The translations under genes and the position numbers were made by a program. Shown here in pieces: positions 1-56,588 of a stretch of DNA of 56,588 nt (position 1 is the stretch's first letter; the number at the start of each line of letters is the position of its first letter). This DNA is from Bdellovibrionota bacterium (GTDB lineage: Bacteria; Bdellovibrionota; FAC87; UBA2466). The notes below the pieces were generated by a model. That model did not search any database. It saw only the letters and a list, made by a program, of their open reading frames with translations, and was not told the DNA's origin. The stretch is from assembly GCA_041736915.1 (NCBI GenBank), contig JBGSST010000238.1, positions 1 to 56,588 on the forward strand, given 5' to 3'.

Positions 1-369
1 TTTCAGGATAAAGAGTTTTGGGTGCGCCAGAGCCTGCCGCACGAGCTGCGCAACGCCTTTCGTTCGGCGGCGGAGCTGCGCGCGGCGGTGGGGGTAACGG
101 GAGAGCCCGCGCGGCAACATCGTGAGGCGCGGGATCGGCTTCTGGCGGCGGGGGCGACCGAAGCGCAGGTTCAGGAACTCGCCAAGGCACTATTCAATTT
201 AGTGGAAGAGAAAAAAACCAAGATCGAAACTTCAGACCCCAACGTCTATTACCAGAACAGCCGGCCCGCCGAATGGGCCTACGTCGCTCTACTGCCCTTC
301 GAAGAACGGCCCATCTCGTTCTACCTCGACGCCCTGATTTTGGGCGCCACCTATCAGCCCGCGGAGTGA
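1..369 (+). CDS. Hypothetical protein, C-terminal fragment (open to left window edge)
   Basis: Frame 1 has no stop from nt 1 to the TGA at 367-369. The track ORF starts at an internal GTG (22). No recognisable motif. Confidence 0.5.
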   Translation, partial: FQDKEFWVRQSLPHELRNAFRSAAELRAAVGVTGEPARQHREARDRLLAAGATEAQVQELAKALFNLVEEKKTKIETSDPNVYYQNSRPAEWAYVALLPFEERPISFYLDALILGATYQPAE

Positions 370-419
370 AACCCTTTCTAGTCAGCCCGCGCCTTTTGGA
401 GTTTACTTAAGGCCGCCCC

Positions 420-1088
420 ATGCGCGTCCGCAAAAGCACATTACGTCCCCAAGCCCTTTCGGTCTTGTCGAGCCTCTTCGAGTTCATGCCGACCCGCGCG
501 CAGCGCCGCATGGTGGAGATTTTGGAAGGGGCGATTCGCAACTACGCCACCATCGGCGTGGAGAAGACCACCTACGACAGCATCGCTAAAGCCTGCAAGA
601 TTAGCCGTCCTCTCGTGCAGCACTACTTCAAAGACAAAGAGGCCATCTACGAGATGAGCATGAAGTACATCCGCGCCAACTTTCAAAGGCTCGCGGTGGA
701 GTCGATCAAGAAGCAGGACGACCCCAAGCAGCAGCTGGAGCAGTACGTTTCCGCTCTTTTCTCCTGGGCCAAGAAGTTTCCCCTGCACGCCAAGGTGTGG
801 AACCTCGTTTATTACTACGCCGCCGTCGACTCCCACATTCGCCAGATCCACACCGAGCTAGCGATGATGGGCCATGACCGCATCACCTCGTTGCTGACCT
901 CGGGAATCGAGGCCGGCGTCTTCGCCCCCGGTGAAATTCGCGCCCGCGCCAAGATGATCCAAACGCTCTATACGGGCGGCTTGGTCATGGTGACCTCCGA
1001 AGATCTTTACGTCGATTCCGAGACCTTCCGCACCCTCCTGGTTCGCAGCTGCCTTCAGCTCGCCCAGCAGCCGCTTCCGGCCCTGTAG
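420..1088 (+). CDS. TetR/AcrR family transcriptional regulator
   Basis: N-terminal HTH signature TTYDSIAKACKISRPLVQHYFKDKEAIY. The ~220 aa size is typical of the TetR family. Confidence 0.85.
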   Translation: MRVRKSTLRPQALSVLSSLFEFMPTRAQRRMVEILEGAIRNYATIGVEKTTYDSIAKACKISRPLVQHYFKDKEAIYEMSMKYIRANFQRLAVESIKKQDDPKQQLEQYVSALFSWAKKFPLHAKVWNLVYYYAAVDSHIRQIHTELAMMGHDRITSLLTSGIEAGVFAPGEIRARAKMIQTLYTGGLVMVTSEDLYVDSETFRTLLVRSCLQLAQQPLPAL

Positions 1089-1157
1089 CGTATTCTTCTC
1101 ATTTCAATCGATAAAAATAAACCAATAATAACGAATGCTTATAAATATCCATTTGCA

Positions 1158-1177
1158 TAAATGTCAGTATACATTTA
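1158..1177. promoter_or_regulatory. Perfect 7-bp inverted repeat TAAATGT-N6-ACATTTA in an AT-rich spacer (candidate operator)
   Basis: Read directly. It lies inside the ~125-bp strongly AT-rich intergenic region 1089-1212, between the tetR-like gene and the 836-aa gene. Confidence 0.3.
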
Positions 1178-1212
1178 CGTTTTAGAAGGTTTAATTTTAC
1201 GAGGTTGTCAAT

Positions 1213-3723
1213 ATGCGAAGCAGGATGAAAAGGAACGTGTCGGAAACGGTTTACGAAACGCTTTGGCAGTGGAGCGTGCTTTTGTTGGTGCTGAGCGCGG
1301 TTAGTTTCGCCGCTCACCCCAACAAAAAGATCATCTTCACCGACGTCATGGACGACGATCTACGGGCGATCACCAACTACCTAACCGATCCCCAAACGCG
1401 TGACTCCATCGAAGCCTTCGTGGTGAGCACGGGAAACACGCATTTAAAAGCGGCGGTCATTCGCCAGATGGTTGCGGGTTACGGCCTCAACATTCCCGTC
1501 TACGCCGGCACGGCGACTAACCTTGCCAGCCACCCGGTAAGCTCCTTCGCGGGTAACTTCGAGAAAGAAGGGTTACCCATTCTTTCGGAGATCGACGTCG
1601 AGAACCTGGCGCTGTTCCGGGGCCGAGACGGCAACGCCGTGCAAGCGGTAACGGAACGCTTGCGGAACATTCCCATTGGGCAAAAGCTCGACATCGTCTT
1701 GCTCACGGCCCCCATCGATCTCGTGAAGATCGTGCAGGCCGATCGTGCGCATAGCTTTCGCGTGCTCGAAGATGGTTTTGGCATGGGCTTCGCTAAGAGC
1801 CTGGGCGACGGAAAGATGAGCGCCCCGTTCAACTCCATCGTCGGGGCGGAGTCGGTAGTTGAGTTTCAGAAACTGATTCAAGAGGGGCTCTTCACCGGGG
1901 CCTTTCATCACGTGCGTACCGACGTCGTGCAGAAAAATTCCGGCCTTCCCGGCGGCTACGTTCCCGACGGAGTAGCGGGCCAGGCATTGCGCGCCCGGCT
2001 CACGGCGGCGATGACGAAGAATCCCGTTTCGCACCGGCTACTGCAGAATGCGCTCGAGTACGCTTACAACTGGCGTTCTTCGGCCGCGCAGGAATTTGGC
2101 ATCGGCGTGGGAACCGATCTGGATCGCTGGGTGCCCGGGTCGTTCAGTAACCCGCAGAACGCGGTGGGCTTTTATCTGGCGGACACGGTCCCCGTAGAGC
2201 TTTCCAAGATGACGGCGGCCGAGCTGGCCAAGCAAAAATTTGCCGATGGCCGAACCAGCTTCCGCCTGAGCGGCTCTTCGGCCCAGCCGCTCATCATCGA
2301 GCCAAGTGGCAATATGAACGAACGGCCGGTGAGGGAACTTACGGAGTTCGACGGAATGGCGGCGCTCGAAAAACACGTGTCATTGCTCGAAGCGGCCGAC
2401 CAGTTCTCACCGACGGCCGAGTTTCGCCTGAACCCCATCGTATCGCCGCGCGCTCAGCGCAGCCAGGCCCCCGAAACGCACGACGGCCGCAAGCGGTCGC
2501 TGCTGATCGTCTTTAAGAACTCACCCGACGACTGGTTCGCGCTCGCCCGCGTGCTGTCGACGGAGCATGGCCGTGAAGCGCTCGCCAAAGGCGGCATCAT
2601 CGTCGAAGGGTTCAAGACGGTGGAAGTCGCTAACGCCGTTCGCAGCCTGGTCGCCAGCCTCGGCGAGACGGAGATCCCCGTGGTGGCGGGGCACCAGTAC
2701 ACGGATGCCGAAGTGAGGCACATCCCCAACTTCAAGGGTGAGCTGGCCCTCTACGATCAAGGGGAAGGGCTCCGGGCTTTCTCGAAGCTCGCGCCCGTTC
2801 ACGATCGTTTCGGCCTCGATGCCACTCGCCTCATCGAGCGCGCTATGAACTTTGCCGGCCACAACGGCGATAAGGTCGACTTCATGATCTTGGGTGAGGG
2901 CATCGATCTTGCCCGCGCCCTTCCGGAAGGGTCGCCCCATTGGTCGCGCGTTGGTGATCTTTACGACATGGGTGACGGACGTCTCACGGATAACCGCACT
3001 AAGTTGGCGCTTACCCGCAACTGGCTCCCCCACGGCGATGAGGTCATCCCGTTTCTGGAACGCGCGGCGGAAAAAGGAAAGAACGTGCTCATCTTCTCGT
3101 CGAACGAGTTCGGCGGATCGCTCGTTTCCAAAACGAGCGGCGAAGTGGGCAACGGCAACGCCGCCTTCACGAAGCTGGATCGGGCCTCTGAACTCAATCC
3201 AGCTTTTGCCGCCATGAAAAATCACTGGCTCAACTGGAGCCGAATCTTTGCCTGGATCACGCAGAAAGAGCCCACCGCGTGGGACCCGAACAAAGCGGTC
3301 GACCTCGTAACCATCTCTCCGCTCGGACTGACGATTGCCGATGAGTGGTCCAAGGGCGAGTTGCCCCGCCAGGTGGAAGCTCAACACGTGGAAACTCCCG
3401 GTGCGCCGGTGGGCGTGAATCGTGTATCTCTGCTGGGATTGCTCAAGCCCGAGTCGCAGACATCGGCGGGTGGCAAGGTGGCGTGGCTAGCGCGCGGTAC
3501 GGGGCAAGAGATCGTGCCGCTGGCGCGGCGCTTTTCGGACGCGATTGATAATCTACTTCGCTCGCGCGAGGCCAATCGGCATCACCATGCGGCACGTGAT
3601 TTTTCGATCTTCAGTCCCGAAGCGCAGCAGTCGCTCGATGAAGTGCGAAACACTCAGCTGCCTGGCGGCACCTGCGCGAAGAAGATCGCCGATCTCGGTG
3701 GGGCACCGCCGGCGGCGCCGTAA
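1213..3723 (+). CDS. Secreted/anchored 836-aa protein with two tandem, degenerate nucleoside-hydrolase-like halves
   Basis: N-terminal hydrophobic segment WSVLLLVLSAVSFAA. The two halves align: KKIIFTDVMDDDLRAI...IPVYAGTAT...DIVLLTAPIDLVKI versus SLLIVFKNSPDDWFAL...IPVVAGHQY...DFMILGEGIDLARAL. The pattern resembles the IUNH fold (DxDxxxDD, IPVxxG, MGG..FN) but is degenerate. Confidence 0.75.
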   Translation: MRSRMKRNVSETVYETLWQWSVLLLVLSAVSFAAHPNKKIIFTDVMDDDLRAITNYLTDPQTRDSIEAFVVSTGNTHLKAAVIRQMVAGYGLNIPVYAGTATNLASHPVSSFAGNFEKEGLPILSEIDVENLALFRGRDGNAVQAVTERLRNIPIGQKLDIVLLTAPIDLVKIVQADRAHSFRVLEDGFGMGFAKSLGDGKMSAPFNSIVGAESVVEFQKLIQEGLFTGAFHHVRTDVVQKNSGLPGGYVPDGVAGQALRARLTAAMTKNPVSHRLLQNALEYAYNWRSSAAQEFGIGVGTDLDRWVPGSFSNPQNAVGFYLADTVPVELSKMTAAELAKQKFADGRTSFRLSGSSAQPLIIEPSGNMNERPVRELTEFDGMAALEKHVSLLEAADQFSPTAEFRLNPIVSPRAQRSQAPETHDGRKRSLLIVFKNSPDDWFALARVLSTEHGREALAKGGIIVEGFKTVEVANAVRSLVASLGETEIPVVAGHQYTDAEVRHIPNFKGELALYDQGEGLRAFSKLAPVHDRFGLDATRLIERAMNFAGHNGDKVDFMILGEGIDLARALPEGSPHWSRVGDLYDMGDGRLTDNRTKLALTRNWLPHGDEVIPFLERAAEKGKNVLIFSSNEFGGSLVSKTSGEVGNGNAAFTKLDRASELNPAFAAMKNHWLNWSRIFAWITQKEPTAWDPNKAVDLVTISPLGLTIADEWSKGELPRQVEAQHVETPGAPVGVNRVSLLGLLKPESQTSAGGKVAWLARGTGQEIVPLARRFSDAIDNLLRSREANRHHHAARDFSIFSPEAQQSLDEVRNTQLPGGTCAKKIADLGGAPPAAP

Positions 3724-3731
3724 GTGATGGC

Positions 3732-3760
3732 AAAAAAAGGGAATGGCTTTCGCCATTCCC
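3732..3760 (-). terminator. Rho-independent terminator (9-bp stem GGGAATGGC/GCCATTCCC, loop TTTC, U-run on minus strand)
   Basis: Plus strand reads AAAAAAA-GGGAATGGC-TTTC-GCCATTCCC. On the minus strand the hairpin is followed by T7. It sits between convergent genes ending at 3723 (+) and 3790 (-). Confidence 0.65.
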
Positions 3761-3789
3761 TCAACCTGCTTGAATCTAAGTGCGGGCCG

Positions 3790-4203
3790 TTAGTCGCGGC
3801 TAACGGGGTATACTTTTTTGCCGCTCGTAGGGTGCGAGATCGTCAACGTGCCGTTTTCAGTTTCCACCTGAAACTGGACGTCGGTCGAATCTGGATTCAC
3901 GTTCTTACCGTTGGCGTTGCCGCTGGTGAGCGTGTACGAACGGCAGAAGCCAGGGCAGCGGCCGAGCATTTCCGTTTGGCTAGCGAACTGGCCGAGGTCC
4001 CCTTCGGCATCCGCGAAGCGAACGCTGAAGTACTTGCGGCCGCCGAACGCATTCACTTTATTAGTGCACACCTTGGTGGCTTCCGTGAAGAGTTTTACGG
4101 GGCCGACGAAGCGCGGGCCCGTGCCGGTGAAAGTGAAACAAGCCGCGAACGCGCCGGGCGCCGCAACCAAAGCAACGAAGAGAACCGAATAAAAAGATTT
4201 CAT
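3790..4203 (-). CDS. Small secreted Cys-containing hypothetical protein
   Basis: Signal peptide MKSFYSVLFVALVAAPGAFA. 137 aa with four Cys in the mature part. Followed by the terminator at 3732-3760. Confidence 0.7.
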   Translation of the reverse strand: MKSFYSVLFVALVAAPGAFAACFTFTGTGPRFVGPVKLFTEATKVCTNKVNAFGGRKYFSVRFADAEGDLGQFASQTEMLGRCPGFCRSYTLTSGNANGKNVNPDSTDVQFQVETENGTLTISHPTSGKKVYPVSRD

Positions 4204-4347
4204 GAGCTAACCTCCAACAGTTTTTGAATCGAACACCGTGGAGCTACCGTGTTCGTGACACGGCCCGCAATGAAAAACCGCATTGGCCACGATCTAGTGA
4301 AGGTAATGCGATCCCACCTTCGCGGGATCCGATAATTTTTACACGTT

Positions 4348-5226
4348 CTACGCGAGAGATCTTCCCAGCTGGGTCATCAGCTCAGCTAACGGCCGGGGCA
4401 CGGTGCGCCCCTTGGGAGAAACGGCGGAGATGGTAGTAGTGGCTTTCCACCCCGGAAGTTTTACATCTTTCAGATCGTGCCACTCGCAGAAAGGCTCAGG
4501 CACGAACCCCCACGCGTCGCTCGTGTTCAAATACTGGGCGGCCACCTCGTACGCGTCGAAGATGAAACTCACTCGCGGCGTGATGCCGGCCTTTTTGAAC
4601 TCCGGATGCTGCTCGCACACGTCGATACCCTGAAACGCTTTCGGTAACGCGCAGGGGGCTTCGTTGAGCCATTCCTTCAACGCCGCCGGTTTGTACTTCA
4701 GCGCCGGGTGCTTGGCGCGGACGACGAGCCGCAGGGGCACGTCGCATAGCTTTTCCACCAGCACGCCGGGAGTCGGCAGCGGCGCGTAGCAAAAGCCCAA
4801 GTCTAAAACGCCGTTGTGTACGTTCTCGACCACCTGCGCGGAGCGGAACGAGAAAAACTCGGCCACGATCTGCGGATGCGCCGTTTGAATCGGCGACCAG
4901 GTCGGCACGATGAGCCGGCTCATTAACCCGTGCGTGGCCCCCAAACGAAAATGCCCCTGCCACTCCACGTGCGCGGAAGCGATCTCTTGCTTGGTGTTGT
5001 CTAGCTCGGCCAGAATTTTTTCCACCCGCTCCGCCAGGCGTTTGCCGTGCGTGGTGAGGGTGATGTTTTTGCCGATCTTTTCGACGAGCGTCTGGCCTAG
5101 CTCGTCTTCGAGCTGGGCGATGCTGTGGCTGATCGCACTGGGGCTGATGTTCAAGATCTTCGACGCCTTACCGATGTGCTCGGTCCGCGAAACGGCGAGA
5201 AAATACTGAAGCTGGTCGAATTTCAC
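4348..5226 (-). CDS. LysR family transcriptional regulator
   Basis: HTH FDQLQYFLAVSRTEHIGKASKILNISPSAISHSIAQLEDELGQTLVEK. The probable start is GTG at 5226 (VKFDQLQYF). The track ORF extends to 5286. Confidence 0.9.
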   Translation of the reverse strand: MKFDQLQYFLAVSRTEHIGKASKILNISPSAISHSIAQLEDELGQTLVEKIGKNITLTTHGKRLAERVEKILAELDNTKQEIASAHVEWQGHFRLGATHGLMSRLIVPTWSPIQTAHPQIVAEFFSFRSAQVVENVHNGVLDLGFCYAPLPTPGVLVEKLCDVPLRLVVRAKHPALKYKPAALKEWLNEAPCALPKAFQGIDVCEQHPEFKKAGITPRVSFIFDAYEVAAQYLNTSDAWGFVPEPFCEWHDLKDVKLPGWKATTTISAVSPKGRTVPRPLAELMTQLGRSLA

Positions 5227-5227
5227 T

Positions 5228-5256
5228 CTCAACGCATAGCAATAAACCCAGTTGAG
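5228..5256. promoter_or_regulatory. Inverted repeat CTCAAC-N17-GTTGAG in the 51-bp divergent lysR/5278 spacer (candidate LysR site)
   Basis: Read directly from the sequence. The position is typical for a LysR-type divergent promoter. Confidence 0.25.
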
Positions 5257-5277
5257 GAAAAGGCCGATAAGGAAAGG

Positions 5278-6408
5278 ATGTGGCAAACCCTTATCCTACT
5301 GTTTTGGTTTGCCATTCCCGGCTGGGCCGAGCCTCCGTCGTTTCTCGACCCGGGCCCCGGCCGCACGGTCCCCATTTTTGGCGCGCCGTTCGTCGTGCCC
5401 ACCGAGCATAATCAGCGAGACTCCATTCCTATCGTGAAAGAGGCTCCGTCGGGCGCCTACGTTTCCGTGGGGTTCGAACGCTCGTTCGTGGGGGCGGCCA
5501 TCACTCCGGCAGCCACCCATCTGGTGATTCTGGACCGAAATCCCAACCTCGTTCAGTTGGCTCGCTACAATGCAGGGTTGTTGGCTTTGGCCCGCGACCG
5601 TGCGGATTACCTACAGCTGCGACTCAAGGGTAATGCAGAGACGATTCGGCAGCGCACGGAGAACAGCCAGGTGGCTTCCGACTACCGGCAGGCTCTGTTG
5701 GATCCCGAGACCGAGAAGCTCTTCGATATCCACGTTCGGGAAAAACGCACGGATCACTTCTTCTTCGGACCCTGGGGAGCAGGCCGGCGCGAGACCTTTT
5801 CCGTATTTCACAGCCCCCCTCCCAACAAGGGCGGCGAGTATGGGTACCGGGACGCCAACTACCTGCACGACGACAAACTGTTCGAGCGGCTGCAGGCCAT
5901 GGCCCGTGCCGGAAACATTTCCGCCGCCAAGGCGGAACTCTCGGACAAGACGCAGGTAAAGTCCGTCGTGGCCAAGCTGGCGGAACGTAGCGTGGGGCTT
6001 AGCGTGTTGGACGTTAGCGACACCTGGTACCACTCGAACCGGCAAAGAATCAGCTTCCTCACCCCTTCCGAATCGCTGGATCTTTGGCAGTCGTTCGGCG
6101 CCGTGGCCAAACCCGAAAGCGTGCTGCTCATGACGGCGTGGGACTCACGCGAAAAGCGCGTTGCGGACGCGCGTCCGGGCGTGGGCGGCTACTGGAAGTG
6201 GATCTACTTCGGAATGACTTACGAGAACGTGATGAATACCGGCACGGCGGCCACTACTTTGAACCGCATCGTGGACTACTATCACACTTACGGGCAGGGC
6301 AATCCCGCCTGGGCCGGACGCCTTGACCAGACTCCCAGTTCATGGCCCCCACTAAACCGTCCCGGATGTTTACTGGCGTTTCTTCGTCTTCTGACTTCCA
6401 CGCATTAA
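5278..6408 (+). CDS. Secreted hypothetical protein
   Basis: Internal ATG at 5278 gives the signal peptide MWQTLILLFWFAIPGWA, preceded by GGAAAGG. Divergent from the LysR gene. No confident family assignment. Confidence 0.7.
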   Translation: MWQTLILLFWFAIPGWAEPPSFLDPGPGRTVPIFGAPFVVPTEHNQRDSIPIVKEAPSGAYVSVGFERSFVGAAITPAATHLVILDRNPNLVQLARYNAGLLALARDRADYLQLRLKGNAETIRQRTENSQVASDYRQALLDPETEKLFDIHVREKRTDHFFFGPWGAGRRETFSVFHSPPPNKGGEYGYRDANYLHDDKLFERLQAMARAGNISAAKAELSDKTQVKSVVAKLAERSVGLSVLDVSDTWYHSNRQRISFLTPSESLDLWQSFGAVAKPESVLLMTAWDSREKRVADARPGVGGYWKWIYFGMTYENVMNTGTAATTLNRIVDYYHTYGQGNPAWAGRLDQTPSSWPPLNRPGCLLAFLRLLTSTH

Positions 6409-8501
6409 GCGGGCGACTTCACGTCCATGTTGTCCGCGACCAGCTCCATCACGTCGATAACCTGAACCTCTTCGCCTAGCCCCTTCTCGTTCACGCCGCT
6501 GCCGAGCATGATGCGGCAGAACGGGCACGAGGTGGCAATGACGTCGGGTTTCTTTTCCAGCGCCTGCTCGGTGCGCATCACGTTCACGCGCTGATCGGCT
6601 TTCTCTTCCACCCACATGCGTCCACCGCCGGCGCCACAGCAAGTTCCCTCGCGGCGGTTCATCGTCATCTCGGTGAGCTTCGTATTGGGAATGGCGCTCA
6701 GCACTTTGCGCGGGTCTTCGTAGATCCCGTTGTGACGGCCGAAGTAGCAAGAGTCGTGGTAGACCACGTTCTTGTCCTTCAGCGTTTCATTTTTCACCTT
6801 TACCTTGCCCTCTTCGAGCAGCTTGCGGGTGAAAACGGCCGCGGCTTCCACTTCCCAGTTGCCGCCAAACTGCGGGTACTCGTGCTTCATGGTGTTGAAG
6901 CAGTGCGGGCAGTTCGTGAGAACCTTCTTCACGTTGTAGCCGTTGATCATCGTGGTAAGTCCCTCCGCCATCGTCTGGTAGAGGTACTCGTTACCCAAGC
7001 GGCGCGCGGTTTCGCCGTTGCACATCTCTTTTTTGCCGAGGATGGCGAACGACACGCCGGCCTCCTTTAAAATCTTCACGAAGCTCTGCGTGGCTTTCTT
7101 CTGCTTGGAATCGAAGCTGCCGCCGCAGCCGACGAAGTACAGGTACTCCGCATCCGGCTTCTCATCGATCGTCGGCACGTCGAACCCCTCGGCCCACGTG
7201 GCGCGCTCTTCGGACGAGATGCCCCAGGGGTTGGAGTTGTTTTCCAAACCTTTGAAGGTGCGGTTGAGTTCTTCCGGGAAACGGGCGGCCTCTTGGACTA
7301 AGTGCTGGCGAATATCGACCATCTTGTCGACGTACTCGATGTTGACCGGACACATCTCTTCGCAAGCGCGACAGGTCACGCAAGACCACACGACTTCGTC
7401 GGAGATCGCTTTGCCTTCGCCGACAATTAGGTCAAACGACGGCGCGGGTAACGGTTGGCCGTCGGTACCCGTCTTCTTCAAGCCGACCTGCATCAACGCC
7501 GGCTGGTTTTTGTAAACATCGTCGCGCAAATTCATCAGGAACATGCGGGGGGCCAGCGGCTTACCCGTGGCGGTCGCGGGGCAGAACGAAGAACAGCGAC
7601 CGCACTCGGTGCAGCTGTAAGCGTCGAGCACCTGCTTAAAGGTGAAATGATTCGGCTGCGAACGGCCAAATAGCGGATCCTCCACACCGTAGTCTTTCTT
7701 CTGCAACCAGCCCGCGGGCTCGAGCTTACCCAAAAAGACGTTGGGGACCGCGGTGATGATGTGAAAGTGCTTCGAGCGCGGGAGCAGGTTCAAAAAGACG
7801 AGAATGACGAGATTGTGCACCCACCACGCCACGTCGATTAACGTGCTGGTGAACGCCGGGTACATCGACAGAAAGTCAGATAGCCGACGGGTGATTGGCT
7901 GGTAGGCCGCTTCGCGCAGCAGGCGCTGATCGTCGGGGAACACCACGAGCTGGCCAGCATCGTACAAAAAACCGGTCGCCATGATGGTGGTGATGAACAG
8001 CAAAATGACCACCGCCTCGGCGTGCGAAGCTTCACGGATTTTCGCTTCGGCCGGCAGGAAACCAAAAAGCCGGGTGGGCTTGATTACCGTCCAGCGCACC
8101 AGCGCGATAGCCGCGGCGATCATGACGCCCGCTTGGAAAAAATCCTTCAGGAAGGCGTAGGCGTTGCCGATGGGCTCGATGCCCAGGCCGGGCACGTGAA
8201 AGTCCCAGATCCAGCCGCGGGCGAACATCGTGATCACCTGCAGCGATAGGGTTACGAATCCCCAGAAGATGATGATGTGCATCCAGCCCGAAGGCTGATC
8301 GCCCAAGAAAAATTTGTACTGACCGAACGCGTAGACCAAGGTGTTCTTCAACCGCTTGCCCCAGGTCTTCGACGAGTAGTCGCGCCCGTCGTCGGTGCGC
8401 ATTCCCTTTAGAACGGCGAAGCGTCCAAAGAGTTGGTAGGCAAAAAATCCTACTCCGGCCAGAAAGGCGATGGTCCACAAGATGACGGTGATTTGGCTCA
8501 T
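6405..8501 (-). CDS. Membrane-anchored (Fe-S)-binding oxidoreductase, HdrD/DsrK-like with N-terminal multi-TM domain
   Basis: About 5-6 N-terminal TM helices. Two ferredoxin-type motifs, CTECGRCSSFCP and CVTCRACEEMCP. Two CCG-type Cys-rich modules, VGCGGSF...CPHC and TCCGAGGG...SCPFC. Confidence 0.85.
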   Translation of the reverse strand: MSQITVILWTIAFLAGVGFFAYQLFGRFAVLKGMRTDDGRDYSSKTWGKRLKNTLVYAFGQYKFFLGDQPSGWMHIIIFWGFVTLSLQVITMFARGWIWDFHVPGLGIEPIGNAYAFLKDFFQAGVMIAAAIALVRWTVIKPTRLFGFLPAEAKIREASHAEAVVILLFITTIMATGFLYDAGQLVVFPDDQRLLREAAYQPITRRLSDFLSMYPAFTSTLIDVAWWVHNLVILVFLNLLPRSKHFHIITAVPNVFLGKLEPAGWLQKKDYGVEDPLFGRSQPNHFTFKQVLDAYSCTECGRCSSFCPATATGKPLAPRMFLMNLRDDVYKNQPALMQVGLKKTGTDGQPLPAPSFDLIVGEGKAISDEVVWSCVTCRACEEMCPVNIEYVDKMVDIRQHLVQEAARFPEELNRTFKGLENNSNPWGISSEERATWAEGFDVPTIDEKPDAEYLYFVGCGGSFDSKQKKATQSFVKILKEAGVSFAILGKKEMCNGETARRLGNEYLYQTMAEGLTTMINGYNVKKVLTNCPHCFNTMKHEYPQFGGNWEVEAAAVFTRKLLEEGKVKVKNETLKDKNVVYHDSCYFGRHNGIYEDPRKVLSAIPNTKLTEMTMNRREGTCCGAGGGRMWVEEKADQRVNVMRTEQALEKKPDVIATSCPFCRIMLGSGVNEKGLGEEVQVIDVMELVADNMDVKSPA

Positions 8502-8556
8502 GATCTTTCCTCGTTAACGGCCCAATTAGGTTAGTCGACGAGGCGCGGCTAGGCAA

Positions 8557-9378
8557 TCACGGGATGGGAAGAAGCTCTTCCCGCCGGCTGGCCCAGGCGT
8601 CGACCTTGGCTTGGCACTCGCGGATCTGCCGGGGCTCGATTTCGCAAACGACCAGCCCGGTCTCCGTTTTTTTCTCGGCGAGAATTTCGCCCCAGGGGCC
8701 CACCGCCATCGAGTGGCCATGGGTTGGCTTGCCGTCGCCGGTGATTCCGGTTTGGCCGGGGGCCACCATGAAGAACTGATTCTCGATCGCGCGGGCCCGC
8801 ACGAGCGTTTCCCAGTGCGCCTTACCCGTGGGAACGGTGAAGGCCGACGGCAAAACCACGAGCTCGACCCGTTTCGTCCTCAGGGCACGAAACAGCTCGG
8901 GAAATCGTAAGTCGTAACAAATGGCCAGCCCCACCTCGAGCCCCGCGATCTCGACGGTCACCACATCGGCGCCCGCCTCGCAGTACTTGCCCTCGAAGTA
9001 TTCGTGGTCGGGAAGGGTGGCGCGGAAAAGGTGGAGCTTGCGGTAGTACGCCACCGGATCGCCCTGTACGGAGAACACGGGCAGGGTGTTGAAGTAACGG
9101 CCGGGAGATCCGGGTACCGGCTCGCGCAGCGTGCCGGGGAGGACCGCGATCTCGTAGTTGCTGGCCATCTTCGAAAAGCGTTCGAGTACCGGCTCGAACG
9201 AGTCCACGATTTTCAGCGCCTGGGCCGCCGAGCCAATGAAATAAGCCATCTCGGGAAAAATCACCATGTAGGCGCCCGCCTGCGCGGCTTCTTTAACCTT
9301 GGCTTCCATCTGCGCGAGGTTGTCCTCGAGATTGGCGCTGGAAGTCATTTGTACGAACGCAATTCGTGTCATGACCAA
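8557..9378 (-). CDS. Carbon-nitrogen hydrolase (nitrilase superfamily) amidohydrolase
   Basis: Glu-Lys-Cys triad context: IFPEM, RKLHLF, AICYDLRFPELF. 273 aa. Confidence 0.9.
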   Translation of the reverse strand: MVMTRIAFVQMTSSANLEDNLAQMEAKVKEAAQAGAYMVIFPEMAYFIGSAAQALKIVDSFEPVLERFSKMASNYEIAVLPGTLREPVPGSPGRYFNTLPVFSVQGDPVAYYRKLHLFRATLPDHEYFEGKYCEAGADVVTVEIAGLEVGLAICYDLRFPELFRALRTKRVELVVLPSAFTVPTGKAHWETLVRARAIENQFFMVAPGQTGITGDGKPTHGHSMAVGPWGEILAEKKTETGLVVCEIEPRQIRECQAKVDAWASRREELLPIP

Positions 9379-9423
9379 GTTTCCCCTTTTAGATGTCGGG
9401 ATGGATCGTTAACGTTCCCGGTG

Positions 9424-11208
9424 ATGAAAACACTTTTCTCCTCTCTTGTAAGCGCCCTTTTGTTGCTGTCGTCCTGTCAGTCTTCACCCACGGTGGTGTC
9501 GGGAAATACGGGCAACGAGTCCGGGGTGGTCTCGACTTCGGCGCTCAACGCCTCCTTTTACTCGGAAGGGCATCTCGATTTTCCGAAGTGGAAACGAGAC
9601 AACACCTGCTGTACGGCTCGCGGACGCAAGGCGGCGATTGCCTCGGGCGGATCGCACTCGTCGAAGATTGGGACCGACATCATGGCCAAGGGCGGTAACC
9701 TCGTCGACGCTTCGGTCGCGACGGCGTTCGCGTTGGCGGTGGAACGTCCCCATTCGTGCGGAATCGGGGGCGGCGGTTTTCTGCTGCTGCGAAAGCGCAA
9801 AGGCTCGACCTATTTCTACGACTTTCGTGAAACCGCGCCGCTCAAAGCCACCCGGGACATGTACCTGAACGAAAAAGGCGAGATCATTCCCGGAAAGAGC
9901 ACCGAAGGCGGCGCCGCGGTGGCGGTGCCCGGATTCGTGAAAGGGCTTTACGACATTCACAAGGCTCACGGGTCGATGCCGTGGGAAAAGGTAGTAAAGC
10001 CCGCGGCCGAGCTGGCCGCCAACGGATACAAGATCTATCCCTCGCTCGCGGAGGCCATTCAACGCAACACTACCGAGCTTCAGGCCGACGCTTATCTCGG
10101 AAAACTTTTTCAGAATGATAAGGGCGAGTGGCTGAAGGAAGGCGACGCTTTCGTGCAGCGCGATCTCGCCTCCACGTTGAACGCGATTGCCAAGCAGGGG
10201 CCCAAAGCGTTCCACCAGGGGGCCATCGCGAAGGCCATCGTGAAGGCGGCCAACGATCGCGGCGGCATTCTGCAGCTGAAAGATCTTTCCGATTACCGCA
10301 TGGCCCAGCGTCGTCCCATTCTGGGCGAGTGGCGGGGCTTTCAGGTAATTAGCGCCCCTCCGCCGAGCGCGGGCGGCACTTTGATGATGGCCATGCTCAA
10401 CACGCTGGCGCCGATGGATCTGTCGACGTCGCGCCCGCTGGTCGACAATATCGATCGCCTAGCCCGCGTGATGAAGGCGGCGTACCTCGAGCGCGGCGTA
10501 TTCGGCGATTCGGATTTCGTGGGCAAGCAGTACCAGGCATTGCTGAAGGATGAGTTCGCCACCAAAACCCGCGCCACCATCGTGGGCAAAGGGGACATGC
10601 CGACGAACAAACCCTTGCCGCCCGACGATCGCGGTACGGCGCATCTGTCGGCGATGGACGGTTTGGGGAACGCGGTGGCTTCCACTATTACCATCAATGG
10701 CAGCTTCGGCGCCGCGGTGGGCGTTCCCGGCACCGGCATCATCCTCAACAACGAGATGGACGACTTCAGCAGCAAGCCCGGTGAGCCGAACGCGTACGGG
10801 CTAATCGGCTCGGAGAATAACTCCATCGAGCCGCGCAAGCGTCCGGTGTCGAGCATGACGCCTACGATTCTCGTGAAGAACGACGAGCCCGTGCTGGCGG
10901 TGGGCGGAGCCGGTGGGTCGCGCATTTTGTCGAGCGTGTTTCAAGTCGTGTACCACTCCACGGTGACCTATCCGCAGGACGTGCGCCGTGCGATGTTCGC
11001 TCCACGCCTGCATCACCAAGGGGTGCCGGACCGCCTCGACCTCGAGGACGGCTTTCCCGAGTCGGTGAAAGCTTCTCTGCGCAGCAATGGTTTCACGGTA
11101 GGACCCTTCAAGTGGCATGCGCAGATTGAGGCCGTGGGACGAGACGCCGACGGAGATTTCGTCGCGGTCTTCGATCCGCGCGACGAAGGTGGAGCGAGTG
11201 CCCGATGA
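9424..11208 (+). CDS. ggt: Gamma-glutamyltransferase (lipoprotein-type signal)
   Basis: ATG at 9424 gives MKTLFSSLVSALLLLSSCQ (lipobox LSSC). GGT motifs GGGGFLL, the autoprocessing region GTAHLSAMD, and PRKRPVSSMTP. Confidence 0.9.
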   Translation: MKTLFSSLVSALLLLSSCQSSPTVVSGNTGNESGVVSTSALNASFYSEGHLDFPKWKRDNTCCTARGRKAAIASGGSHSSKIGTDIMAKGGNLVDASVATAFALAVERPHSCGIGGGGFLLLRKRKGSTYFYDFRETAPLKATRDMYLNEKGEIIPGKSTEGGAAVAVPGFVKGLYDIHKAHGSMPWEKVVKPAAELAANGYKIYPSLAEAIQRNTTELQADAYLGKLFQNDKGEWLKEGDAFVQRDLASTLNAIAKQGPKAFHQGAIAKAIVKAANDRGGILQLKDLSDYRMAQRRPILGEWRGFQVISAPPPSAGGTLMMAMLNTLAPMDLSTSRPLVDNIDRLARVMKAAYLERGVFGDSDFVGKQYQALLKDEFATKTRATIVGKGDMPTNKPLPPDDRGTAHLSAMDGLGNAVASTITINGSFGAAVGVPGTGIILNNEMDDFSSKPGEPNAYGLIGSENNSIEPRKRPVSSMTPTILVKNDEPVLAVGGAGGSRILSSVFQVVYHSTVTYPQDVRRAMFAPRLHHQGVPDRLDLEDGFPESVKASLRSNGFTVGPFKWHAQIEAVGRDADGDFVAVFDPRDEGGASAR

Positions 11209-12149
11209 AATTTCTTTTTGTCGCCGATCCGATCGCCAAGCTAAACCCCAAGGGAGATAGCACACTTGCCATGGCGCGCGCGGCGCTGGCCCAAAAGATC
11301 GAGTGCTCGTGGGTGAGCCCCGACAAGCTTTGGCTGCGCGGCACCGACGTGTGGGCCGCGGCGGAAACCATCGCGCCGTTCGCTAAAGACCGTCTGCCCA
11401 CCGGCGATGCGACGGGCAAAACCAAGATCGACGACTACGACGCGGTGTTTATTCGCAAAGACCCGCCGTTCGATGCCGATTACGTTCGGCTATGCTGGTG
11501 GCTATCGCTCTACGACAAGAAAGTTTATCAGTTCAACCGCGCCACGCTGTTGTTGCGGTACCACGAGAAGATGCTGCCGTTCGAGGCGGTGCACGCGGGC
11601 TTTCTGAAAGCCGAAGACCTCATTCCAACCTTCATCGGTTCTTTCACGCGTGCGGAATCGTTCGCCAAGGAGCAATCCGGCGAAGAGGTGGTGGCTAAAC
11701 CGTTTCTTGGTCACGGCGGCGAGACCATCTACCGTTTGAAGATTCGCGAGCTGTCTCCCAAGAGCATCAAGGAGACGGAAACGATGATGTGGCAGCCGCT
11801 GCTCAAAGAGGTGAGCGAGCTGGGCGATCGCCGCGTGCTTTACCTGAATGGTGAAATTCTGGGCGACATCGTGCGCGTGCCCAAGCCGGGCAGCATCGTA
11901 TCCAACTTGGCGCAGGGGGGCTCGGCCGTTCACCGTCCGATGAATGCCGACGAGTTACGCGTGGCCGAGGCCCTGGGCCGTTTCCTGAAACAGGAAGGCA
12001 TCGTGTTTGCCGGCTCCGACATGATCGGCGCCAATCTGTCGGAGGTGAACGTCACTTCGCCTACCGGTTTGCGATCGCTCGAAGCGCTACACGGCGACGA
12101 CAAGGCCGCGGAGATCATCAAGGCGGTCGTAAGCCAAGTCAGCCTTTGA
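11205..12149 (+). CDS. gshB: Glutathione synthetase (ATP-grasp, GshB type)
   Basis: Collinear with E. coli GshB motifs: RKDPPFD, GDRRVL, SNLAQGG, EVNVTSPTG. The start overlaps the ggt stop (ATGA). Confidence 0.9.
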   Translation: MKFLFVADPIAKLNPKGDSTLAMARAALAQKIECSWVSPDKLWLRGTDVWAAAETIAPFAKDRLPTGDATGKTKIDDYDAVFIRKDPPFDADYVRLCWWLSLYDKKVYQFNRATLLLRYHEKMLPFEAVHAGFLKAEDLIPTFIGSFTRAESFAKEQSGEEVVAKPFLGHGGETIYRLKIRELSPKSIKETETMMWQPLLKEVSELGDRRVLYLNGEILGDIVRVPKPGSIVSNLAQGGSAVHRPMNADELRVAEALGRFLKQEGIVFAGSDMIGANLSEVNVTSPTGLRSLEALHGDDKAAEIIKAVVSQVSL

Positions 12150-12390
12150 CGTAGTGCTCTTTCAAATAGTCGATGATGTCGTCGCTCTCGTACATCTTTA
12201 CCCCGCGCTCGGGGTCGACGAGGTAGGGCACCTGGGTTTTACCGCCCAAACGCATTAGCTCTTCCTTCAGCGGCGTGCTGGCCGATCCCATGGGCACGGG
12301 CTTCGACACGTAGGGAATCGATTCGACCTCCATGAAGTAACGGACCTTCACGCAGTAGGGACAACGTTCAGCGTGGTATAGCTCGATCAT
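12139..12390 (-). CDS. Glutaredoxin-like protein
   Basis: 83 aa with the CPYC active site (MIELYHAERCPYCVKV) and TQVPYL...DSDDIIDYL. The upstream 337-aa track ORF extension is an alternate-frame artefact over the next gene. Confidence 0.85.
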   Translation of the reverse strand: MIELYHAERCPYCVKVRYFMEVESIPYVSKPVPMGSASTPLKEELMRLGGKTQVPYLVDPERGVKMYESDDIIDYLKEHYVKG

Positions 12391-13112
12391 TTTTTCTCCT
12401 TGGTTTTCTTTAAGTGTTTGAGGGCTTCGCGGCGGCTCAGCGGGTGCAAACGGGCTTCGTTCTGCTTCACGTAAGTCAGCACCGCGCGAGGCTGCGATCG
12501 GGCCAGCTGACGTAACGCCCAGCCGATCGCTTTGTTCAGAAAAAACTCTTTCGAGCCCAGCGAAGGCTCGATGCACGCGTAAAGCAGCGACAGATCCGTG
12601 GCCTGCTTGGCGGGGAGCTGACAGAGAATCGCCGTACGTCGCACCCAGATATTTTTGTCGCGGCTCCAGCTGAGCATCATCGGCTTCATCGTATCCGGAT
12701 AGGCTTGCACGATTGGCGCCACACTTTGCGTGGCAATATCGTCCACGAAGTCCCACCACGCGCCGGTAGTGATGAGGTGCCGATACAGCGGTAACGCCGC
12801 CGGAGTTTGAAACGGTCGAGCACTCTTCACCTTGCACAAAAACAGCGCGCCGTAGCGCTCTTCGCGGAACTGGGCGCCGTCCCAGATCTCGCGCACCGCC
12901 GTCTTCCATTCCGCGGGCGTAGCGAACTCCAACGAGCCCAGCAGCTTGCGGAACAGGGGCCTGGCCACGGGGGTTTGCACGCCGTGGTAGGGCATGACCG
13001 ACTTCATGTAGGCCTGCATCTGCGGGGCTTTTACGGGGCTTCCGGCCCGGGAGAGTTTGGTACGTAGCTGTTTCAATAGGGAAATTTGGGGCGCCGCCAT
13101 CGACGACAGCAA
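12387..13112 (-). CDS. DNA alkylation repair protein (AlkD/HEAT-like, DNA_alkylation family)
   Basis: 241 aa with family-like motifs: MKSVMPYHGVQTPV, FREERYGAL, WWDFVD, WVRRTAI, NKAIGWALR. A 4-nt overlap with the glutaredoxin gene. Confidence 0.8.
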   Translation of the reverse strand: MLSSMAAPQISLLKQLRTKLSRAGSPVKAPQMQAYMKSVMPYHGVQTPVARPLFRKLLGSLEFATPAEWKTAVREIWDGAQFREERYGALFLCKVKSARPFQTPAALPLYRHLITTGAWWDFVDDIATQSVAPIVQAYPDTMKPMMLSWSRDKNIWVRRTAILCQLPAKQATDLSLLYACIEPSLGSKEFFLNKAIGWALRQLARSQPRAVLTYVKQNEARLHPLSRREALKHLKKTKEKK

Positions 13113-13229
13113 ACCACCGATTGCTACGGCTGTTAAGGCTAAAACGGCTCACCGCGCAATTGCGTTGATCCGCTAGGCAACCTTCACTACCTAAGGAAAG
13201 AACAGGTTTTCTTAAGTAAGGAGGGGGCG

Positions 13230-13946
13230 ATGAGTCGGGGAATCTTTGTCCTAGTAATGGGTTTGGCTTCCGCAGCGATGGGAAGTCCTTTGGACGGCAA
13301 GATTGGCCGGGCGGAACGCGTGGCGATCGTAGTGGTGGAGCTGGCCACTCACGCCCCGAAAGATCGGCGTTTCTTCTACGAGTTCGTGGAAGCGGCGGCG
13401 CACGCCGAAACCAAGAACCGGATTAAGCCGATTTACGGCAAGGTCGTCTTGCTTTCGGGGGTCAACGCCACTTTGCCCGCGCTGCAAAAAGCGATGGAGA
13501 GTGCGGCGAACGAAGATCGCGTGAAGGCGGTAGACATGTTCCTGCATCTGCACGGTAGCCCCGGCGGGATTTCGTTGCGGGACGGGCACCTCTCTGCGGC
13601 GAAGATCGCCGAGACTCTCTCCGCCGTGACTAAGCTGCCGGCCAAGCTGCGCGCTTTGAACTCCACCGCCTGCTGGGGAGCCACCCACATCAAAGATTTT
13701 CTGGCCGCCGGCTTCAAGGTGGCTAGCGGTTCGCGCAAGGTAAACGCAAACGGGGCCCACGACACTCCGGCGTTTCTTTCCAACTGGGGTAAAGGGGCCA
13801 CGTACTTTACCGCGCAAGAAAAAGGCAACGACTCGCGCTGGATCGCCTTCTACGACAAGATTGCCGGTAGCTGGGGCATGGGCGCGGTCGATAGCTTTAA
13901 GGAAGTCGAAGGCAAGTCGGACATTACGATTTCCGACGCGCCTTAA
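13230..13946 (+). CDS. Secreted hypothetical protein with clan-CD-like His-Gly / Ala-Cys pattern
   Basis: Signal peptide MSRGIFVLVMGLASAAMG. VDMFLHLHG (H108-G109) and LRALNSTAC (C148) each follow hydrophobic strands, about 40 aa apart. The 3' end overlaps the giant gene by 23 nt (convergent). Confidence 0.65.
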   Translation: MSRGIFVLVMGLASAAMGSPLDGKIGRAERVAIVVVELATHAPKDRRFFYEFVEAAAHAETKNRIKPIYGKVVLLSGVNATLPALQKAMESAANEDRVKAVDMFLHLHGSPGGISLRDGHLSAAKIAETLSAVTKLPAKLRALNSTACWGATHIKDFLAAGFKVASGSRKVNANGAHDTPAFLSNWGKGATYFTAQEKGNDSRWIAFYDKIAGSWGMGAVDSFKEVEGKSDITISDAP

Positions 13947-16900
13947 CTTTTACCGGAACCCTTTTCGGCTGCCGGGCCATCGCGAGACGGCCGACCAGCA
14001 GAGCCAGGATCAGGATCATCACGTTTAGCATAGCTCCCAGTCCGGGCTTGGCCGGTTGGGCGGAGTGTACGGCGGCGCACGAGCCGCTAGAGGAGGCGGC
14101 CGGGGCATTCGCCGACGGGCCCGGCACGGACGCCAGAATGCGATCGCCCGCAGACGGTATCTTAACCTTGAGCATCGGGTCGCCGAAAAGGGTCCAGCTT
14201 CCGGTAATGTCGGCCGAGCCGCCTCGCAGCTTCGCCATGCGAACCGAGTCGCCAAGCCGCGCTTCCGGATGAGTGACGATGTACTCGTACAGGGCGTCTT
14301 GAACGCGTACCTGGAGGTCCGGAACGGTGAGCGTAGTCGAGGCAAACATGGCCACCGCGCCGCCGTGCCCGTTGAAGAGTAGCTTGTCGGCTAAGCTCAA
14401 CGTTGCGGGGTCCGCGTCGTAGTACATACCGTTCAAGCAGTTCATGGCGACTACGATCGGCAGCTGGGTATTGGTCAGCCCTTCCGCATCGTCGTTGTTA
14501 AACACGTTGAGGTCCGACCACACATTCTCGGCGCCGTGGCCGAGGAAATGAATGAACAGCGCGCCGTTATTGAACGAGTTCAGGATCGCATTCTTAAAGG
14601 CCGCATCGCCAAGCACGCTGCGCTTAACGAGGTTGACCGTGGTGTACTGGTTCCACTGGCCGGGCAAGAGCGAAGCCAGGCGTTCGGCCTTCTCGTCGAA
14701 CTTCTCGCCGCCGTACAACTCGGTGTCGCTGAGCAGGGTAAAGCGTTGGGCCGCGTCGCCCGTCGGACTGGTGGCGCCGCTTTCGTAGGTGATCACCTTT
14801 TCGATATAAGTCTCTACCGCCCGTACCGTGCCGCCCGGGATACGGCCGATGGCCAACGCCGGAGCGTCCGAGCCTTCGGTGAGCGCGACGTAGAAGTTGT
14901 CGTTACCGTAGTCCACCGCTTGGCCCTTGCTGAAGTAAGTCGGTACGCCGCTGGCGAGACCGTAGCCAAGCTGATTCTTAGGGTCTAACGAGGCATCGCC
15001 GATTAGCACCACGTACTTGGGCGCCGGGGCCTGCCAGTTGGCGATGGAGTAGGCGATGAAGTCTTTGATCGCCTGCGGAGATCGAACTCCCTGGCCAAAC
15101 TCCATGAAGATATCTTCGGTTGGTACCAAAGCCGTGCGCGCACCGTTCGATCGGCGCCATTCGGCGAGCCGCGCCGCCGCCGAGAGGAGTCGCCGGGGAC
15201 CGATGTAAAGCACGTCGGCTCCCTGAGCGAGTCCCTTCCAGTTACTGCCCTGATTGAGCTCTAACGCCCACGGTGAAAACACCGCGGAATCCGCAACGAC
15301 CACTAGGCGGCGGCCAAGCGAGCTGCTAGCCGGCGTTGTGGCAAACTTCACGGCGAAGATACCGTCGTTATCGGTGATGACCGCGTTGCTGATTAGCGCG
15401 GTACCCGTGATTTGCGAGATGTCGTACACCGCGATCGCGCCGGACGACAATCCGTCGACCAGCATATCCTTCCCGGCCTGCGTGTTTTGAATGTCGGCAA
15501 AACCGCTGTCCACGCGGAAAGTGTGTGGATAATCCACGGTCATACGCTCGATGTTTACTACGTCATAGTCGCCCGACGGCACTAAATCGCCCAGCACCCG
15601 TACTTCGATCTGGTTGCGGCCGGCGACGAACATCGATGCCGGGACCGTGAACTCCATCGAGTAGGGTTGGTTTGATTGAAAAACGTGGTCTCCCAGCGAG
15701 CTGGCCGAGCCGTTCACGTATAAACCAAGGTGGTGCACCGGATTGTTAAGCACGGCGCCTTTACCGCCCTTTACGGACAGACGAATGAGCACGTGCCCGG
15801 TAGACGCCAAGTTGGGCAGATCGAACTCGGGCTTCAGCGAAGCATCGCCCGGCGAAGTCTCCGGAGCATAAATCCGGCCCCAGTAAATATGTTCGACGTT
15901 GTCCGCGATGGGCTCGTTAAAGAGCGCGATGCTGGCGTTCTTTAGCTCGATACGACGGCGGAATGCGGTTTGCGTGGAGTCGACGTTGGTGGGCGTGCCA
16001 TCCACGTCATCCATACGCAGGCCGTTCACGGAATCCACGTACAGAACGAGTGAGTTGCGGTCCGACGTATGAACATCGAAATACGGCGCAAAGAAGCGAA
16101 TCTCATCGCCCGGCGAGAAATTCGCACCTGCGGCCAAAACCTGGAGCGGAAGCTCACCCATCTTCGAAAACAGACGTAATTTATCGACGTTTGCCCCCGC
16201 GAACGGGCCGTCCACGCCGGCGGCGACTAAATCTGAGTAGCTAAGCTTGTACATGCCCGACTTACGAAGGTGAATCTTGAGGCCGCCTTCATAACCCCAG
16301 GGGCCGCTTTCCGTAACCGGTGCGCCTACGTTCCAGTTAGGCGCGCCCGAGAGATGAACGTCGAAGGTGATCTGCGAAATGGCATTCGCCACGCGCGTGA
16401 CCGGATTGTACTTAACCGGACGCACCACGATGGGGAGGTAGTACAGCCCCTGATTTTCGACAATCTCTTGGAACTCCACCGGCTCCGACGGTAGCGACTG
16501 GTTGGTAGTGTAGAAAGCGGTGTCGATTTCGCGTGACGAGATGAGCGCGCCATTCACGACGGTCCAGGTGCGGGCCGCGACTATGTCGATTGACGTCGTA
16601 TCGGAGGCCGTACGCGACACTTCCGCGAAGCTCGCGGCGTCCGCCCCGGGAACTTCGACGAGCACTACGCGTTCCGGAAGCTCGGGCTTTCCGCCTTCGG
16701 TGGTCGAAGCGTAACCTTCGATCGCAAGCTGATCGTAACCCACCATATCGGACGCTGACCTTACGAAGGCCGGCACATCGATACGCAAGCGCAATGAGTT
16801 CTTCGTTTTTGCCAGCTGAGTGACCCCCGGAGCCACGGTCACGATGCCGGGAGTCGTGTCATTCAGTGAGGGGGCTCCACCGCCACTCGTGTTGGTACTT

Positions 16901-19900
16901 ACGATGGCGCCCGAGCTAGCCGCCGGCACTACGCCGAGCGAGTTGAGCGGAGTGGCCGATACGGGGCCGTGAAACTTGCGCTTACCATTCACCGCGATGT
17001 CTTCCAGACGGTAGTAGTACGTTACGCCGTTAGTGACGCCCGAATCACGGAAGTCGTAGTTACCGTGCACCGTTCCGCTCTGGATTGGATTACGAATGAG
17101 CGTCGGGTTGACCTGCGCGTAACCATCGCTGGGGCTGACGCTGCGGTAGATGTTGAAACCTCGGTGCGCCGATTCCTGACCCGTTTGCCACAGCAGGCGA
17201 ACGACTCCGTTGTACGGCTCGGCTTTAAAAGCCTGCGACAGCGATACCGGCGACGATGCATTGGAGATCGTGGCTCCGCAGTTGGTCATCGAGACTTTGG
17301 TGGCTGGGTCGGGAATTCCGACCGCGAATTGGAAATCGCCGAACCAGTTGGTGAAGTTCACCGTCTGGTTACTGCAGCCCGTGGATGCCAAGAGGTAATA
17401 GGTTTCGCTGGGGTCGGGAGGCGAACCATCGGGGCCCCAGTTGAAACCGACGTAGTCGGCGCCGGACGGCAGAGTGCCGGTAGTATTCATCTGAATGCCG
17501 TACACATCGCTGGGTGCACAAAATGAGGGGCTCGGAATTTCGCGTAGCTGTCCGCCGGCCAAACTCGGCACGTTGGTCGTGCCGGTGATCTGCATACCCG
17601 GACAGGTCAGCCATTCGACGAGCCAGCCGTCGAGGTCGAGGTTTCCGGAAGTGGCCACGAAAGACCACCGGCCCGTGCCGCCACCGGAGTGGGTCATCGT
17701 CGCTTTATTGCTCGTCAGCTGGGGGTAGCCATCATTGACCCCGCCAAGCTTCAAAGTGCCGCCCGCCACGGTAAAGGTCGTGGAAGGGGCCACCGCTACG
17801 GTACTACCGCCGTCAACCTGGAAAGTGGCCGAGCTTAGCGTAGCCGCGTCCGGTAAAGTCAGAGTGTCGCCATTGCGAACATTAAAGATAAAGTTCTGGC
17901 TCGCGGGGATCTCAAAATGGTTGATCGTGAGGTTGTTGTTACCGATGTACACATACCCGCCAGCCGTCTTGTTGAACACGAGGTAGTCGAGGGCGGACGA
18001 GCTTTGGAGCGTTTGGTTGGTCACCGTCGATCCATCGTCCAGGATCGTGATCGTGGCCGTGGCGCTCCCTTGGATGATCGTTCCGGTGTTGGTGAGGGAT
18101 CCATATACGCTCAACGTCTGGCCTGAGTTGATCGTGAGCGTTCCGTTACCAATGGTAACCGACTTACAAACGGCTCCGACGGCGTTGATGATGGGCGAGT
18201 TCGTGGCGTTGTTGATCACACAGTTCCGGGTCGCATCGGGAATGATGGTATTGGGTGACCAGTTGAGCGGATTGAACCAGTCCGTCGAGACCGCGCCAGT
18301 CCAATTCACCGTATTACCAATGATCGTTAGTGTACGACCCGATTTAGGCGGGGCGAAGGACCCGTTAAAGCTATAGCCTTCGCTGTTCACCACGTCGCCG
18401 GACGTCCCTATCTTGGCGATGAGGGTAGCGCCGGAGGTCGCCGCCGAAGCTACGTCAAACTCGATGTAGACGCAGCGTTGGGGTGGCGACGTCAGATCCG
18501 ACTGCACCGTGACGCCGGTCAATCCACTGAACGTAATGGAGGGAGGGCTACCCGAAAAGGTTAAGGCCGTACCCACCTGAGTACCGCCCGAGCCGGAGCA
18601 CGCAGCGTCGTAGTAAAGTCGAGCGCTCGACACATCGGATGAAGAGCCCGTACCGTCGAGGGTCACTTTGACCGAGGTTAGGTCGGTGTTGTCGTAGACT
18701 CCCGGATCGGTTTGCTGAAACGACCACCAGCCGGCGCGTAGGGCAGTGTCGCCCTGGTTCGTGTTGTTCGCTCCGGAAGTGGCGGTGTGCACTCCCGATT
18801 GGGTGCCGCTGGTGTTGATGGCCGCTCCGCCCAAGGTCGCCGTTACCGAGAAGGTGTTGGTGGTCGGGGCCGGCGAAGCAGCCACGTAGTAGGTGGTGGC
18901 CGGAGCAAGCCCAGTCGGCAGCGCTCCCGTGGTCGAGAAAACGACGGAGGCGCCGGCAATTAGCCCGTGCGACGTGTACGTTACTACCCCGGGGTTGGCG
19001 ATAGTGATCGTGACCGTGCCGGAGGCATCCACCGATGCGAGCTTCAAAGTGGTAGTGGGGGTCGCCCAGGTGACAATGTATGAAGGGTCGGTGTCAAAAG
19101 CGTCGCCGGTCAAGTTGCCGCTGTACGCATCAATGGTGAGCGTTCCCGCGGCTACCGCGCCGCCGGTAACTACTGATTGGGCTCCGGTGGCGGGCGAACC
19201 GTCTAGATCGAACGTCATGTTGTCCCACGCGTTGCCGGGCACCTGCCGATTCAGCGTAATCATGACTGGGTTGGTGCCGATCGGATAAGTGAACGCGCCA
19301 TTCTGTAGGTAGTGGGTGGCGTCAATCGTAGCCCCGGAGCCAATGGTGACGCCGGCTACGGCCAGACGGTTGAACGAGTAGTACTGCGCCTTGATCGTTC
19401 CGCTAACACTTACCGCGCAGCCGGTAGTGGTTCCGGTGCAGGAGAACGATGCGGGCTGCGAGGAATTGCCGACAATCTCGAGCGTACCGGAGGCTCCAAC
19501 CGTAAGTGTCCGCCCATCCCCGAGGATGAGGTAGGCGCCCGGATCAATTTTGAGGGTGCCCCCGTTGACGTTTATGTTGCCCGCCACCGTTAAGGTATTG
19601 CCCGCGGTAATGCGTAACGTTCCCGCGGACAGGGTTAGGTCTCCCGTCATCGAAAAGTCGCTGTTCACCGTTACCGTGCCGCTGCCGGCGGAATTGTTGA
19701 TGGTAACTCCGCCAGGGAAGGTCGTTTCGGCGTAGATACTCTGATTGGCGGTAGTCGAAGCGAAGGTGATGTTGCCGTTCGTGGCGGTCGTAAAGTTGTA
19801 CGAGCTTCCGATTTCCAGTGAACCTAGCACCGTGAACACGTTGGTCGTGTTGTTCCAGGACAAACGGCCACTGTCCGGCAGCGTAACGTTGTTACAGGTG

Positions 19901-22900
19901 CGGTTGCCGTTCAGTACGGGATACGAGTACGCCGGACCGATCTGACAATCGTCCGTAGTCGCGGGCAGCCCCGTCGGCGTCCAGTTTTGGGTATTGAAAT
20001 CCCAGTTTGTGGCGCCGGCGGCACCGTTCTGTGCGTTACCCCCACCCCAGATTTTAGTGGATACCCCACCGACGGTAACGGTGGAGATCGGACCCTGCAC
20101 CGGAGGACCATTGGTGCTGGGAAACTGATAGTTCTGCGAGTTCACCACGTCTTCGGTGGACGCAATCTTTACCTGTAACGTGGAGTTCAGGCGCGCATTC
20201 GACGAGGTCGCGAGCAGAACGTGAATGCACTTGGGCGTAGTATCGCTCAAAGTGATCACGCCACCGCCTAACGATAGAGTCGCCACCGCCGGATTATTGA
20301 CGAAGGTGAGGTTCGACCCAATCTGGGTATCGACGCCGGCGTTGTAGACGCAGTTCGCACTGGTATCGGCGTACACTTTCGCACTGGCTACGTCCGAAGC
20401 GGCGTTGGTTCCACCCAGGGTGAAGGTAATCGAAGTAATATCGCTCGCCGTTCCTACGCCGTTCAAGCTGAAAGCAAAGGTCGCAAAGAGGGTGTCCGAA
20501 GAACTACGGCCGATCGTGGCCGGCGGGTTACCGCCTGCGGTGGCATTCGCCAGCTGTAATCCGACCGGCGCCTGACTTCCCCAATTGATTTTGTTACCGG
20601 GGTCGGTCTCATACGCCGTGTCTCCAAATCCTGACCAATCCGACACCGTCACCGCCGTGCCCGTATATGCGGTGGCCTGGAAGTTCTTGATGTTTCCGAA
20701 AGCGTAGTCATCGAAGAAGCCAAGACCAGTCGGGTTCGGGCTGCTAGGAAGATTCTTCGCCGTGTTTAGGGTGATCGCAAAGCCACCACTGGCGAGGTAG
20801 TGAAACTCGCCGTTTGAAATAGTCTGGATGCTATCGGAGCCGGCCGTCGTGATGTTCAGGCCGGGCGCCGTCGTGCGGCTAATGGAAAAATAGTTTGCGT
20901 TAATTGAGCCCTGAACGTTGAGCGCAAAGCTAGAGCTGCCGTCGATGGCGTCAAGTTTCGCTACGGCGCCGGAGTTGCCGATGATCTGAAGCACTCCGCC
21001 GGGCTTAACCGTCATCGATTTACCGTTTCCAATCAGCACCGATCCACCGGCGCTAATTTTGAGCACGCCGCTTACTTCGATACCGCCGGCCGCGGTGAGC
21101 ACCGCTCCGTTCTGAATTTCCAGCGTAGCGCTCGCGGGAATCGTGAGCAGATCGTTAGTGTTGGAAAGGGTTAATCCTGACTGCACTTTGATCGTTCCCG
21201 CTCCGCTAGCGATCGCGAACGATTCGCTCACGGTGAACGTGCTCGGCATGTAGACGGTCGTAGAGTTTGTGATTAGCAGCTTGCTTAACGGATCGACGTT
21301 ATCCAGAGTCTGCTCAGCAGTTCCGGCCATCTTTAGCAGGAAACCCGATCCCGTCGTCAGTGAACCGGCGTTTTGGTTCGTGAAGAACTCTCCGGTTATG
21401 GTTAACACGCGTCCACCCTGAAGAGAGTGAGTCCCGGTTCCGGTGCTCGTCACGGTGAGCGGTCCACCATCCGAGGTGGCCGCTAGAGAAAAAGTGTTCG
21501 CGGCTGGCGCCGGAGCGGCGGCGATGTAGTAGACGGTGTTCAGCGCTAAGCCCGCGGGTAAGGTGCCGGTAGTCGTTAGTGTGACGGGGGTACCGGCCGA
21601 AAGCCCGTGCCCAGTCAGCGTAAACACTGAGGGGCGACGTCCGGTATGCGTGCCGGTTCCGGTGGTTTGCAACGAAAGCGGAACGCCGCCCGCCGTTCCC
21701 GACAGGTAGAAAGTGTTGGCGGTCGTGGCGGGGGCCGCGAGCACGTAGTACGGAGTGCCCGAAGTGATCCCCGTCGGAAGCGCTCCGCCTGAGTTGGTGA
21801 AGGTCACAACCTCGCCGGCGGCGATTCCGTGGGCCGTCCAGTTGATTAGGCCTGGTCGAGTGACGGTGTGTACTCCGGATTGGGTGCCACTGAATGTGAT
21901 GGACGTTCCCCCCACGGAAGGGGCGAGATAAAAGCTGTTGGTGAGGGGGGCGGGTGTCGCCGCCACGTAGTAGACCGTGCCCGGAGAGATGCCGGTGGGA
22001 AGTGCCCCCGTCGTGGAAAAGAAGACCGGGGTGCCGGCGGTCAACCCGTGAGCGGTATAATTTACTTTACTTGGTTGCTCAGCGGTATTTCCGGTGCCGT
22101 CCGAGGTCGTGGTGATAAAGGTGCCGCCAATGGTGGCGGTGACCGAGAATGAATTAGCCGTAGGCTCCGGGACGGCCGCCACATAGTAAATGGTAGCGGC
22201 CGTGAGCCCGCCGGGCATGGTGCCCGCGAATCGTACCGGATCCCCAACCGCCAGGCCGTGGGCAGTCCAGCGGACTGCATTGCGAATGCCCGTGTTGCCG
22301 CCGCTGCCGGTAACGTTGGTAAAGCCTAATCCATCCGATGTGGCCGACACGCCGAAGGAGTTCGCCGTAACCGGCAAAACGCTCGAAACGTAGTACGTCG
22401 TGGTGGTGTTAAGCGGCGCATCCGCCGTAGTTACGCGAAAGGAATCACCCGCCACGAGTCCGTGATTGGTCCAGCGAATCGCGTGTCGCTGAATGGTGAG
22501 GTTCGTATAGTTCGTGGCTCCGGCGGCATTAATCACCGCTCCGCCGGGGGTGGCGGCTAGTTGAAAGTTGTCGGTGCCACCGCCCGCCGGGTTGATGACG
22601 TAGTAGACGGTACTCGTGCTGAGTTCAGGGGGGAGCGTGCCGGCGGTAAAGCGGACGGGATCGCCAGCGACCAGTCCGCAGTTGTTCCAGGTCACACGAT
22701 CGGTAGTCGCGGAGAAGGAAGCGGTGATGAGCTGAGTGGTCACGACCGTCGTGGCAATATCGGCATCCACCATCGTCACCGCACCGGAGTTAGGAATGCT
22801 CGTCGTGACCGTACCGCTCGTGCCGGCCGTGACCGTAACGGTAGCCGTTGCCCCCACGGCCGCGGTGAAGGTGGGCGCGGTCGGGGTGGCCGTCATCGTG

Positions 22901-23265
22901 CCCGAGACTATTCTCAAACACGACAAGCTATAGCTAGCGTTGGGATAAATGGGGACACGCCAGTCAGCTTGGATATACGCATACTCGGTCGAGGCATTGG
23001 GAACGTTGTTGGGTTCCCAATTACCGGCGCTGTTCCAATCCGTGGTGCCTAAGTCCGGCTCCCAAACGAGCTGCGTCGCCGGATTGTCACTGACGCCGCC
23101 GCCGTTCTGACAGCATGCCCCGGTACCGAGCGTACACGCCGCCTGCGCGCTCTGACTCATCGCGGTTAACGCGATGGCGAGCGAAAAAAGAAGTCGGAAA
23201 ATTTTTGAACCGTGCGCTTTCAAACGTACCTCGTCGTGAAGGAGCCTCAGTCTTCTTTTCGGCAT
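13924..23265 (-). CDS. Giant (3113 aa) secreted surface protein: tandem repeats + beta-helix-like modules + peptidase C25 (gingipain-like) domain + C-terminal sorting signal
   Basis: Uninterrupted 9.3-kb ORF with signal peptide KIFRLLFSLAIALTAMSQSAQA. A TTG at 23223 preceded by GAGG is an alternative start. The C25 region spans ~aa 2655-3035 (nt ~14161-15303), with GRIP, FLGH-G (His2910, nt 14536-14538) and VAMNC (Cys2943, nt 14437-14439). Both codons were verified in the sequence. Confidence 0.9.
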   Translation of the reverse strand: MPKRRLRLLHDEVRLKAHGSKIFRLLFSLAIALTAMSQSAQAACTLGTGACCQNGGGVSDNPATQLVWEPDLGTTDWNSAGNWEPNNVPNASTEYAYIQADWRVPIYPNASYSLSCLRIVSGTMTATPTAPTFTAAVGATATVTVTAGTSGTVTTSIPNSGAVTMVDADIATTVVTTQLITASFSATTDRVTWNNCGLVAGDPVRFTAGTLPPELSTSTVYYVINPAGGGTDNFQLAATPGGAVINAAGATNYTNLTIQRHAIRWTNHGLVAGDSFRVTTADAPLNTTTTYYVSSVLPVTANSFGVSATSDGLGFTNVTGSGGNTGIRNAVRWTAHGLAVGDPVRFAGTMPGGLTAATIYYVAAVPEPTANSFSVTATIGGTFITTTSDGTGNTAEQPSKVNYTAHGLTAGTPVFFSTTGALPTGISPGTVYYVAATPAPLTNSFYLAPSVGGTSITFSGTQSGVHTVTRPGLINWTAHGIAAGEVVTFTNSGGALPTGITSGTPYYVLAAPATTANTFYLSGTAGGVPLSLQTTGTGTHTGRRPSVFTLTGHGLSAGTPVTLTTTGTLPAGLALNTVYYIAAAPAPAANTFSLAATSDGGPLTVTSTGTGTHSLQGGRVLTITGEFFTNQNAGSLTTGSGFLLKMAGTAEQTLDNVDPLSKLLITNSTTVYMPSTFTVSESFAIASGAGTIKVQSGLTLSNTNDLLTIPASATLEIQNGAVLTAAGGIEVSGVLKISAGGSVLIGNGKSMTVKPGGVLQIIGNSGAVAKLDAIDGSSSFALNVQGSINANYFSISRTTAPGLNITTAGSDSIQTISNGEFHYLASGGFAITLNTAKNLPSSPNPTGLGFFDDYAFGNIKNFQATAYTGTAVTVSDWSGFGDTAYETDPGNKINWGSQAPVGLQLANATAGGNPPATIGRSSSDTLFATFAFSLNGVGTASDITSITFTLGGTNAASDVASAKVYADTSANCVYNAGVDTQIGSNLTFVNNPAVATLSLGGGVITLSDTTPKCIHVLLATSSNARLNSTLQVKIASTEDVVNSQNYQFPSTNGPPVQGPISTVTVGGVSTKIWGGGNAQNGAAGATNWDFNTQNWTPTGLPATTDDCQIGPAYSYPVLNGNRTCNNVTLPDSGRLSWNNTTNVFTVLGSLEIGSSYNFTTATNGNITFASTTANQSIYAETTFPGGVTINNSAGSGTVTVNSDFSMTGDLTLSAGTLRITAGNTLTVAGNINVNGGTLKIDPGAYLILGDGRTLTVGASGTLEIVGNSSQPASFSCTGTTTGCAVSVSGTIKAQYYSFNRLAVAGVTIGSGATIDATHYLQNGAFTYPIGTNPVMITLNRQVPGNAWDNMTFDLDGSPATGAQSVVTGGAVAAGTLTIDAYSGNLTGDAFDTDPSYIVTWATPTTTLKLASVDASGTVTITIANPGVVTYTSHGLIAGASVVFSTTGALPTGLAPATTYYVAASPAPTTNTFSVTATLGGAAINTSGTQSGVHTATSGANNTNQGDTALRAGWWSFQQTDPGVYDNTDLTSVKVTLDGTGSSSDVSSARLYYDAACSGSGGTQVGTALTFSGSPPSITFSGLTGVTVQSDLTSPPQRCVYIEFDVASAATSGATLIAKIGTSGDVVNSEGYSFNGSFAPPKSGRTLTIIGNTVNWTGAVSTDWFNPLNWSPNTIIPDATRNCVINNATNSPIINAVGAVCKSVTIGNGTLTINSGQTLSVYGSLTNTGTIIQGSATATITILDDGSTVTNQTLQSSSALDYLVFNKTAGGYVYIGNNNLTINHFEIPASQNFIFNVRNGDTLTLPDAATLSSATFQVDGGSTVAVAPSTTFTVAGGTLKLGGVNDGYPQLTSNKATMTHSGGGTGRWSFVATSGNLDLDGWLVEWLTCPGMQITGTTNVPSLAGGQLREIPSPSFCAPSDVYGIQMNTTGTLPSGADYVGFNWGPDGSPPDPSETYYLLASTGCSNQTVNFTNWFGDFQFAVGIPDPATKVSMTNCGATISNASSPVSLSQAFKAEPYNGVVRLLWQTGQESAHRGFNIYRSVSPSDGYAQVNPTLIRNPIQSGTVHGNYDFRDSGVTNGVTYYYRLEDIAVNGKRKFHGPVSATPLNSLGVVPAASSGAIVSTNTSGGGAPSLNDTTPGIVTVAPGVTQLAKTKNSLRLRIDVPAFVRSASDMVGYDQLAIEGYASTTEGGKPELPERVVLVEVPGADAASFAEVSRTASDTTSIDIVAARTWTVVNGALISSREIDTAFYTTNQSLPSEPVEFQEIVENQGLYYLPIVVRPVKYNPVTRVANAISQITFDVHLSGAPNWNVGAPVTESGPWGYEGGLKIHLRKSGMYKLSYSDLVAAGVDGPFAGANVDKLRLFSKMGELPLQVLAAGANFSPGDEIRFFAPYFDVHTSDRNSLVLYVDSVNGLRMDDVDGTPTNVDSTQTAFRRRIELKNASIALFNEPIADNVEHIYWGRIYAPETSPGDASLKPEFDLPNLASTGHVLIRLSVKGGKGAVLNNPVHHLGLYVNGSASSLGDHVFQSNQPYSMEFTVPASMFVAGRNQIEVRVLGDLVPSGDYDVVNIERMTVDYPHTFRVDSGFADIQNTQAGKDMLVDGLSSGAIAVYDISQITGTALISNAVITDNDGIFAVKFATTPASSSLGRRLVVVADSAVFSPWALELNQGSNWKGLAQGADVLYIGPRRLLSAAARLAEWRRSNGARTALVPTEDIFMEFGQGVRSPQAIKDFIAYSIANWQAPAPKYVVLIGDASLDPKNQLGYGLASGVPTYFSKGQAVDYGNDNFYVALTEGSDAPALAIGRIPGGTVRAVETYIEKVITYESGATSPTGDAAQRFTLLSDTELYGGEKFDEKAERLASLLPGQWNQYTTVNLVKRSVLGDAAFKNAILNSFNNGALFIHFLGHGAENVWSDLNVFNNDDAEGLTNTQLPIVVAMNCLNGMYYDADPATLSLADKLLFNGHGGAVAMFASTTLTVPDLQVRVQDALYEYIVTHPEARLGDSVRMAKLRGGSADITGSWTLFGDPMLKVKIPSAGDRILASVPGPSANAPAASSSGSCAAVHSAQPAKPGLGAMLNVMILILALLVGRLAMARQPKRVPVKVKARRKS
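18775..18987 (-). repeat. Isolated seventh copy of the ~70-aa HGL/YYV repeat
   Basis: aa ~1427-1497: VVTYTSHGLIAGASVVFSTTGALPTGLAPATTYYVAASPAPTTNTFSVTATLGGAAINTSGTQSG. Confidence 0.7.
21418..22695 (-). repeat. Six tandem ~67-73-aa coding repeats (W/Y-T-x-HGL-x-x-GD/T-x-V...LP-x-G...T-x-YYV...N-x-F-x-L/V)
   Basis: aa ~191-616 of the giant protein. Examples: IRWTNHGLVAGDSFRV..TYYVSS..ANSFGVSAT, VNYTAHGLTAGTPVFF..VYYVAA..TNSFYLAPS, VFTLTGHGLSAGTPVTL..VYYIAA..ANTFSLAAT. Confidence 0.8.
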
Positions 23266-23422
23266 CCTTCACTAGGTTCTAAAATGGAGAAAAAATTTGG
23301 ACTTTCCCCTACTTATAAAGTTTAACGCGTCACATTAAATAGCCCCTAATGGAGATATCACCACAAATGGGAATGACGTGCTTTTCCGTGTGGTTAGAGT
23401 GGAATGGCGGGGGTAGGCGGGC

Positions 23423-23445
23423 TCCCCCGAATGGGGGATTTTTTT
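23423..23445 (+). terminator. Hairpin TCCCCC-GAAT-GGGGGA followed by T7 (intrinsic-terminator shape on the plus strand)
   Basis: Read directly. The T-run abuts or overlaps the stop codon of the minus-strand rSAM gene. On the minus strand the hairpin has no U-tract. Confidence 0.3.
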
Positions 23446-24473
23446 CAACTTTCGAAAACCTGCCGTTTGATCTCGCCCAGCTCCATCAGGAAGGGAACGG
23501 GGGCCATGCGATCCCCGGTTTCGGCGCCGGCCATGCCGGGGCAATGATCGCAGAACGATCCGCTACCGCACGAGGTGTCGAACTTGAGATCGCGAACGCG
23601 GTAACCGCGCAACTTCTCGGCCTGCGGTGAATGCCACAAGGTTTGGAAGTCGTGCTCGCGCAAGTTTCCGATCGGCTCGCGCACTTCGAGGCAGGTTAAA
23701 AGATCGCCGTACGGATTCACCGCGCATTTTCCTCGACCGGCGTTACACACCGGTGCGTTAGGATCGTCGACCGGATTGGGAGAAGGGCCGCGCCCCTTTT
23801 CCTTCATGCGAGTGTAGTAGCGACGAAGCTGATCGGGGGTGGCCCGGGTTGCGGTAGAGCCCAATGACGAATCATTTTTCGGAGTGACCAGCGGATCGAA
23901 CTGAATCGGAATTTCCATGCGATCGGCCCAGCTCTGGAGATCGAAACAGCCGTCGATATTTTCTTTCGTCAGCAAACAGTTCACGCCAAGCTGAATGTTG
24001 GCCTTCTTGAGCCGATCGATCGCGGCCACGGTGCGCGCGTGCGACCCGATTCGGCGGGTCATGCGATCGTGAATGGCGGCCTCGGCCGAGTAGAGACTTA
24101 CCGTCACCTGGTAGAAACCGAGTTCCGCAATTCTCCCGGCGGCCTCTTCGTCGAGCAGAAGGCCATTGGTGATGAGACTCATGGCAAAATTTTTCTTGGC
24201 GCCATACTCGGCAATTCCCCAAAACTGGGGATGCATCATCGCCTCGCCGCCGATCAAAATAAGGTAAAGCGTTTTGGCGTCGGCGAGCTGATCGACGATG
24301 CCTTTCCATTCGGCAAGGTTGAGCGGTGGTCGTCCGTCCGCCCGATCGTCGAAGGTGGAAAGGTAGCAGTGGCCGCATCGTTCGTTGCAGTGGTAGGTCA
24401 GCTCCAGCGTCGCCTGCAACGGCAGCAACGACTGCGAGTAGAGATCCCTCCACGCATTGACGATGGACATCAA
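23445..24473 (-). CDS. Radical SAM/SPASM-domain peptide maturase
   Basis: CNERCGHCY (CxxxCxxC) near the N-terminus. C-terminal auxiliary-cluster motifs CNAGRGKCAVNPYGDLLTC and CGSGSFCDHCPG. Start is TTG 24473 or ATG 24470, a 4-nt overlap with the upstream PqqD-like gene. Confidence 0.9.
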   Translation of the reverse strand: MMSIVNAWRDLYSQSLLPLQATLELTYHCNERCGHCYLSTFDDRADGRPPLNLAEWKGIVDQLADAKTLYLILIGGEAMMHPQFWGIAEYGAKKNFAMSLITNGLLLDEEAAGRIAELGFYQVTVSLYSAEAAIHDRMTRRIGSHARTVAAIDRLKKANIQLGVNCLLTKENIDGCFDLQSWADRMEIPIQFDPLVTPKNDSSLGSTATRATPDQLRRYYTRMKEKGRGPSPNPVDDPNAPVCNAGRGKCAVNPYGDLLTCLEVREPIGNLREHDFQTLWHSPQAEKLRGYRVRDLKFDTSCGSGSFCDHCPGMAGAETGDRMAPVPFLMELGEIKRQVFES

Positions 24474-24733
24474 ACCTCTCGGCGAATTAGTTTGAGCGAT
24501 TCCAGCTCAGTGAAAAAACGTTCGGCATCGCTTTGTGCGATAACCGGCTCGACGTCGAACGTGTCGCTGAGTCGCGCGGCAATCTCAGTGCACGTGGATT
24601 TTCCGTCGGCATTACGCCAAAGAAAGCTCGCGACTACGTTCAGCTCGTGAATGGTTCCGGCCTTGGGCGAGAGGACCACGACCCGTCCATCGACTTCACG
24701 CCACGGCAGATTCGAAATGTGGTGAGGCACCAT
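24470..24733 (-). CDS. PqqD-family peptide chaperone (RiPP recognition element)
   Basis: REVDGRVVVLSPKAGTIHELNVVASFLWRNADGKSTCTEIAARLSDTFDV...AERFFTELESLKLI is a typical PqqD/RRE pattern. ATG at 24733 gives 87 aa. The track ORF extends to 24844 with a Cys-rich extension. Confidence 0.8.
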   Translation of the reverse strand: MVPHHISNLPWREVDGRVVVLSPKAGTIHELNVVASFLWRNADGKSTCTEIAARLSDTFDVEPVIAQSDAERFFTELESLKLIRREV

Positions 24734-24774
24734 CCGCGAATTAAAACAAATGCCATCGCAGGGGGCAAGGCACG

Positions 24775-25737
24775 TTGCCGCAACGCAAGGCGTTTTCGTG
24801 CCGTCGCGCGTACCGCTATACTTCGGCGATGGATCGGCGGACATTTTTGAAAAGTTGGGCGGCAGCCGCTCACCCCCACACTTTAGAGCAGGGGGCCGAG
24901 CGTCTTGCCCTATCGATTGCGGGCGTCCGTTTCGACCTTCTCACCGCCGACGCCCGATTGGCGCGGCTGATGGGAAATTACTTCGCGGAGTACCGGGGCG
25001 AAGGCGAAGCGCGGCTGGCGGTGCATTTGTTCCCGCTAACCCGCACCGATTTGCCAAAGCTGTGGGATGACGCCGATCCCGATTTTCATGGCGACGGTGA
25101 CTTCGTGGTCCAGCGGGACTTCGGGGCCCGACGGGAACGGTTGGCGGATGGCCGCACGCGGGTGCTGGCCGCCCTTCATCCGGAAGAGCCCGAGGATGCC
25201 GTTCACAATCTGCTTCGCTGGGTAATGCCCGGTTTTCTCCTCGAGCACCGGTGTTTTCTGATGCACTCGGCGAGCGTGGTTTTTCGTGACGAGGGGTATC
25301 TCTTCTACGGCCAAAGCGGCGCCGGAAAGTCCACGACGGTGGCTCTGATCGCTGGCCACGAAGAGGGGGCCTCGGTTCTCGGTGATGACGCGGGCATCAT
25401 CGAATGCCGTGACGGTCGGGCCTGGCTGCACTCCGCTCCGCTCGGCAGTGGCTTTTCACGCCTTGCGCCGCGCAAGACGCGCGTTCCGCTGCGGGGGATT
25501 TTTTCTCTGGAGCAGTCTAGCCTCACCGAAAAGCAACCCATGCCGACGGCGGAGGCGGTGCGCACGCTTCTCGCCAGCGCCATGACGCCGGACTTTTCCG
25601 TGGATGTCGACGGGCGATTTGATCTGGCGGTTGAATTTGCCGGTTCCAGTTGTGGCGTGCGCCGGTTAAAATTCCAGAAAAGCGCCGAGTTTTGGACGAT
25701 GATTTCGACAACAGAAAAAGGGGTTGGTGGTGTCTGA
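24775..25737 (+). CDS. HPr-kinase-like P-loop protein (putative peptide Ser kinase)
   Basis: HSASVVFRDEGYLFYGQSGAGKSTTVALIAG...VLGDDAGII mirrors the HprK C-terminal domain pattern H..v...G.G.LI.G.SG.GKS....L...G..LV.DD. Start is ambiguous: TTG 24775 or ATG 24829. Confidence 0.75.
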   Translation: MPQRKAFSCRRAYRYTSAMDRRTFLKSWAAAAHPHTLEQGAERLALSIAGVRFDLLTADARLARLMGNYFAEYRGEGEARLAVHLFPLTRTDLPKLWDDADPDFHGDGDFVVQRDFGARRERLADGRTRVLAALHPEEPEDAVHNLLRWVMPGFLLEHRCFLMHSASVVFRDEGYLFYGQSGAGKSTTVALIAGHEEGASVLGDDAGIIECRDGRAWLHSAPLGSGFSRLAPRKTRVPLRGIFSLEQSSLTEKQPMPTAEAVRTLLASAMTPDFSVDVDGRFDLAVEFAGSSCGVRRLKFQKSAEFWTMISTTEKGVGGV

Positions 25738-25909
25738 CAAGAAAAATGAAACGGCGGAGAAACCGGACAAGCTGAAGTATCAGAAGCCGGAGATCAAAAC
25801 CGAGCCGCTCACCACCGTCGCCGCCCTCTGCAACGGCAGCGCCACAGGCGGCCGCAAAGCTACGACTGGCGCTCCGAACTTTTGCCAGGTCGCTAAGCTG
25901 AAGTCGTAA
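25724..25909 (+). CDS. Candidate RiPP precursor peptide (59-61 aa, two Cys, C-terminal Ser)
   Basis: VVSDKKNETAEKPDKLKYQKPEIKTEPLTTVAALCNGSATGGRKATTGAPNFCQVAKLKS. AAGGGG lies 6 nt upstream of GTG 25730, the best start. Overlaps the kinase-like gene stop and ends 7 nt before the peptidase gene. Contains a YxxPx(I/L) leader-like motif. Confidence 0.6.
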   Translation: MVVSDKKNETAEKPDKLKYQKPEIKTEPLTTVAALCNGSATGGRKATTGAPNFCQVAKLKS

Positions 25910-25915
25910 ATTTTC

Positions 25916-26359
25916 ATGGATTGGATTGCTCTCGAAGGCAAGAGCATGATGCCGTTTCTAGATGCGGGCGATCGAGTCGGCGTGAAATGGCTGTCGGGGG
26001 ACGACTGGAACGACCTCGTGGAAGGCGACGTCGTGTTGGGACGTAACCCCCAGGGAGGATGGATCCTCCACCGAATTTTGTCGTGCCCACGAGTCGCGGG
26101 AGAAAATCCCGAGTGGGTGACCAAGGGAGACTCTTCGATTACCGCCGAAACTTTCGCCCGCAATGAGCTTTGGGGCCGGGTGGTGGCGGTAAAGCGCGGC
26201 GAAGAGGGGCCCGAAATTTTACTGCAACGAAGTCGACTGGATTTTTGGATCGCCCGTTTTTCGCGGTACACGCAACTCACAAATTCCACCCGGCTCGCCA
26301 AGGCATTTTGCCGGCGCGCCGCCAGAGGACTGGGATGGCTAAGAAGGCGCTTCGCTTAA
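25916..26359 (+). CDS. S26B (SipW/Sec11/archaeal-type) signal-peptidase-like protease lacking an N-terminal TM anchor
   Basis: EGKSMMPFL (Ser10 box), GDVVL, WILHRIL (His52 box) and TKGDSS (cf. the TKGDNN box) occur in the SipW/Sec11 order. The protein starts directly at the Ser box with no hydrophobic anchor. Confidence 0.75.
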   Translation: MDWIALEGKSMMPFLDAGDRVGVKWLSGDDWNDLVEGDVVLGRNPQGGWILHRILSCPRVAGENPEWVTKGDSSITAETFARNELWGRVVAVKRGEEGPEILLQRSRLDFWIARFSRYTQLTNSTRLAKAFCRRAARGLGWLRRRFA

Positions 26360-27396
26360 AACAGATCCAGGCCGGCACGCTGGCCCTGCTGCGGCCGCAC
26401 ACGTTCATCGCCGTGCCGCCCGATCCGCGCATCCCCGCGGGCGCTTGGAAAGAGGCGTTCGCCTACGCCCAGCGCATTCACTCTGCCTTACCCTTTCTCA
26501 TTCAGATCGAAAGAGCCTCGCAAAAAGGGGCGTGGGGAAAATCGGTGTCGGCGGAAGAGCGCGTGTTTCTCTCCGAGGCGTTGCACCGCGATCGCATGTT
26601 TCTTGCGCTGCTCGATTGGGAGATGGAGAAAGCGGGCGAAGTTCTGGCCCGCGCCAAAGTTCCCGCCATCGTACTGAAGGGTATGGACCTCGCCCGGCGC
26701 TTTTATCCGGATCGCGTTTTTCGTCCGATGAGCGACATCGATCTGCTGGTGCGGGCGCGTGATTTTTCGAAAGTGGTTTCGCGTTTCGAAAGTGAAGGGT
26801 ACCAGGCCGTGGGCCGGCACTACCCCGGCCGTTTCCGAATAGAGCTCTGCCGGGACGAAGGACGGCCGGTCGTCGAGCTGCACAGTTTTCTACTGAAGGG
26901 CGACGACGCCGACTCGATGAAGGGAATCTGGAAGCGGGCCAAGGAGCCGGAGAACAATCCCTTTCCGGGAACTCTCGTGCTCGGTGACGAGGACCATCTT
27001 TTTTACTTGGGCGCGCACGCGGCGGTTCAGCACCTCATCGAGTCCCCCATCTGGCTGAACGACATTCACTTCGTGCTGCAGAACGGGGAGCCGGACTGGG
27101 ACAAGCTATTGAAAAAGATCGAGCAGCGCCGCAGCCATACCGCATTTTGGTTTTTATTCACGGTGCTCAAAGCGTGGGGCCATACGGCTCCCGACGATGT
27201 CATCGAGCGGCTCACGGCCGAGGTCGCGTCCGGCCGTCGAGCGGCGCTGTCCGTATTGGCGCCGCAGGAGAGGCTTTTCCCGTATGCCGGCCGCGGCTGG
27301 ACGTGGATGCTATCGGGCCGGTTTCTGCTGAAGGACAGTGCCCTGAGTGCGGTTCGGTACGCCATTGAGCGCCAGCTGGTGACGAGACCGGCGTAA
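26335..27396 (+). CDS. Nucleotidyltransferase family protein (uncharacterised NTP_transf_5-like, DIDLLV motif)
   Basis: AIVLKGMDLARRFYPDRVFRPMSDIDLLVRARDF...GY...VELHSFLL matches the family pattern. ATG at 26335 overlaps the peptidase gene end. Confidence 0.8.
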   Translation: MAKKALRLKQIQAGTLALLRPHTFIAVPPDPRIPAGAWKEAFAYAQRIHSALPFLIQIERASQKGAWGKSVSAEERVFLSEALHRDRMFLALLDWEMEKAGEVLARAKVPAIVLKGMDLARRFYPDRVFRPMSDIDLLVRARDFSKVVSRFESEGYQAVGRHYPGRFRIELCRDEGRPVVELHSFLLKGDDADSMKGIWKRAKEPENNPFPGTLVLGDEDHLFYLGAHAAVQHLIESPIWLNDIHFVLQNGEPDWDKLLKKIEQRRSHTAFWFLFTVLKAWGHTAPDDVIERLTAEVASGRRAALSVLAPQERLFPYAGRGWTWMLSGRFLLKDSALSAVRYAIERQLVTRPA

Positions 27397-27462
27397 GCGA
27401 TCGGCTTAGTGAACCAGCTCAAATACGAGGTGGCTGACCACCTCGTCGGCATATCCCGCCAT
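27219..27462. repeat. Left copy of the duplicated convergent-gene junction (intact NTase 3' end + remnant of the lipase-like gene 3' end)
   Basis: 27219-27243 and 27367-27399 match 29256-29280 and 29276-29308. 27410-27462 matches 29335-29387 (53 nt, 1 mismatch). The remnant still reads ...MAGYADEVVSHLVFELVH* on the minus strand. Confidence 0.8.
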
Positions 27463-27495
27463 TTTGTAATTCGCAATTGTATGGATTGCGTACGG

Positions 27496-29058
27496 CTAAA
27501 TGTCGCGGTTAAGCGCAGCCACAAGCTGCGACTTGAAACCGACCAAAAATCGGACCGCTCGCTCGCGCCAAGTAGATTTCCGAAGCTTCGGCATCGTTCT
27601 ATCTTCTGAGCCGCGCTGCTTTAGTGCGTAGCTTAGGAAACCGTGCTTTTCGGCGGTTAACACTCGAATCTCCCAGCCATGTTCTAGGCAAAAGTCATCC
27701 ACCGCCTGGAGCACCCCGTACCTAACTCCGGAGGTTGCGTTTCCTTCGACGTAATCGTGACCGGCAATAACCCCATCTTTCTTCACTTTTCTGAGGGAAA
27801 CTTCCAGCTCAAGCTTTGTGTTTCGGTAGGTATGGTCAGTGTCAATGTAGACCCAATCGAAGTAGTGATCGGGGAATTGGCCCAGGGTCTGGTGTGAGTA
27901 ACCTCTAAGGATCTCGATCCTCCCGAGGTTAATTTCAGAACGAAACTCATCTTGCACGCTCGTATGCTTGCTTTCGCCGAATCGTTCACTATCCCATGAA
28001 TCGATTAGGTAGAGTTTTTTCGGACGAACCACACGAAGTACTGCCTTCGAAAACTCACCTTCGTCGACCCCCATCTCGGCCCCTATGGAGTTTTTAGGGA
28101 GCAAATTTAAGAGATCTAGGCGAGTGGGCACCGTTCGGTAGTTTTTTTTATGCGTCCCTGGGCTCCGAACGTACTTGTCACAGCTCGTGCACGGGATGTC
28201 CGTGCGAGGCGGTTGCCGCCCCAACAGCATCTGCTTTGCGTAGCTCAATTTTTCTCCGGCAATGACCGCCGAAAGTCCGTCTGTAAAGGCATTGCCAAAG
28301 TCCCCCCAAGTGTTCACGCAACAACCCAGCACGCGACCGTCCCAATTGATTTGGGGACTATTCCACAACTGCTCACAGATCTCGGACAGGTAACTGGTGC
28401 CGGTTCTTTTTTTGAAGACTGATCGATTTCCCGCAACCAATCCATGCATGCGTGCAAATTTCTGGGGGGCTTTCAACGGAGAGAATTTATCGTCGCAGTT
28501 CAACTTCAGGAGGAATTCCATTCCCAATTCTTTGGAAAGCTCCCTTGCCTTATCCACCTCGTGTTGATTGTGACCAAAAGCCACGAACTGCCAAGTAAGC
28601 TTTGGTGTATCGGAGTGCAGTCTCTTCTTTACTGCAACCAGTCGTCGGAGGTTATCGACAACCCGGTCAAAGTTCCCGTTCACCCGGTACTGGGCGTAGG
28701 TGAACTGGCTAGCCCCATCGATGGAGAAGGTAATTCTTTTCACGCCGCATTTAACTAACGCCTCCATCACCTTCGCGGGGACGTGGTTAAAATTTACGCC
28801 GTTGGCCAGAGTGATGGCCACGTTCCTCTCGGCGCTAAACTCCAAGATCTCCACCAGGTCGGGATGCAAAAACACTTCGCCCCAATTCGAAAGTTCGATG
28901 GTCCGTATGTCGGGGTTTTCTTCGATCAATCGCCGATAGTTTTCCATTCCTATGAAGCCTGAACCCAAGTCTTTCCTGACTATTCCCTTGGCGGTAGGGC
29001 ACACGGGGCATTTGAGCTGGCAATGGGTGGAGATGTCTACCCTGACCGATTCTGGCAT
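27496..29058 (-). CDS. Radical SAM/SPASM-like domain fused to a class I SAM-dependent methyltransferase
   Basis: CQLKCPVCP (CxxxCxxC) at the N-terminus. Cys-rich mid region CEQLWNSPQINWDGRVLGCCVN...IPCTSCDKY. C-terminal MTase-like LYLIDSWD...WVYIDTDHTY...KDGVIAGHDY. The ATG at 29058 is preferred because the track ORF (to 29274) runs into repeat-derived sequence. Confidence 0.8.
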   Translation of the reverse strand: MPESVRVDISTHCQLKCPVCPTAKGIVRKDLGSGFIGMENYRRLIEENPDIRTIELSNWGEVFLHPDLVEILEFSAERNVAITLANGVNFNHVPAKVMEALVKCGVKRITFSIDGASQFTYAQYRVNGNFDRVVDNLRRLVAVKKRLHSDTPKLTWQFVAFGHNQHEVDKARELSKELGMEFLLKLNCDDKFSPLKAPQKFARMHGLVAGNRSVFKKRTGTSYLSEICEQLWNSPQINWDGRVLGCCVNTWGDFGNAFTDGLSAVIAGEKLSYAKQMLLGRQPPRTDIPCTSCDKYVRSPGTHKKNYRTVPTRLDLLNLLPKNSIGAEMGVDEGEFSKAVLRVVRPKKLYLIDSWDSERFGESKHTSVQDEFRSEINLGRIEILRGYSHQTLGQFPDHYFDWVYIDTDHTYRNTKLELEVSLRKVKKDGVIAGHDYVEGNATSGVRYGVLQAVDDFCLEHGWEIRVLTAEKHGFLSYALKQRGSEDRTMPKLRKSTWRERAVRFLVGFKSQLVAALNRDI

Positions 29059-29255
29059 CGTGGAGGTAACTATACCTGGTTTATCTATGTCGCGCTTTGC
29101 CTGTCTCGAAGGGAATCGGATGCCTTTGAATCCGTGATAACCGGAACTAAGCAACGCTGAAGCCCTCCGGCTCGACGGGAGCGGTTTAGCGGTCAGTAAT
29201 TTAGAAGCAGGAGCATTACGGCCGACCCGCCCAATGTGGTAGGGCGGCCCACCGG

Positions 29256-29387
29256 CGAGGTCGCGTCCGGCCATCGAGTGCCAGCTCGTTACGAAACCGG
29301 CGTAAGCGCCCCACCCCGATGGCGATCGCCCTATTGAACCAGCTCAAACACGAGGTGGCTGACCACCTCGTCGGCATATCCCGCCAT
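29256..29387. repeat. Right copy of the duplicated junction (deleted remnant of the NTase 3' end + intact lipase-like gene 3' end)
   Basis: See the left copy. This copy lacks the equivalent of 27244-27366 (123 nt). The deletion is bounded by the similar short sequences TCGAGCG and TTGAGCG. Confidence 0.8.
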
Positions 29388-30743
29388 GGCGAAATGGTTG
29401 ATGCCCCCGCCGGAAAATCGGCGGCAGCGTTCGCGTTCCCGCCGAGTTCCGGCGTGAACTTGGCGGCAGGTATTAAGCGCTCCGTCCGATTCCACGAGGC
29501 CGTCGGAAAGCTGAAACCTATCCCAGGTCAGCAAATCAAGTAGTGCGCCCAGCTCCCGTGAGCCAGCCTTTCGTTTAAAGTCGGCCACGCCACGTTCGAA
29601 GAGGGGGCGATTTTCAGAAGCGTGAAGCATGGCCGGGGCCTGACTAAAGCGGGTCGCCATTTCGTCGAGCAGCTGGCTCATAATCGTGGAACGCTCACGC
29701 CATTTTTTGGCGGTTTGGGCGATCTTCCCAATGCTTTGGATTAAGGGAAACTCTGAGTCCTGGCCGGTCTGGCTGAGTCGGGCCAGGGCTGCGGTATCGG
29801 GTCGACCCTTGGTTCCGGTGCCGATAGTCCCCGGTCGAGAAAAATCAAATTCTCCGGCGGAAGCGGCAAGTTCACCGTGGAACCAACCGTCTAGTCGTAT
29901 GGGGGAGGCAAAGCGCACAGCCTGAGCCATTTTGTTATCGGCCTCCGCGAGAGGACTAAGGTCGAACCACGACGGGTTGGTAGCCGCGGAAAGGTCGGAA
30001 AAAGTATCCACCAGCTTGTCGCTGCCCCCTAGCCGGAAAACCTTAAAAAAATCTGTGGCCAGCGACTGTTTCTTTTCTAATTTAGCCCCCAGGATAAGCG
30101 CGCTAAGACCGATTCCGCCCTCGGCGCTCGCTGATGTGTACACCTCGCTGAGGTTCCGGCAGGTAGCTTCCGTCATTCCTGTTTTATCGCCGCATCGGCG
30201 GGCGATGAGGGAGGCGGTCGCCCCGCCCTTCGAATGACCGATAAGGGCACATTTTTTTTGTCCGGCGAAGCTCACGCGCAGGTCGGGACCACAGAGATTT
30301 TCTAGGAGCTGTTCCGTGCGCTCGGTCATTTCAAAAAGCGTGCTCTGGGTGGTCTCCTGAACGGTCATCACGACCTCTTGGCAGGCTTCTTTGCGCAGCC
30401 GATCGATCAGAAACTCCCCGCCGGTGTAAGCTTCGGCGACCGCGCGCACGGCGGTTTTGCCTTGGGCCTGAACAAAAGCGTGAACCAACCTAGCTCCGGT
30501 TCCTACTTGGAGAACGAAAAAATCTACAATGTCTTGGGTGATGCCATACCCCTGAATCAGCACGCACCGGCGCAAGGGTAGCGCCCTATCTTTCGGGGCG
30601 TAGGCCGTCTGGAGGTAGATCTTTCCCTCTACCGTTTCCCGCGGAAAAGTGGCGCGGGCCGAACGTCCGGTATCCAAAACGAGGTCGGGTCCGGCATGGG
30701 CAAGACAGGGAAATACGAGAAACAGCCAAACAAGGGTTTTCAT
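29331..30743 (-). CDS. Secreted alpha/beta-hydrolase, lipase/esterase-like
   Basis: Signal peptide MKTLVWLFLVFPCLAHA. Nucleophile elbow ALIGHSKGG (GxSxG). Candidate acid LSDGLV and His INHFAMAG near the C-terminus. Confidence 0.75.
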   Translation of the reverse strand: MKTLVWLFLVFPCLAHAGPDLVLDTGRSARATFPRETVEGKIYLQTAYAPKDRALPLRRCVLIQGYGITQDIVDFFVLQVGTGARLVHAFVQAQGKTAVRAVAEAYTGGEFLIDRLRKEACQEVVMTVQETTQSTLFEMTERTEQLLENLCGPDLRVSFAGQKKCALIGHSKGGATASLIARRCGDKTGMTEATCRNLSEVYTSASAEGGIGLSALILGAKLEKKQSLATDFFKVFRLGGSDKLVDTFSDLSAATNPSWFDLSPLAEADNKMAQAVRFASPIRLDGWFHGELAASAGEFDFSRPGTIGTGTKGRPDTAALARLSQTGQDSEFPLIQSIGKIAQTAKKWRERSTIMSQLLDEMATRFSQAPAMLHASENRPLFERGVADFKRKAGSRELGALLDLLTWDRFQLSDGLVESDGALNTCRQVHAGTRRERERCRRFSGGGINHFAMAGYADEVVSHLVFELVQ

Positions 30744-30816
30744 CCGCCTCCTTCACTACCAGAAAAACCCTGGGCAGGGGAACGGGTAGAAATGGTGGGG
30801 GCTACGCCAATCCAGT

Positions 30817-32223
30817 TTAGCGGGGCGTAGTCAGATTGCGGTCTAGGAAAACTCCCCGGGGCTGTATGAAGAAATAAGGTGCCTGGTTGGCGACTAAGCG
30901 AAAGGCCGAGCCGTTGGCGCCATTGTACGAGGCTTGGACCGCAATTCGTCCATCGGTCACCGTGTTCGATTGCATCAAAATGTTTTGCTCGTCGTCGGGC
31001 GATAAATCCGCCGCTTCCACGTTCTTCCAGTAGATTATCGCGGCGGGAAGCTGCCCCGTTGGCGTATTGGGGGCGGTCGGCATCGTTACCTTATTTCTCA
31101 ATATGGTGGCGTTACGCATGTACACGGGAAGATTCCCTTTCACTACGCCCGTGCCGTCGGCGATTTCCAAGTAAGTCAGGAGGTAGATTCCGGAATCCAG
31201 CAAAACGTTATCCTGCACCAGAATATTCTCACCGTTTCTAATTTTGAGCGATCCACCCGCGCTAGTGGGGCTCCAACCGGAGATCGTGTTTTTCTCGATC
31301 TTCAGCGTGTTCATTCCCCAAGCGTAGATTCCGTGATCTTCCGGGTAGGCGTCCGTGCCGGCCCTGCGGTGAATCACATTGCCCGAGATTAAGATGTCGT
31401 AGTTTCTCAGGTAGTTCGGAAACGGGTTCGTCGGCGCTAGCGAAGAACGGGCGGCGCCTCCCATATGAATCGCCGACTTATAGAAGCCGTCGATACGCGA
31501 GTTCATGATGCGGACTCGCCGCGTGTTGGAAAGCGCAACGGCCTTACCTACGTGCGAAGCGTCCCGGGTAAAGTTAACATTCGCGACCAAAGCATCCTGA
31601 ACGCGATTCAGATGAATCTGCGGGGCGCTGTCACCGAACCGGGCGTTTCCGTTCTCGAAAGAGCAGTTGCTGATATTGACGCTGCGAATGGCGTAAGGAA
31701 TCTCCGGGGCATTCAGCCCGTTCCCCGCGTACTTCGCGGCGCCGGTGTCGGAGAAAACAAGCGAGATGCCGCGAAAACGAATTCCGTAGAGGATGAGATA
31801 AACCAACTCGCGCGTTGGTTCGGAATCGGAATTAATGGTCTGTTCGAGAAACAGCGAGCTGCCGTCGCGGGTGGTGAGCGTCGCTTGACCGGAGAATAGA
31901 CGCATGGAGGAGCGGAAGGTGAGACCGATGTTTTTTCCGAGTGAGTTCGTGCGGTACACGAAGTAGGTGCCCTCGGGAATCCATACCGTTTCGCCGGCGC
32001 GTGCGGCATTGATCGTTTCTTGAATGCCGATGGAGTCCTATTCATCGCCTACGCGATGGCGGGCCGCCAAACCCTTGGCGTCGAGCTCCGCCTGAGTCGC
32101 GGGATGGGATCTTCCGTCGCCCACGGCCCCCTTCGCGCGTACGTCGAGGCAGCCACTGCCGCAGAGATTTTCGCCGTGGCCGTTCAAGCTCAGAAAAAGC
32201 AAGGGGATGAGGAAGAGTTTCAT
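30817..32223 (-). pseudogene. Right-handed beta-helix (pectate-lyase-superfamily-like) secreted protein interrupted by an in-frame TAG at 32038-32040
   Basis: Track ORFs 32038..32223 (signal peptide MKLFLIPLLFLSLNG, DVRAKGAVGDG) and 30817..31959 are in the same frame. The 78 nt between them translate without stops as DSIGIQETINAARAGETVWIPEGTYF, a typical family N-terminal motif. The downstream ORF has no signal peptide of its own. Confidence 0.7.
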
Positions 32224-32613
32224 CCCCGCATACAGTGCAAAGGCGGGTCCGAAGGTACCGTTCCAACGGCTTGGTTTTCCTCCGTATTTTCGGTGTAAAA
32301 ATATTCGACGATCGCCAAAGATTGAGCGGATTGTAGAGCCCGTGGACGCTTACGCGAACTAAACACGGAAGGGCCAGCGATAACCGTGATTTCGGCCACC
32401 CACCATCTTTTCGACGGAGGTGGAAAGGGAACGCACAGATTCGTGGCACCCTGCAGTTACGAGTAATAAGTGCCCCAAAACGCCGTTTGACGCGGTGTAA
32501 GGGCTGCGAACCTCTCAATACGGTATCAGGATGCCCTCCTAACCCCCATCCTGTTTACTTATTGATGGCCTGCCCTGCGATGTGAAAACGTACTCGGTGC
32601 GTTCGGTGGTGAT

Positions 32614-34113
32614 TTGATAGAATCAGCCGTGCTTCACTTTACTCTGCCTTGGGTGATTATCCTCGGTTGGCTCACTAGTTGCTCGCTGTCGCCACTCTCT
32701 AGTCGCATTCAAGTTCGCTTGCCAGAGTCGTTGCGCATCAATCCCGAACTAAATGAGATGACCCATTTCGCGGTGGCCATCTCCGAAGGAATAGCCAATT
32801 CGGTGAGCGCATCGGACACGCAGGGGCGCGATATCAGCTGCCTTAAAACGGTGGGGCAGACTACTTTCCCGCTCACACTGTCCCAATTACTGAGCGGGGT
32901 CTCGATTTCGGTTCCCGTGGGAACGCATCACATCGCTATCCTAGGATACAGCGGCACTACCGCCAGCCACCCCACACTCGCCTCCCTTTTCGCGCAGCGG
33001 CCGGTGGCAAAATCATTCGTCGTTGCGGAAGGTGACTTCAACACCGTGACCGACACTTCGGTACGGCTCACTTCCAGCTACGATAAAAACACCGCCACCG
33101 ATCGGCTGGTGTATTGCCCGTTACCGCCCGAAGGCGCCCAAGGGGCTCTCCTAGTGGGAGACACCGCGATGCGTTTCAAACTGCAGGAAGGGACTTGGGT
33201 TCGTACGGATATTGGCTCGGGCGTGGTTTCGGTGCCCGGATTCCACGTGGATGTTTCAGGGGTGGCGCACGCTAGTTTTTCTTTCGGAAGCTCTGTGGGC
33301 TATGGCAACGACTCCGCTGGCTCTTTCGGGAACGCATTGATACCTACTGCCATTGGGCCGACATCACTCGCGGTTGCGAGTAATGGAGAGGTTTGGGTTG
33401 CGGCCGCCGTTGACGTCGACCCTTCCCAAGTTGGAGCGTACTTGGCGGGGGTTGGATATTCTGCCACCGCCTTGAACTCTGGAGGAACGCCATTTGAAAC
33501 AGCCCATTTGCGTGCCGGCCCCGATAATCGGCTATTAGCGTTTGGCCGAGGAAACCGGGTGCTTAGAGTCGCTACCCGCACTTCGGGATCGTGGTCCGCC
33601 ACGACAAGCTTCTCTGCGGCTGGCGCTCATAGTTGCAGCAATGTTCTTGATTCCGAACAGGGGGCATTCGATCCGCAGGGGCATGCGCATCTAGTATTTC
33701 GCTGCGACAACAGTACCTCGCGCCTGGGCTACGCGACGAATCGCTCCGGCTCCTGGCAGAGCTATATGCTAGGAGACGAAACGGTCGTGGGTCCGACTTC
33801 GATTGCGATCGATGCGGCGGGAAATCTCCACATTTTCTATTCGGCAACTCAGACTATAAAATACACGACTGCATCTGTCCCCGATTACGTCTTCACGGAG
33901 CCCACGGAACTGTACACTCACAGCGATACTATGGTCGGCATCGTGGTCAGTGCGATTTCTCCCACCCGGTTTCGGGGCTGGTTCCACAGCGCGGGCGTTT
34001 CTGATCCCTCGGTCTATGCGTTTGAATATCAGGACGCCGAATTCTCCGGACCCCAACTCGTCTATACCGCGACCACCAGCATGGGCATGACCCCCATTCT
34101 GTTTACCTATTGA
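32614..34113 (+). CDS. Hypothetical lipoprotein (repetitive beta-rich)
   Basis: TTG start with lipobox-like WLTSC. Recurrent ...DAAGNLHIFY / SNGEVWVAA / DPQGHAHLVF strands. No family recognised. Confidence 0.6.
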   Translation: MIESAVLHFTLPWVIILGWLTSCSLSPLSSRIQVRLPESLRINPELNEMTHFAVAISEGIANSVSASDTQGRDISCLKTVGQTTFPLTLSQLLSGVSISVPVGTHHIAILGYSGTTASHPTLASLFAQRPVAKSFVVAEGDFNTVTDTSVRLTSSYDKNTATDRLVYCPLPPEGAQGALLVGDTAMRFKLQEGTWVRTDIGSGVVSVPGFHVDVSGVAHASFSFGSSVGYGNDSAGSFGNALIPTAIGPTSLAVASNGEVWVAAAVDVDPSQVGAYLAGVGYSATALNSGGTPFETAHLRAGPDNRLLAFGRGNRVLRVATRTSGSWSATTSFSAAGAHSCSNVLDSEQGAFDPQGHAHLVFRCDNSTSRLGYATNRSGSWQSYMLGDETVVGPTSIAIDAAGNLHIFYSATQTIKYTTASVPDYVFTEPTELYTHSDTMVGIVVSAISPTRFRGWFHSAGVSDPSVYAFEYQDAEFSGPQLVYTATTSMGMTPILFTY

Positions 34114-34173
34114 GGGTGTGGATCGAGGTTCGCCGCCCCTTCGCTTTGCTCAGGGTGGCCAACTGGGGAGGAA

Positions 34174-34250
34174 TGGTGGGCGGTATAGGGATCGAACCTA
34201 TGACCTCAAGCTTCGGAGGCTTGCGCTCTATCCAACTGAGCTAACCGCCC
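34174..34250 (-). tRNA. tRNA-Arg (anticodon CCG), CCA encoded
   Basis: The reverse complement GGGCGGTTAGCTCAGTTGGATAGAGCGCAAGCCTCCGAAGCTTGAGGTCATAGGTTCGATCCCTATACCGCCCACCA folds as a cloverleaf. Stems: acceptor 7 bp, D-stem GCTC/GAGC, anticodon stem CAAGC/GCTTG, loop CTCCGAA, T-arm ATAGG-TTCGATC-CCTAT. Confidence 0.92.
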
Positions 34251-34407
34251 ATGAAAAAGGGAGAAAAAGGGTTAACACAGGCCATCCCAAAAACCAATTC
34301 CCGGCTCGCAGGGGCCCAAGAGTGGCACTTTTCGGGTGGGGCGACCCGGCGGTTGGGCGTGAAAACGCTGGCCAACGCCTTGCACCGAGGCGGGCCGGGG
34401 GTTCTGT

Positions 34408-35607
34408 ATGCGTTTGCCGATTCGGGTGATCTTTTCTTTGTCTTTGGGCCTTTTGCTCTCCGCCTGTGGTGACTCGGGCAAGGTCAAATACGACATCAAG
34501 ATGCCGGTGAACGATCCGGCCAAGCTTTCTTCCGAAGCTCGGGCTATCTACGATGCGCTCGAGGCCGGGCAAGAGATCTCGTTCGACGACATCTCCCAAG
34601 CCCTGGCGAAAAGCCACGAAAGCCATTACGCGAACGGCACGTCGCGCGTCGGTGAAGTGATGGGGCTGATCGATGAGGCCAAAGGCAACGCGCCCGATGC
34701 CGATCCGCACAAGCGTAAGGTGCAGTACGAAGACTGGCTCACCAAGAAGAAAGGCGCGGCCGCCGTTTACAACCTCGACGCCAACACGATTTTTCACTTC
34801 CTGCTCGAAAACAAAATGCAGTGCTACTCAGGCACGGTGCTGAACCAGCTCGTGAACCGCAAGTCGGTCGATGCCAAGAAATTCCGCGAAGAGAACTGGG
34901 TAGCTATCTACGAGTCGGGGCACATTCTTTCCGGCTACCTCACGCAGGCCAACGGCAAATGGAATCTCTTCGGCATCGAGACGACCGCCGAAGGACAAGC
35001 TATGGTCGAGTACGGCCCGGTAGACGCCATCACGAGCGAATTCCGCCTCGTCGATGCGGAGTACTGGGCGCTGAGCGAGCTGTTCAAGTTTGATCTCAAA
35101 GACGCGGCGGCGACCGGCAACGCGGTTTTGGAGTACACCGCCAGCCGCTACGGCTTGGGCAGTAAACTCATGCGCATCGAAGGCACGCAAAGTGCGTTGA
35201 CCAAAATCAACCAGTCGCCGTTCAGCTTCGGTAACGCCAACGTGGAGCCGGGCGACCGCCCGCGCGGCCGTTTCGACCGGCGCGATCGCGGCTCGATCGT
35301 GGGGCCGAATCCCAATCCTCTGCTGGGCAGTTACCGGGAAACGGTGGTGGGCGTCGATCGGACCGCACTCGTGTCCGAAATCCAGCGCAACGCCCGCATC
35401 GCCGGGGAACAACGGCTGATAATGCCGAGCTCGGGCCCGTTCTGCCAAGAGTGGTCGCGGATTGGCTACAGTTACTCCGATAGCTTCTGCAAGACGGCGG
35501 GTGGCTGGGCATTCTACCTGACTGAGTCCACCAGCCAGCTTAGCCAGCTATCGGTCGAAGCGCTGACCGAGCTCAATAACGTACTCAAAGGGCTGGGACG
35601 ATTCTAA
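34408..35607 (+). CDS. Hypothetical lipoprotein
   Basis: Lipoprotein signal MRLPIRVIFSLSLGLLLSAC. 399 aa. No family recognised. Confidence 0.7.
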   Translation: MRLPIRVIFSLSLGLLLSACGDSGKVKYDIKMPVNDPAKLSSEARAIYDALEAGQEISFDDISQALAKSHESHYANGTSRVGEVMGLIDEAKGNAPDADPHKRKVQYEDWLTKKKGAAAVYNLDANTIFHFLLENKMQCYSGTVLNQLVNRKSVDAKKFREENWVAIYESGHILSGYLTQANGKWNLFGIETTAEGQAMVEYGPVDAITSEFRLVDAEYWALSELFKFDLKDAAATGNAVLEYTASRYGLGSKLMRIEGTQSALTKINQSPFSFGNANVEPGDRPRGRFDRRDRGSIVGPNPNPLLGSYRETVVGVDRTALVSEIQRNARIAGEQRLIMPSSGPFCQEWSRIGYSYSDSFCKTAGGWAFYLTESTSQLSQLSVEALTELNNVLKGLGRF

Positions 35608-35939
35608 AACTCGAACGTGTAGATGAACAACGTTCCGGTCCCAATCCCGATGCCGTCATAGAGCAAGTCGCGGCTATCGAACTTGGGATCGGAAAGCTCT
35701 TTGCTGACGGCCACGAGGCTCGCCAGGCCAATGGCCATGAACACGCTAAAACCGCGGTCCTCAATGCCCATCGCCTTGCACAGGCCGTAGGTGCCCGTCG
35801 TAATGAGGTGCGACACCCCCAGGTGGGCGGCCTTATCCGATTCGATTCCCCACGCCGGGCGGCCGAAAAGTGTCACGATCGCCAAAATTAAGATCAGACT
35901 GCGACGCACGCGAAGCTCCCTCGCGGGGGCATGGTGCAA
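35604..35939 (-). CDS. Small membrane/periplasmic hypothetical protein
   Basis: 111 aa with a signal/anchor LILILAIVTLFGRPAWG and hydrophobic segments. DKAAHLGVSH is reminiscent of YfiM/DUF2279-type proteins (weak). Confidence 0.5.
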   Translation of the reverse strand: MHHAPARELRVRRSLILILAIVTLFGRPAWGIESDKAAHLGVSHLITTGTYGLCKAMGIEDRGFSVFMAIGLASLVAVSKELSDPKFDSRDLLYDGIGIGTGTLFIYTFEF

Positions 35940-35948
35940 GGGGCGATC

Positions 35949-37118
35949 CTAAAGCGGCTCGTCTTCGCCGCCGAGCCTTTCGAGCTGCCGCATGCACCAG
36001 TGCCGGGCCCCGGCGGCCAGCTTAAAGGCCTCTTCGGCGTTGCCTTCCTCGCGGTAGCCGCGGGCGCGGCGGTGGGCCTCGGCGATCCGTAACGAGGCGG
36101 TAGTATCGAAGGTGCGATCGGAGTTGGCGGCCAAAAACAAAGCGGCCGCGCTCCATTTCGTCATCGTCTTGGCGTAAGGAATGTTCACTTCTCCGGGAAG
36201 GTCCGAACCTTCATGGTAGTGCGGGTAAGTTTCGATGAGACGGCCGCGGGCATCGCGCGCGTCTTCGGTAATGGCGAGCGACGGAATACCTTTGAACGTC
36301 GGTGGCAGGTTGTCCGAGTAGAAAGGCTCGAACGCGGTCATCTCCAAATTCAGTCCGGCTTTCTCGCTCGCTTTCTCGAGTAGCCTTTTCGCTTTTGGGA
36401 AAAGCTCGGCGCTGTAGCCACCGGTGTTCTGGCCCGTCGGCGAGTAACCGATCATATCGAGATTCATCACCAGGATATTCTTCTCCCCCTTGGCGAGACT
36501 CTTCTCGAAGAAATCTTCCGACCCTTGGTACAGCGGGGATCGTTCTTCGGCGTCGGCCAGCAAAAACCTTACGGTACGCTTCGGGCGTATTCCCGTTTTC
36601 ATGAACGCTTCGGCCGTGGAAAGTAGCGCGGCCACTCCCGAGCCATTGTCGTCGGCGCCCGGCATATACTTTCCCGTAGTGTCGTAATGGGCCACGTAGG
36701 TCACGATCTCGTCGGGCCGTTCGCTGCCTTTGATCTCCGCGACGATATTCACGCCCCCGGTTCGTCCCCCTTTGAAGAGCTGCCCAAACACCGTCTGGTC
36801 TTCTTTCAGTTTGAGCTTGAAGGGAAGGTGTTCGGGATTTTCGAAGCCCATTCCTTTGAGACGATCGGTGAGGTAGCGGCGGGCCTTCTTGAGATTGCCC
36901 GCGCGAAATCGATCGGTCATGACCTGGCTCCACCAGCCATTCGCCGGGGTAAAGCGCTCGGTGCCCGCCAAAACGTTCAGGTCGGTTTCGTACTGCCCTT
37001 CGTCGATAGCCTGCATCAGCCGATCGAGGCGCGTCTCCGCGCGCAAGGGGGCCGAACACAACAAGAGTACGGCGAGAGTGAATTTAAGCAGGACGGCCAC
37101 GTGGCCGTTAGTGTGCAA
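35949..37118 (-). CDS. M28 family metallopeptidase (aminopeptidase-like), secreted
   Basis: Signal peptide. Zn-ligand context VAHYDT...PGADDNGSGVAALL...LLADAEE...MNLDMIG...HYHEGSD. Confidence 0.85.
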   Translation of the reverse strand: MHTNGHVAVLLKFTLAVLLLCSAPLRAETRLDRLMQAIDEGQYETDLNVLAGTERFTPANGWWSQVMTDRFRAGNLKKARRYLTDRLKGMGFENPEHLPFKLKLKEDQTVFGQLFKGGRTGGVNIVAEIKGSERPDEIVTYVAHYDTTGKYMPGADDNGSGVAALLSTAEAFMKTGIRPKRTVRFLLADAEERSPLYQGSEDFFEKSLAKGEKNILVMNLDMIGYSPTGQNTGGYSAELFPKAKRLLEKASEKAGLNLEMTAFEPFYSDNLPPTFKGIPSLAITEDARDARGRLIETYPHYHEGSDLPGEVNIPYAKTMTKWSAAALFLAANSDRTFDTTASLRIAEAHRRARGYREEGNAEEAFKLAAGARHWCMRQLERLGGEDEPL

Positions 37119-37201
37119 GCGGCAGGCCCCGCCCTCACGGGCCTAGCGACCCGTGAGGACAGAGAGTCTACGATATAAAGACTGGTCGGCTGCTAAGCCA
37201 A

Positions 37202-37786
37202 TTACCAGCTACAAACCCAGGCGGCCGCTTTGCAGCCAGGAGTTTTGCCGTACTTGCACGCACGCATGGCATTGCTGACGGCCTGGTGCTTCGTGGTGTG
37301 GTAACCCCACGAAATTTTCTGGCCTTCTACGGACTGCGCGGCGGCGGCACAGCCACCCTGTACCCAAACCACCGGTTTGCAATCATCTACGCCGCAGTTG
37401 GCGGAGGCCGCGTTCGTGGCGCCGTTCTGCGAGTTGTAGGTCCACGCCACACCGAACACGTTGTTCTTCGGCGAGTACGCGATAGAACCGTACGTCGCGT
37501 AGTACGGAGCGTAGTTGTAGTACGGGTAGTACGAATAACCGTAAACCGGGTAGTTCCAGTAAGAGGTGTACGGATACCAGCCCCAGCCGGCGTACAGACC
37601 GTTACCGTAGTTATTGTGCCAAAAGCGCACGCCAGTACTGATGCGGATGTTACGGTGGTGATGATGGCCGTGGCCTACGTGAGCGTGGCCTCCGGCGTTG
37701 TGATTCGGATTCGCCTCGGCGGCGACCCCTACGAAAAATACCAAAGTGAAAATAACGAACAGCTGCTTCATATACCCAACCTCCAT
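37202..37786 (-). CDS. Secreted DUF4189-like protein with His-rich and Tyr/Trp-rich low-complexity N-terminal region
   Basis: Signal peptide MKQLFVIFTLVFFVGVAAEA. GGHAHVGHGHHHHR, then YAGWGWYPYTSYWNYPVYGYSYYPYYNYAPYY. C-terminal YGSIAYSP..GVAW....A...A...C....C..V.W..GGCAA pattern. Confidence 0.7.
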   Translation of the reverse strand: MEVGYMKQLFVIFTLVFFVGVAAEANPNHNAGGHAHVGHGHHHHRNIRISTGVRFWHNNYGNGLYAGWGWYPYTSYWNYPVYGYSYYPYYNYAPYYATYGSIAYSPKNNVFGVAWTYNSQNGATNAASANCGVDDCKPVVWVQGGCAAAAQSVEGQKISWGYHTTKHQAVSNAMRACKYGKTPGCKAAAWVCSW

Positions 37787-37928
37787 GTACGTTGATGAGA
37801 GCGCCTACAAACTAGAACGGAGCCGGGCGATCTTTCAATGTCTCTATTTTGTGATAACGCGTCGCATAATTGCCGAGCGCTCTGTCGACGTATAAATTAG
37901 TCCGTCATCATTCAAGGAGAACCCATAA

Positions 37929-38537
37929 ATGAAACATTTCGCGTTAGCTCTAGCTCTCGTATCCGGTTTCGCGTTTGGCGCGGAAACCTGGACGATCGAC
38001 GATACCCATTCCACTGCTCGCTTCAAAGTGAAGCATCTGCTCGTGACGAACGTCTCGGGTGAAGTAGGTGGCGTGCAGGGTGCGTTCACGGTTGATGGGG
38101 ACGACCTCACCAAAATGACCATCGACGCCAAAGCCGACATGCGCACCATCAATACGAACAACAAGAAGCGTGACGAGCACCTTCGGGCCGACGATTTCTT
38201 CAGCGCCAAAAAGCATGCTTGGACCACGTTCAAATCCAAGTCCGTCAAAAAAGAGGGAAGCAAGTATTTGATCACCGGCGACCTCACTTTGCGTGGCGTG
38301 ACCAAAGAAGTGACCCTCGAGTCCGAAGGTTTGACTCCCGCCGTGAAGGATCCGTGGGGCAGCCTCCGCCGTGGTTTCACGGGCACTACCAAGATCAACC
38401 GCAAAGACTACGGCGTGTCGTTCAACAAAACGTTGGATAACGGCGGAGCGGTGGTCGGTGACGAAGTGACCGTCGAGATCGAAGCGGAGCTAAAAACCGA
38501 CGCCCCCAAAGAAGCCAAGAGCGAAAAGAAGAGCTAA
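37929..38537 (+). CDS. YceI family (polyisoprenoid-binding) periplasmic protein
   Basis: Signal peptide. WTIDDTHSTARFKVKHLLVTNVSGEV...LTLRGVTKEVTL...INRKDYGV is typical of YceI. Confidence 0.9.
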   Translation: MKHFALALALVSGFAFGAETWTIDDTHSTARFKVKHLLVTNVSGEVGGVQGAFTVDGDDLTKMTIDAKADMRTINTNNKKRDEHLRADDFFSAKKHAWTTFKSKSVKKEGSKYLITGDLTLRGVTKEVTLESEGLTPAVKDPWGSLRRGFTGTTKINRKDYGVSFNKTLDNGGAVVGDEVTVEIEAELKTDAPKEAKSEKKS

Positions 38538-38566
38538 CCGTTTTCGCCAAGGCTCACTCACTATCG

Positions 38567-38606
38567 ACGCCGGCCTCACCCTTTGGGAGAGGCCGGCGTT
38601 TTTTTT
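38567..38606 (+). terminator. Rho-independent terminator (11-bp stem ACGCCGGCCTC/GAGGCCGGCGT + T8)
   Basis: Read directly downstream of the yceI-like stop. Confidence 0.85.
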
Positions 38607-38712
38607 CGTAGGGGTAGCGTTTGCCCATAGCCTTCCGCGCTATCCTCCGTAGCCGATTGACCGGCGTAGCGAACACATGGTGTCTCCCAATGCATTCCAG
38701 GGAGGGAATCGT

Positions 38713-39090
38713 ATGAAGAATCATTTGTTGGCCATCGTGGCCTTTGTTTTCGGCGTAGCCGGTTTTGCGAGCGCCGAGGAGCTACTGCTGAAACTCGACT
38801 ACCGGGTAAAGGCGAACCGTTCGTACCAAACCAATTTCAAACGCGTAAATGACGGCCCGGTGGCGGTGAACCGCATCCGTCTGGCCACGCGTGGTGAGTA
38901 TTGCAACCTCATGATCTCGAAGGTCGAGTACTTGGTGCGCAACCACTCGGTCGCTCAGCGGGCGGTCTACACCGGCTGGTCGGGAACGTACGACATTCCG
39001 GCCGGCGTGATGAGCTCGGTCAATGTTCATTTCCGCCAGACGCAGTATCGGCACGCGGACTGTGAGCTGCTGGTTTACGGCGTTTACTAG
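38713..39090 (+). CDS. Small secreted hypothetical protein
   Basis: GGAGGG lies 6 nt before ATG 38713. Signal peptide MKNHLLAIVAFVFGVAGFASA. Confidence 0.6.
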   Translation: MKNHLLAIVAFVFGVAGFASAEELLLKLDYRVKANRSYQTNFKRVNDGPVAVNRIRLATRGEYCNLMISKVEYLVRNHSVAQRAVYTGWSGTYDIPAGVMSSVNVHFRQTQYRHADCELLVYGVY

Positions 39091-39139
39091 TACATCATCG
39101 GGCACGGGCCGGCCTTTTCGCGAGGAACGGCCGGTCGGC

Positions 39140-39976
39140 TCAACCGCACTTCAGCATCATCGCGCCGGTCACGATCGTAATGATGGCGCCTACCTTAAGC
39201 GGCGTCGCTTTTTCGCGCAAAAAGACGAAGCCCAGGATGCAGCCGAAGACCACCGAGAATTCGCGCACGGCGATCACCGTCGAAGCGGGAACGGTTTTGA
39301 AGAGTATTAGGATCAATAGGTAGCTCAAGAAAGATCCCGCCCCGATCACCGCGCCCACGGCCCAGTAAGCGCGGCCCGCTTCCATCACGCGGGCTAGCCG
39401 GTTTTCGCGCAGAAACAGGAATAAAAACAGGAACGAGGAAAAATACATTCCCCACAGGTACGTCAGCGGCGAGATATGGGCGCCGGATATTTTTCCGAGG
39501 TAGAACGCGATCCCGAGCAGCAGGCCAATCAGCGCCGAGTAAAGTACGCCCCGGCTTTCTGCCCCTTTGAACGAAGGAAAGGCCAAGCAGCTCGTTCCTA
39601 AAGTAACCGCCACGATTCCCGCCACGGAAAGCGGGCTCCACGATGGTGGGCGAAACAAGGATTCCAATACGAAGATGGCGAGAACGCCTAAGCCCCGGCT
39701 CAGCGGATAGACCAACGTAAGGCTCGCCACCTGGTAACCGAGGTATAGCAGCGCCACTTAAATCGCCTGTATTAAACCGGAGACGTGGGCCATCCCAATT
39801 CCGGTAAGGGAAGGAACCGACGTCTCGAAAAACAGGGCGGGCAGGAAAACCAGCGACGCCATCCCCAGCCCCACCGTCACGATCTCGAGCTTCTGCGGCG
39901 CCTTCTTGGCGTAAAAATTCCACCCGGCGTGAAGCAGGGCGGACAAGGTCACCAGAATGAATTGGGAGAGTAGCAA
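39140..39976 (-). pseudogene. DMT/EamA-family transporter interrupted by an in-frame TAA at 39758-39760
   Basis: Track ORFs 39758..39976 and 39140..39757 are contiguous and in the same frame. The joined product (~278 aa, ~10 TM) reads ...SGLIQAI*VALLYLGYQVASLTLVYPLSRGLGVL..., collinear with EamA-type transporters (VYPxxRG motif). Confidence 0.7.
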
Positions 39977-40066
39977 CGGCTTACTATACCAGAGTCAGCT
40001 TTACCTCTGCGCAAGGTGACTTTGTCCGACGATCGGGCCATAAATTCTAAAAAGCGAGAGGGGCTC

Positions 40067-40486
40067 ATGAATCAAACGATCAACACCAATGGCAAATGCT
40101 TGTGCGGCGCGGTAACGGTTGAGGTGAAAGGCGCCAAGCCTACCTTCGGCGCTTGCCACTGCGGAATGTGCCGCACCTGGGGCGGTGGTCCGCTACTCGC
40201 CGTGGATTCCATTCATGAAGTGAAGTTTACCGGTCAGGACTCCGTCGGTGCTTTCAAGTCGTCCGACTGGGCCGAACGTGGCTTTTGCAAGAAGTGCGGC
40301 ACGCACCTGTTCTACAAGCTAACCCAAGCGCAAAAGTACATTTTGCCGCTGGGGCTTTTGGCCGATGCCGCGCGCTTCGAGTTCGACCATCAGGTCTTCA
40401 TCGATCACAAGCCAGCTAACCACGACTTTAGTAATCGCACGGCCACCATGACGGAGGCCGAAGTCTTTGCCAAATATGGGGCCTAA
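40067..40486 (+). CDS. GFA (glutathione-dependent formaldehyde-activating / CENP-V-like) family protein
   Basis: Zn-Cys motifs CLCGAV, CHCGMCR and CKKCGTHLFY. ATG 40067 is preceded by GAGAGGGG. Confidence 0.85.
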   Translation: MNQTINTNGKCLCGAVTVEVKGAKPTFGACHCGMCRTWGGGPLLAVDSIHEVKFTGQDSVGAFKSSDWAERGFCKKCGTHLFYKLTQAQKYILPLGLLADAARFEFDHQVFIDHKPANHDFSNRTATMTEAEVFAKYGA

Positions 40487-40617
40487 CGCTTTCACCGCTC
40501 CACCACTTCCCGTGTTCCGTAAGTGTCTGAAACTATAAAATTTAGTCGTCCGGTGGGGCAGGCCGCCTCCTTAAGGCTTGCGGCCCAACTCGCTTCTCTC
40601 CTATAAGCCCAGCTCAT

Positions 40618-42144
40618 ATGCAGACTCGCGTTCTTACTCTCCTTGCGGCAACGCTACTGGCGTCGATGGCGCAGGCGCGTTTGGAGGTCTTATTGGCGGA
40701 CTCGGCCGAGAAGGGCTCGGCCCAAAGCTGCTCTCACTACCTATCCGTGGGTTACGACGAGGCCACTTTCTACAGTCACATCAAGGAGGTGAACGCTAAA
40801 GTCATGGTGATGACCCGGGCCGAGGTACGTGACATTTACCGCGCGATCCACATCGCCCCCGAGGCCGAGCTTTTAGCGATGGACCTGGAGGAAAGCGACT
40901 TTCCCGCGCAAGCGGTCATCTACCTCCGCAGCGTTAACGATGAGACCGGCAAGGTGGAGGGGATCATGCGCTTGGTCTCCGGCCGGGAAACCGGAAAGCA
41001 CTATTTCAACAACCTGTTCAGTCACCGGAGTGCGGGCCATTCCGCCTCTCCGTTGCCGATTTATCAAAAGTACTCCGATCCGCTTTCTCGGCGTTTTCTG
41101 AAAGAAAATTTTCCCAACTCTTTCGAGATGGGCCGGGTGGTGTTCGCCAAAGGGGTGAACGAGTTTAGGGTGTTAATCGATCTGGGCACGCTAGCCACCC
41201 TCTTGATGTCCACTAGCGATCCCAATCGCCAAGGGTCACTCATCGTCGAGGCGGTTCCCCAGGCGCAGCACCGTTACGAAAATCTGGGGCTACGGGTGAT
41301 CCCGTCGCCGATTCCCATTAAAGAGGGGCGGGTCCTTATGGCCGCCACGGTGCGGGACCTCTACGATCGTTATCTGGGGCGCGCGCGGAAGGCGAAGTTG
41401 AAGTTTGATAGCGCCCATCCTTTAGATGAGAAAACCCGTAGCGCCGCCCGCGACGAAATCGATGCGGCGATTCAGGCCTTTTCGCAAAGTTCCGCCTTAA
41501 ATCGGTTTTACGCTTACGGATTATTCCTGCGGGCCCAGATGGCCTACGATCAACGCGACTACATCACCATGCTAAAGGACGCGCGGGAGCTTCTCCGGCG
41601 TAATCCCGATGTGCCCAACTACCTTGTGTTGCTCCTGGCCGCCGAAGTCGGCAGTCGATTCGATATCCTGACGGGGGAGGGCGATGCGGCCGCGGCCTTG
41701 GCGTTTCTCGCTCAAAGCACCGTTCAGGAACAGTTCGCCGACGAGCGGCTTCCTCAGGATGGTAGCCATCCGGGGCTCATCGATTTCTATCGCGGTCTGA
41801 TCCATCTTTCTTCGGGCAACTACTCCGCCGCGGCGACCGCCCAGCGACAGATATCCCTCCACCCCCAGCTGGTTCAAGGCCGCCGGGTTCCGTTAGAGAT
41901 TTTGGGGGAGGCCGAAGTCGATACGCTTCGACGCCACTGGTTTGATCCCGAAAACTTTGACGCTCTTCAGGTTGACCGAGATTTGATTCGCATAGGGCTA
42001 CGTACCCAGATGCTGTCATTCCCCTTGGGCTTAACGAGCGCCTACCACGAGTATGCTGCTCACGCCCACCGGGCGCTTGGTTTTGACGCCGAGGCGGCAA
42101 AGCACGCGGACATGGCTTCCGCTCTCCGAATAAAAACCGAGTAA
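40618..42144 (+). CDS. Secreted hypothetical protein (possible GNAT/N-acyl-synthase-like N-domain + TPR-like C-domain)
   Basis: Signal peptide MQTRVLTLLAATLLASMAQA. The FEMGRVVF...IVEAV...YENLGLRV pattern is weakly acyltransferase-like. The C-terminus is helical and repeat-like. Confidence 0.6.
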   Translation: MQTRVLTLLAATLLASMAQARLEVLLADSAEKGSAQSCSHYLSVGYDEATFYSHIKEVNAKVMVMTRAEVRDIYRAIHIAPEAELLAMDLEESDFPAQAVIYLRSVNDETGKVEGIMRLVSGRETGKHYFNNLFSHRSAGHSASPLPIYQKYSDPLSRRFLKENFPNSFEMGRVVFAKGVNEFRVLIDLGTLATLLMSTSDPNRQGSLIVEAVPQAQHRYENLGLRVIPSPIPIKEGRVLMAATVRDLYDRYLGRARKAKLKFDSAHPLDEKTRSAARDEIDAAIQAFSQSSALNRFYAYGLFLRAQMAYDQRDYITMLKDARELLRRNPDVPNYLVLLLAAEVGSRFDILTGEGDAAAALAFLAQSTVQEQFADERLPQDGSHPGLIDFYRGLIHLSSGNYSAAATAQRQISLHPQLVQGRRVPLEILGEAEVDTLRRHWFDPENFDALQVDRDLIRIGLRTQMLSFPLGLTSAYHEYAAHAHRALGFDAEAAKHADMASALRIKTE

Positions 42145-42185
42145 AGGGCGGCAGAGGGGTTTCCTCCACCGCCCCATCCCACTGA

Positions 42186-44462
42186 TTATTGGGTTAGCTC
42201 TTCGATGTACGCCGAGCAAAGCAGGTCGGTATCCGGAATCTGGGGCTTCTCGGATTTACCTAACAGCAGAGGCTTCTTGCCCCCTTCGGAGGGGTTTAGC
42301 ACCAGCGCGCCAACGTTATCGAAGTGATAGAAGTACACTTGCCGAGCGGTGGCGACGGTGGCCGCCTTAGACAGCCGTTCGATCGTGATCGCCACGTGAC
42401 TTAGCTCGGCACGGTATTTTTCCATCGCCGCGACGAGCCGGGCCAATTTTTCGACTAGTCCCGCGATTAGGCTCTCGGTGGCGGACTGTTGCTGCAAGGC
42501 CTGCTTCAGCTCGGAGCGGTTAGTCGCCAAGCTTTGGGCTACGGACTGAGCGGTCGACTGAAGACCCGACAGGAACTCCGACTCTTTGGCTTGCCGTGCG
42601 GTGAGCTCGTTCACGATCATCGCCAGCTTCTGTTTGGCCGAACTGGCGGCCTGATTCTGGGCCTGGGCTTCGGTCAGTGACTGCGACTCCATCGCCAGTT
42701 TCTTGGCGACTTCGTTACTCTTCGTTTCCCATTCAGAAACTCGGGCTTCCGAATTTTTTTCTTCAACCTTAAGGTTGTTGAGTTCCACCACGTAGTTATT
42801 GCGTTTACCCAGAGCTAGCGTGAGAGCCTCTTTGGCCTTTTCGAGCCGGTGTTTGCGATTTCCGAACCAGTCCCAGCCCGTCTCTTTCTTGATGGCTTCG
42901 ACCTTTTGGGTCAGCACACGGATCTCGGCATCACTGTTCGTTATCTTGAGCTGCCGGTCCGCTAACTGCGCTCTGATCTGGGAAAGGACTTTTCGCTCCA
43001 GCTTTAGCGAGTTTTCGACCCGCGCTAGTTCCGAAGTCAGTGCCTTTACCTTGAGACTTAGCTCGTTCACCGAAGCGATCCACTTCGACTCGGTCTGGGT
43101 GGCTAGTTTCAGTTCGTTGGTCGTTTTTTCCAACCGTTGATTGAGTTCGGCCAGCGAAGCCTTCTTTTCGGTAACCGAATCATTCAGGCCGGTAAGCTGA
43201 ATTTCCTGCCGCGCAATCTTTTCTTGCAGCTGGTGCACCGCTTTCTTCACCGTCTCGAGTTCGAGGGTGGCGGCTTTGTGCTTTGCCTCACTCGTTACTT
43301 TATCAACCTCGGCCTGGGCCAGCCGCCCTTTGACCTCGGTCTGTTTGGCCTCTAGCGGGACAATCTTCTTTTTGGCGGCTTCGTCAATCCACTTGAAGAA
43401 GTCGGCCCGGGCAATCGCTTCGACCCCTTTGCCTCCATCATTGCGGCATTCGAAGTATTCGGGCTGAAACGTCATTAGTTTGCTCGCGGTCGTTTCAAAG
43501 TGCATCAGCTCGCCGTAGGTCGCCGACGGCGCGCGCTCATTCCGCCACTCGTGCCAGGCGTATCGGTTCAAGTCCAGCGACAACGCGTGGTTTTCGCGGG
43601 TAAAGGTGCCGATGAAGTCGCTTTGAAAGTCTTTGCCGTGGCAAATCACTTTGCTTTGAAGATTCGAATCGATTCCCTCTTCGTAGGTTCCGTTGCCATT
43701 TACATCGGTCCACGTTGAAAGTCTGACGGCCTTGGCACCGCAGCTCGGTTCTTTTGCGATCTCCTCCAGTTGGAAGGCGGACGAGGTTCCATTCTTGCCA
43801 TCGCAAATCGCCTGCTCCTGATAATTGGTGTCGACATTCGCATCGTATTTTTGGTTCCGATCGACATCGATGAAGCTCTTGATGAGGGTGGCGGCCGCTG
43901 GACATGCGGGGTGTTTGGCGACCTTCTCCGACGTGGTAAAGGGGGTGCTGCCGTCTTTACCGTTACAGGTTGTGAACTCAACGACCGCGCTGTCGCTATC
44001 TTTCTGGAAAACGCCGTCTTTGTTTTTGTCGATCCAGAGTTCGAGTTTAAATCCGCCATACGCGCAGACCTTGATGTCGGTCTTGGATAGCAGGTATCCC
44101 AACTGGGTGTTTTTGTCGGTGGCGAGGGCAATGGTGCCGGCCTTTACCGAACTATTTTGCGGCTTGTTCTCCTCGCCGCAAAATCGATGCTCGACGCGAT
44201 CTTGATCTAGCTCAGGATCGTATTGTCCATCGAGAGTGACGTCGTTCCAAAAGGCCAGTTTCGAGCATTTTTCGTTTTCTTCATTCACCGCGCGAAACTG
44301 AAAAGATCGGCTAATGAGTTTGATCTCGGCCTGCGTTTGGGGCTCGGTTTTTGATTCCTGACCGGCTAATCCGCCGTTGGTTGACGAGTTCGAAGTGGGA
44401 GCGACTTTCCCACATGCGCCCAAGAGCAACAAAAGGGGAAGGTAATGCACAATTTTTTTCAA
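42186..44462 (-). CDS. Coiled-coil lipoprotein with four Ca-binding-like D-x-[DN]-x-[DN]-G modules
   Basis: AAGGAG-N6-TTG start at 44462. Lipobox LLLLGAC. Modules DKNKDGVFQKDSDS..C.GKDG, DVDRNQKYDANVDT..CDGKNG and DVNGNGTYEEGIDS..CHGKD. About 350 aa of heptad-rich sequence (QLTGLNDSVTEKKASLAELNQRLEK...). Confidence 0.75.
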   Translation of the reverse strand: MKKIVHYLPLLLLLGACGKVAPTSNSSTNGGLAGQESKTEPQTQAEIKLISRSFQFRAVNEENEKCSKLAFWNDVTLDGQYDPELDQDRVEHRFCGEENKPQNSSVKAGTIALATDKNTQLGYLLSKTDIKVCAYGGFKLELWIDKNKDGVFQKDSDSAVVEFTTCNGKDGSTPFTTSEKVAKHPACPAAATLIKSFIDVDRNQKYDANVDTNYQEQAICDGKNGTSSAFQLEEIAKEPSCGAKAVRLSTWTDVNGNGTYEEGIDSNLQSKVICHGKDFQSDFIGTFTRENHALSLDLNRYAWHEWRNERAPSATYGELMHFETTASKLMTFQPEYFECRNDGGKGVEAIARADFFKWIDEAAKKKIVPLEAKQTEVKGRLAQAEVDKVTSEAKHKAATLELETVKKAVHQLQEKIARQEIQLTGLNDSVTEKKASLAELNQRLEKTTNELKLATQTESKWIASVNELSLKVKALTSELARVENSLKLERKVLSQIRAQLADRQLKITNSDAEIRVLTQKVEAIKKETGWDWFGNRKHRLEKAKEALTLALGKRNNYVVELNNLKVEEKNSEARVSEWETKSNEVAKKLAMESQSLTEAQAQNQAASSAKQKLAMIVNELTARQAKESEFLSGLQSTAQSVAQSLATNRSELKQALQQQSATESLIAGLVEKLARLVAAMEKYRAELSHVAITIERLSKAATVATARQVYFYHFDNVGALVLNPSEGGKKPLLLGKSEKPQIPDTDLLCSAYIEELTQ

Positions 44463-44488
44463 CGTGATCTCCTTAAAATGAGTTTGAA

Positions 44489-45028
44489 CTATAAGAGAGC
44501 GTCGCGGCACTCCTCGTCAATTTGGGGAGATCGATCGCGTTTGCAATCGGCGAACACGACCGTGACTCGAACTTCGATTGGTTGATTGCGAAAAGGTTCT
44601 CCGCGCTTGCGAGCTTCTCTCGAAAACAGAATTTTGAACTCCCGACTCAAGTTTTGCGCCAGACGGTGGGGGTTGGAGGGAAAGTCCGATTTTAGCGAGA
44701 ACTCAAACTCGGTTTTCGGTTTCGGGTCGAGTTCCCTAAGAATGGCGGATTGGGATCTTGCGGAGGTCGCTTTCGAAATCCTCACCAACGCGAGAAAGAT
44801 CCGGGTTTTTTCTAAAGACCACCCGCACCGCTCGGCAATCTCGTGGGCCTTGCTTTCGGCGAGGTTACGTTTCCCACGCAGTACTTGGCAGAAGTAGGAG
44901 GCGGAGAGATCCAGGTCGCGGGCGAGAGCGCGCATCGAGTAGTGGGGATTGCGCGACATGCGCTCGCATAGCTCGTTGCTCAATAGGCGACGATAGTCCC
45001 CTTCCGACTGAATCAGGTCCAAGTCCAC
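44489..45028 (-). CDS. HTH protein resembling the TIGR02147 family (Fibrobacter/Bdellovibrio paralogous family)
   Basis: DYRRLLSNEL...NPHYSMRALARDLDLSASYFCQVLRGKRNLAESKAHEIAERCGWSLEKTRIFLALV matches the family N-terminal pattern as I remember it. Shorter than typical members. Confidence 0.6.
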   Translation of the reverse strand: MDLDLIQSEGDYRRLLSNELCERMSRNPHYSMRALARDLDLSASYFCQVLRGKRNLAESKAHEIAERCGWSLEKTRIFLALVRISKATSARSQSAILRELDPKPKTEFEFSLKSDFPSNPHRLAQNLSREFKILFSREARKRGEPFRNQPIEVRVTVVFADCKRDRSPQIDEECRDALL

Positions 45029-45097
45029 CCTTACTGATTCGAAGGGTTAGGCTAGTTGCGTCAAAGGGTTTCAAAAATTTGATACTAGTGACTAAAA

Positions 45098-45727
45098 CTA
45101 GGCAGGATAAGTTTCGACTAAAGTGAATATGGCGCGCTTGAGCCGAGGGTAGTCGGTCATGGGGGCGCCTTTTTTATTGCTGGAAATAAAGTTGGTGAGG
45201 TGCCCAATCAGGATATCCCGGATGAGCTTGGCGAGCTCCCGTTCCCGACGGCTCGGGGTTCCTTTTTTGCCGAAGTGGAGAATATCGGCGATACGTGCCT
45301 CGCCGACTTCGCGAATGCTCCGATTGAGCGCGGTAAATCCTTCGTCCACGATACCGTAGTAGTGCAATAGCGCCATGACGGGCGGGTGGTGCGGGTACTC
45401 GCTCATCCAGCGGAACAACGATTCCAGATAGGCTTCGAGGCATTCGGCGGCGTTTTTTTTATTTACGACCGCGTTGAGCACCAGTTGCTGTCCCTGGGAG
45501 ATGACCTCTTTCACCGCGGCCAGAATGAGGTCCGTTTTCTGAGGGTAATAATAAACCACGTGCGATCGGCGCAGGCCGGTGACCTTGGCGATCTGGAAGG
45601 CGCTTAAGCTCTCGGCCCCTTGGGTAGAAAGAATGGATAAAGTGGCATCCACGATCTTTTGCCGGGTTTTGCCCTCGTTGAGTTCACCCAAGTGTTGATG
45701 CTTTCGAACTACCCCTTTTCGAGCCAT
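45098..45727 (-). CDS. TetR/AcrR family transcriptional regulator
   Basis: HTH KIVDATLSILSTQGAESLSAFQIAKVTGLRRSHVVYYYPQKTDLILAAV. Confidence 0.85.
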   Translation of the reverse strand: MARKGVVRKHQHLGELNEGKTRQKIVDATLSILSTQGAESLSAFQIAKVTGLRRSHVVYYYPQKTDLILAAVKEVISQGQQLVLNAVVNKKNAAECLEAYLESLFRWMSEYPHHPPVMALLHYYGIVDEGFTALNRSIREVGEARIADILHFGKKGTPSRRERELAKLIRDILIGHLTNFISSNKKGAPMTDYPRLKRAIFTLVETYPA

Positions 45728-45749
45728 GTTGACGCTTCCTAATTGAGGT

Positions 45750-47042
45750 TTATAGCGCCTGCACTACGAGCCGCTCATTCGCTACATCGATCGCGCGCGC
45801 GCGGATCACCCGTTTGGTCTCACCGTTCTCGAGGGCGACGAGGGTTGGGGCGTAGTTCTCGGTGTGGCCGGTCCAAAAACCCGGGCGCTTGGTCGAGGGT
45901 TTTTCGAGCAGCACCGTGAACTCTTTACCCACCTGCGCGGCGAGAAACTCGTTGTGGCGCGCTTCACTCAAAAGGCGCAGCGCCTCCGAGCGGCGGGCAA
46001 TCTCCTGCGGCGTCACTTTGCCTTCGAGACCGACGGCTTTCGTGCCTTCGCGTTCGGAGTACGAGAACACGTGTAGCTTCGTCCAGAAGCTCCGCTTCAG
46101 CAGATCGTACGTCACCTGAAATTCCGTTTCGTCCTCGCCGGGAAAGCCCACGATCACGTCCACGCCGATGAACATGTGGGGCATCGCCGCTTGCAGCTTG
46201 GTGGCGACCTCTTCGTACTCTTTTGCTTTGTAGATCCGGCGCATGCCGGCCAGCACCTTGTCGCTACCCGCCTGAATGGCGATGTGCATGTGCGGGCAAA
46301 GGCGCTTGGGGTGATCTTTAAACAGCTGAATCATCTCGTCGGGAATCTCGAACGGGTCCAGCGTGCTCACGCGGATACGCGGGGCCGAGGGCAGGGCTAC
46401 GATCTCTTTCAATAGCGCCATCAAATCGGTTCCGCGATCCCAGCCATAGTGGGCGATGTGGATGCCGGTGATGACGACCTCTTCAAAACCTTCTTTGTGC
46501 GCGTCGAGGATCTGTCCCAGTACGTCCCCCATCGGCAGACTGCGGCTGCGGCCGCGCGCGGCGGGGATGATGCAAAAGCTACAGTTGAAGTTGCAGCCGT
46601 CTTGAATCTTGATCGGCGCACGGGCGTTGCGCGAGCCGGGAAACTTTTCGGGAAGGTAGCCCAACGGCTTTTGCACCTGATCGCGGTCTACTTCGAGCCC
46701 TTCCCATTTTTTGGAGAAGAGGTCCAGCACGCGGGCCTTCTCCGCGGTGCCCAGCACGAAGTCGACCTGGGTCATGTGCAGCAGATCGTCTTTGGCGACC
46801 TGCGCGTAGCAGCCCACTACGCTGATCAAAGCGTTGGGGTTCTTGCGGCGATACCGCATTACCTGCGATCGCGCGTCGCGATCCGCGTGGTGGGTGACCG
46901 TGCAGCTATTGATCACGTACGCGTCGGCGGCCTGGTCTTCGGCGACCACGTCGAAGCCACGGCGAATCGCTTCTTGATAAAGCGAGTCGGTATCCACCGC
47001 GTTGGCCTTGCAGCCAAAAGTTTTGAACGCGATCTTCTTCAC
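45750..47042 (-). CDS. mtaB: tRNA (t6A37) methylthiotransferase MtaB-like radical SAM enzyme
   Basis: UPF0004 N-domain KIAFKTFGCKANAVDT. Radical SAM motif IKIQDGCNFNCSFCIIP. C-terminal TRAM-like domain. GTG start at 47042 overlaps the mnmA stop. The track extension to 47336 is an artefact. Confidence 0.85.
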   Translation of the reverse strand: MKKIAFKTFGCKANAVDTDSLYQEAIRRGFDVVAEDQAADAYVINSCTVTHHADRDARSQVMRYRRKNPNALISVVGCYAQVAKDDLLHMTQVDFVLGTAEKARVLDLFSKKWEGLEVDRDQVQKPLGYLPEKFPGSRNARAPIKIQDGCNFNCSFCIIPAARGRSRSLPMGDVLGQILDAHKEGFEEVVITGIHIAHYGWDRGTDLMALLKEIVALPSAPRIRVSTLDPFEIPDEMIQLFKDHPKRLCPHMHIAIQAGSDKVLAGMRRIYKAKEYEEVATKLQAAMPHMFIGVDVIVGFPGEDETEFQVTYDLLKRSFWTKLHVFSYSEREGTKAVGLEGKVTPQEIARRSEALRLLSEARHNEFLAAQVGKEFTVLLEKPSTKRPGFWTGHTENYAPTLVALENGETKRVIRARAIDVANERLVVQAL

Positions 47043-48220
47043 GCGTGCGCCTCGGACGACAAGCTGGGGCGCCCGGGCAGCGTGACCGGCTGGTGCGCCG
47101 TCTCGGCCGTTTCGATCCAGCCGCCGCCCAGCACGCGATTGCCGTCGTAAAGCACCAGCGCCTGACCGGGCGTAATCGCCCGCTGCGGCACTTCGAACTT
47201 CACGTTCCAAAGTCCATCTTCGCGCGGCTCCACCGTAACGGGGGTGGCCTGGGCGCGGTAACGGATTTTTCCCTGTAACGGGCGGCCGCTCACCGTGGTG
47301 GGATCGATCAGCCAGTTGAACTCTTTCGCCAAACAATCGTTACGGAACAAGGCGCTTTCGGGCCCCACGATCACGGAGTTGCTTTCGGCATCGAGCCGCA
47401 CCACGAACTGCGCTTCCAGCGACTGAATGCCCAAACCTTTGCGCTGCCCCACGGTGTAACGGTGAAGGCCGGTGTGCTGGCCTAGGTACTTGCCAGTTAC
47501 ATCGACCACCGGACCGCCTTTGAGCCACGTCTTGGGCGCTTCTTGCTCGACGAACTCGGTGTAGCTCTTCGACTGCACGAAGCAAACGTCTTGGCTATCG
47601 GGCTTCATCGCGGTGGCGAGCCCCAGCTTTTCGGCCATGGCGCGCACTTCCGGCTTACGCATGCTGCCCACGGGAAACAACGTGCGCGCGAGATCTTTCT
47701 GCTTCAGCGTGAACAGGAAATAGCTCTGATCCTTCTCCGGATCGGCGCCCGTGATGAGCGCGGGGCCGTCGGCCCGGTTCACCACCTGGGCATAGTGACC
47801 CGTAGCGAGAAAGTCCGCACCGAGATCCAGAGCCCAGTCCATCAGCGTGTGAAACTTCACCGTCTCGTTACAGCGCACGCACGGGTTCGGCGTGCGCCCC
47901 TTGGCGTACTCTTCCACGAAGTTTTCGATGACCCCTTTGCGGAACTCGGCCTCCATGTTCGAGAGGTAAAACGGAATGTCCAGCTTGCGCGCCACGCGCC
48001 GGGCGTCGTTCAAATCTTCTAACGAGCAACATGTTCCAAACTTACTATTTGCACTTTTTGGTTCGGTCGCGGGAGTCTTCTGGGCAAAATCATGGAGCTG
48101 CAAGCTGATGCCGATGACCTCGTGCCCTTGCTCTTTCAGAATGCCGGCGGCCACCGAGCTATCCACGCCACCGCTCATGGCGACGACGACTCTGGCTTTT
48201 TTGTTTGGCGCTTCGGTCAT
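47039..48220 (-). CDS. mnmA: tRNA 2-thiouridine(34) synthase MnmA
   Basis: PP-loop VVVAMSGGVDSSVAA, CCS..D, PNPCVRCN, DQSYFL. Confidence 0.92.
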   Translation of the reverse strand: MTEAPNKKARVVVAMSGGVDSSVAAGILKEQGHEVIGISLQLHDFAQKTPATEPKSANSKFGTCCSLEDLNDARRVARKLDIPFYLSNMEAEFRKGVIENFVEEYAKGRTPNPCVRCNETVKFHTLMDWALDLGADFLATGHYAQVVNRADGPALITGADPEKDQSYFLFTLKQKDLARTLFPVGSMRKPEVRAMAEKLGLATAMKPDSQDVCFVQSKSYTEFVEQEAPKTWLKGGPVVDVTGKYLGQHTGLHRYTVGQRKGLGIQSLEAQFVVRLDAESNSVIVGPESALFRNDCLAKEFNWLIDPTTVSGRPLQGKIRYRAQATPVTVEPREDGLWNVKFEVPQRAITPGQALVLYDGNRVLGGGWIETAETAHQPVTLPGRPSLSSEAHA

Positions 48221-49353
48221 GCTCTTCTTCTCTCACGGATGCGGGACACGTGGCTAGCCACCAGCCCCGCGGCTTTGATAACTTCGTCTTCAGTCGTTAG
48301 CGATCCCCAGCTGAACCGAACGCACTCGCGGGCGTGGGCTTCGGACAGCCCCATGGCCAAGAGCACCGGGCTGGGTTTGAGCGATCCGGCCGAGCAGGCC
48401 GATCCGGCGGAAACGTAAAGGCCATCGAGGTCTAATGCGCTCAACAGCACTTCCGACGACACTCCGGGAAAACGAAGATTCGACGTGTTCGGAGTCCGCT
48501 TAGCGGCGCCGCCGATGACCGAGAAGTCTTCAAGCCGTTCGGACAGCACCCGCTCGAAGGTGTCCCGAAGGGCGCCGACCCGTTCTGCGCAGTCCGGCTT
48601 CAAGGCCGAGCAAGCTCCGGCAAACCCGCTAATCCCGACGAGATTCTCCGTGCCGCCGCGCCGTTTGGTTTCCTGGGGGCCACCAAAGTGGGTGCGGTCC
48701 ATCTGCAGCCCCTCGCGGATGAGCAACGCGCCGGCCCCCTTTGGCCCCTGAATTTTGTGGGCGGAGACCGAAACCAGGTCGGCTCCGTTCCAAAACGCCG
48801 GTGATACCTTACCCAGCGCTTGCACGGCATCGGTGTGCACGATGATGCCGCGGGCGCGGGCCTCGCGAACCACCTCGGGAATCGGCAACAGCACGCCGGT
48901 TTCATTATTCGCCGTCATCAAGGAGACGAGATGCGGCTTGAATTCATCGAGCTTCGCCAAAAAATCGATCCAATCGAGCTCCCCGGTGGGAAGCACCTTC
49001 ACCATGTCGAAGGCTCCGCCGAGCCGGTTTAGCCCCGCTAGGGTTCCGCGGATGCTGGAATGCTCGATGGGGGAGGTTAGAATGCGCAGGCCGGGACGGC
49101 TTAGGGCCATGCCCCAAAGGGCCATGGTGTTGGCTTCGCTGCCGCCCGAGGTAAAGACCACATCTTTTAGGTTTCGCTCACAGGCTTTGGCGACCAGCGT
49201 GCGGGCCTCATCCAATAGCCCCCGGGCCTCTTGCCCAAGTCGGTGCGTGGAGGAAGGATTTCCCCATGATTCCATGGCTTTAAGCATCCACTGCTTCGCC
49301 TCGGGGCTGGGCTGAGTGGTGCCGTTATAGTCGGCGTATATGGCGCGGGGCAT
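48217..49353 (-). CDS. Cysteine desulfurase (NifS/IscS class V aminotransferase)
   Basis: IYADYNGTT, FTSGGSEAN, PLP-lysine context SAHKIQGPKGAGAL, and SAGSACS active-site Cys loop. ATG at 49353. A 4-nt overlap with mnmA. Confidence 0.9.
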   Translation of the reverse strand: MPRAIYADYNGTTQPSPEAKQWMLKAMESWGNPSSTHRLGQEARGLLDEARTLVAKACERNLKDVVFTSGGSEANTMALWGMALSRPGLRILTSPIEHSSIRGTLAGLNRLGGAFDMVKVLPTGELDWIDFLAKLDEFKPHLVSLMTANNETGVLLPIPEVVREARARGIIVHTDAVQALGKVSPAFWNGADLVSVSAHKIQGPKGAGALLIREGLQMDRTHFGGPQETKRRGGTENLVGISGFAGACSALKPDCAERVGALRDTFERVLSERLEDFSVIGGAAKRTPNTSNLRFPGVSSEVLLSALDLDGLYVSAGSACSAGSLKPSPVLLAMGLSEAHARECVRFSWGSLTTEDEVIKAAGLVASHVSRIRERRRA

Positions 49354-49464
49354 AGAGGGGAAGGTTTTAGCGGAAATCTTCTTTAATCTCCACCTTATCG
49401 CGCACGAAGGTTCCGGACCTGTGTCATTTACTACCCACATCCTGTGTGAAAGAATCCCGGGTTC

Positions 49465-51729
49465 ATGCCACCTTTAGAACCCGGAGAATTAGTCCGCCGA
49501 CGACGCGACCGCATCATGGCGTTCGTCGTGGTGTCTCTGCTGGTTGGCCTGACCATCGTCGAGGTGCACCTGCTTCGGGTGGCCACCTCGCTGCCGTTCG
49601 TGAACAGCATCTTTTTCTTTGGCCTGATGAACCTGAACATCGTGCTGATCATGGTTCTGCTGTTTCTGGTTTTCAGAAACGGCGTGAAGCTGATCCTGGA
49701 TGAACGGGCCGGCCTCTTCGGCTCGCGGTTACGTACGCGGCTGGTGTTTTCCTTTTTGCTGTTCGCCTTGGTCCCCACCATTTTGCTTTTTTCGATCTCC
49801 GCCTTCTACATCAAGAGCAGCTTCGATAAGTGGTTCAGTATCAAAATCGGCGGCACCCTAGAGCGCAGTATCGACGTCGTTAAGACCTATTACGAAACGT
49901 CGAAGGGCAACGCCACCCACTTCGCCAACAAGATTGCGGGTCAGCTGCCGGCCAAGCCGGTCGACAAAACCAAGCTCGAATCGATGCTGGAGAAAATGCG
50001 GTCGGACTACGGCCTCGACGCGGTGGAGTTTTATGACGGTCCGCTGGCCGATCGCGTGCTGGCCATCTCCAACGAAAAACGCGACCGCGTGCCGGCCGCG
50101 CCGCTAGAGACTTTGCAGGCGGTCTTCGCGGGGCAAGACCAGTGCCGCGTGCAGCACGTGGGCAACGGCGAACTGGTCCGGTGCGGCGCCCATCTGCCGC
50201 AGAGGGCGGGGGTGGTGATCGTGGATCACTTCATTCCGCTAGCGCTGGCTTCCAACCTGAGCCTCATCCACCTGTCGTACAAAGATTTTCAAACGTCGAA
50301 CCCGCTCAACTACCCGATCAAATCGACCTACTTCGCCATCCTGTCGATGGTGACGTTGCTGATTTTGTTCTGCGCCCTATGGACGGGTTTTTACGTGGCC
50401 CGCCGCCTAACCGTTCCCTTAGAGGACCTCGTACGCGGCACGGAAGCCGTCGCCAGTGGCAACCTCGACTACCGTCTGTCGCCGGCCGGAGGTGCTGAGC
50501 TGACCAAGCTGATGCACTCGTTCAACGACATGACGAGCGACCTGCAAAAGCACAAGCGCGACATCGAAGCGACGACGCACCATCTGCGCAAGATGAACGA
50601 CGAGCTGGACAACCGCCGCCGTTACATCGAAGTGCTGCTCGAAAGCGTGCAGTCCGGCGTGATCTCCCTCGACGAGGCCGGAAAAATTTCGATGGTGAAC
50701 CCCGCGGCCGCCAAGCTGCTGCGCACCTCTACCCACGAGCTTCTCGGTAAGCCGTATCTGGCCATCATTCCGAAAGAGCACCGCGCTGAGTTCCGCGAGC
50801 TGCTAGCCTCGCTGCACGACACGGCCAAGCCCGTGCGCCGCGAGATTCGCCTGCAGCATCCGCGCAACGAACGGCTCGCGTTGCTGGTTACTCTCAGCGT
50901 GCTACGCGACGAAAAGAAACGGCGCCTCGGCATGGTGGCCGTGCTCGACGACGTAACCGACATTCAGAAGATGGAGCGTATGTTCGCGTGGCGCGAAGTG
51001 GCCAAACGTATCGCCCACGAGATCAAAAACCCGCTCACCCCAATTCAGCTTTCGGTCGAGCGCCTGCGGCGCCGTTACCTCGACAAGATCAACGACGACG
51101 GAATTTTCGAACAGGCTACCGGCATCATTCTCACGGAAGTGGATGCGTTGAAGAACCTGGTGAGCGAGTTCTCCAACTTTGCCCGGCTGCCCGAGATTAA
51201 GACGGAACCGGAAGACCTAAACGAGATCGTGTCCGAGTCGGTGTCTCTGTTCCGCGCGGCCCACGAGCGGGTCACGTTCACGCTGGAGTACGACGACTCT
51301 ATCGGCCGGCTCCAGGTCGACCGCTCGGCCCTGAAGCGGGCACTCATCAATCTCTTTGATAACGCGGTGTCCGCATTGTCCGGCAGCGGTGAGGTTTCCA
51401 TCAAAACGTTCTTCGATCGCACGGCCGGATTCATCCGCGTGGAGGTCGCCGATCAGGGCTGCGGCATCCCCGAAGGGGCCTATAACCAGCTTTTTGAGCC
51501 GTACTTCTCCACCAAAGCCGGGGGAACGGGACTGGGATTGGCCATTTTGCAGCGTATCATTGCCGACCATGGCGGGTTCGTACGGGCTCACCCCAACGAG
51601 CCGCAAGGTACTAAATTTGTTATTGAATTACCGGAGCGTCTTAGGGTTTTCACCGACCCGATGGACATTGGGCTCAAAGCCCGGGGAATGGCTGGCGGAC
51701 CGAACCCCTCTGGGGTAGGAATGGCATAA
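49465..51729 (+). CDS. Sensor histidine kinase, NtrY-like (TM-HAMP-PAS-HisKA-HATPase)
   Basis: Several N-terminal TM segments, a HAMP-like RRLTVPLEDLVRGTEAVASGNLDYRL, H-box AHEIKNPLTPIQLS, N-box LFDNAV, and G-boxes DQGCGI and GGTGLGLAI. Confidence 0.85.
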   Translation: MPPLEPGELVRRRRDRIMAFVVVSLLVGLTIVEVHLLRVATSLPFVNSIFFFGLMNLNIVLIMVLLFLVFRNGVKLILDERAGLFGSRLRTRLVFSFLLFALVPTILLFSISAFYIKSSFDKWFSIKIGGTLERSIDVVKTYYETSKGNATHFANKIAGQLPAKPVDKTKLESMLEKMRSDYGLDAVEFYDGPLADRVLAISNEKRDRVPAAPLETLQAVFAGQDQCRVQHVGNGELVRCGAHLPQRAGVVIVDHFIPLALASNLSLIHLSYKDFQTSNPLNYPIKSTYFAILSMVTLLILFCALWTGFYVARRLTVPLEDLVRGTEAVASGNLDYRLSPAGGAELTKLMHSFNDMTSDLQKHKRDIEATTHHLRKMNDELDNRRRYIEVLLESVQSGVISLDEAGKISMVNPAAAKLLRTSTHELLGKPYLAIIPKEHRAEFRELLASLHDTAKPVRREIRLQHPRNERLALLVTLSVLRDEKKRRLGMVAVLDDVTDIQKMERMFAWREVAKRIAHEIKNPLTPIQLSVERLRRRYLDKINDDGIFEQATGIILTEVDALKNLVSEFSNFARLPEIKTEPEDLNEIVSESVSLFRAAHERVTFTLEYDDSIGRLQVDRSALKRALINLFDNAVSALSGSGEVSIKTFFDRTAGFIRVEVADQGCGIPEGAYNQLFEPYFSTKAGGTGLGLAILQRIIADHGGFVRAHPNEPQGTKFVIELPERLRVFTDPMDIGLKARGMAGGPNPSGVGMA

Positions 51730-51733
51730 CACT

Positions 51734-53095
51734 ATGGTTTTGCGGAGAGTTTTGGTCGTAGACGACGAGTCCAATATCCTGGCCTCGTTAAAGGGAGTCC
51801 TCGAAGACGAGGGCTATGTGGTGGAGACTGCCTCCTCCGCCGAAGAGGCGTTGAAGAAGTTCAACTCCTTCCAGCCCGACATCGTTCTACTCGACATCTG
51901 GATGCCGGGCGAAGACGGCATCTGGGTTTTGGAGAAGATCAAAGGCAAAGACCCGCAAGCGTTGGTGCTCATGATGTCCGGCCACGGCACGGTGGAAACC
52001 GCCGTGCGCACCATCAAGCTAGGGGCGTTCGATTTTCTCGAGAAACCGCTGCAGTTCGACAAGCTGCTGCTGATGATGGACCACGCCTTCGAGCTGAAAC
52101 GCCTCAAGGCCGAAAACCAGTATTTGAAGACCGAACTGGGCAGCGACGAGCCGATATTGGGAAATAGCAATCCCGTGCTGGCGTTGAAGAAATTGATTGG
52201 TGTAGTCGCTCCGTCCAATGGCTGGGTGCTGGTGCACGGCGAAAACGGCACGGGCAAAGAGCTGGTCGCCCGCTCGCTTCACCGCGCCAGTCCGCGCGCC
52301 CGCGGCCCGTTCATCGCGGTGAACTGCGCGGCGGTGCCCGAAGAGCTGGTGGAGAGCGAACTGTTCGGCCACGAGCGCGGCAGCTTTACCGGCGCGAACG
52401 AACGGCGCATCGGCAAGTTCGAGCTGGCCCACAAGGGTACGCTTTTTCTCGACGAAGTGGGCGACATGAGCCCCAAGATGCAGGCCAAGATTTTGCGCGC
52501 GCTGCAAGAGTGTCACATTCAGCGCGTGGGGGGTGAATCCACCATCGAAATCGATGTTCGCGTCATTGCCGCGACCAACAAAGATTTGAAACGCGAGATC
52601 GCCCAAGGCCGGTTCCGCGAAGATCTGTTTTACCGCCTTAACGTGATCCCCATCGCCATGCCGCCGCTGCGTGACCGCAAGGAAGATATTCCAGAGCTGG
52701 TCGACTATTTCGTGCGCCGTTACTCATTAGGCAAGACCAAGAAAGTTTCGCCGAAGGTGCGTGATTGGATGCTGGGGTACGACTGGCCGGGCAACATCCG
52801 TGAGCTTAAGAACTGGTGCGAGCGGGCCTGCCTGCTAAGCCAAGACGAATGGCTCGAAATCCCGGACTTGAATCCGGTGACGGAAGCTACCGAGGCCGGT
52901 GCCGCCGATGCGGAGGCCAAGTCGCTCAAAATCGCGCGGGCCGCCTTCGAGAAGCGGTTCATCATGCAGATTCTGTCGGAAAACGGCGGCAACATTTCGA
53001 AGACGGCACACTGTTTGGGGTTAGAGCGCAGCCATCTTCATAAAAAAATTAAGGGCTACGGCATCGACGTACAGTCCTTGGGGGGTAACTCATGA
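51734..53095 (+). CDS. Sigma-54-dependent response regulator (NtrC/NtrX family)
   Basis: Receiver VLVVDDE...LLDIWMPG. AAA+ GENGTGKELVARSLH, ESELFGHERGSFTGA, RVIAATN. C-terminal HTH NISKTAHCLGLERSHLHKKIK. Confidence 0.9.
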   Translation: MVLRRVLVVDDESNILASLKGVLEDEGYVVETASSAEEALKKFNSFQPDIVLLDIWMPGEDGIWVLEKIKGKDPQALVLMMSGHGTVETAVRTIKLGAFDFLEKPLQFDKLLLMMDHAFELKRLKAENQYLKTELGSDEPILGNSNPVLALKKLIGVVAPSNGWVLVHGENGTGKELVARSLHRASPRARGPFIAVNCAAVPEELVESELFGHERGSFTGANERRIGKFELAHKGTLFLDEVGDMSPKMQAKILRALQECHIQRVGGESTIEIDVRVIAATNKDLKREIAQGRFREDLFYRLNVIPIAMPPLRDRKEDIPELVDYFVRRYSLGKTKKVSPKVRDWMLGYDWPGNIRELKNWCERACLLSQDEWLEIPDLNPVTEATEAGAADAEAKSLKIARAAFEKRFIMQILSENGGNISKTAHCLGLERSHLHKKIKGYGIDVQSLGGNS

Positions 53096-54165
53096 GCATC
53101 AGTTTGATGAGCGGTATCGCACGGCGCAAAACCCGTGAGATCACGGTGGGCGATCTAAAACTCGGGGCCAACAACCCCATCCGCGTGCAGTCCATGTGTA
53201 CGCCAAAGACGGAAGACATCGAAGGCATCGTGAAGCAGGTGGACGAACTCGTAGCCGCCGGTTGCGAAATCATCCGCATCACGGTGAACGACCAAGAGGC
53301 CGCCGATGCGATGCCCACCCTGATGACGCGGATCAAGATCCCCGTCATCGGCGACATTCATTTTGACTACAAGATGGCCATGGCCGCCATCAAAGCGGGT
53401 GTACATTGCGTGCGCATCAATCCCGGCAACATCGGCCCCGAGTGGAAAACGCTCGAAGTGGTGAAGGCGGCGAAGGATGCCGGCATCGCCATCCGCATCG
53501 GCGTGAACGCCGGCTCGCTGGAAAAGCCGCTGCTGAAAAAATACGGCCACCCCACGCCCGAGGCGCTGGTGGAAAGTGCGTTGGCCTCCATTGCGCTCGT
53601 CGAGGCTCAGGGCTTCTATAATTTCAAAGTTTCGATCAAATCGTCTGACGTCGTGAATAACTACCGCGCCTACGATCTTCTCAGCCAGAAGACCGAAGCG
53701 CCGTTGCATCTCGGCGTCACCGAAGCAGGAACCCGCCACTACGGCGCCGTAAAGTCGGCCGTGGGAATGGGCAGCCTGCTCCTTGCCGGAATCGGCGATA
53801 CCATCCGCGTCTCGCTCTCCACCGATCCGGTGGAAGAGGTAAAGACGGGCGTCTACATCCTGAAGTCGCTGGGCCTTAAAAACGATGCCCCGGAAATTAT
53901 CAGCTGCCCGAGTTGCGGACGCGCCGACATCGACGTGTACAAACTCGCCGAAGAGGTTGAGCGAAGAGCGTTGGGGCTCAAGAAGAACATCAAGATCGCG
54001 GTCATGGGCTGTGTGGTGAATGGTCCCGGAGAGTCCATGGAAGCGGATATCGGCATTGCCGGCGGCAAGGGCGAAGGTCTCGTCTACAAAAAGGGTAAAC
54101 CCATTGGGAAAGTGCCTGAAGACAAGATGCTCGAGTTTTTAATGGCTGAAATCGAGAAGATGTAA
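53092..54165 (+). CDS. ispG: 4-hydroxy-3-methylbut-2-en-1-yl diphosphate synthase (flavodoxin)
   Basis: VGDLKLGANNPIRVQSM, RINPGNIG, ISCPSCGR, VMGCVVNGPGE. The start overlaps the response-regulator stop (ATGA). Confidence 0.92.
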   Translation: MSISLMSGIARRKTREITVGDLKLGANNPIRVQSMCTPKTEDIEGIVKQVDELVAAGCEIIRITVNDQEAADAMPTLMTRIKIPVIGDIHFDYKMAMAAIKAGVHCVRINPGNIGPEWKTLEVVKAAKDAGIAIRIGVNAGSLEKPLLKKYGHPTPEALVESALASIALVEAQGFYNFKVSIKSSDVVNNYRAYDLLSQKTEAPLHLGVTEAGTRHYGAVKSAVGMGSLLLAGIGDTIRVSLSTDPVEEVKTGVYILKSLGLKNDAPEIISCPSCGRADIDVYKLAEEVERRALGLKKNIKIAVMGCVVNGPGESMEADIGIAGGKGEGLVYKKGKPIGKVPEDKMLEFLMAEIEKM

Positions 54166-54199
54166 TGCCCGAGAGTCGTTAGTAGAAAGTAGAGAGTTT

Positions 54200-55627
54200 A
54201 TGGCAGAGAGAATTACGCCCCGAGAGAAAGATTTTTCGCAGTGGTACCTGGATATCATCCAGCAAGCGCAGCTGGCGGACAACTCGCCCGTGCGTGGTTG
54301 CATGGTGCTTCGCCCCAACGGTTACGCCCTATGGGAAGTCGTGCAGGAACACCTGAACAAAGCGTTTAAGGCGACCGGTCACCGCAACGCTTATTTTCCG
54401 ATGTTCATTCCGCAGAGCTTTTTGCAGAAAGAGAAAGACCACGTCGACGGTTTTCTCCCGCAGTGCGCGGTCGTTACCCACGGTGGCGGCAAAGAGCTGG
54501 AAGAGCCGCTGATCGTTCGCCCCACGTCGGAAACGATCATCAACGCGATGTACTCGAAATGGATTCAAAGCTATCGCGACTTGCCGGTGCTGATTAACCA
54601 GTGGGCCAACGTGGTTCGCTGGGAGCTACGCACGCGCCCGTTTCTGCGTACGGTGGAGTTTCTTTGGCAAGAGGGTCATACCTGCCACGAAACCGACACC
54701 GAAGCGCTGAAAGAAACGCTGAAGATGTTGGACGTGTACCAGACGTTCATGCGCGAAATTTTTGCGATCCCGACCATCGCCGGTGAGAAGACGCCGAGTG
54801 AAAAGTTCGCGGGCGCGGCGCAAACGTACTGTCTGGAAGCCATGATGCAGGACAAGAAAGCCTTGCAGGGAGCCACATCGCATTACTTCGCGGATCGTTT
54901 CGCGAAGGTGTTCGACATCAAGTTCCAAAGCCGCGCGGGCAAGCAAGAGTACGTGCACCAGACGAGCTGGGGTATTTCCACCCGCATCGTCGGCGCGCTG
55001 ATCATGACCCACTCGGACGACCAAGGGCTGGTGATTCCTCCCAAGGCCGCACCGTTGCCGGTAGTGATCATTCCGATTCTGCCCAAGGGCAAAGAGCCCG
55101 CGCCGATTCTCGCCGTGTGCGACAAAATAAAAACGGAGCTCTCCAAGCACCTCGTCTGCAAAGTGGACGATCGGGACAACGTCAGCCCCGGCTTCAAGTT
55201 CAACCAGTGGGAAGTCGAAGGCATTCCGCTGCGTATCGAAGTGGGACCGCGCGATCTGGAGAACAACCAGGTGCAGCTCGCCCGCCGCGACGGCAAAAAG
55301 CGATTGGTTAGCGTCGACAGCGTCGTAACCGAAGCGCTCAGCGACTTAGACAATTTTCAAAAAGACCTCTACGCGAAAGCGTCGGCGTTCTTGAAAGAAA
55401 ACACGTTCCTCGAGGACGATTACGAGCAGTTCAAAAAGAAACTCGAGGAGAAGCCGGGCTTTTACCAGATGCACTGGTGCGGCAAGGACCAATGTGAATT
55501 GAAAGTGAAAGAAGACACCAAGGCGACGATTCGCTGTGTGCCCTTCGATCAGATCAAAGAAAAAGGAAAATGCATCTACTGTGCTGGCCCTTCGGGCGGC
55601 CGGGTCATTTTCGCAAGAAATTACTAA
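54200..55627 (+). CDS. proS: Proline--tRNA ligase (archaeal/eukaryote-like short type)
   Basis: DFSQWYLDIIQQAQLAD..PVRGCMVLRPNGYALWE, FPMFIP, VRWE.R.RPFLRT.EFLWQEGHT, SWGISTR, and the C-terminal Zn-like CIYCAG. Confidence 0.92.
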   Translation: MAERITPREKDFSQWYLDIIQQAQLADNSPVRGCMVLRPNGYALWEVVQEHLNKAFKATGHRNAYFPMFIPQSFLQKEKDHVDGFLPQCAVVTHGGGKELEEPLIVRPTSETIINAMYSKWIQSYRDLPVLINQWANVVRWELRTRPFLRTVEFLWQEGHTCHETDTEALKETLKMLDVYQTFMREIFAIPTIAGEKTPSEKFAGAAQTYCLEAMMQDKKALQGATSHYFADRFAKVFDIKFQSRAGKQEYVHQTSWGISTRIVGALIMTHSDDQGLVIPPKAAPLPVVIIPILPKGKEPAPILAVCDKIKTELSKHLVCKVDDRDNVSPGFKFNQWEVEGIPLRIEVGPRDLENNQVQLARRDGKKRLVSVDSVVTEALSDLDNFQKDLYAKASAFLKENTFLEDDYEQFKKKLEEKPGFYQMHWCGKDQCELKVKEDTKATIRCVPFDQIKEKGKCIYCAGPSGGRVIFARNY

Positions 55628-55651
55628 TTTTGAACCCTTAGTGGAGACTTT

Positions 55652-56588
55652 ATGAGCAAACAAATTTTGGTGAATGCGAGTTCTTACGAAACTCGCGTAG
55701 CCATCCTGGAAGACGGCGAGATCAAAGCGCTGCATATCGAGCGCGAAGAAGACAAGAACGTCGTCGGCAATGTTTACAAGGGCGTAGTGAAACGCGTGCT
55801 GCCCGGCATGCAGGCGGCCTTCCTAGAGCTGGGTTTAGAGCGTACGGCGTTCCTGTACGTCGATGACATCATCGACGAGCCCTTCGGTCGCGACATCGAG
55901 TACCTCGATGACGATGAAGACGGTGAAGGCAGCGGCGAAAGCTACGACGACGAAGAAGACGGCGACAAGGAAGAGGGCGAAGAGGCCTCGGCCAAAACCG
56001 CCGAAGAGATTGAGCGCGATACCGAGCGCTTTGCTCGCCGGCCGCGTGGTCGTTCGGGCCACCGTGGTACCCCGCGCGCCCCGCGTGACGAAAAGGAAGT
56101 CAAAGAGGCCAAAGAAGAAGTCGGCCGCGAGACTCCCGCCGTCGCCAAAGAGGCTGCACCGAAAAAAGACGCCGCTCCGAAGAAGGACGAGGCGAAGCCG
56201 CTAGCCGCTAAAGCGGACGCCCCGGAAGGCGCTTCCGAGGAAGTGGACGAGGAAGAGTATCCGGAACTCGAGCCGAGCTACGAGCGCGGCATCGAAGACG
56301 AAGATGAAGACGAAGACGAGGACGACGAGGATTGGGACGGCGAAGACGACGACGGTGACCTTGACGAAGACGACGCCGACGATGAAGACGAGCCGGAAGC
56401 GGTAGTTCCCGCCAAAAAGCCGGTTCCGCCCACGCGTGAAGCGCGTAAACCGACTCCGCCCGTTATCGAGGCTGGTCCGGTAAAGGCCGAGGGTGGTGAA
56501 GATCGCCCGCCGCGTGAAGAGCGCGGACGTGAGCCGGCCCCCTCTCGGGGCGCCGAGCGGGATCGTGGCGGACGCGGCGGTGGAGATC
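55652..56588 (+). CDS. Rne/Rng family ribonuclease (RNase E/G), 5' part, runs off the window
   Basis: Not in the ORF track because there is no stop. Hand translation from ATG 55652: MSKQILVNASSYETRVAILEDGEIKALHIEREEDKNVVGNVYKGVVKRVLPGMQAAFLELGLERTAFLYVDD. This is collinear with the RNase E/G N-terminal S1 region and is followed by >230 aa of charged low-complexity sequence. Confidence 0.8.
   Translation, partial: MSKQILVNASSYETRVAILEDGEIKALHIEREEDKNVVGNVYKGVVKRVLPGMQAAFLELGLERTAFLYVDDIIDEPFGRDIEYLDDDEDGEGSGESYDDEEDGDKEEGEEASAKTAEEIERDTERFARRPRGRSGHRGTPRAPRDEKEVKEAKEEVGRETPAVAKEAAPKKDAAPKKDEAKPLAAKADAPEGASEEVDEEEYPELEPSYERGIEDEDEDEDEDDEDWDGEDDDGDLDEDDADDEDEPEAVVPAKKPVPPTREARKPTPPVIEAGPVKAEGGEDRPPREERGREPAPSRGAERDRGGRGGGD

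Follow-up and report, generated by a model that had tools for sequence, protein, structure and literature searches.

The window analyzed here, a stretch of 56,588 nucleotides from a Bdellovibrionota bacterium, carries a genuine, conserved gene set. It constitutes a RiPP-like system that is uncharacterised biochemically and belongs to a wider superfamily found across several phyla. Its substrate appears to be a small ribosomal peptide, modified through radical SAM (rSAM) chemistry, the tagging of its last serine, and the removal of its leader by a signal-peptidase-like enzyme; the chemistry (a crosslink, a phosphate, a sugar or NMP) is what we infer from the relatives of these enzymes. The best explanation, and a probable one, is that the cluster represents a RiPP-type peptide-maturation pathway that does not make a lasso peptide. 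The original prediction included six genes; all of them are present at the expected positions, and their domain calls held in HMM, profile and structure tests. It overlooked a giant Peptidase_C25 protein, a recurrent partner that is likely the seventh component of the system; its gene directly follows the rSAM gene, and in other phyla this protein and the peptidase are fused. The features of the locus are as follows:

13924-23265, minus strand: giant Peptidase_C25 gene, 3113 aa; probable seventh component
23445-24473, minus strand: rSAM/SPASM gene, 342 aa, with the cluster motif CNERCGHC and no fused RRE
24470-24844, minus strand: PqqD-family RRE ORF, 124 aa as an ORF, 87 aa from Met38 at 24733
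24734-24828: divergent intergenic region of about 95 bp, the presumed promoter region judging from its geometry
24829-25737, plus strand: ScmC/HprK-like P-loop kinase-like gene, 302 aa from MDRR
25727-25909, plus strand: precursor peptide gene, 60 aa from GTG, 61 aa from the TTG at 25724
25916-26359, plus strand: Sec11/SipW-like peptidase gene, 147 aa; putative leader peptidase
26335-27396, plus strand: NTP_transf_5 gene, 353 aa, with the motif DIDLLV

The divergent region separates the PqqD, rSAM and C25 genes from those encoding the kinase, the peptide, the peptidase and the nucleotidyltransferase; the gap at this position is 110-120 bp in the relatives, and no sigma-70 consensus was found in the intergenic region of the window. 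The rSAM and PqqD ORFs share 4 nt (the PqqD stop is at 24470), the precursor ORF begins within the last codons of the kinase gene, the peptidase gene begins 6 nt past the precursor stop codon, and the peptidase and NTP_transf_5 genes overlap by 25 nt.

Synteny of the six genes extends over about 13 separate loci of Bdellovibrionota, with a rearranged gene order, and it persists where the identity of the enzymes falls to 25-32%. The NTP_transf_5 gene is syntenic across all the loci of the Bdellovibrionota type and the short ORF is found at every related locus, ending in Ser in at least 90% of the sequences (with one Thr), as had been anticipated. All six, the short ORF among them, turn up again at each related locus that was inspected, which makes their association more than a matter of chance. 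No exporter is conserved across the related loci; ABC genes are found near the cassette in some of them (L028, L034 and L035).

The leader of the precursor holds the motifs YQKPEI and ...TTVAA, and the putative core is LCNGSATGGRKATTGAPNFCQVAKLKS. Homologous precursors fall into 99 clusters (about 99 variants) with the consensus Y-x-K-P-x-I…A/x-C-N-G…G-G-R-K-A…C…L-x-S, where the slash marks the proposed cut. Residues Y18, P21, C35, N36, G37, R43 and K44 are invariant in the alignment of the 99 clusters, and A33, G41, G42, A45, C53 and the C-terminal S60 are conserved in at least 90%. In the leader motif YxxPx[ILVM], Y and P are invariant and I, V, L or M is found at +5 (99 sequences). The precursor is better conserved than its enzymes, being the best-conserved gene of the set, and the mature peptide would be under an unusually strong sequence constraint. 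A small residue, Ala or Gly, precedes the first Cys, and a signal-peptidase-type enzyme could cut after it; position -3 relative to the proposed cut is F, Y or L in some variants, unusual residues for signal peptidase I. The cores of the cassette variants from Acidobacteriota, 'Deltaproteobacteria' and other groups differ, but the grammar is kept: (K/R)PYxxPxI...EAVLG/xCK...C...C..GS-stop.

The rSAM protein matches PF04055 Radical_SAM (2e-19) and PF13186 SPASM (4e-8) in Pfam. It lies far under every curated NCBIfam cut-off; the best of these sub-threshold matches, MftC (1.3e-32), is nearly full length and reaches 113 of the 265 bits required. The nearest solved structures are those of the thioether-forming enzymes SkfB (1e-10) and CteB (2e-9). 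The PqqD protein matches the Pfam PqqD family (9.7e-15), and since its homologues have 86-99 aa, Met38 at 24733 is likely the true start. In locus L033 there are two PqqD genes, next to the kinase gene and the rSAM gene respectively, which suggests that both enzymes depend on an RRE.

The kinase-like protein has a Walker A sequence, GQSGAGKST, and an LGDD motif, and its homologues share invariant positions in their alignment. The original assignment as an HprK-like kinase holds by fold and P-loop: the AlphaFold (AF2) model (pLDDT 92) has the PEPCK/HprK fold, given that Foldseek placed ATP-PEPCK (3e-8) above the HPr kinase/phosphatase 1knx (3e-5) with TM values of about 0.3-0.5, and HprK_rel_B (3e-7) and ScmC (4e-6) are NCBIfam matches under the cut-off; in contrast, the Pfam scan gave no match to Hpr_kinase_C (PF07475), so the resemblance to HPr kinase/phosphorylase is limited to the fold and the protein is not placed in that family. 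In the precomputed database annotation, this protein and all its close homologues carry the Pfam label PF27840 'ScmC'. A kinase function is a prediction from the fold and the P-loop. The NTP_transf_5 protein matches PF14907 with 5.5e-32.

The presence of a soluble homologue of ER-type signal peptidases was confirmed by profile comparison. The protein has the motifs GKSMMP, HRI and KGD and a basic amphipathic C-terminus, and no transmembrane or N-terminal hydrophobic segment is found in its sequence. Its match to NCBIfam sigpep_I_arch (2.9e-6) is under the cut-off (27.2 versus 51.85 bits); a profile of 16 homologues compared with the PDB recovered human SEC11C (1.5e-9) and SEC11A (1.2e-8), SpsB (8e-6) and LexA (2e-3), and the alignment to SEC11A/C spans the Ser (SMxP), the His (HR) and KGD, with SMEP, HRV and TKGD as the counterparts. 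Residues G, S, M, P, H, R, G and D are invariant among the 16 homologues, and GxSMxP is conserved upstream of the called start in those homologues where the gene callers began too late. This protein and the ER/archaeal-type signal peptidases I (Sec11, SipW) have their catalytic motifs in common (the Ser of SMxP, the His of HR, and KGD), and the proposed cut would likewise follow a small residue, as in the S26B enzymes. In contrast to these, the protein of the window lacks the N-terminal membrane anchor and is predicted to be cytoplasmic, and its presumed substrate is a RiPP leader instead of a Sec signal peptide. In the fused Acidobacteriota forms, the S26-like domain stands before a signal/TM segment.

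Each step of the following pathway is a proposal drawn from which genes are present and how they are conserved. The stand-alone PqqD would bind the 60-aa precursor through the YxxPxI leader motif and hand it to the rSAM/SPASM enzyme, which would modify the core, most likely with thioether crosslinks that start from its pair of conserved Cys. The ScmC-family kinase may phosphorylate the C-terminal Ser, and the NTP_transf_5 protein may attach a sugar or a nucleotide to the resulting phosphate. Finally, the cytoplasmic Sec11-like peptidase would remove the leader by a cut behind the small residue that is conserved there (Ala33, ...VAA/LC...). For lasso peptides, it has been reported that the linear precursor is phosphorylated on its C-terminal Ser by HprK-like kinases, which are otherwise hardly specific, and that PsmN, an NTP_transf_5-type enzyme, adds hexose to the phosphate (PMC8498205, PMC9266682). 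The earlier proposal of a non-lasso class combining rSAM modification, Ser tailoring and leader removal is supported by the leader motif, the Cys residues, the small residue and the terminal Ser, with the chemistry taken from the relatives.

As in the sactipeptide and ranthipeptide pathways (SkfB, CteB, AlbA, PapB), a rSAM/SPASM maturase is encoded beside a leader-bearing, Cys-containing peptide (C35 is invariant and C53 conserved in at least 90%). In those pathways the RRE is an N-terminal domain of the rSAM enzyme, whereas here it is a separate PqqD; the peptide has only two Cys and a highly conserved, not variable, core, and the cluster adds a kinase, a nucleotidyltransferase and a signal-peptidase-type protease. 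The scores against the curated sactisynthases place the enzyme outside of these families (StsB 90 versus 625 bits, AlbA 71 versus 850, SkfB 57 versus 300).

The enzyme combination had been considered undescribed, and this is correct only in part. The triad of a kinase, a PqqD and a rSAM/SPASM protein is already catalogued bioinformatically (SynChlorMet in TIGRFAM/NCBIfam; PF27840 'ScmC' in Pfam): the ScmC/ScmD/ScmE/ScmF cassette (SCM) includes the same ScmC-family P-loop protein, PqqD homologue and rSAM/SPASM enzyme, and both in the window and in the loci of the close homologues, the neighbours of the PF27840-labelled P-loop protein are PqqD and rSAM/SPASM genes. Nonetheless, the cluster is far under the SCM cut-offs TIGR04248-04251 (ScmC 26.3 versus 125 bits, ScmD 31.1 versus 100, ScmE 75 versus 400, ScmF 62.8 versus 400), and it has one rSAM enzyme where SCM has two. 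We know of no S26-like peptidase, NTP_transf_5 or C25 partner in the description of SCM, which is likewise functionally uncharacterised; our literature search retrieved no paper on this cassette.

A different outcome of the same reactions, which we regard as rather unlikely, would be a peptide-derived cofactor or intracellular small molecule similar to PQQ or mycofactocin: the rSAM/SPASM and PqqD proteins would modify the peptide and the peptidase would excise a small fragment, for example the C-terminal Ser with a phospho-nucleotide or phospho-sugar handle, for intracellular use or for loading onto a protein. A short SPASM rSAM enzyme without a fused RRE, acting with a discrete PqqD-family chaperone on a small peptide that is then processed by a peptidase, is the architecture of PqqE/PqqD and MftC/MftB; MftC is the best NCBIfam match, these systems also lack a dedicated exporter, and the core is extremely conserved. 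However, the precursor is different, the conservation spans the whole core of about 27 residues instead of a single short motif, and the matches to the cofactor maturases, including that to MftC, are all far under the cut-off. Moreover, the kinase and the nucleotidyltransferase, which the PQQ and mycofactocin systems lack, are accounted for by the lasso precedent without a cofactor, and the association with a giant surface protease, also absent from these systems, points outward, as do the ABC genes near some cassettes.

This giant protein has an N-terminal signal peptide, a repeat-rich ectodomain and Propeptide_C25 and Peptidase_C25 domains (PF01364, 3.5e-73), followed by a Cys-containing segment (GSC), a TM helix and a basic tail ending in ...RRKS. 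Its gene follows that of the rSAM enzyme on the same strand after 180 nt. The protein aligns to gingipain R (1cvr, 2.7e-12) and PorU (6za2, 4.7e-12), with the GHG His and the NC Cys matched; this pair aligns to His211 and Cys244 of RgpB, and the S1 residue of RgpB, Asp163, has no aligned counterpart in the giant. The Bdellovibrionota giants are Peptidase_C25 surface proteins of 2,500-3,300 aa, adjacent to the cassette in 7 of the approximately 13 distinct loci (homologues adjoin it in L025, L026/27, L029, L030, L034 and L043/44); in about half of the loci (L024, L028, L033/37, L035, L040 and L041) no C25 giant is found within 8-10 kb. A giant is also adjacent in most Acidobacteriota loci, and in six loci with the Acidobacteriota form of the cassette the S26-like domain is joined to the giant as an in-frame N-terminal fusion.

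This proximity, by adjacency or fusion, could mean that the enzymes act mainly on the giant, by rSAM modification or by phosphorylation of its cytoplasmic ...KS tail, with the short ORF as an accessory factor; three of the four distinct complete Bdellovibrionota giants have, after the TM helix, a basic tail whose last residue is Ser (RRKS, KLKFS, KRIS) and which resembles the KLKS of the precursor. We consider this improbable: about half of the Bdellovibrionota loci have the six genes but no giant nearby, the Acidobacteriota giants have no terminal Ser, and it is the short ORF, the most conserved gene, that has a canonical RRE-type leader motif.

The clusters of phosphorylated and phosphoglycosylated lasso peptides, such as those of paeninodin (PadeK) and pseudomycoidin (PsmK/PsmN), have in common with the window the HprK/PEPCK-fold kinase, the NTP_transf_5 protein, the PqqD-type RRE, the YxxPx[LI] leader and the terminal Ser, which is the residue that their kinases phosphorylate on the linear precursor. 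The motif YxxPxL is conserved in actinobacterial lasso leaders, where it has been discussed in relation to leader binding by the RRE (B1) (PMC6784204), and lasso-like precursors with a motif of this type occur in two kinase-bearing loci (L015 and L017). In contrast, the cluster has no cyclase, B2 cysteine protease, acidic ring-closing residue, Thr at -2 or conserved ABC exporter, and has instead a rSAM/SPASM enzyme and a Sec11-like serine peptidase. As originally noted, Asn-synthase-like, transglutaminase-like and ABC-exporter domains are absent from the large ORFs scanned in the window, in which a few ORFs, small ones or ones with no match, have no domain assignment; the Pfam lists of the called genes within 8-10 kb of L024-L030 and L033-L035 do not include a lasso cyclase (Asn_synthase) or a transglutaminase-like B2 leader protease either. 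Asp and Glu are missing from the core in the window, and none of the alignment columns is conserved as acidic in the 99 sequences, hence there is no macrolactam acceptor, which in lasso cores is an Asp or Glu at position 7-9; together with the lack of a cyclase and a B2 protease nearby, this indicates that the product is not a lasso peptide. A split cluster, in which these genes were the tailoring half and the cyclase and the B2 protease were encoded elsewhere, is largely refuted and very improbable, given that no such domain occurs in the window or within 8-10 kb in any of the approximately 13 related loci, that position -2 is taken by Ala or Gly where lasso leaders have Thr, and that the cluster carries its own rSAM enzyme and its own peptidase, even if its kinase, NTP_transf_5, PqqD and leader motif are all known from lasso clusters.

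Considering the non-lasso maturation pathway, the mature peptide probably works with the giant C25 surface protein, and not as a diversifying antibiotic. It is conceivable, as a more speculative extension, that the peptide is the dedicated partner of this surface protease and not a free antibiotic. One possibility is a loop, held by a crosslink and presenting the invariant Arg-Lys, that would inhibit or regulate the gingipain-like domain as its cognate partner; another is that the phospho-glycosylated peptide is a 'handle' joined to the surface protein or to the envelope by the PorU-like C25 transpeptidase. If this were true, the RiPP would exist to serve a single secreted protein and would be conserved from the predatory Bdellovibrionota to Acidobacteriota and Planctomycetota, with its leader peptidase fused to the giant in some lineages.

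The six-gene layout of the original prediction, in which a radical SAM/SPASM (rSAM) gene and a PqqD gene lie divergently to an operon that includes a short peptide gene, was confirmed by the ORF listing and by the sequence; the genes are distributed in the window as follows.

PqqD: stop at 24470, minus strand; overlaps the rSAM/SPASM gene by 4 nt
rSAM/SPASM protein, 342 aa: 23445-24473, minus strand; Pfam Radical_SAM and SPASM above threshold
P-loop kinase-like protein, 302 aa: 24829-25737, plus strand; first gene of the divergent operon
Precursor peptide, 60 aa: 25727-25909, plus strand; overlaps the kinase stop
Sec11-like peptidase, 147 aa: 25916-26359, plus strand; from the ORF listing
NTP_transf_5 protein, 353 aa: 26335-27396, plus strand; 25-nt overlap with the peptidase gene

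Radical_SAM, SPASM, PqqD and NTP_transf_5 were all above the Pfam threshold in the window ORFs. The NCBIfam matches of the kinase (HprK_rel_B, ScmC and HprK_rel_A) and of the peptidase (sigpep_I_arch and SipW) were sub-threshold, so other tests were applied to these two proteins. A promoter and terminator scan of positions 23200-27600 gave nothing informative. The interval that separates the rSAM stop from the next minus-strand gene, which encodes a giant protein, contains a GC-rich hairpin, TCCCCCGAATGGGGGA, followed by a T-run on the plus strand (23423-23438); its orientation is unsuited to a terminator of the minus-strand genes.

In the family alignment of the kinase, the Walker A motif GxSGAGKxT (variable position S or T) and a GDD motif are invariant, and the AlphaFold model obtained from this alignment (pLDDT 92) matched ATP-dependent PEPCK (E 3e-8) and HPr kinase/phosphatase (E 3e-5) in the PDB. 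The protein carries a new Pfam label, PF27840 'ScmC'. At E ≤ 1e-3 the ScmC superfamily has 13,459 representatives, a number that includes some generic P-loop matches, and at E ≤ 1e-10 it has 3,374; the tight subfamily of the window kinase has about 34 representatives. About 35 close homologues of the kinase were retrieved, all from metagenomes or MAGs. The kinase N-terminus, MDRRTFLK (24829-24852), is a perfect twin-arginine consensus and its R-R...L is conserved in the family; nevertheless, a Tat signal was rejected because there is no hydrophobic h-region and the homologues are charged there, and the segment, modelled at a pLDDT of about 90, probably serves as a structural helix.

The identity of the peptidase is based on a profile-versus-PDB match; its AlphaFold model, from a two-sequence alignment, reached a pLDDT of only 58. 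A profile of 16 homologues matched human SEC11C (1.5e-9) and SEC11A (1.2e-8) over the catalytic Ser of SMxP, the His of HR and the KGD box, and bacterial SpsB and LexA more weakly. The called starts of this gene often lie one codon past the catalytic Ser, and an in-frame upstream G-x-S-M-x-P is conserved in every locus checked. No other protease belongs to the conserved set, so leader removal is tentatively assigned to the Sec11-like enzyme. A literature search for rSAM together with an S26/signal peptidase found no precedent, and we know of none for a cytoplasmic Sec11-type serine peptidase in this role.

A profile search with the precursor retrieved 99 distinct clusters, whose named sources are Halobacteriovorax, Bacteriovoracaceae, Oligoflexia or Bdellovibrionota, which makes this predatory phylum the most likely origin of the window. 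In their alignment Y18, P21, C35, N36, G37, R43 and K44 are invariant, and K20, E26, L28, A33, G41, G42, A45, C53 and the C-terminal Ser (one Thr) are at least 90% conserved. A small residue, Ala33, precedes x-Cys, and the leader would be cut at ...V-A-A|L-C..., with Ala at -1 and usually Val at -3 (F, Y or L in some variants). The leader element, Y-x-x-P-x-[ILVM], is the motif that actinobacterial lasso leaders share, described in connection with their binding to PqqD-like B1/RRE proteins (PMC6784204); among the kinase-bearing loci retrieved, those of Nostoc and Halosimplex contain lasso-like precursors with this motif. By the tests that define lasso clusters, however, the cassette is not one. 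A lasso peptide is excluded on several counts: the window core is devoid of Asp and Glu, and no acidic position is conserved in the family; Ala or Gly, instead of Thr, occupies position -2; and searches of the window and of the regions flanking every related locus turned up neither a lasso cyclase nor a B2 protease.

The six genes occur together on contigs of kinase homologues (L024-L030), as confirmed by tblastn, including loci with uncalled genes, and further cassette loci were reached through the peptide (L033-L035 and L036-L045). The genes are arranged in a different order in Halobacteriovorax/Bacteriovoracaceae-type loci, and no exporter is conserved with the cassette. The precursor is 50-60% identical across loci where enzyme identity drops to 25-32%; a peptide more conserved than its enzymes, unlike typical antimicrobial RiPPs, suggests a fixed interaction partner.

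The genes downstream of the window cassette (MiaB-like, MnmA, NifS-like, NtrY/NtrX) are syntenic with L026. When window positions 27400-45700 are compared with L026 12600-16600, the common flanks are a Peptidase_C25 giant and the cassette, then MiaB-like, MnmA, NifS-like and NtrY, and the window has about 18 kb extra, a variable island of mostly unannotatable genes (a beta-helix protein, an M28 peptidase, DUF4189 and a GEVED/DUF7151 protein). Convergent with the NTP_transf_5 gene is a gene for a 592-aa fusion of radical SAM, SPASM and a class-I methyltransferase (Methyltransf_24; 27496-29274, minus strand), an architecture in itself unusual; it was rejected as a cassette member since no related locus contains it, and is probably unrelated. 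Elsewhere in the window there are glutathione-related genes for a gamma-glutamyltranspeptidase, a glutathione synthetase and a GST-N/glutaredoxin-like protein (9004-13152), and a gene for a GFA (glutathione-dependent formaldehyde-activating) protein (40016-40486). At L029 the uncalled rSAM matches in two pieces (3279-4351; residues 1-219 and 238-342), a pattern that a frameshift, pseudogenisation or misassembly might explain.

Distant kinase loci were reached with the generic P-loop pattern G[QH]SGAGKST, with no close relatives among the matches listed. Loci of distant kinase relatives in Acidobacteriota (L001-3, L010-13, L022), a 'Deltaproteobacteria' MAG (L007) and other contigs (L031/32) show the collinear order PqqD, rSAM/SPASM, short ORF, ScmC-like, S26-like. 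Their peptides have other cores with the same grammar, (K/R)PYxxPxI...EAVLG|xCK...C...C..GS, and all end in Ser. The cassette is part of a superfamily that spans phyla and has a core triad known from earlier cataloguing. In L031/L032 (3600-16700) the locus is expanded to two PqqD, a TPR protein, three rSAM, a ScmC-like protein, a 68-aa precursor ending in GSGS, three methyltransferases, an S24-like/acetyltransferase fusion and an ABC transporter. In the Firmicute Peribacillus kribbensis DSM 17871 (L008, 9473-14038) a peptide with a YQRPLVL leader, Gly/Asn-rich, lacking Cys and ending in Lys, is followed by a ScmC-like kinase, PqqD, an S26-like peptidase, an ABC exporter and NTP_transf_5; inspection by eye and tblastn with the cassette proteins found no rSAM or lasso cyclase among the listed ORFs, and the cluster seems to put the kinase/PqqD/S26/nucleotidyltransferase module to a further, uncharacterised use.

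The gene that follows the rSAM gene, 180 nt downstream on the same strand (13924-23265), encodes a 3113-aa protein with a Peptidase_C25 domain (3.5e-73), whose His/Cys dyad aligns to gingipain R and PorU. RgpB Asp163 lacks an aligned counterpart in the window C25 domain, so Arg/Lys specificity is not inferable. Homologous giants adjoin the cassette in L025, L026/27, L029 (despite rearrangement), L030, L034 and L043/44 and likewise at a Planctomycetota locus (L004), and the Acidobacteriota operons continue into a Peptidase_C25 protein of 1,500-3,100 aa; the giant is missing from the flanks of L024, L028, L033/37, L035, L040 and L041. In six loci (L001, L002, L003, L012, L013 and L022) an S26-like domain is fused in frame to the N-terminus of the giant and is followed by a basic linker and a signal-peptide-like TM segment, which places the peptidase domain on the predicted cytoplasmic side. 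Recurrent adjacency in three phyla, together with the domain fusion, argues for a functional link between cassette and giant; C25 proteins are assumed to be probably few per genome. The six genes predicted originally stand, with the giant as a likely seventh component and the obvious candidate for the fixed partner of the precursor. The C-termini of the Bdellovibrionota giants (window 13924-14200, L034, L043, L044 and L029) have a sorting-signal-like G-C motif, TM helix and basic tail, not present in the Acidobacteriota giants, and in three of the four distinct complete proteins the last residue is Ser (RRKS, KLKFS, KRIS), resembling the KLKS of the precursor.

In lasso pathways, HprK-like kinases act on the linear precursor, phosphorylating its C-terminal Ser and showing little specificity otherwise, and the NTP_transf_5 protein PsmN adds a hexose onto that phosphate (PMC8498205, PMC9266682). 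The terminal Ser found in at least 90% of the precursors fits this chemistry; by analogy, the kinase would phosphorylate it and NTP_transf_5 would decorate the phosphate. The rSAM has no fused RRE, scores far below the cut-off of every curated family and belongs to no curated sactisynthase family; among solved structures it is closest to SkfB and CteB, both of which form Cys thioethers. Given these relatives and the two conserved core Cys, the leading guess is that it would form thioether crosslinks on both. A Halobacteriovorax-type contig (L033) has two separate PqqD genes (11088-11372 and 12751-13026), one next to the kinase and the other next to the rSAM, which suggests that both enzymes are RRE-guided; the single PqqD of the window is closer to the rSAM-adjacent copy. 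The L033 cassette lies among glycosyltransferase genes with SLBB (polysaccharide-export) genes nearby, as in L034.

The cassette is hybrid-like, combining rSAM/SPASM RiPP maturation with lasso-type C-terminal Ser tailoring, and the reading as an uncharacterised non-lasso RiPP is supported to the extent of the sequence evidence. Its scores are far below those of the SynChlorMet (ScmC/D/E/F) equivalogs; still, the PF27840 label means that a triad of kinase-like protein, PqqD and rSAM/SPASM was previously catalogued, without function. Literature searches found nothing on 'SynChlorMet', on HPr kinase with PqqD and radical SAM, or on radical SAM with HPr kinase, nucleotidyltransferase and RiPP, no combination of Peptidase C25 with radical SAM or PqqD among the papers listed, and no account of the triad joined with a C25 giant, NTP_transf_5 and a Sec11-like peptidase.

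Should the inferred steps prove right, this would be a new RiPP class in which radical-SAM chemistry is coupled to phosphorylation and decoration of the C-terminal Ser, a form of tailoring known to date, to our knowledge, only in lasso peptides. Three features stand out: a presumed leader peptidase of an unusual kind, a core conserved phylum-wide and the connection with a giant surface protease. On the same condition, a cytoplasmic Sec11-type serine peptidase acting on a RiPP leader, a core maintained throughout a phylum of predatory bacteria, and a genetic and fusion link from a RiPP pathway to a giant gingipain/PorU-like surface protease would be new, and the large uncharacterised ScmC family would gain a testable function. 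The conservation of the core throughout the phylum suggests a physiological role rather than one in warfare.

Follow-up and report, generated by a model that had tools for sequence, protein, structure and literature searches.

A conserved small gene of Bdellovibrionota encodes the likely precursor peptide of a hybrid RiPP pathway

The window analyzed here, a stretch of 56,588 nucleotides with roughly 59% GC (contig JBGSST010000238.1 of a Bdellovibrionota bacterium), carries a short gene on the forward strand embedded in a compact set of putative peptide-modification genes. The mechanical ORF of the short gene spans 25724-25909 (+) and comprises 61 codons from TTG, with the stop codon at 25907-25909. 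Since a Shine-Dalgarno sequence AAGGGG is located at 25718-25723, exactly 6 nt before the GTG at 25730, the real start is either GTG 25730 (59 aa, MSDKK...), which has the better Shine-Dalgarno spacing, or GTG 25727 (60 aa, as in the database entry P0001); the 60-aa numbering is used here. The start of the gene overlaps the last codons of an upstream gene at 24829-25737 (+) coding for an ScmC-family (PF27840) P-loop protein, for which the mechanical ORF starts at 24775 and the ATG at 24829 is the likely start. Upstream of it and on the reverse strand, a discrete PqqD-family protein of about 87 aa (24470-24733, mechanical ORF extending to 24844) and a radical SAM (rSAM)/SPASM protein of 342 aa without fused RRE domain (23445-24473) are encoded, followed by the gene of a giant secreted protein of 3113 aa (13924-23265, reverse strand). 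Downstream, a gene for a soluble S26-family peptidase of SEC11/SipW type (25916-26359, +) starts 7 nt after the stop codon of the peptide gene, and next to it lies a gene for an NTP_transf_5 nucleotidyltransferase with an SDIDLLV motif (26335-27396, +; PF14907, 8e-32), the start of which is uncertain as its mechanical ORF starts at 26170. No transporter gene was found next to the cassette in the window, and a promoter and terminator scan showed nothing above the shuffled background around the cassette.

The small ORF had been pointed out in a preliminary description made from the sequence alone as a candidate precursor peptide with a lasso-like leader motif, a VAA signal-peptidase-type site, two cysteines and a C-terminal serine, and this observation is confirmed. 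The residue numbers given there (YQKPEI at 19-24, VAA at 32-34, Cys 36 and 54) fit the 61-codon ORF, but are one too high for the 60-residue peptide that was printed; in the numbering used here the residues are Y18, P21, I23, V31-A32-A33-L34, C35, K44, C53 and S60. The length of the ORF alone is not evidence of coding, because short ORFs are abundant in this DNA and 178 ORFs of at least 40 aa overlap the region of 15-37 kb. Although NCBIfam and Pfam scans with the peptide gave no hit, 8 close homologues were found, a profile search detected 55 cluster representatives, all of 51-97 aa, and a second search detected 88 proteins. Altogether 138 unique homologues were collected, nearly all of 47-83 aa, annotated as hypothetical and without a Pfam or NCBIfam family, and the named sources are Bdellovibrionota/Oligoflexia MAGs. 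Across 12 orthologous genes the invariant residues are written with 2-5 different synonymous codons, V31, A32, A33, L34, P21 and S60 using four each and R43 using five, which shows purifying selection. That the ORF might be out of frame in related clusters had been named beforehand as a refuting condition; the forward frame proved to be the only one open in all 11 loci tested, whereas the antisense frame that is open in the window (a 173-aa ORF at 25780-26301) carries 1-5 stops in the related loci L001, L010, L014 and L016 (L numbers denote the loci fetched for comparison). Moreover, homologous genes possess purine-rich Shine-Dalgarno-like sequences 5-10 nt before their ATG. A chance, untranslated ORF is thereby refuted to the extent that computation can do so, and the antisense ORF was likewise rejected.

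The most conserved feature of the N-terminal half is Y18-Q-K-P21-E-I23 (25778-25795), which corresponds to the family pattern Y-x-K-P-x-(I/V/L). In an alignment of 63 sequences the Pro is invariant and the Tyr is conserved at a level of at least 90%, and I, V or L occurs at Y+5 in 130 of 138 peptides. The Tyr lies exactly 17 residues before the first invariant Cys in 102 of 138 peptides, which is the spacing reported for lasso leaders, where the YxxPxL motif sits at -17 to -12 (PMC10368454). The leader resembles that of BsfA from the Bradymonas lasso system, KLIYKKPQLTYHSTLAAIIR|G against KLKYQKPEIKTEPLTTVAAL|C, with Tyr at -17 in both. The predicted core, C35-S60 (25829-25906), reads C-N-G-S, G-G-R43-K44, C53 and K-L-K-S60. 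Here, C35 and K44 are invariant, G37 and C53 are conserved at a level of at least 90%, Asn at position 36 occurs in 129 of 138 peptides and R-K at Cys+8 in 117 of 138, and the family keeps C-N-G-(T/S). Exactly two Cys follow the motif in 137 of 138 peptides, 13-20 residues apart in nearly all members, and the C-terminal residue is Ser (113) or Thr (24) in 137 of 138.

The position of the leader/core junction is less certain. The preliminary description placed the start of the core at residue 35-36 of the 61-codon ORF, coinciding with the VAA site. However, VAA is conserved only in the closest subfamily, while elsewhere the stretch reads FGAL-C, GGGS-C, VQA-C and so on; relative to the Cys, position -3 is Gly or Ala in 127 of 138 peptides, -2 is Ala in 106 of 138 and -1 is Val, Leu, Ala or Thr. 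A simple rule of small residues at -3 and -1 fits the proposed A33|L34 site in only 46% of family members, A32|A33 in 94% and a cut directly before the Cys in 28%. The predicted cleavage site thus lies somewhere in A32-C35 (junction V31-C35, 25817-25831) and is not fixed. A positively charged N-terminus, small residues before an invariant Cys and an adjacent S26 peptidase gene could also suggest an ordinary small secreted protein or lipoprotein processed by a type I or II signal peptidase. This is very unlikely, since the hydrophobic h-region of a Sec signal peptide, a core of at least about 7-8 residues, is absent: the best 10-residue Kyte-Doolittle mean is 1.26 (family median 1.35) and in some homologues the stretch is poly-Gly. 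In addition, the presumed n-region is 26 residues long, contains acidic residues and carries an invariant Y..P..E motif, the mostly Val/Leu residue at -1 does not fit a lipobox, and the gene is invariably linked to PqqD, rSAM and kinase-like genes.

The adjacent peptidase is a real S26-type enzyme by sequence. Searching the PDB with the single sequence was uninformative, but a profile built from locus homologues matched SEC11A at 2.7e-9 and SpsB at 4.6e-6, and the best NCBIfam hit was the archaeal-type signal peptidase I (sigpep_I_arch, 2.9e-6). The SMxP Ser, the HR His and the KGD(x5)D motifs of ER-type signal peptidases (SEC11A/C, archaeal SPase I, Bacillus SipW) align, with SMxP, HR and KGD invariant. 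By contrast to those enzymes, the protein comprises only 125-150 aa and shows no hydrophobic, membrane-spanning stretch, and its presumed substrate lacks a hydrophobic signal core. It would be a cytoplasmic RiPP leader peptidase, a role for S26 enzymes of which we found no report.

In all 15 distinct loci with flank on both sides, i.e., the window and 14 fetched loci including the distant variant L020, the peptide gene sits in one cassette with genes for an rSAM/SPASM enzyme, a discrete PqqD protein, an ScmC-family protein and an S26 peptidase; the NTP_transf_5 gene is present in every cassette with enough flank. This association holds with enzyme identity down to about 25% and in different gene orders. 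It recurs in the still more distant cassettes L020, from a Vicinamibacteria MAG, and L021, the precursors of which again have YEAPKI/YEKPSL, ..GC and a C-terminal Ser. The second rSAM/SPASM-methyltransferase fusion (27496-29274), the 470-aa protein and the beta-helix protein downstream in the window were not counted as cassette members, since they gave no tblastn match in any related locus except a weak rSAM match in L017 and L020. The pairing of a PqqD protein, rSAM/SPASM and an ScmC-family P-loop protein is shared with the SynChlorMet (Scm) cassette, for which to our knowledge no product or precursor has been characterized and which no paper in the literature searched mentions. The window's ScmC-like protein and all its homologues carry PF27840 according to precomputed annotations, whereas the NCBIfam model of ScmC (TIGR04249) gave 26 bits against a cutoff of 125. 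The scores for ScmD (TIGR04248; 31 against 100) and ScmE/F (TIGR04250/1; 75 and 63, each against 400) are likewise far below their cutoffs, and each cassette has one rSAM, not two; strict membership of the Scm cassette was therefore rejected.

Several components are closest to phosphorylated and phosphoglycosylated lasso peptide systems (paeninodin Pade, pseudomycoidin Psm, Bradymonas Bsf). The PqqD protein hits PF05402 (9.7e-15), its nearest solved relatives in a profile search of the PDB are the lasso RREs TbiB1 (2.6e-10) and TfuB1, ahead of PqqD itself, and it scores 54.6 bits against BsfB1. For the ScmC-like protein, a single-sequence PDB search was uninformative and an alignment-wide scan with a Pfam set lacking PF27840 gave only weak PEPCK_ATP and ABC hits. 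However, its AF2 model (pLDDT 91) has a PEPCK/HprK-like fold, Foldseek matching PEPCK at 1e-7 and HprK at 3e-4. BLASTP against the experimentally characterized peptide kinase BsfK gave an E value of 1e-8, with H146, G161, G164, G166, K167, S168, D186 and D187 aligned to BsfK H148, G163, G166, G168, K169, S170, D186 and D187, and hhalign gave a probability of 97%. The protein thus carries the full catalytic motif H...G..G.GKS...DD of the characterized lasso-peptide Ser kinase. The importance of this motif was shown by mutagenesis, and an RRE stimulates the kinase (PMC10368454). Lasso kinases phosphorylate the C-terminal Ser of precursors, as in PadeA and PsmA, and an uncharacterized nucleotidyltransferase then adds hexoses to the phosphate (PMC6993621; PMC8498205). 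Contrarily, BsfK phosphorylates Ser3 of the core and not a C-terminal Ser (PMC10368454), thus the target of the kinase cannot be read from homology alone. Despite these similarities, the peptide is not a lasso peptide: Pfam scans of the large ORFs of the window returned no Asn_synthase (cyclase) or transglutaminase-type (B2 protease) family and none is listed for any gene called in the related loci, the window core CNGSATGGRKATTGAPNFCQVAKLKS contains no Asp or Glu, so that no macrolactam acceptor exists, and there is no Thr/Ile at -2. Instead, the cassette has an rSAM/SPASM enzyme, an S26 peptidase and two invariant Cys.

The rSAM enzyme (PF04055 and PF13186) next to a precursor with two invariant Cys resembles sactipeptide and ranthipeptide pathways (SkfB, CteB, AlbA, PapB), which also use RRE-dependent leader recognition, and its nearest solved structures are the thioether-forming SkfB (1.2e-10) and CteB (2.1e-9). 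The pathway differs from these in that the RRE is a separate protein rather than an N-terminal domain, in that there are only two Cys, and in the kinase, nucleotidyltransferase and S26 peptidase, which are not known in those classes. The enzyme also does not belong to a curated sactisynthase or ranthisynthase family, scoring 90 bits against a cutoff of 625 for StsB, 71 against 850 for AlbA and 57 against 300 for SkfB. Its best NCBIfam match is the mycofactocin maturase MftC (1.3e-32), although with 113 bits against a cutoff of 265. MftC works with a discrete PqqD-like partner on the C-terminus of the small peptide MftA, and a fixed C-terminal tail matters in both systems, but the peptide lacks a C-terminal Gly-Val-Tyr, no MftD, MftE or MftF was seen near the cassette, and the Cys pair, kinase, nucleotidyltransferase and S26 peptidase are absent from the mycofactocin system. 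It is possible, but less likely, that the rSAM chemistry is not thioether formation and that the two Cys form, for example, a disulfide-closed loop, while the rSAM modifies another conserved residue (K44, N36) or the C-terminal tail. Besides the MftC match, the invariant K44, the nearly invariant R43 and the fixed last residues (K/R)-L-x-S would support this alternative. On the other hand, all curated scores are far below their cutoffs, the nearest solved structures are thioether synthases, and exactly two Cys are kept in 137 of 138 peptides with the first at a fixed distance from the RRE motif.

Taken together, our analysis establishes that the gene is real, under purifying selection and always embedded in the same cassette, while its role as the precursor of a RiPP is the best explanation, to which we assign a probability of roughly 0.7. 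All enzyme-substrate pairings rest on gene neighborhood and homology, and the mechanism is inferred. We propose that the Lys-rich N-terminal half is a leader, of which the Y-x-K-P-x-I motif would be bound by the lasso-B1-like PqqD protein, and that PqqD would present the core to the rSAM/SPASM enzyme, which would act at or around C35 and C53, most likely making intramolecular thioether cross-links. The ScmC-family enzyme would phosphorylate the C-terminal Ser/Thr, and the NTP_transf_5 enzyme may decorate that phosphate further, by analogy with PsmN in pseudomycoidin rather than by an established membership of PsmN or BsfN in PF14907. The S26 peptidase would remove the leader somewhere in A32-C35 and the product would be exported; ABC-2 transporter genes flank the cassette in the more distant loci. 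In effect, the leader, RRE, kinase and nucleotidyltransferase module of phosphorylated lasso peptides would be used with the lasso protease and cyclase replaced by an S26 peptidase and an rSAM enzyme. The interpretation given in the preliminary description is therefore partly supported: the leader motif and its spacing, the lasso-like RRE, the S26 peptidase and the Cys pair hold, whereas the conservation of VAA and the precise cleavage site do not hold as written, the peptide is not a Sec signal peptide, and the suggested thioether links remain plausible only. The terminal Ser had been noted there without explanation; the neighboring lasso-type kinase and nucleotidyltransferase give it a specific predicted role.

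The giant protein possesses a C-terminal PorU/gingipain-like Peptidase_C25 region at aa 2329-3039, which matches the T9SS sortase PorU at 1.9e-64, although below the NCBIfam cutoff (218 against 420), and a C-terminal TM anchor. A giant C25 protein lies next to the cassette in the window and in L001, L003, L006, L009, L010, L011, L015 and L016 as well as in L021, and L018 has a smaller one 8 kb away. The relative arrangement differs between loci, and in L016 the gene of the giant overlaps the peptide gene. By contrast, no C25 gene lies within the fetched flanks in L012, L014 and L017, while L004, L013, L019 and L020 are cut short. Gingipains are Arg/Lys-specific, and R-K is fixed at Cys+8 in 117 of 138 peptides. 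It can be speculated that the mature peptide is not a free antibiotic-type product but functions with the giant surface protein, as its substrate (by cleavage or transpeptidation at R43-K44), its inhibitor, or an acceptor/anchor. This reading is compatible with the proposed pathway, but nothing links the two proteins beyond neighborhood and it remains doubtful. More doubtful still is its fullest form, in which the peptide, after leader removal, cross-linking, C-terminal phospho-(glyco)sylation and export, would be a small partner of these surface proteins, serving the C25 transpeptidase/protease domain as a dedicated substrate, acceptor/anchor or, through the invariant Arg-Lys loop, regulator, so that a RiPP pathway would feed a sortase-like surface system of Bdellovibrionota rather than make an antibiotic.

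The combination of lasso-type RRE, kinase and nucleotidyltransferase with an rSAM enzyme and a signal-peptidase-like protease has not been described as a natural-product pathway in the literature we could search. Searches on ScmC with radical SAM, on HprK with PqqD and RiPPs, and on HPr kinase with PqqD, nucleotidyltransferase and radical SAM returned no paper, those on Bdellovibrio with RiPPs and on S26 with PqqD nothing relevant, and PF14907 only an unrelated phosphonate paper. If the predicted chemistry holds, this would be a RiPP class of its own, coupling the leader, RRE, kinase and nucleotidyltransferase logic of phosphorylated lasso peptides to a radical SAM enzyme, with a soluble homologue of ER-type signal peptidases acting as leader peptidase. 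Furthermore, it would show how RiPP pathways are rebuilt by swapping the class-defining enzymes around a conserved recognition module, and it would give a concrete substrate for the uncharacterized ScmC (PF27840) and NTP_transf_5 (PF14907) families. The peptide family is so far unannotated, and its named sources belong to a phylum that includes predatory bacteria and whose secondary metabolism is, as far as we know, little studied. The repeated pairing with giant PorU-like proteases hints at a biological role that is open to experiment.

The mechanical ORF at 25724-25909 on the plus strand exists and translates to the peptide that had been reported from the sequence alone, so the observation made in the preliminary description is confirmed. 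The sequence AAGGGG (25718-25723) lies 6 nt before GTG 25730 and 3 nt before GTG 25727, and the product is therefore 59 or 60 aa long; the 60-aa numbering of the database entry for this peptide (P0001) is used here. The start overlaps the last codons of the upstream gene, whose stop is at 25735-25737, while the next gene starts 7 nt after the stop of the peptide gene, and the arrangement looks like one tightly packed operon.

An ORF of this size means nothing alone, because 178 ORFs of at least 40 aa overlap the region 15-37 kb, and evidence for a real gene was therefore sought in its conservation. A word-indexed search found 8 homologues of 56-63 aa, and a profile search of 1.84 billion cluster representatives found 55 representatives at an E value of 1e-3 or better, all of them 51-97 aa long. 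A second profile search found 88 proteins, all of which are annotated as hypothetical apart from one obvious misannotation, and none of which has a Pfam domain. A scan of species-representative genomes found 8 loci, all from MAGs assigned to Oligoflexia, Pseudobdellovibrionaceae, Bacteriovoracaceae, 'Pseudomonadota bacterium' and, in one case, WWE3, whereas named sources elsewhere are Bdellovibrio, Halobacteriovoraceae and Bacteriovorax. The WWE3 locus (L015, JBBRLF010000010.1) carries a full cassette plus a giant C25 protein gene on a contig binned as 'candidate division WWE3', which is out of line with the Bdellovibrionota origin of the other named loci and may reflect mis-binning or horizontal transfer. 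Across 12 orthologous genes the invariant residues are encoded by 2-5 synonymous codons each. Moreover, the plus frame is the only frame open in all 11 loci tested, while the antisense frame that is open in the window is broken in four of them. The reading as a chance ORF was rejected on these grounds.

The anatomy of the family was derived from 138 unique peptides. The N-terminus is variable and Lys-rich and is followed by the leader motif Y-x-K-P-x-(I/V/L), in which P is invariant, Y is at least 90% conserved and I/V/L is present in 130 of 138 peptides. This is followed by (T/S)-E-x-L and a short stretch of small or aliphatic residues in which, relative to the first Cys, position -3 is G/A in 127 peptides, position -2 is A in 106 and position -1 is V/L/A/T. 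The VAA that the preliminary description had read as a signal-peptidase-type site is not a family-wide feature. The first Cys is invariant and lies 17 residues after Tyr in 102 peptides and 19 residues after it in 26. After the Cys come N (129), G (134) and T/S (108); R-K sits at Cys+8 in 117 peptides, and K44 is invariant. The second Cys follows 13-20 residues after the first, and exactly two Cys follow the motif in 137 of 138 peptides. A tail of 7 residues (117 peptides) or 5 residues (19 peptides) closes the peptide, and the last residue is Ser in 113 and Thr in 24. The single exception (P0013) has a 9-residue extension after the usual terminal Ser, which looks like an artefact, possibly of sequencing or of the stop codon. 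Other unusual family members are P0027, with an Asn/Asp-rich insertion of 20 residues in the core, and P0047 and P0061, with poly-Gly runs before the first Cys. The core of the window peptide contains no Asp or Glu.

In the window the peptide gene (25727-25909, plus strand) sits in a cassette with genes for an rSAM/SPASM protein (23445-24473, minus strand), a PqqD protein (24470-24733, minus strand), an ScmC-like P-loop protein (24829-25737, plus strand), an S26-like peptidase (25916-26359, plus strand) and an NTP_transf_5 protein (~26335-27396, plus strand). The same six genes occur in every related locus with enough flank, in different orders and orientations, and with enzyme identity down to about 25% in the divergent loci L016-L019, where ABC-2 transporter genes are adjacent. 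In the Bacteriovorax-like contig L016 the gene order is giant C25 protein, peptide, ScmC and S26, with an ABC-2 exporter pair downstream, and the giant C25 gene (2521-10020) ends inside the start of the peptide gene (10001-10186) with a 20-nt overlap. By contrast, a second radical SAM/SPASM protein fused to a C-terminal Methyltransf_24 domain (592 aa; 27496-29274, minus strand), encoded just downstream of the cassette, is not conserved next to the cassette in related loci, with only weak rSAM matches in L017 and in the more distant locus L020. It is followed by a 470-aa protein with a signal-peptide-like N-terminus and no family hit (29331-30743, minus strand) and a 380-aa right-handed beta-helix protein (30817-31959, minus strand). 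L017 also has a beta-helix protein and a family-less 473-aa protein near its cassette, but tblastn found no similarity between them and the pair in the window. A tRNA-Arg (CCG) gene lies at 34174-34250 (minus strand). The window (45750-51729) further shares flanking synteny, namely a MiaB-like rSAM, MnmA, a class-V aminotransferase and an NtrY-type kinase, with locus L001 (15720-20183) of the MAG GCA_043718025.1 ('Pseudomonadota bacterium GFS_12952'), which is therefore the closest available relative of the window's organism.

On the other side of the cassette, the ORF at 13924-23265 (minus strand) encodes a giant secreted protein of 3113 aa, upstream of which a glutathione-related gene group is found, comprising gamma-glutamyltranspeptidase (9004-11208), glutathione synthetase (11205-12149) and a GST/glutaredoxin-like protein (12139-13152, minus strand). 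The giant protein has a Sec signal, about 2100 aa of repeat-rich sequence without a Pfam hit, corresponding to its N-terminal two-thirds, then Propeptide_C25 and Peptidase_C25 (3.5e-73), and ends in a C-terminal TM helix with a basic tail. It matches the T9SS sortase PorU at 1.9e-64 over aa 2329-3039, which is below the NCBIfam cutoff, and the sequence motifs LGHG and AMNC would, on our own reading of the sequence alone, fit the clan CD His/Cys dyad. Homologues flank the cassette in 9 of the 18 distinct loci, in at least three different arrangements; the more distant locus L021 also has a C25-like giant, and L018 has a smaller C25 protein 8 kb away, whereas three loci clearly lack one within the flank and four are cut short. 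This repeated pairing, together with the invariant Arg-Lys in the core, underlies the speculative and rather unlikely view that the peptide could be a partner of the PorU-like giants, for which there is neighbourhood evidence only.

The PqqD protein hits PF05402 at 9.7e-15. A profile of eight orthologues hits the lasso RREs TbiB1 (2.6e-10), a 'lasso peptide biosynthesis PqqD family chaperone' (1.8e-9) and TfuB1 (1.3e-7), while PqqD itself scores 1.5e-7; against BsfB1 of Bradymonas the score is 54.6 bits. All homologues of the ScmC-like protein, including the window's own protein, carry PF27840, whereas NCBIfam gives only sub-threshold hits, namely HprK_rel_B at 3e-7, ScmC at 4e-6 and HprK_rel_A at 3e-3, and the cassette is not the SynChlorMet cassette at equivalog level. 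An AF2 model from 19 sequences (pLDDT 91.1, pTM 0.90) matches ATP-dependent PEP carboxykinases (E 1e-7, probability 1.0) and HPr kinase 1knx (3e-4), corresponding to a predicted PEPCK/HprK P-loop fold. BLASTP against the published sequence of BsfK (PMC10368454) gives an E value of 1e-8 with 32% identity over 155 aa, and in that alignment H146, G161, G164, G166, K167, S168, D186 and D187 align to H148, G163, G166, G168, K169, S170, D186 and D187 of BsfK. These eight residues are reported as conserved in lasso-peptide kinases, and mutagenesis showed six of them (all but G166 and G168) to matter for catalysis (PMC10368454). The hhalign probability is 97%, and the profile scores 45.7 bits on BsfK as compared to 27.8 bits on PEPCK and 19 bits on HprK.

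For the S26-like peptidase, a profile of 11 orthologues hits SEC11A (2.7e-9), SEC11C and bacterial SpsB (4.6e-6). M11, P13, H52-R53 and K70-G71-D72 are invariant across the 11 orthologues, and the Ser of SMxP is present wherever the N-terminus was called. These columns align with GSMEP, VHRV and KGDNNAVDD of SEC11A, which are the Ser, His and Asp boxes of ER-type signal peptidases. The proteins are 125-150 aa long and have no hydrophobic segment. The NTP_transf_5 protein hits PF14907 at 8e-32 and has an SDIDLLV metal-binding-type motif. The rSAM protein has PF04055 and SPASM domains; its best NCBIfam hit is MftC (1.3e-32, below cutoff), and its nearest solved structures are SkfB (1.2e-10), CteB (2.1e-9), BlsE, SuiB and PqqE.

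While the gene, its conservation and the cassette are established by this analysis, the mechanism, i.e., leader binding, the enzyme activities and leader removal, is inferred. The leader looks like a lasso leader: in lasso precursors YxxPxL spans -17 to -12 (PMC10368454), BsfA reads KLIYKKPQLTYHSTLAAIIR|G and the window peptide reads KLKYQKPEIKTEPLTTVAAL|C, with Tyr at -17 from Cys35. Together with the B1-like PqqD, this makes leader capture by PqqD the most likely first step. However, the peptide is not a lasso peptide, since no cyclase- or B2-type family turned up in the scans of the window or in the gene lists of the related loci, and the core has no acidic residue. In paeninodin and pseudomycoidin an HprK homologue phosphorylates the C-terminal Ser of the precursor, after which an uncharacterised nucleotidyltransferase adds hexose(s) to the phosphate (PMC6993621, PMC8498205), and in Bsf the RRE stimulates the kinase (PMC10368454). 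The invariant C-terminal Ser/Thr, with a lasso-type kinase and a nucleotidyltransferase in every cassette, points to the same tailoring here. The two invariant Cys, the fixed distance of Cys35 from the RRE motif and the SkfB/CteB-like rSAM favour Cys-based cross-links, although MftC-like or other chemistry is not excluded. The S26 enzyme is the only protease in the cassette and is the likely leader peptidase. A simple (-3,-1) rule fits A32|A33 best (94% of family members), whereas A33|L34, the site proposed in the preliminary description, fits 46% and a cut before Cys fits 28%; as a soluble S26 enzyme need not obey that rule, the predicted site is left within A32-C35. A Sec or lipoprotein signal was ruled out, because there is no h-region. 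The earlier interpretation is supported in its main claim, a precursor with a lasso-like leader, but only partly in its details, as VAA is limited in its conservation, the proposed cut cannot be fixed at one bond and the thioethers remain a prediction.

No paper in the literature library searched describes this cassette or this peptide family. The enzyme families are all known, and the ScmC/PqqD/rSAM association already exists as a bioinformatic family definition (NCBIfam, Pfam), for which reason the system is regarded as a RiPP with an unusual composition rather than as something categorically new. What is unusual is a lasso-type recognition and tailoring module joined to an rSAM enzyme, an S26 signal-peptidase homologue as the putative leader peptidase, and the link to PorU-like giants.

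Searching with the ScmC-like protein reached still more distant cassettes, namely L020 from a Vicinamibacteria MAG, which encodes rSAM, ScmC, PqqD, S26 and NTP_transf_5, and L021, an 8.8-kb high-GC metagenome contig that shows rSAM, ScmC and PqqD. Their small ORFs (L020 2531-2755 and L021 6521-6715) read ...SYEAPKIFRVRIAGDELAVAGCK...CKNAGS and ...AYEKPSLRVIDLVAEEVMAVGCK...NQTMNVS, respectively. These are different precursors with three Cys, but both again have a YxxPx(I/L) leader, ..GC and a C-terminal Ser. The design principle is therefore older and wider than the CNG/RK family itself.

Follow-up and report, generated by a model that had tools for sequence, protein, structure and literature searches.

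An HprK-like protein, a nucleotidyltransferase-fold enzyme and a serine-ending precursor peptide in a conserved radical-SAM cassette of Bdellovibrionota

What does an HprK-like protein do when it is encoded beside a short peptide that ends in Ser, outside a lasso peptide cluster? The question is raised by a contig of a Bdellovibrionota genome, analysed over 56,588 nucleotides (hereafter, the window), for which a preliminary description had proposed phosphorylation of the terminal Ser and its further modification by a neighboring nucleotidyltransferase. We give a probability of about 0.6 to the reading that positions 24775–27396 hold the tailoring half of a conserved RiPP cassette, in which the terminal Ser would be phosphorylated by the HprK-like protein (hereafter, K) and then decorated by the nucleotidyltransferase-fold enzyme (hereafter, N). 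As judged from its genes, the cassette appears to join radical-SAM chemistry with tailoring enzymes so far known only from lasso and linear phosphopeptides.

Gene content and boundaries of the cassette

Genes for a PqqD-family RiPP recognition element (87 aa, ATG at 24733; 24470–24733, minus strand; Pfam PqqD, 1e-14) and a radical-SAM/SPASM peptide maturase (342 aa; 23445–24473, minus strand; Pfam Radical_SAM, 2e-19, and SPASM, 4e-8) are divergent from a plus-strand block of four genes. The block begins with K (302 aa; 24829–25737), an HprK-like protein with a P-loop, assigned to the Pfam family ScmC (PF27840), and a putative peptide Ser kinase. It is followed by the precursor peptide (59 aa; 25730–25909), which is supported by ortholog alignments and 52 relatives. 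Next come a soluble SpI-like (S26B/SipW-type) putative leader peptidase (hereafter, S; 147 aa; 25916–26359) and N (353 aa; 26335–27396; Pfam PF14907, 8e-32), a PsmN/LppN-like NTP_transf_5 enzyme.

The motifs quoted in the preliminary description are all present, i.e., the P-loop and GDD of K (the ORF reads ...YLFYGQSGAGKSTTVALIAGHEEGASVLGDDAGII...), those of N (...FRPMSDIDLLVRARDF... and ...RPVVELHSFLL...) and the precursor end (...FCQVAKLKS). It had correctly placed K, the precursor and N in the interval and had missed the gene for S. Ortholog alignments and gene calls also moved several boundaries. K starts at ATG 24829 and not at TTG 24775, as an ORF beginning at the latter would lie partly antisense to the PqqD gene, and N starts at ATG 26335 and not at 26170. 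For the precursor, GTG 25730 is the most likely start; it lies six bases past AAAAGGGG and gives 59 residues, which makes the terminal Ser S59 rather than S61.

A second radical-SAM gene (a radical-SAM-methyltransferase, 27496–29274) was a further candidate for membership and was dismissed, given that it is missing from all orthologous cassettes. A known defence system was rejected as well, with no PADLOC match for K, S or N.

Conservation of the six genes

Every orthologous locus of sufficient length has all six genes together, with unrelated flanks. The same set occurs in at least 12 independent loci whose flanks differ; such an arrangement is far beyond what chance would give. In nearly all loci, the K and precursor genes overlap or adjoin one another. 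The radical-SAM/SPASM enzyme is found in every orthologous cassette (E = 1e-149 to 1e-178) and reaches the cut-off of no NCBIfam equivalog, its highest score being that for MftC (113 vs 265 bits). Orthologs of the PqqD protein were called at 88–94 aa, and the protein has weak, sub-cut-off matches to the ScmD, PqqD and lasso PqqD models.

S matches NCBIfam sigpep_I_arch below cut-off (3e-6), has G8, S10, M11, P13, H52, R53, G71 and D72 invariant in 13 orthologs, and can be aligned with the SpI encoded by an LPP-type cluster (L018; E = 2e-3), with the Ser, His and KGD in register. For N, the invariant residues are K115, G116, R130, P131, D134, D136 and H183, and it shares 30% identity over 239 aa with the N gene product of a Paenibacillus wenxiniae lasso cluster (E = 7e-12; DxD aligned). 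The source genome also has a second N–K pair, located without an obvious peptide.

A scan of contigs with the GQSGAGKST pattern is biased by that pattern and returned only distant relatives; close relatives were obtained instead from the protein collection and the genomes of the relatives. In seven distant cassettes, which come from Acidobacteriota, Myxococcota, Clostridia and Alphaproteobacteria, a K-like gene accompanies a radical-SAM gene or a recognition protein. All seven have a YxxP/WxxP precursor ending in Ser, these precursors having been chosen by leader motif and position and not by the last residue. At locus L014, a single 677-aa ORF consists of a radical-SAM domain fused to a kinase-like domain.

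The precursor and its C-terminal residue

The precursor has the leader motif YQKPEI, a putative SpI site between VAA and L, and the core LCNGSATGGRKATTGAPNFCQVAKLKS. A profile search of 1.84 billion proteins yielded 52 representative relatives, all of which have [YFW]xxP (52/52), and 50 have exactly two Cys. The preliminary description had staked its proposal on conservation of the terminal Ser in orthologous precursors, and this residue is invariant in all 14 distinct ones. Among the 52 relatives the last residue is Ser (n = 41), Thr (n = 10) or another (n = 1), and the last Cys lies 7 residues (n = 40) or 5 residues (n = 10) from the end. A C-terminal Ser/Thr is thus near-universal, and its spacing from the last Cys is fixed. 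The Thr ends differ from what is known of LppK, which rejected Thr (PMC13381572). One Thr-ending precursor (L057) has a K homologue encoded upstream (E = 8e-16).

Conservation of the C-terminal Ser/Thr could also reflect the needs of a different enzyme, e.g., the radical-SAM enzyme or the C25 protease, or those of an exporter.

Relationship of K to HprK-like proteins

The precomputed Pfam label PF27840 (ScmC) is carried by K of the window and by all 18 relatives, and the ortholog alignment revealed H146, GQSGAGKST and GDD as invariant. A sequence-profile search of the PDB gave only P-loop matches to ABC ATPases and weak matches to PEPCK; it was uninformative and a fold search was thus needed. 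With Foldseek, the AF2 model (pLDDT 89.7) matched PEPCK (3e-8) and HprK/P (1knx; 9e-5). At the sequence level, K aligns to a Paenibacillus lasso-cluster kinase with 27% identity over ~130 residues (E = 5e-7), including the catalytic DD.

We profiled K against the kinase families with which it might be confused. A long branch with SH-aLRT 100% separates K from six HprK sequences in the tree, HMM searches gave no match of K to TIGR00679 or PF07475 at E ≤ 0.01, and the source genome has no HprK above cut-off, so the clustering with bona fide HPr kinases that would have spoken against the preliminary description is not seen. K also scores far below the cut-offs of the HprK-related A (TIGR04352; 16.5 bits) and B (TIGR04355; 29.8 bits) families (200 each) and of the ScmC equivalog (26.3 bits; 125), membership being judged here from HMM scores alone, with no true members of these families in the tree. 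Each check named in the preliminary description that could be made computationally thus favored its proposal. K forms a clade of its own outside the lasso-associated one, rather than within a group of characterised kinases, in a quick tree of 181 columns that does not settle the deep order of the RiPP-linked clades. A literature search returned no characterised member of the ScmC family and nothing on radical-SAM-linked HprK-like proteins.

A proposed maturation pathway and its alternatives

The gene set and its conservation, the catalytic motifs that are kept, and the homologues that K, N and S have among the enzymes of lasso and LPP clusters are consistent with the following pathway, whose order of steps we infer. 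The PqqD protein would bind the 59-aa precursor via the leader motif YxxPx[IV], and the radical-SAM/SPASM enzyme would modify the two-Cys core, where thioether or other cross-links at C34 and C52 seem most plausible. K would then use ATP to place a phosphate, possibly several times, on the side-chain hydroxyl of the C-terminal Ser, N would add a further group to the Ser phosphate (by precedent a hexose), and S would cut off the leader, probably after VAA.

Several of these steps have counterparts that were studied experimentally. The D158/D159 pair of PsmK, equivalent to the DD of K, and the D134/D136 pair of PsmN, equivalent to the DxD of N, are both essential, and PsmN puts a hexose on the phosphate (PMC6993621). 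LppS, an SpI-like peptidase, cleaves the leader with the aid of a recognition protein (PMC13381572). The N step is the weakest of the proposed pathway because LppN had no activity in the published heterologous system (PMC13381572).

The site of phosphorylation could instead be an internal Ser/Thr of the core, either after CNG or two residues past the conserved RK. This would follow the precedent of LPPs, in which Ser3, beside the cleavage site, is phosphorylated and controls removal of the leader (PMC13381572), and SpI, recognition protein, K and N are common to both systems. The best internal positions do frequently have Ser/Thr (36/49 after C-x-G and 33/50 at RK+2), but a quarter to a third of the relatives have Met, Lys, Ala, Asp, Ile, Val or others there, compared with 51 of 52 having a terminal Ser/Thr, and the FETxxS motif of LPPs is missing; we consider an internal target quite unlikely. 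It is also unlikely, if a little less so, that K leaves no stable phosphate, and activates Ser for elimination or substitution (e.g., to dehydroalanine or a ring with Cys52) or spends ATP on another step, serving for instance as a scaffold or gate for the radical-SAM enzyme. Such a role would suit the Cys-x6-Ser or Cys-x4-Ser/Thr spacing, which suggests that the geometry of the terminus relative to the last Cys is constrained, and likewise the whole-protein fold of K, closer to PEPCK than to HprK/P, the radical-SAM–K fusion in L014, and a family for which the literature search gave no characterised member. However, the cassette has no lyase-like gene, N, which needs the phosphate as acceptor in pseudomycoidin, is conserved alongside K, and all characterised RiPP-associated HprK-like proteins leave a Ser phosphate (PMC6993621, PMC13381572).

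The K/N pair may, with very low likelihood, have a non-peptide target such as the giant C25 surface protein or a glycan, in which case adjacency to the precursor would reflect shared regulation only. The giant C25 protein is indeed a conserved neighbor, LPP and paeninodin clusters are located in capsule loci (PMC13381572), and the second N–K pair of the genome lacks an obvious peptide. Against this stand the overlapping or abutting K and precursor genes, the second cassette copies, which retain K, N and the peptide with no giant protein within about 10 kb, and the terminal Ser/Thr rule that follows K across unrelated cassettes.

If the terminal Ser is phosphorylated by K and decorated by N, then HprK-type Ser phosphorylation with NTP_transf_5 decoration would be a portable module that extends beyond the lasso and linear peptides of Bacillota and also serves radical-SAM peptides of Gram-negative lineages. 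The ScmC/PF27840 family would gain a concrete candidate substrate, i.e., the C-terminal Ser/Thr of a 59-aa peptide, and a YxxP leader, two Cys and a C-terminal Ser/Thr beside K could serve as a rule for genome mining.

Comparison with known systems

The LPP clusters of Bacillota (LppA/K/B/S/D/N; PMC13381572, 2026) have the same HprK-like kinase, a discrete PqqD-type protein, a soluble archaeal/SipW-type SpI and an NTP_transf_5 enzyme. All four of these core enzymes have homologues in the cassette with the catalytic residues kept, the leader motif YxxPx[V/I] is common to both, and neither has a lasso cyclase. The distant relatives of K include two loci of the LPP type, L012 and L018. However, the cassette precursors share only YxxPx[IV] of the LPP motif YxxPxVLxHQxIxFETxxS and have no FET, and whereas the LPP phosphosite is core Ser3, they have no conserved Ser at core position 3 and their conserved hydroxyl is C-terminal. 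The LPP core set includes an MsbA-like exporter, whereas no ABC exporter adjoins the cassette within the window. LPPs are linear and have no other scaffold-forming enzyme, whereas the radical-SAM/SPASM enzyme is invariant here, with a short two-Cys core. The LPP kinases and K fall in separate clades of the tree.

Lasso clusters of the paeninodin/pseudomycoidin type (PadeK/PsmK, PsmN; PMC6993621, PMC8498205) likewise have a precursor ending in Ser, homologous K and N with the catalytic DD and DxD aligned, and a YxxP/WxxP leader read by a PqqD-type protein. They differ in having a lasso scaffold, compared with the predicted radical-SAM-made scaffold of the cassette, and K lies outside their kinase clade. 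Every gene from 23445 to 27396 could be assigned, and none encodes a lasso cyclase (Asn-synthetase-like C) or B2 protease, both of which are carried by the genuine lasso loci L029 and L025. The claim that the pair acts outside a lasso context thus stands with respect to these genes, and its novelty stands only in part, as the linear polyphosphorylated LPPs precede it (PMC13381572). What appears to be new relative to LPPs is the radical-SAM partner, the predicted C-terminal site, the non-Bacillota hosts and the neighboring giant C25 protease.

The SynChlorMet cassette, which has a bioinformatic definition only (NCBIfam TIGR04248–TIGR04251), also includes a ScmC-family HprK-like protein, a PqqD homologue and radical-SAM/SPASM enzymes. 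The scores for its ScmC, ScmD and ScmE/F models were 26.3, 31.1, and 75 and 62.8 bits, respectively, against cut-offs of 125, 100 and 400. It has two radical-SAM enzymes, whereas one is conserved here, together with SpI, NTP_transf_5 and an identified precursor. No paper on SynChlorMet was found in a literature search. Sactipeptides and ranthipeptides, whose Cys thioether cross-links are installed by radical-SAM/SPASM enzymes that depend on a recognition element, resemble the cassette in their SPASM enzyme, recognition element and Cys-containing core; they are not known to have phosphorylation, an NTP-transferase or an SpI. Of the prerequisites for such cross-links, the cassette has the SPASM enzyme, the recognition element and two invariant Cys.

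The giant C25 protein next to the cassette

A giant gingipain-like surface protease is almost always encoded next to the cassette. In the window it has 3113 aa (13924–23265, minus strand) with the C25 domain at the C-terminus (aa about 2150–3060; Pfam Peptidase_C25, 3.5e-73, and Propeptide_C25), and homologues adjoin the cassette at L001/2, L003, L005, L007/8, L048, L049, L050, L054, and Acidobacteriota L013, L016. The giant C25 protein is probably a functional partner of the cassette. Tentatively, the modified peptide could be dedicated to this protease, either as a trans-acting inhibitor or maturation factor, or as a substrate or adduct of a sortase-like C25 domain. The inhibitor idea comes from the conserved G-R-K loop between the two Cys predicted to be cross-linked, which would suit an Arg/Lys-specific protease. 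If so, export, anchoring or activity would depend on the phospho(glycosyl)-Ser terminus, and the loci would represent a new peptide-plus-protease system in at least two phyla. The conserved link hints at a biological role. It includes one fusion, at L016, where an S24-like domain is joined to the N-terminus of the giant C25 protein (also referred to as an SpI–C25 fusion).

A six-gene cassette encodes the HprK-like protein and its candidate substrate

Family scans and ortholog alignments combined with gene calls placed the HprK-like P-loop protein (hereafter, K) in a cassette of six genes. A radical-SAM/SPASM maturase (23445-24473; Radical_SAM and SPASM domains) and a PqqD-family recognition protein (24470-24733; PqqD, 1e-14) are encoded divergently from the K-side genes, i.e., K (24829-25737, 302 aa), the precursor (25730-25909, 59 aa), an SpI-like peptidase (25916-26359), and a nucleotidyltransferase-fold protein, N (26335-27396; NTP_transf_5, 8e-32). 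ORF listing and sequence reading recovered the motifs quoted in the preliminary description, i.e., GQSGAGKST followed by LGDD in K, MSDIDLLV and VELH in N, and the KLKS end of the small ORF. The terminal Ser of the precursor stands, but its number becomes S59 instead of S61 with the most likely GTG start at 25730, six bases past AAAAGGGG. A radical-SAM/SPASM-Methyltransf_24 fusion gene adjoining the cassette (27496-29274, minus strand) was ruled out as a member, being absent from all orthologous cassettes.

Close relatives of K are few (just 13 in a big protein collection, 38-55% identity), and the six genes recur, with differing flanks, on every one of their contigs of sufficient length. The K family is patchily distributed among the 61 related genomes examined, with strong presence in the window's own genome and five relatives (one of the three from the same genus, two from the same family, and two from other parts of the phylum). 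A second K-family match is present in three of these K-bearing genomes, in two cases as a complete colinear cassette and in one as a K-N pair. Catalytic residues without variation among orthologs are H146, the P-loop and GDD in K, S10, H52 and the G-x-S-M-x-P and KGD boxes in the peptidase, and D134-x-D136 and H183 in N. The second cassette copies (L051 in genome G016 and L052 in genome G006) have the order K-PqqD-rSAM-A-S-N (A, precursor; S, SpI-like peptidase), and their precursors read ...GAAITCNG...RLLS. The window's genome carries a second pair on contig C391 (locus L030), comprising an NTP_transf_5-like gene (95-1252; SSDIDLWL, EIDLHW) and, directly after it, an HprK-like gene (1021-2004; GPSTAGKS ... 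LADD); no homologue of the cassette peptide was detected within this 2.9-kb locus.

K is distinct from HPr kinases and forms a clade of its own

All family scores of K were weak, at 29.8 bits for HprK-related B (cut-off 200), 26.3 for ScmC (cut-off 125) and 16.5 for HprK-related A (cut-off 200), setting it apart from HprK-related A and B; K and its relatives all carry the precomputed Pfam label PF27840 (ScmC, the HprK-like family of the SynChlorMet cassette). The confident AlphaFold model (pLDDT 89.7) has the P-loop fold of PEPCK and HprK, matching ATP-dependent PEP carboxykinases (E 3e-8) and HprK/P (E 9e-5). A P-loop-domain tree, which informs on clades and not on deep branching, placed six bona fide HPr kinases apart from every RiPP-linked protein, across a branch with 100% SH-aLRT support. 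The window's K family formed a separate clade, outside both the lasso-associated clade (support 94) and that of the linear polyphosphorylated peptides (LPP; support 99). No true HprK was found in the window's genome. In pairwise comparisons with the lasso cluster of Paenibacillus wenxiniae, K aligned at 27% identity across 131 aa (E 5e-7) and N at 30% across 239 aa (E 7e-12), the DxD and ELH motifs of N being in register. The peptidase matched the SpI from an LPP-type locus (E 2e-3), and its Ser, His and KGD line up with those of the match.

The C-terminal serine is conserved across orthologous precursors

All 14 distinct orthologous precursors end in [KR][LI]x-Ser, in line with the terminal Ser being a conserved feature. 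A profile built from eight orthologs and searched against 1.84 billion representative proteins yielded 52 short peptides, all with [YFW]xxP and 50 with exactly two Cys. Of these, 41 end in Ser, 10 end in Thr and one has a different final residue, and the last Cys lies 7 residues from the end in 40 cases and 5 in 10. A K homologue is also located upstream of a Thr-ending precursor (L057). The sole other ending (P0020) has KLKS followed by an eight-residue extension, WDHKISSP, which may stem from loss of the stop codon or from an error in sequencing.

Seven distant cassettes with a kinase-like gene (from Blastocatellia, other Acidobacteriota, Myxococcota, Clostridia, an unclassified bacterium and Parasphingorhabdus) provide independent sequence support for this conservation. 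Their peptide candidates were picked on leader motif and position, ignoring the terminus, and in all seven a YxxP/WxxP peptide adjoins K and ends in Ser; a radical-SAM gene is present in six, with none detected in L015. Lasso loci from the same scan had Ser endings, as expected, and LPP-type loci had FET-xxS in place of a Ser ending. YxxP/WxxP peptides beside HprK-like genes in Halosimplex (L019), Nostoc (L020) and Flavihumibacter (L022) end in …GSIF, …GVPI and …ISAP, respectively, so the terminal-Ser rule does not hold everywhere beyond the lasso and radical-SAM-linked groups. In L014, a single 677-aa ORF (804-2837) joins a radical-SAM/SPASM domain (aa 29-340) to an HprK-like domain (P-loop at ~aa 525), just downstream of a WxxP peptide with a Ser end. 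The Blastocatellia cassette (L013) has two divergent HprK-like genes (1-843 and 5524-6453), one grouping with the lasso-type clade and the other with the Acidobacteriota radical-SAM-linked clade, as well as a methyltransferase-like ORF.

Proposed phosphorylation by K of the terminal serine of a radical-SAM peptide

In lasso precursors, the C-terminal Ser is phosphorylated by PadeK and PsmK largely irrespective of the rest of the peptide. Activity is lost in the D158A/D159A mutant of PsmK, and PsmN (D134/D136) attaches either one or two hexoses to the phosphate (PMC6993621, PMC8498205). The comparative evidence supports, at a probability of roughly 0.6, that K would likewise phosphorylate the terminal Ser of the radical-SAM peptide. 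The leader would be bound by the recognition protein, the two-Cys core modified by the radical-SAM enzyme, the terminal Ser phosphorylated by K and the phosphate decorated by N, with the SpI-like peptidase cutting after VAA.

A rival is a phosphosite internal to the core, as in LPP. These peptides, described by Popov et al., 2026, share a core set of SpI-like LppS, recognition protein LppB, HprK-like LppK, NTP-transferase LppN and an MsbA-like pump (PMC13381572). They are limited to Bacillota, lack a radical-SAM enzyme and are polyphosphorylated at core Ser3 (PMC13381572), whereas the window cassette combines a C-terminal Ser with a radical-SAM enzyme in non-Bacillota phyla; the best internal Ser/Thr positions of the precursor relatives are retained in just 36 of 49 and 33 of 50. 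A further rival is that K acts on something other than the peptide. Phosphorylation could also serve to activate the residue for elimination or ring closure, an alternative kept viable by the fusion of radical-SAM and K domains in L014 and by the constant Cys-x6-Ser spacing. Under terminal-Ser phosphorylation, the cassette would newly merge LPP/lasso-type phospho-tailoring with a radical-SAM scaffold, at a C-terminal site, in new phyla and with a conserved protease partner. Our literature search turned up no work on HprK-like proteins linked to radical-SAM enzymes, nor on the SynChlorMet cassette.

A giant C25 protease gene recurs beside the cassette

A 3113-aa surface protein of the C25 (gingipain) family is encoded at 13924-23265 on the minus strand (C25 domain, 3.5e-73). 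C25 homologues flank the cassette, in varying positions and orientations, in almost all loci that extend far enough, including two Acidobacteriota cassettes; they occur at L013:6860-11524, L016:6671-12324, L048-L050 and L054, spanning at least two phyla. The giant gene is absent within ~10 kb of the second cassette copies (L051, L052). The C25 protein of L016, one of the two Acidobacteriota cassettes, carries an S24/SpI-like domain fused at its N-terminus. This fusion and the recurrence of C25 homologues beside the cassette suggest that the peptide and the protease may be functionally linked. The window's C25 protein ends in SGSCAAV, then a hydrophobic helix and a basic tail, an arrangement similar to that of a C-terminal sorting signal.

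Follow-up and report, generated by a model that had tools for sequence, protein, structure and literature searches.

The window, which is the whole stretch of 56,588 nucleotides analysed here (contig JBGSST010000238.1 of the Bdellovibrionota assembly GCA_041736915.1), contains a small gene whose product carries the active-site boxes of a signal peptidase and has no membrane anchor. The locus raises the question of which class of peptidase this is, where in the cell it would work and what it would cut. With good confidence, the window peptidase is predicted here to serve a six-gene RiPP cassette as its dedicated leader peptidase, and to be a soluble cytoplasmic enzyme of the S26B fold with a Ser10-His52-Glu78 triad.

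The peptidase gene and its cassette

The protein encoded by the ORF at 25916-26359 starts MDWIALEGKSMMPFLDAGDRVGVKWLSGDDWNDLVEGDVVLGRNPQGGWILHRILSCPRVAGENPEWVTKGDSSITAETF. The boxes listed in the earlier sequence-only reading of this DNA were all found, GKSMMP at residues 8-13, GDVVL at 37-41, HRIL at 52-55 and TKGDSS at 69-74, and their order is that of Sec11 and SipW. The same reading had the protein start 9 residues before the catalytic Ser and lack an N-terminal transmembrane (TM) helix. This agrees with Ser at residue 10 and with a highest 19-residue Kyte-Doolittle mean of 0.40, where about 1.6 is expected of a TM segment of this length. An alternative upstream start that would provide an anchor is excluded. 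The stop codon of the precursor gene, TAA at 25907-25909, lies in the peptidase frame 9 nt ahead of the start codon (ATG at 25916) and makes a longer N-terminus impossible. No signal peptide was found in the window peptidase. The coordinates of the gene, its predicted catalytic codons and its neighbours are collected in Table 1.

Table 1. Features of the peptidase gene and of the surrounding cassette, in window positions.
Feature	Position	Strand	Basis or remark
Radical SAM/SPASM maturase	23445..24473	-	PF04055, PF13186; adjoins the RRE in L004, L006 and L007
PqqD-family RRE	24470..24844	-	PF05402, E 9.7e-15; shorter form starting at 24733 likely
HprK-like (ScmC-like) P-loop kinase	24775..25737	+	Weak TIGR04355 and TIGR04249; orthologues carry PF27840 ScmC
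Precursor peptide gene, 61 aa	25724..25909	+	Starts at TTG 25724 or, if L001 is the guide, at GTG 25727; conserved in 23 loci
SpI-like (S26B-type) anchorless serine peptidase, predicted leader peptidase, 147 aa	25916..26359	+	ORF, family, AF2 model, LppS homology
Ser10 codon, predicted nucleophile (GKSMMP box)	25943..25945	+	Alignment with LppS S29 and the Ser of SEC11 SGSMEP
His52 codon, predicted general base (WILHRIL box)	26069..26071	+	Pairs with LppS H68 and the His of SEC11 IVHRV
KGD box (K70 G71 D72) to Glu78, predicted third triad residue	26123..26149	+	Pairs with LppS D93 and SEC11A D122
C-terminal helical hairpin (residues 107-119 and 126-146), Arg-rich, amphipathic	26234..26353	+	DSSP on the AF2 model
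NTP_transf_5 nucleotidyltransferase	26335..27396	+	PF14907, E 5.5e-32

The radical SAM (rSAM)/SPASM and PqqD genes lie on the minus strand, followed on the plus strand by the kinase, the precursor, the peptidase and the NTP_transf_5 gene. The 3' end of the peptidase gene overlaps the start of the last of these (ATG 26335) by 25 nt, and both this overlap and the order of the two genes are identical in loci L001 and L004. All six genes were found together in three contigs with unrelated flanks (L004, L006, L007). Across the phylum, the peptidase family is present in 53 of 401 genomes, and in each of the 29 loci from other genomes of the phylum two or more partners from the cassette lie no more than 1.5 kb away, in varying gene order. 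Peptidase and kinase occur together in 39 genomes, the peptidase without the kinase in 14, the kinase without the peptidase in 7 and neither in 341 (Fisher p = 4e-35), so that 39 of the 46 kinase-positive genomes also have the peptidase. The peptidase is the only protease conserved in the cassette, in L004, L006 and L007 as well as in the 29 loci. An exporter was found neither inside the six-gene cassette nor as a conserved gene in the flanks of L004, L006 and L007.

The window kinase-like protein, PqqD and rSAM/SPASM protein weakly match ScmC, ScmD and ScmE of the SynChlorMet (SCM) system, far below the curated cut-offs. The SCM system is not known to include a peptidase, a nucleotidyltransferase or an identified precursor. 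A search of the literature on SynChlorMet/ScmC and on the complete enzyme combination returned nothing relevant.

Peptidase class

A word-index search with the single protein gave one relative only; it is 69-74% identical, and its 1.2-kb contig keeps the gene order of the window. A related-locus search with 6 sequences returned a same-genus MAG and one doubtful Porphyromonadaceae match only, and among 1.84 billion cluster representatives the HMMER profile search yielded 415 matches below 1e-3, 59 of them below 1e-10. An alignment of 60 sequences shows no variation at M11, P13, G37, H52, R53, G71 and D72 and next to none at K70, W25, W49, W86 and G87 or at D109, I112, A113, S116, R133 and R143, six positions of the C-terminal hairpin. 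S10 is kept by all members called with a start codon that precedes the Ser. The residue 6 positions after the KGD Asp is acidic, Asp in 30 and Glu in 28 of the 60 members, the remaining 2 being artefacts of the regular expression.

Taken singly, the window peptidase scored 27.2 bits (E 2.9e-6) against TIGR02228, the archaeal/ER-type signal peptidase I model, and 15.8 bits against NF046067 SipW, in both cases without reaching the cut-off (51.85 and 190 bits, respectively). Its Pfam scan gave no match, and phmmer against the PDB sequences gave chance matches only. Among the 60 family members, TIGR02228 was matched by 50 at E < 0.01 (best 5.7e-13) and the bacterial S26A model by 28, while no member matched the LexA models of NCBIfam. 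Pfam PF00717, named 'Peptidase_S24', was matched by 28 members; this entry covers Sec11/SipW-type enzymes as well. A weak match to TIGR02754, the Ni-SOD maturation protease, far below its cut-off, was shared by 32 of the 60. This protease, SodX, is small, soluble and cytoplasmic; it belongs to the S26 clan and acts on one dedicated substrate, from which it takes off a short N-terminal propeptide. The window locus differs from it in having no SodN substrate and another neighbourhood.

Searching the PDB with the family profile placed SEC11C (3.7e-7) and SEC11A (1.1e-6) on top, followed by SpsB, and no S24 entry appeared at E < 1. In the profile alignment to SEC11, the Ser, the His-Arg pair, KGD and the acidic residue at +6 are all paired with their equivalents. 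By hhalign, the family profile ranks first with LppS, a RiPP leader peptidase considered below (probability 97.8%, E 7.4e-13), then with an anchored archaeal (Thermococci) signal peptidase (95.7%, E 9e-9), and last, about equally, with the genome's own LexA (80.6%, E 1.3e-5) and LepB (76.1%, E 2.3e-5). In these last two alignments H52 sits opposite the catalytic Lys (VKRY in LexA, VKRAV in LepB). The Ser-Lys dyad of MEROPS S24 and S26A is thus absent from the window peptidase, with His at the Lys position.

Two further readings, a self-cleaving domain of the S24 (LexA/UmuD-like) type and a Sec signal peptidase with a housekeeping role, are hardly credible. The PF00717 matches and the hhalign probability for the genome's own LexA would fit the first, but the base is His and not Lys, a DNA-binding domain is missing and LexA models are not matched, and an S24 assignment is disfavoured on these grounds. 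Since the genome also encodes two canonical LepB genes besides LexA, the window peptidase is not the housekeeping enzyme; it also lacks the anchor, and the leader beside it lacks the hydrophobic core, of a Sec system.

The structure was modelled with AlphaFold2 on the 60-sequence alignment, a run on a 2-sequence alignment (pLDDT 60) having been discarded in its favour. The model is a compact monomer with a pLDDT of 96.1 and a pTM of 0.90. The sequence-only reading had proposed a comparison of such a model with SipW and Sec11, and the best PDB matches by Foldseek were indeed SEC11A/C (7p2p_A and 7p2q_A; TM 0.54, rmsd 2.5 Å over 106 columns, probability 1.00, E 6e-3), before the lambda repressor C-domain, SpsB, LepB and SipA. 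This corroborates a predicted signal-peptidase beta-barrel fold for the window peptidase, the Foldseek E-value being modest and the match corroborating, not decisive.

The presence of SipA of Streptococcus pyogenes, a signal-peptidase-like protein that is protease-inactive, among the fold matches brings in the reading that the window protein is a non-catalytic peptide-binding or scaffold subunit. Degenerate versions do occur in distant relatives, as in L043, which has Asn for the Ser and KID for KGD. Against this reading, the window protein and its relatives in the family strictly retain the Ser, the His-Arg pair, Gly-Asp and the acidic residue, and it is very improbable.

All lines of evidence agree in supporting the assignment of the window peptidase to the His-type (S26B) branch, as judged from alignments, profiles and the model. 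The claim that it is of the S26B type, and not S24 or S26A, is borne out by the invariant His-Arg pair, the TIGR02228 matches, the first place of SEC11A/C in both PDB searches and the hhalign ranking. With the S26B signal peptidases I (SEC11A/C, yeast Sec11, Bacillus subtilis SipW and the archaeal enzymes) it shares the fold, the box order and the Ser-His-acid residues. It differs from them in having no N-terminal TM anchor, in an active site that would lie in the cytoplasm and not outside it, and in a neighbouring substrate without a signal-peptide h-region.

Cellular location

The lack of an anchor is a property of the family. In the core family, 0 of 60 members have an N-terminal anchor, and a 19-residue Kyte-Doolittle mean of at least 1.6 is reached anywhere in the sequence by only 1 of 60. 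Among the more distant representatives (ranks 65-151), a TM-like stretch precedes the Ser in 1 of 87; instead of an anchor, these proteins have a hydrophilic extension of 20-40 residues before the Ser. The idea that the weaker homologues of 160-200 aa are membrane-anchored SipW-like enzymes was dropped on this count. Almost all of the nearest ~150 representatives are therefore anchorless, and soluble proteases of the S26B fold may form a sizeable and mostly unannotated group.

Three relatives, all from the phylum of the window, carry the peptidase domain fused to another enzyme. In L036 (491 aa), an rSAM/SPASM protein and the peptidase form one ORF, with PF04055, PF13186 and, above its cut-off, PF00717. 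In L031 the domain is fused to a SAM methyltransferase, and L042 (418 aa) is a fusion of an HprK-like kinase and the peptidase, recognised from genome-search matches and visible motifs; Pfam left the peptidase part of this kinase fusion unrecognised. Since the fusion partners use cytoplasmic cofactors, the peptidase domain is placed in the cytoplasm. The view of the window peptidase as cytoplasmic and soluble, put forward in the sequence-only reading, is supported by these fusions and by the predicted absence of an anchor and of a signal peptide.

A variant in which the same enzyme works at the inner face of the membrane has to be weighed here. The Arg-rich hairpin would rest in the plane of the membrane, or give way to a true tail anchor in distant relatives, and leader removal would be coupled to export. 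In second-tier relatives from other families of the phylum the C-terminal helix is hydrophobic (Kyte-Doolittle 2.71 in L036, 1.99 in L026) and might act as a tail anchor, the two hairpin helices of the window peptidase are amphipathic, with hydrophobic moments of 0.55 and 0.68, and LppS was reported to be poorly soluble (PMC13381572). The last 48 residues of the window peptidase (100-147) are strongly basic, with 12 K/R and 2 D/E. Yet both hairpin helices have a negative mean hydrophobicity, as does the last helix throughout the window clade, where it holds seven Arg. Moreover, the cassette has no conserved exporter gene, and AF2 is confident of a compact monomer. This variant is judged unlikely, and the soluble cytoplasmic enzyme is kept as the preferred reading.

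Substrate, proposed role and relation to LppS

S26B signal peptidases favour small residues at -1 and -3. The peptide encoded directly upstream of the peptidase offers a compatible VAA junction. Its leader carries the motif YQKP, with Y19 at nt 25778-25780, and the predicted cut A34|L35 (TVAA|LCNG, nt 25825|25826) would leave a core of 27 aa with two Cys and a C-terminal Ser. All 23 precursors compared fit the pattern Y..P-9x-[VIFY][AG][AS]|[LVISA]CNG with Tyr at -16; position -3 is V, I, F or Y, position -2 is A or G, and position -1 is A in 22 of the 23. All of them also share GG[RK]K, a second Cys and a terminal Ser, and their cores span 24-29 residues, with 27 in most of them. The leader is hydrophilic, with no h-region and a top 8-residue Kyte-Doolittle mean of 0.64, and by its sequence it is not a Sec signal peptide.

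A system with the same geometry was published in 2026. The linear polyphosphorylated peptides (LPPs) of Bacillota (Popov et al., Nat Commun, May 2026; PMC13381572) are matured by LppS, which was demonstrated in Paenibacillus alginolyticus to be a SipW-like, RRE-dependent RiPP leader peptidase. Deletion of lppS leads to accumulation of the phosphorylated precursor, and cleavage requires LppB and is abolished by S29A, H68A and D93A (PMC13381572). The LppA leader has a YxxP motif with Tyr at -16, followed by F-3, E-2 and T-1, and the unphosphorylated precursor is a poor LppS substrate (PMC13381572). The window precursors resemble LppA in the Tyr at -16, the hydrophobic residue at -3 and the small residue at -1 (23/23).

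Two claims of the sequence-only reading are affected. The prediction of a dedicated leader peptidase that would cut after VAA gains from the fixed cassette and from a precursor geometry equal to that of the LppS substrate (PMC13381572). The view that this would be an unusual recruitment of the fold needs correcting: the recruitment of the S26B fold as a RiPP leader peptidase is already published, with the role of LppS demonstrated in 2026 (PMC13381572), and the window peptidase is a variant with features of its own.

The sequence of LppS was taken from Supplementary Data 1 of the same paper (PMC13381572). Like the window peptidase, it is a small S26B-type enzyme of about 150 aa with no predicted TM anchor; its maximum Kyte-Doolittle mean is 1.32, without a TM-grade stretch. 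BLASTP aligned the two at only 33% identity, over 97 residues of the catalytic core (E 6e-12), pairing S10 with S29, H52 with H68 and W25 with F42, a conserved residue that lines the -3 pocket of LppS (PMC13381572). E78 pairs with D93 in the hhalign alignment and with E94 in BLASTP; it is taken as the third triad residue from the hhalign and SEC11 alignments, from which the BLASTP pairing differs. The similarity extends to the partners. Both systems have a discrete RRE, which binds YxxP in the LPP system and is predicted to do so here, with an HprK-like kinase and an NTP transferase alongside. The supplement of the LPP paper flags N33 and D70 of LppB in RRE alignments, and its discussion has the Tyr fixed by a hydrogen bond (PMC13381572); the window PqqD aligns with LppB without gaps and keeps the residues equivalent to both.

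The two systems also differ. In LppS, the N-terminal alpha1 helix contacts the RRE-leader sheet formed by LppB and the leader (PMC13381572). The window peptidase has no alpha1 helix: its Ser is residue 10 and not 29, and its model begins with a beta strand, so docking on the RRE would need a surface other than LppS alpha1. The window family has a conserved basic C-terminal hairpin, and the third triad position is Glu in the window clade whereas it is Asp in LppS. At the level of the cluster, the window cassette adds the rSAM/SPASM enzyme and lacks an MsbA-like exporter. Four of its six components have counterparts in the LPP paper, the rSAM/SPASM enzyme not being one of them (PMC13381572). Its cores are short, with two Cys and a terminal Ser and no Ser at +3, in contrast to the variable cores of 35-200 aa with phosphorylated Ser3 in LPPs. 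Finally, the window cassette lies outside Bacillota, to which the LPPs are restricted according to the authors; their data set lists anchorless SpI-like proteins beside RREs in Acidobacteriota, Myxococcota, Bacteroidota, Pseudomonadota and one Bdellovibrionota MAG (PMC13381572). The class of SpI-like RiPP leader peptidases would thereby be extended beyond Bacillota, probably to Bdellovibrionota, and to a cassette containing a radical SAM enzyme.

The proposed role can be worded as follows, with the proteolytic activity, the substrate, the exact site, the RRE dependence and the order of steps being what we infer. The PqqD-type RRE would bind the precursor leader by its YxxP motif and present it to the enzymes; the rSAM/SPASM protein, the HprK-like kinase and the nucleotidyltransferase would modify the core with its two Cys and C-terminal Ser; and the peptidase would cut the bond that joins Ala34 to Leu35, 16 residues on from the Tyr, freeing the 27-residue core. 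This exact site, deduced from spacing and conservation, is predicted with fair confidence. The result is a defined enzyme-substrate pair with the predicted cut TVAA|LCNG, open to a simple co-expression assay.

A functional analogue is found in lasso-peptide biosynthesis, where the RRE B1 presents the leader junction to a dedicated cytoplasmic protease, B2. In the leader, the lasso RRE recognises the motif [Y/W]xxPx[L/V/I], and HprK-like kinases and nucleotidyltransferases are also part of phosphorylated lasso systems, paeninodin among them (PMC13381572). B2 is, however, a cysteine protease of the transglutaminase fold, and a lasso cyclase is absent from the window cassette.

An active protease could also serve another purpose, such as core trimming, quality control by degradation of unmodified precursor, or immunity, while an unlinked protease removes the leader. 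Both the substrate and the site are predictions, and LPP enzymes can select the modification state, an unphosphorylated precursor being cleaved poorly. Nevertheless, no second protease is conserved in the cassette, and the only invariant small-residue site with LppA spacing in the 23 precursors is the leader-core junction. Such a different job is quite improbable, and leader removal remains the favoured function.

Beyond leader removal, the cassette may belong to an undescribed RiPP class. In this tentative proposal, which we regard as possible and somewhat doubtful, an rSAM cross-link on the two-Cys core would be combined with phosphorylation in the style of paeninodin and LPPs and with a nucleotidyl or glycosyl group on the C-terminal Ser, and the peptidase, having no alpha1, would engage the RRE-leader complex through its basic hairpin and act through its Ser-His-Glu triad. 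If true, docking by the basic hairpin would be a second, independent way of coupling the S26B fold to an RRE.

A minor observation concerns the gene records of the family. About 40% of its database entries start at the Met right after the catalytic Ser. The DNA of L001 and L004 encodes the conserved N-terminus MDWIxLxGxS intact, with GTG as the start codon in L004, so the Ser-less records are a gene-calling artefact. Gene callers thus often truncate such proteins at the Met just past the catalytic Ser, which should be kept in mind in genome mining; in members with a complete N-terminus the Ser most commonly occupies position 10, as in the window peptidase.

Start codons of the peptidase and precursor genes

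Many members of the peptidase family are called from the Met directly after the catalytic Ser, so that the nucleophile is lost from the predicted protein (database entries P0002, P0003, P0010, P0011, P0155 and about 20 others). In both loci inspected at the DNA level, L001 (a 1.2-kb contig with a relative 69-74% identical) and L004 (from a same-genus MAG), the conserved MDWIxLxGxS N-terminus is encoded upstream of the called start. The start of the window precursor is ambiguous between TTG 25724, GTG 25727 and GTG 25730 (25724-25732). Since the L001 orthologue opens with ATG-GTG-TCT, sequence comparison favours GTG 25727 (MVSDKK...).

Boundaries of the cassette

The radical SAM/SPASM gene of the window is adjoined by the gene of a 3113-aa protein, and the counterpart of the latter in L004 carries Propeptide_C25 and Peptidase_C25. 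Since no counterpart was found beside the cassette in L006 and L007, two further cassette loci with unrelated flanks, this protein was assigned to within-genus synteny, outside the six-gene cassette. A radical SAM + SPASM + Methyltransf_24 fusion is encoded immediately past the nucleotidyltransferase gene, and it also appears to lie outside the conserved cassette, because no such fusion was found at the equivalent position in L004, L006 and L007.

Architecture of peptidase relatives

In the distant cassette peptidases (second-tier relatives L024, L026, L032, L034, L036 and L038), a hydrophobic C-terminal helix was found with a Kyte-Doolittle mean of up to 2.71, which could be a C-terminal membrane anchor, whereas an Arg-rich amphipathic helix occupies its place in the window clade. 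Other families of the same phylum present the peptidase domain fused in a single ORF with another cassette enzyme (L036, L042, L031).

L043 encodes an ORF with a peptidase-like domain at its N-terminal end, where Asn replaces the catalytic Ser (GMNMAP) and KID replaces KGD. The downstream part resembles the cassette nucleotidyltransferase as judged by eye, and a Pfam search of the ORF gave no match. The protein may be a degenerate, non-catalytic relative.

Outside the phylum, a weak relative of the peptidase (28% identity over residues 4-94) was observed in L041 (CABUVO010000002.1), a human-gut Bacteroidota MAG of an uncultured Porphyromonadaceae.

Features of the window and of related loci
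Feature	Locus	Position (strand)	Size	Start codon
Protein beside radical SAM gene	Window	13924-23265 (-)	3113 aa	
Its counterpart	L004	1-5213	3318 aa	
Radical SAM + SPASM + Methyltransf_24	Window	27496-29274 (-)	592 aa	
MDWIxLxGxS N-terminus	L001	564-593		ATG
MDWIxLxGxS N-terminus	L004	7971-8000		GTG
Peptidase + radical SAM/SPASM maturase	L036 (G293:C30)		491 aa	
Peptidase + HprK-like kinase	L042 (G302:C66; also G392:C14)		418 aa	
Peptidase + SAM methyltransferase	L031 (G234:C1)		open frame of 409 codons	
Peptidase-like ORF	L043 (G220:C3)	1296-2459	387 aa
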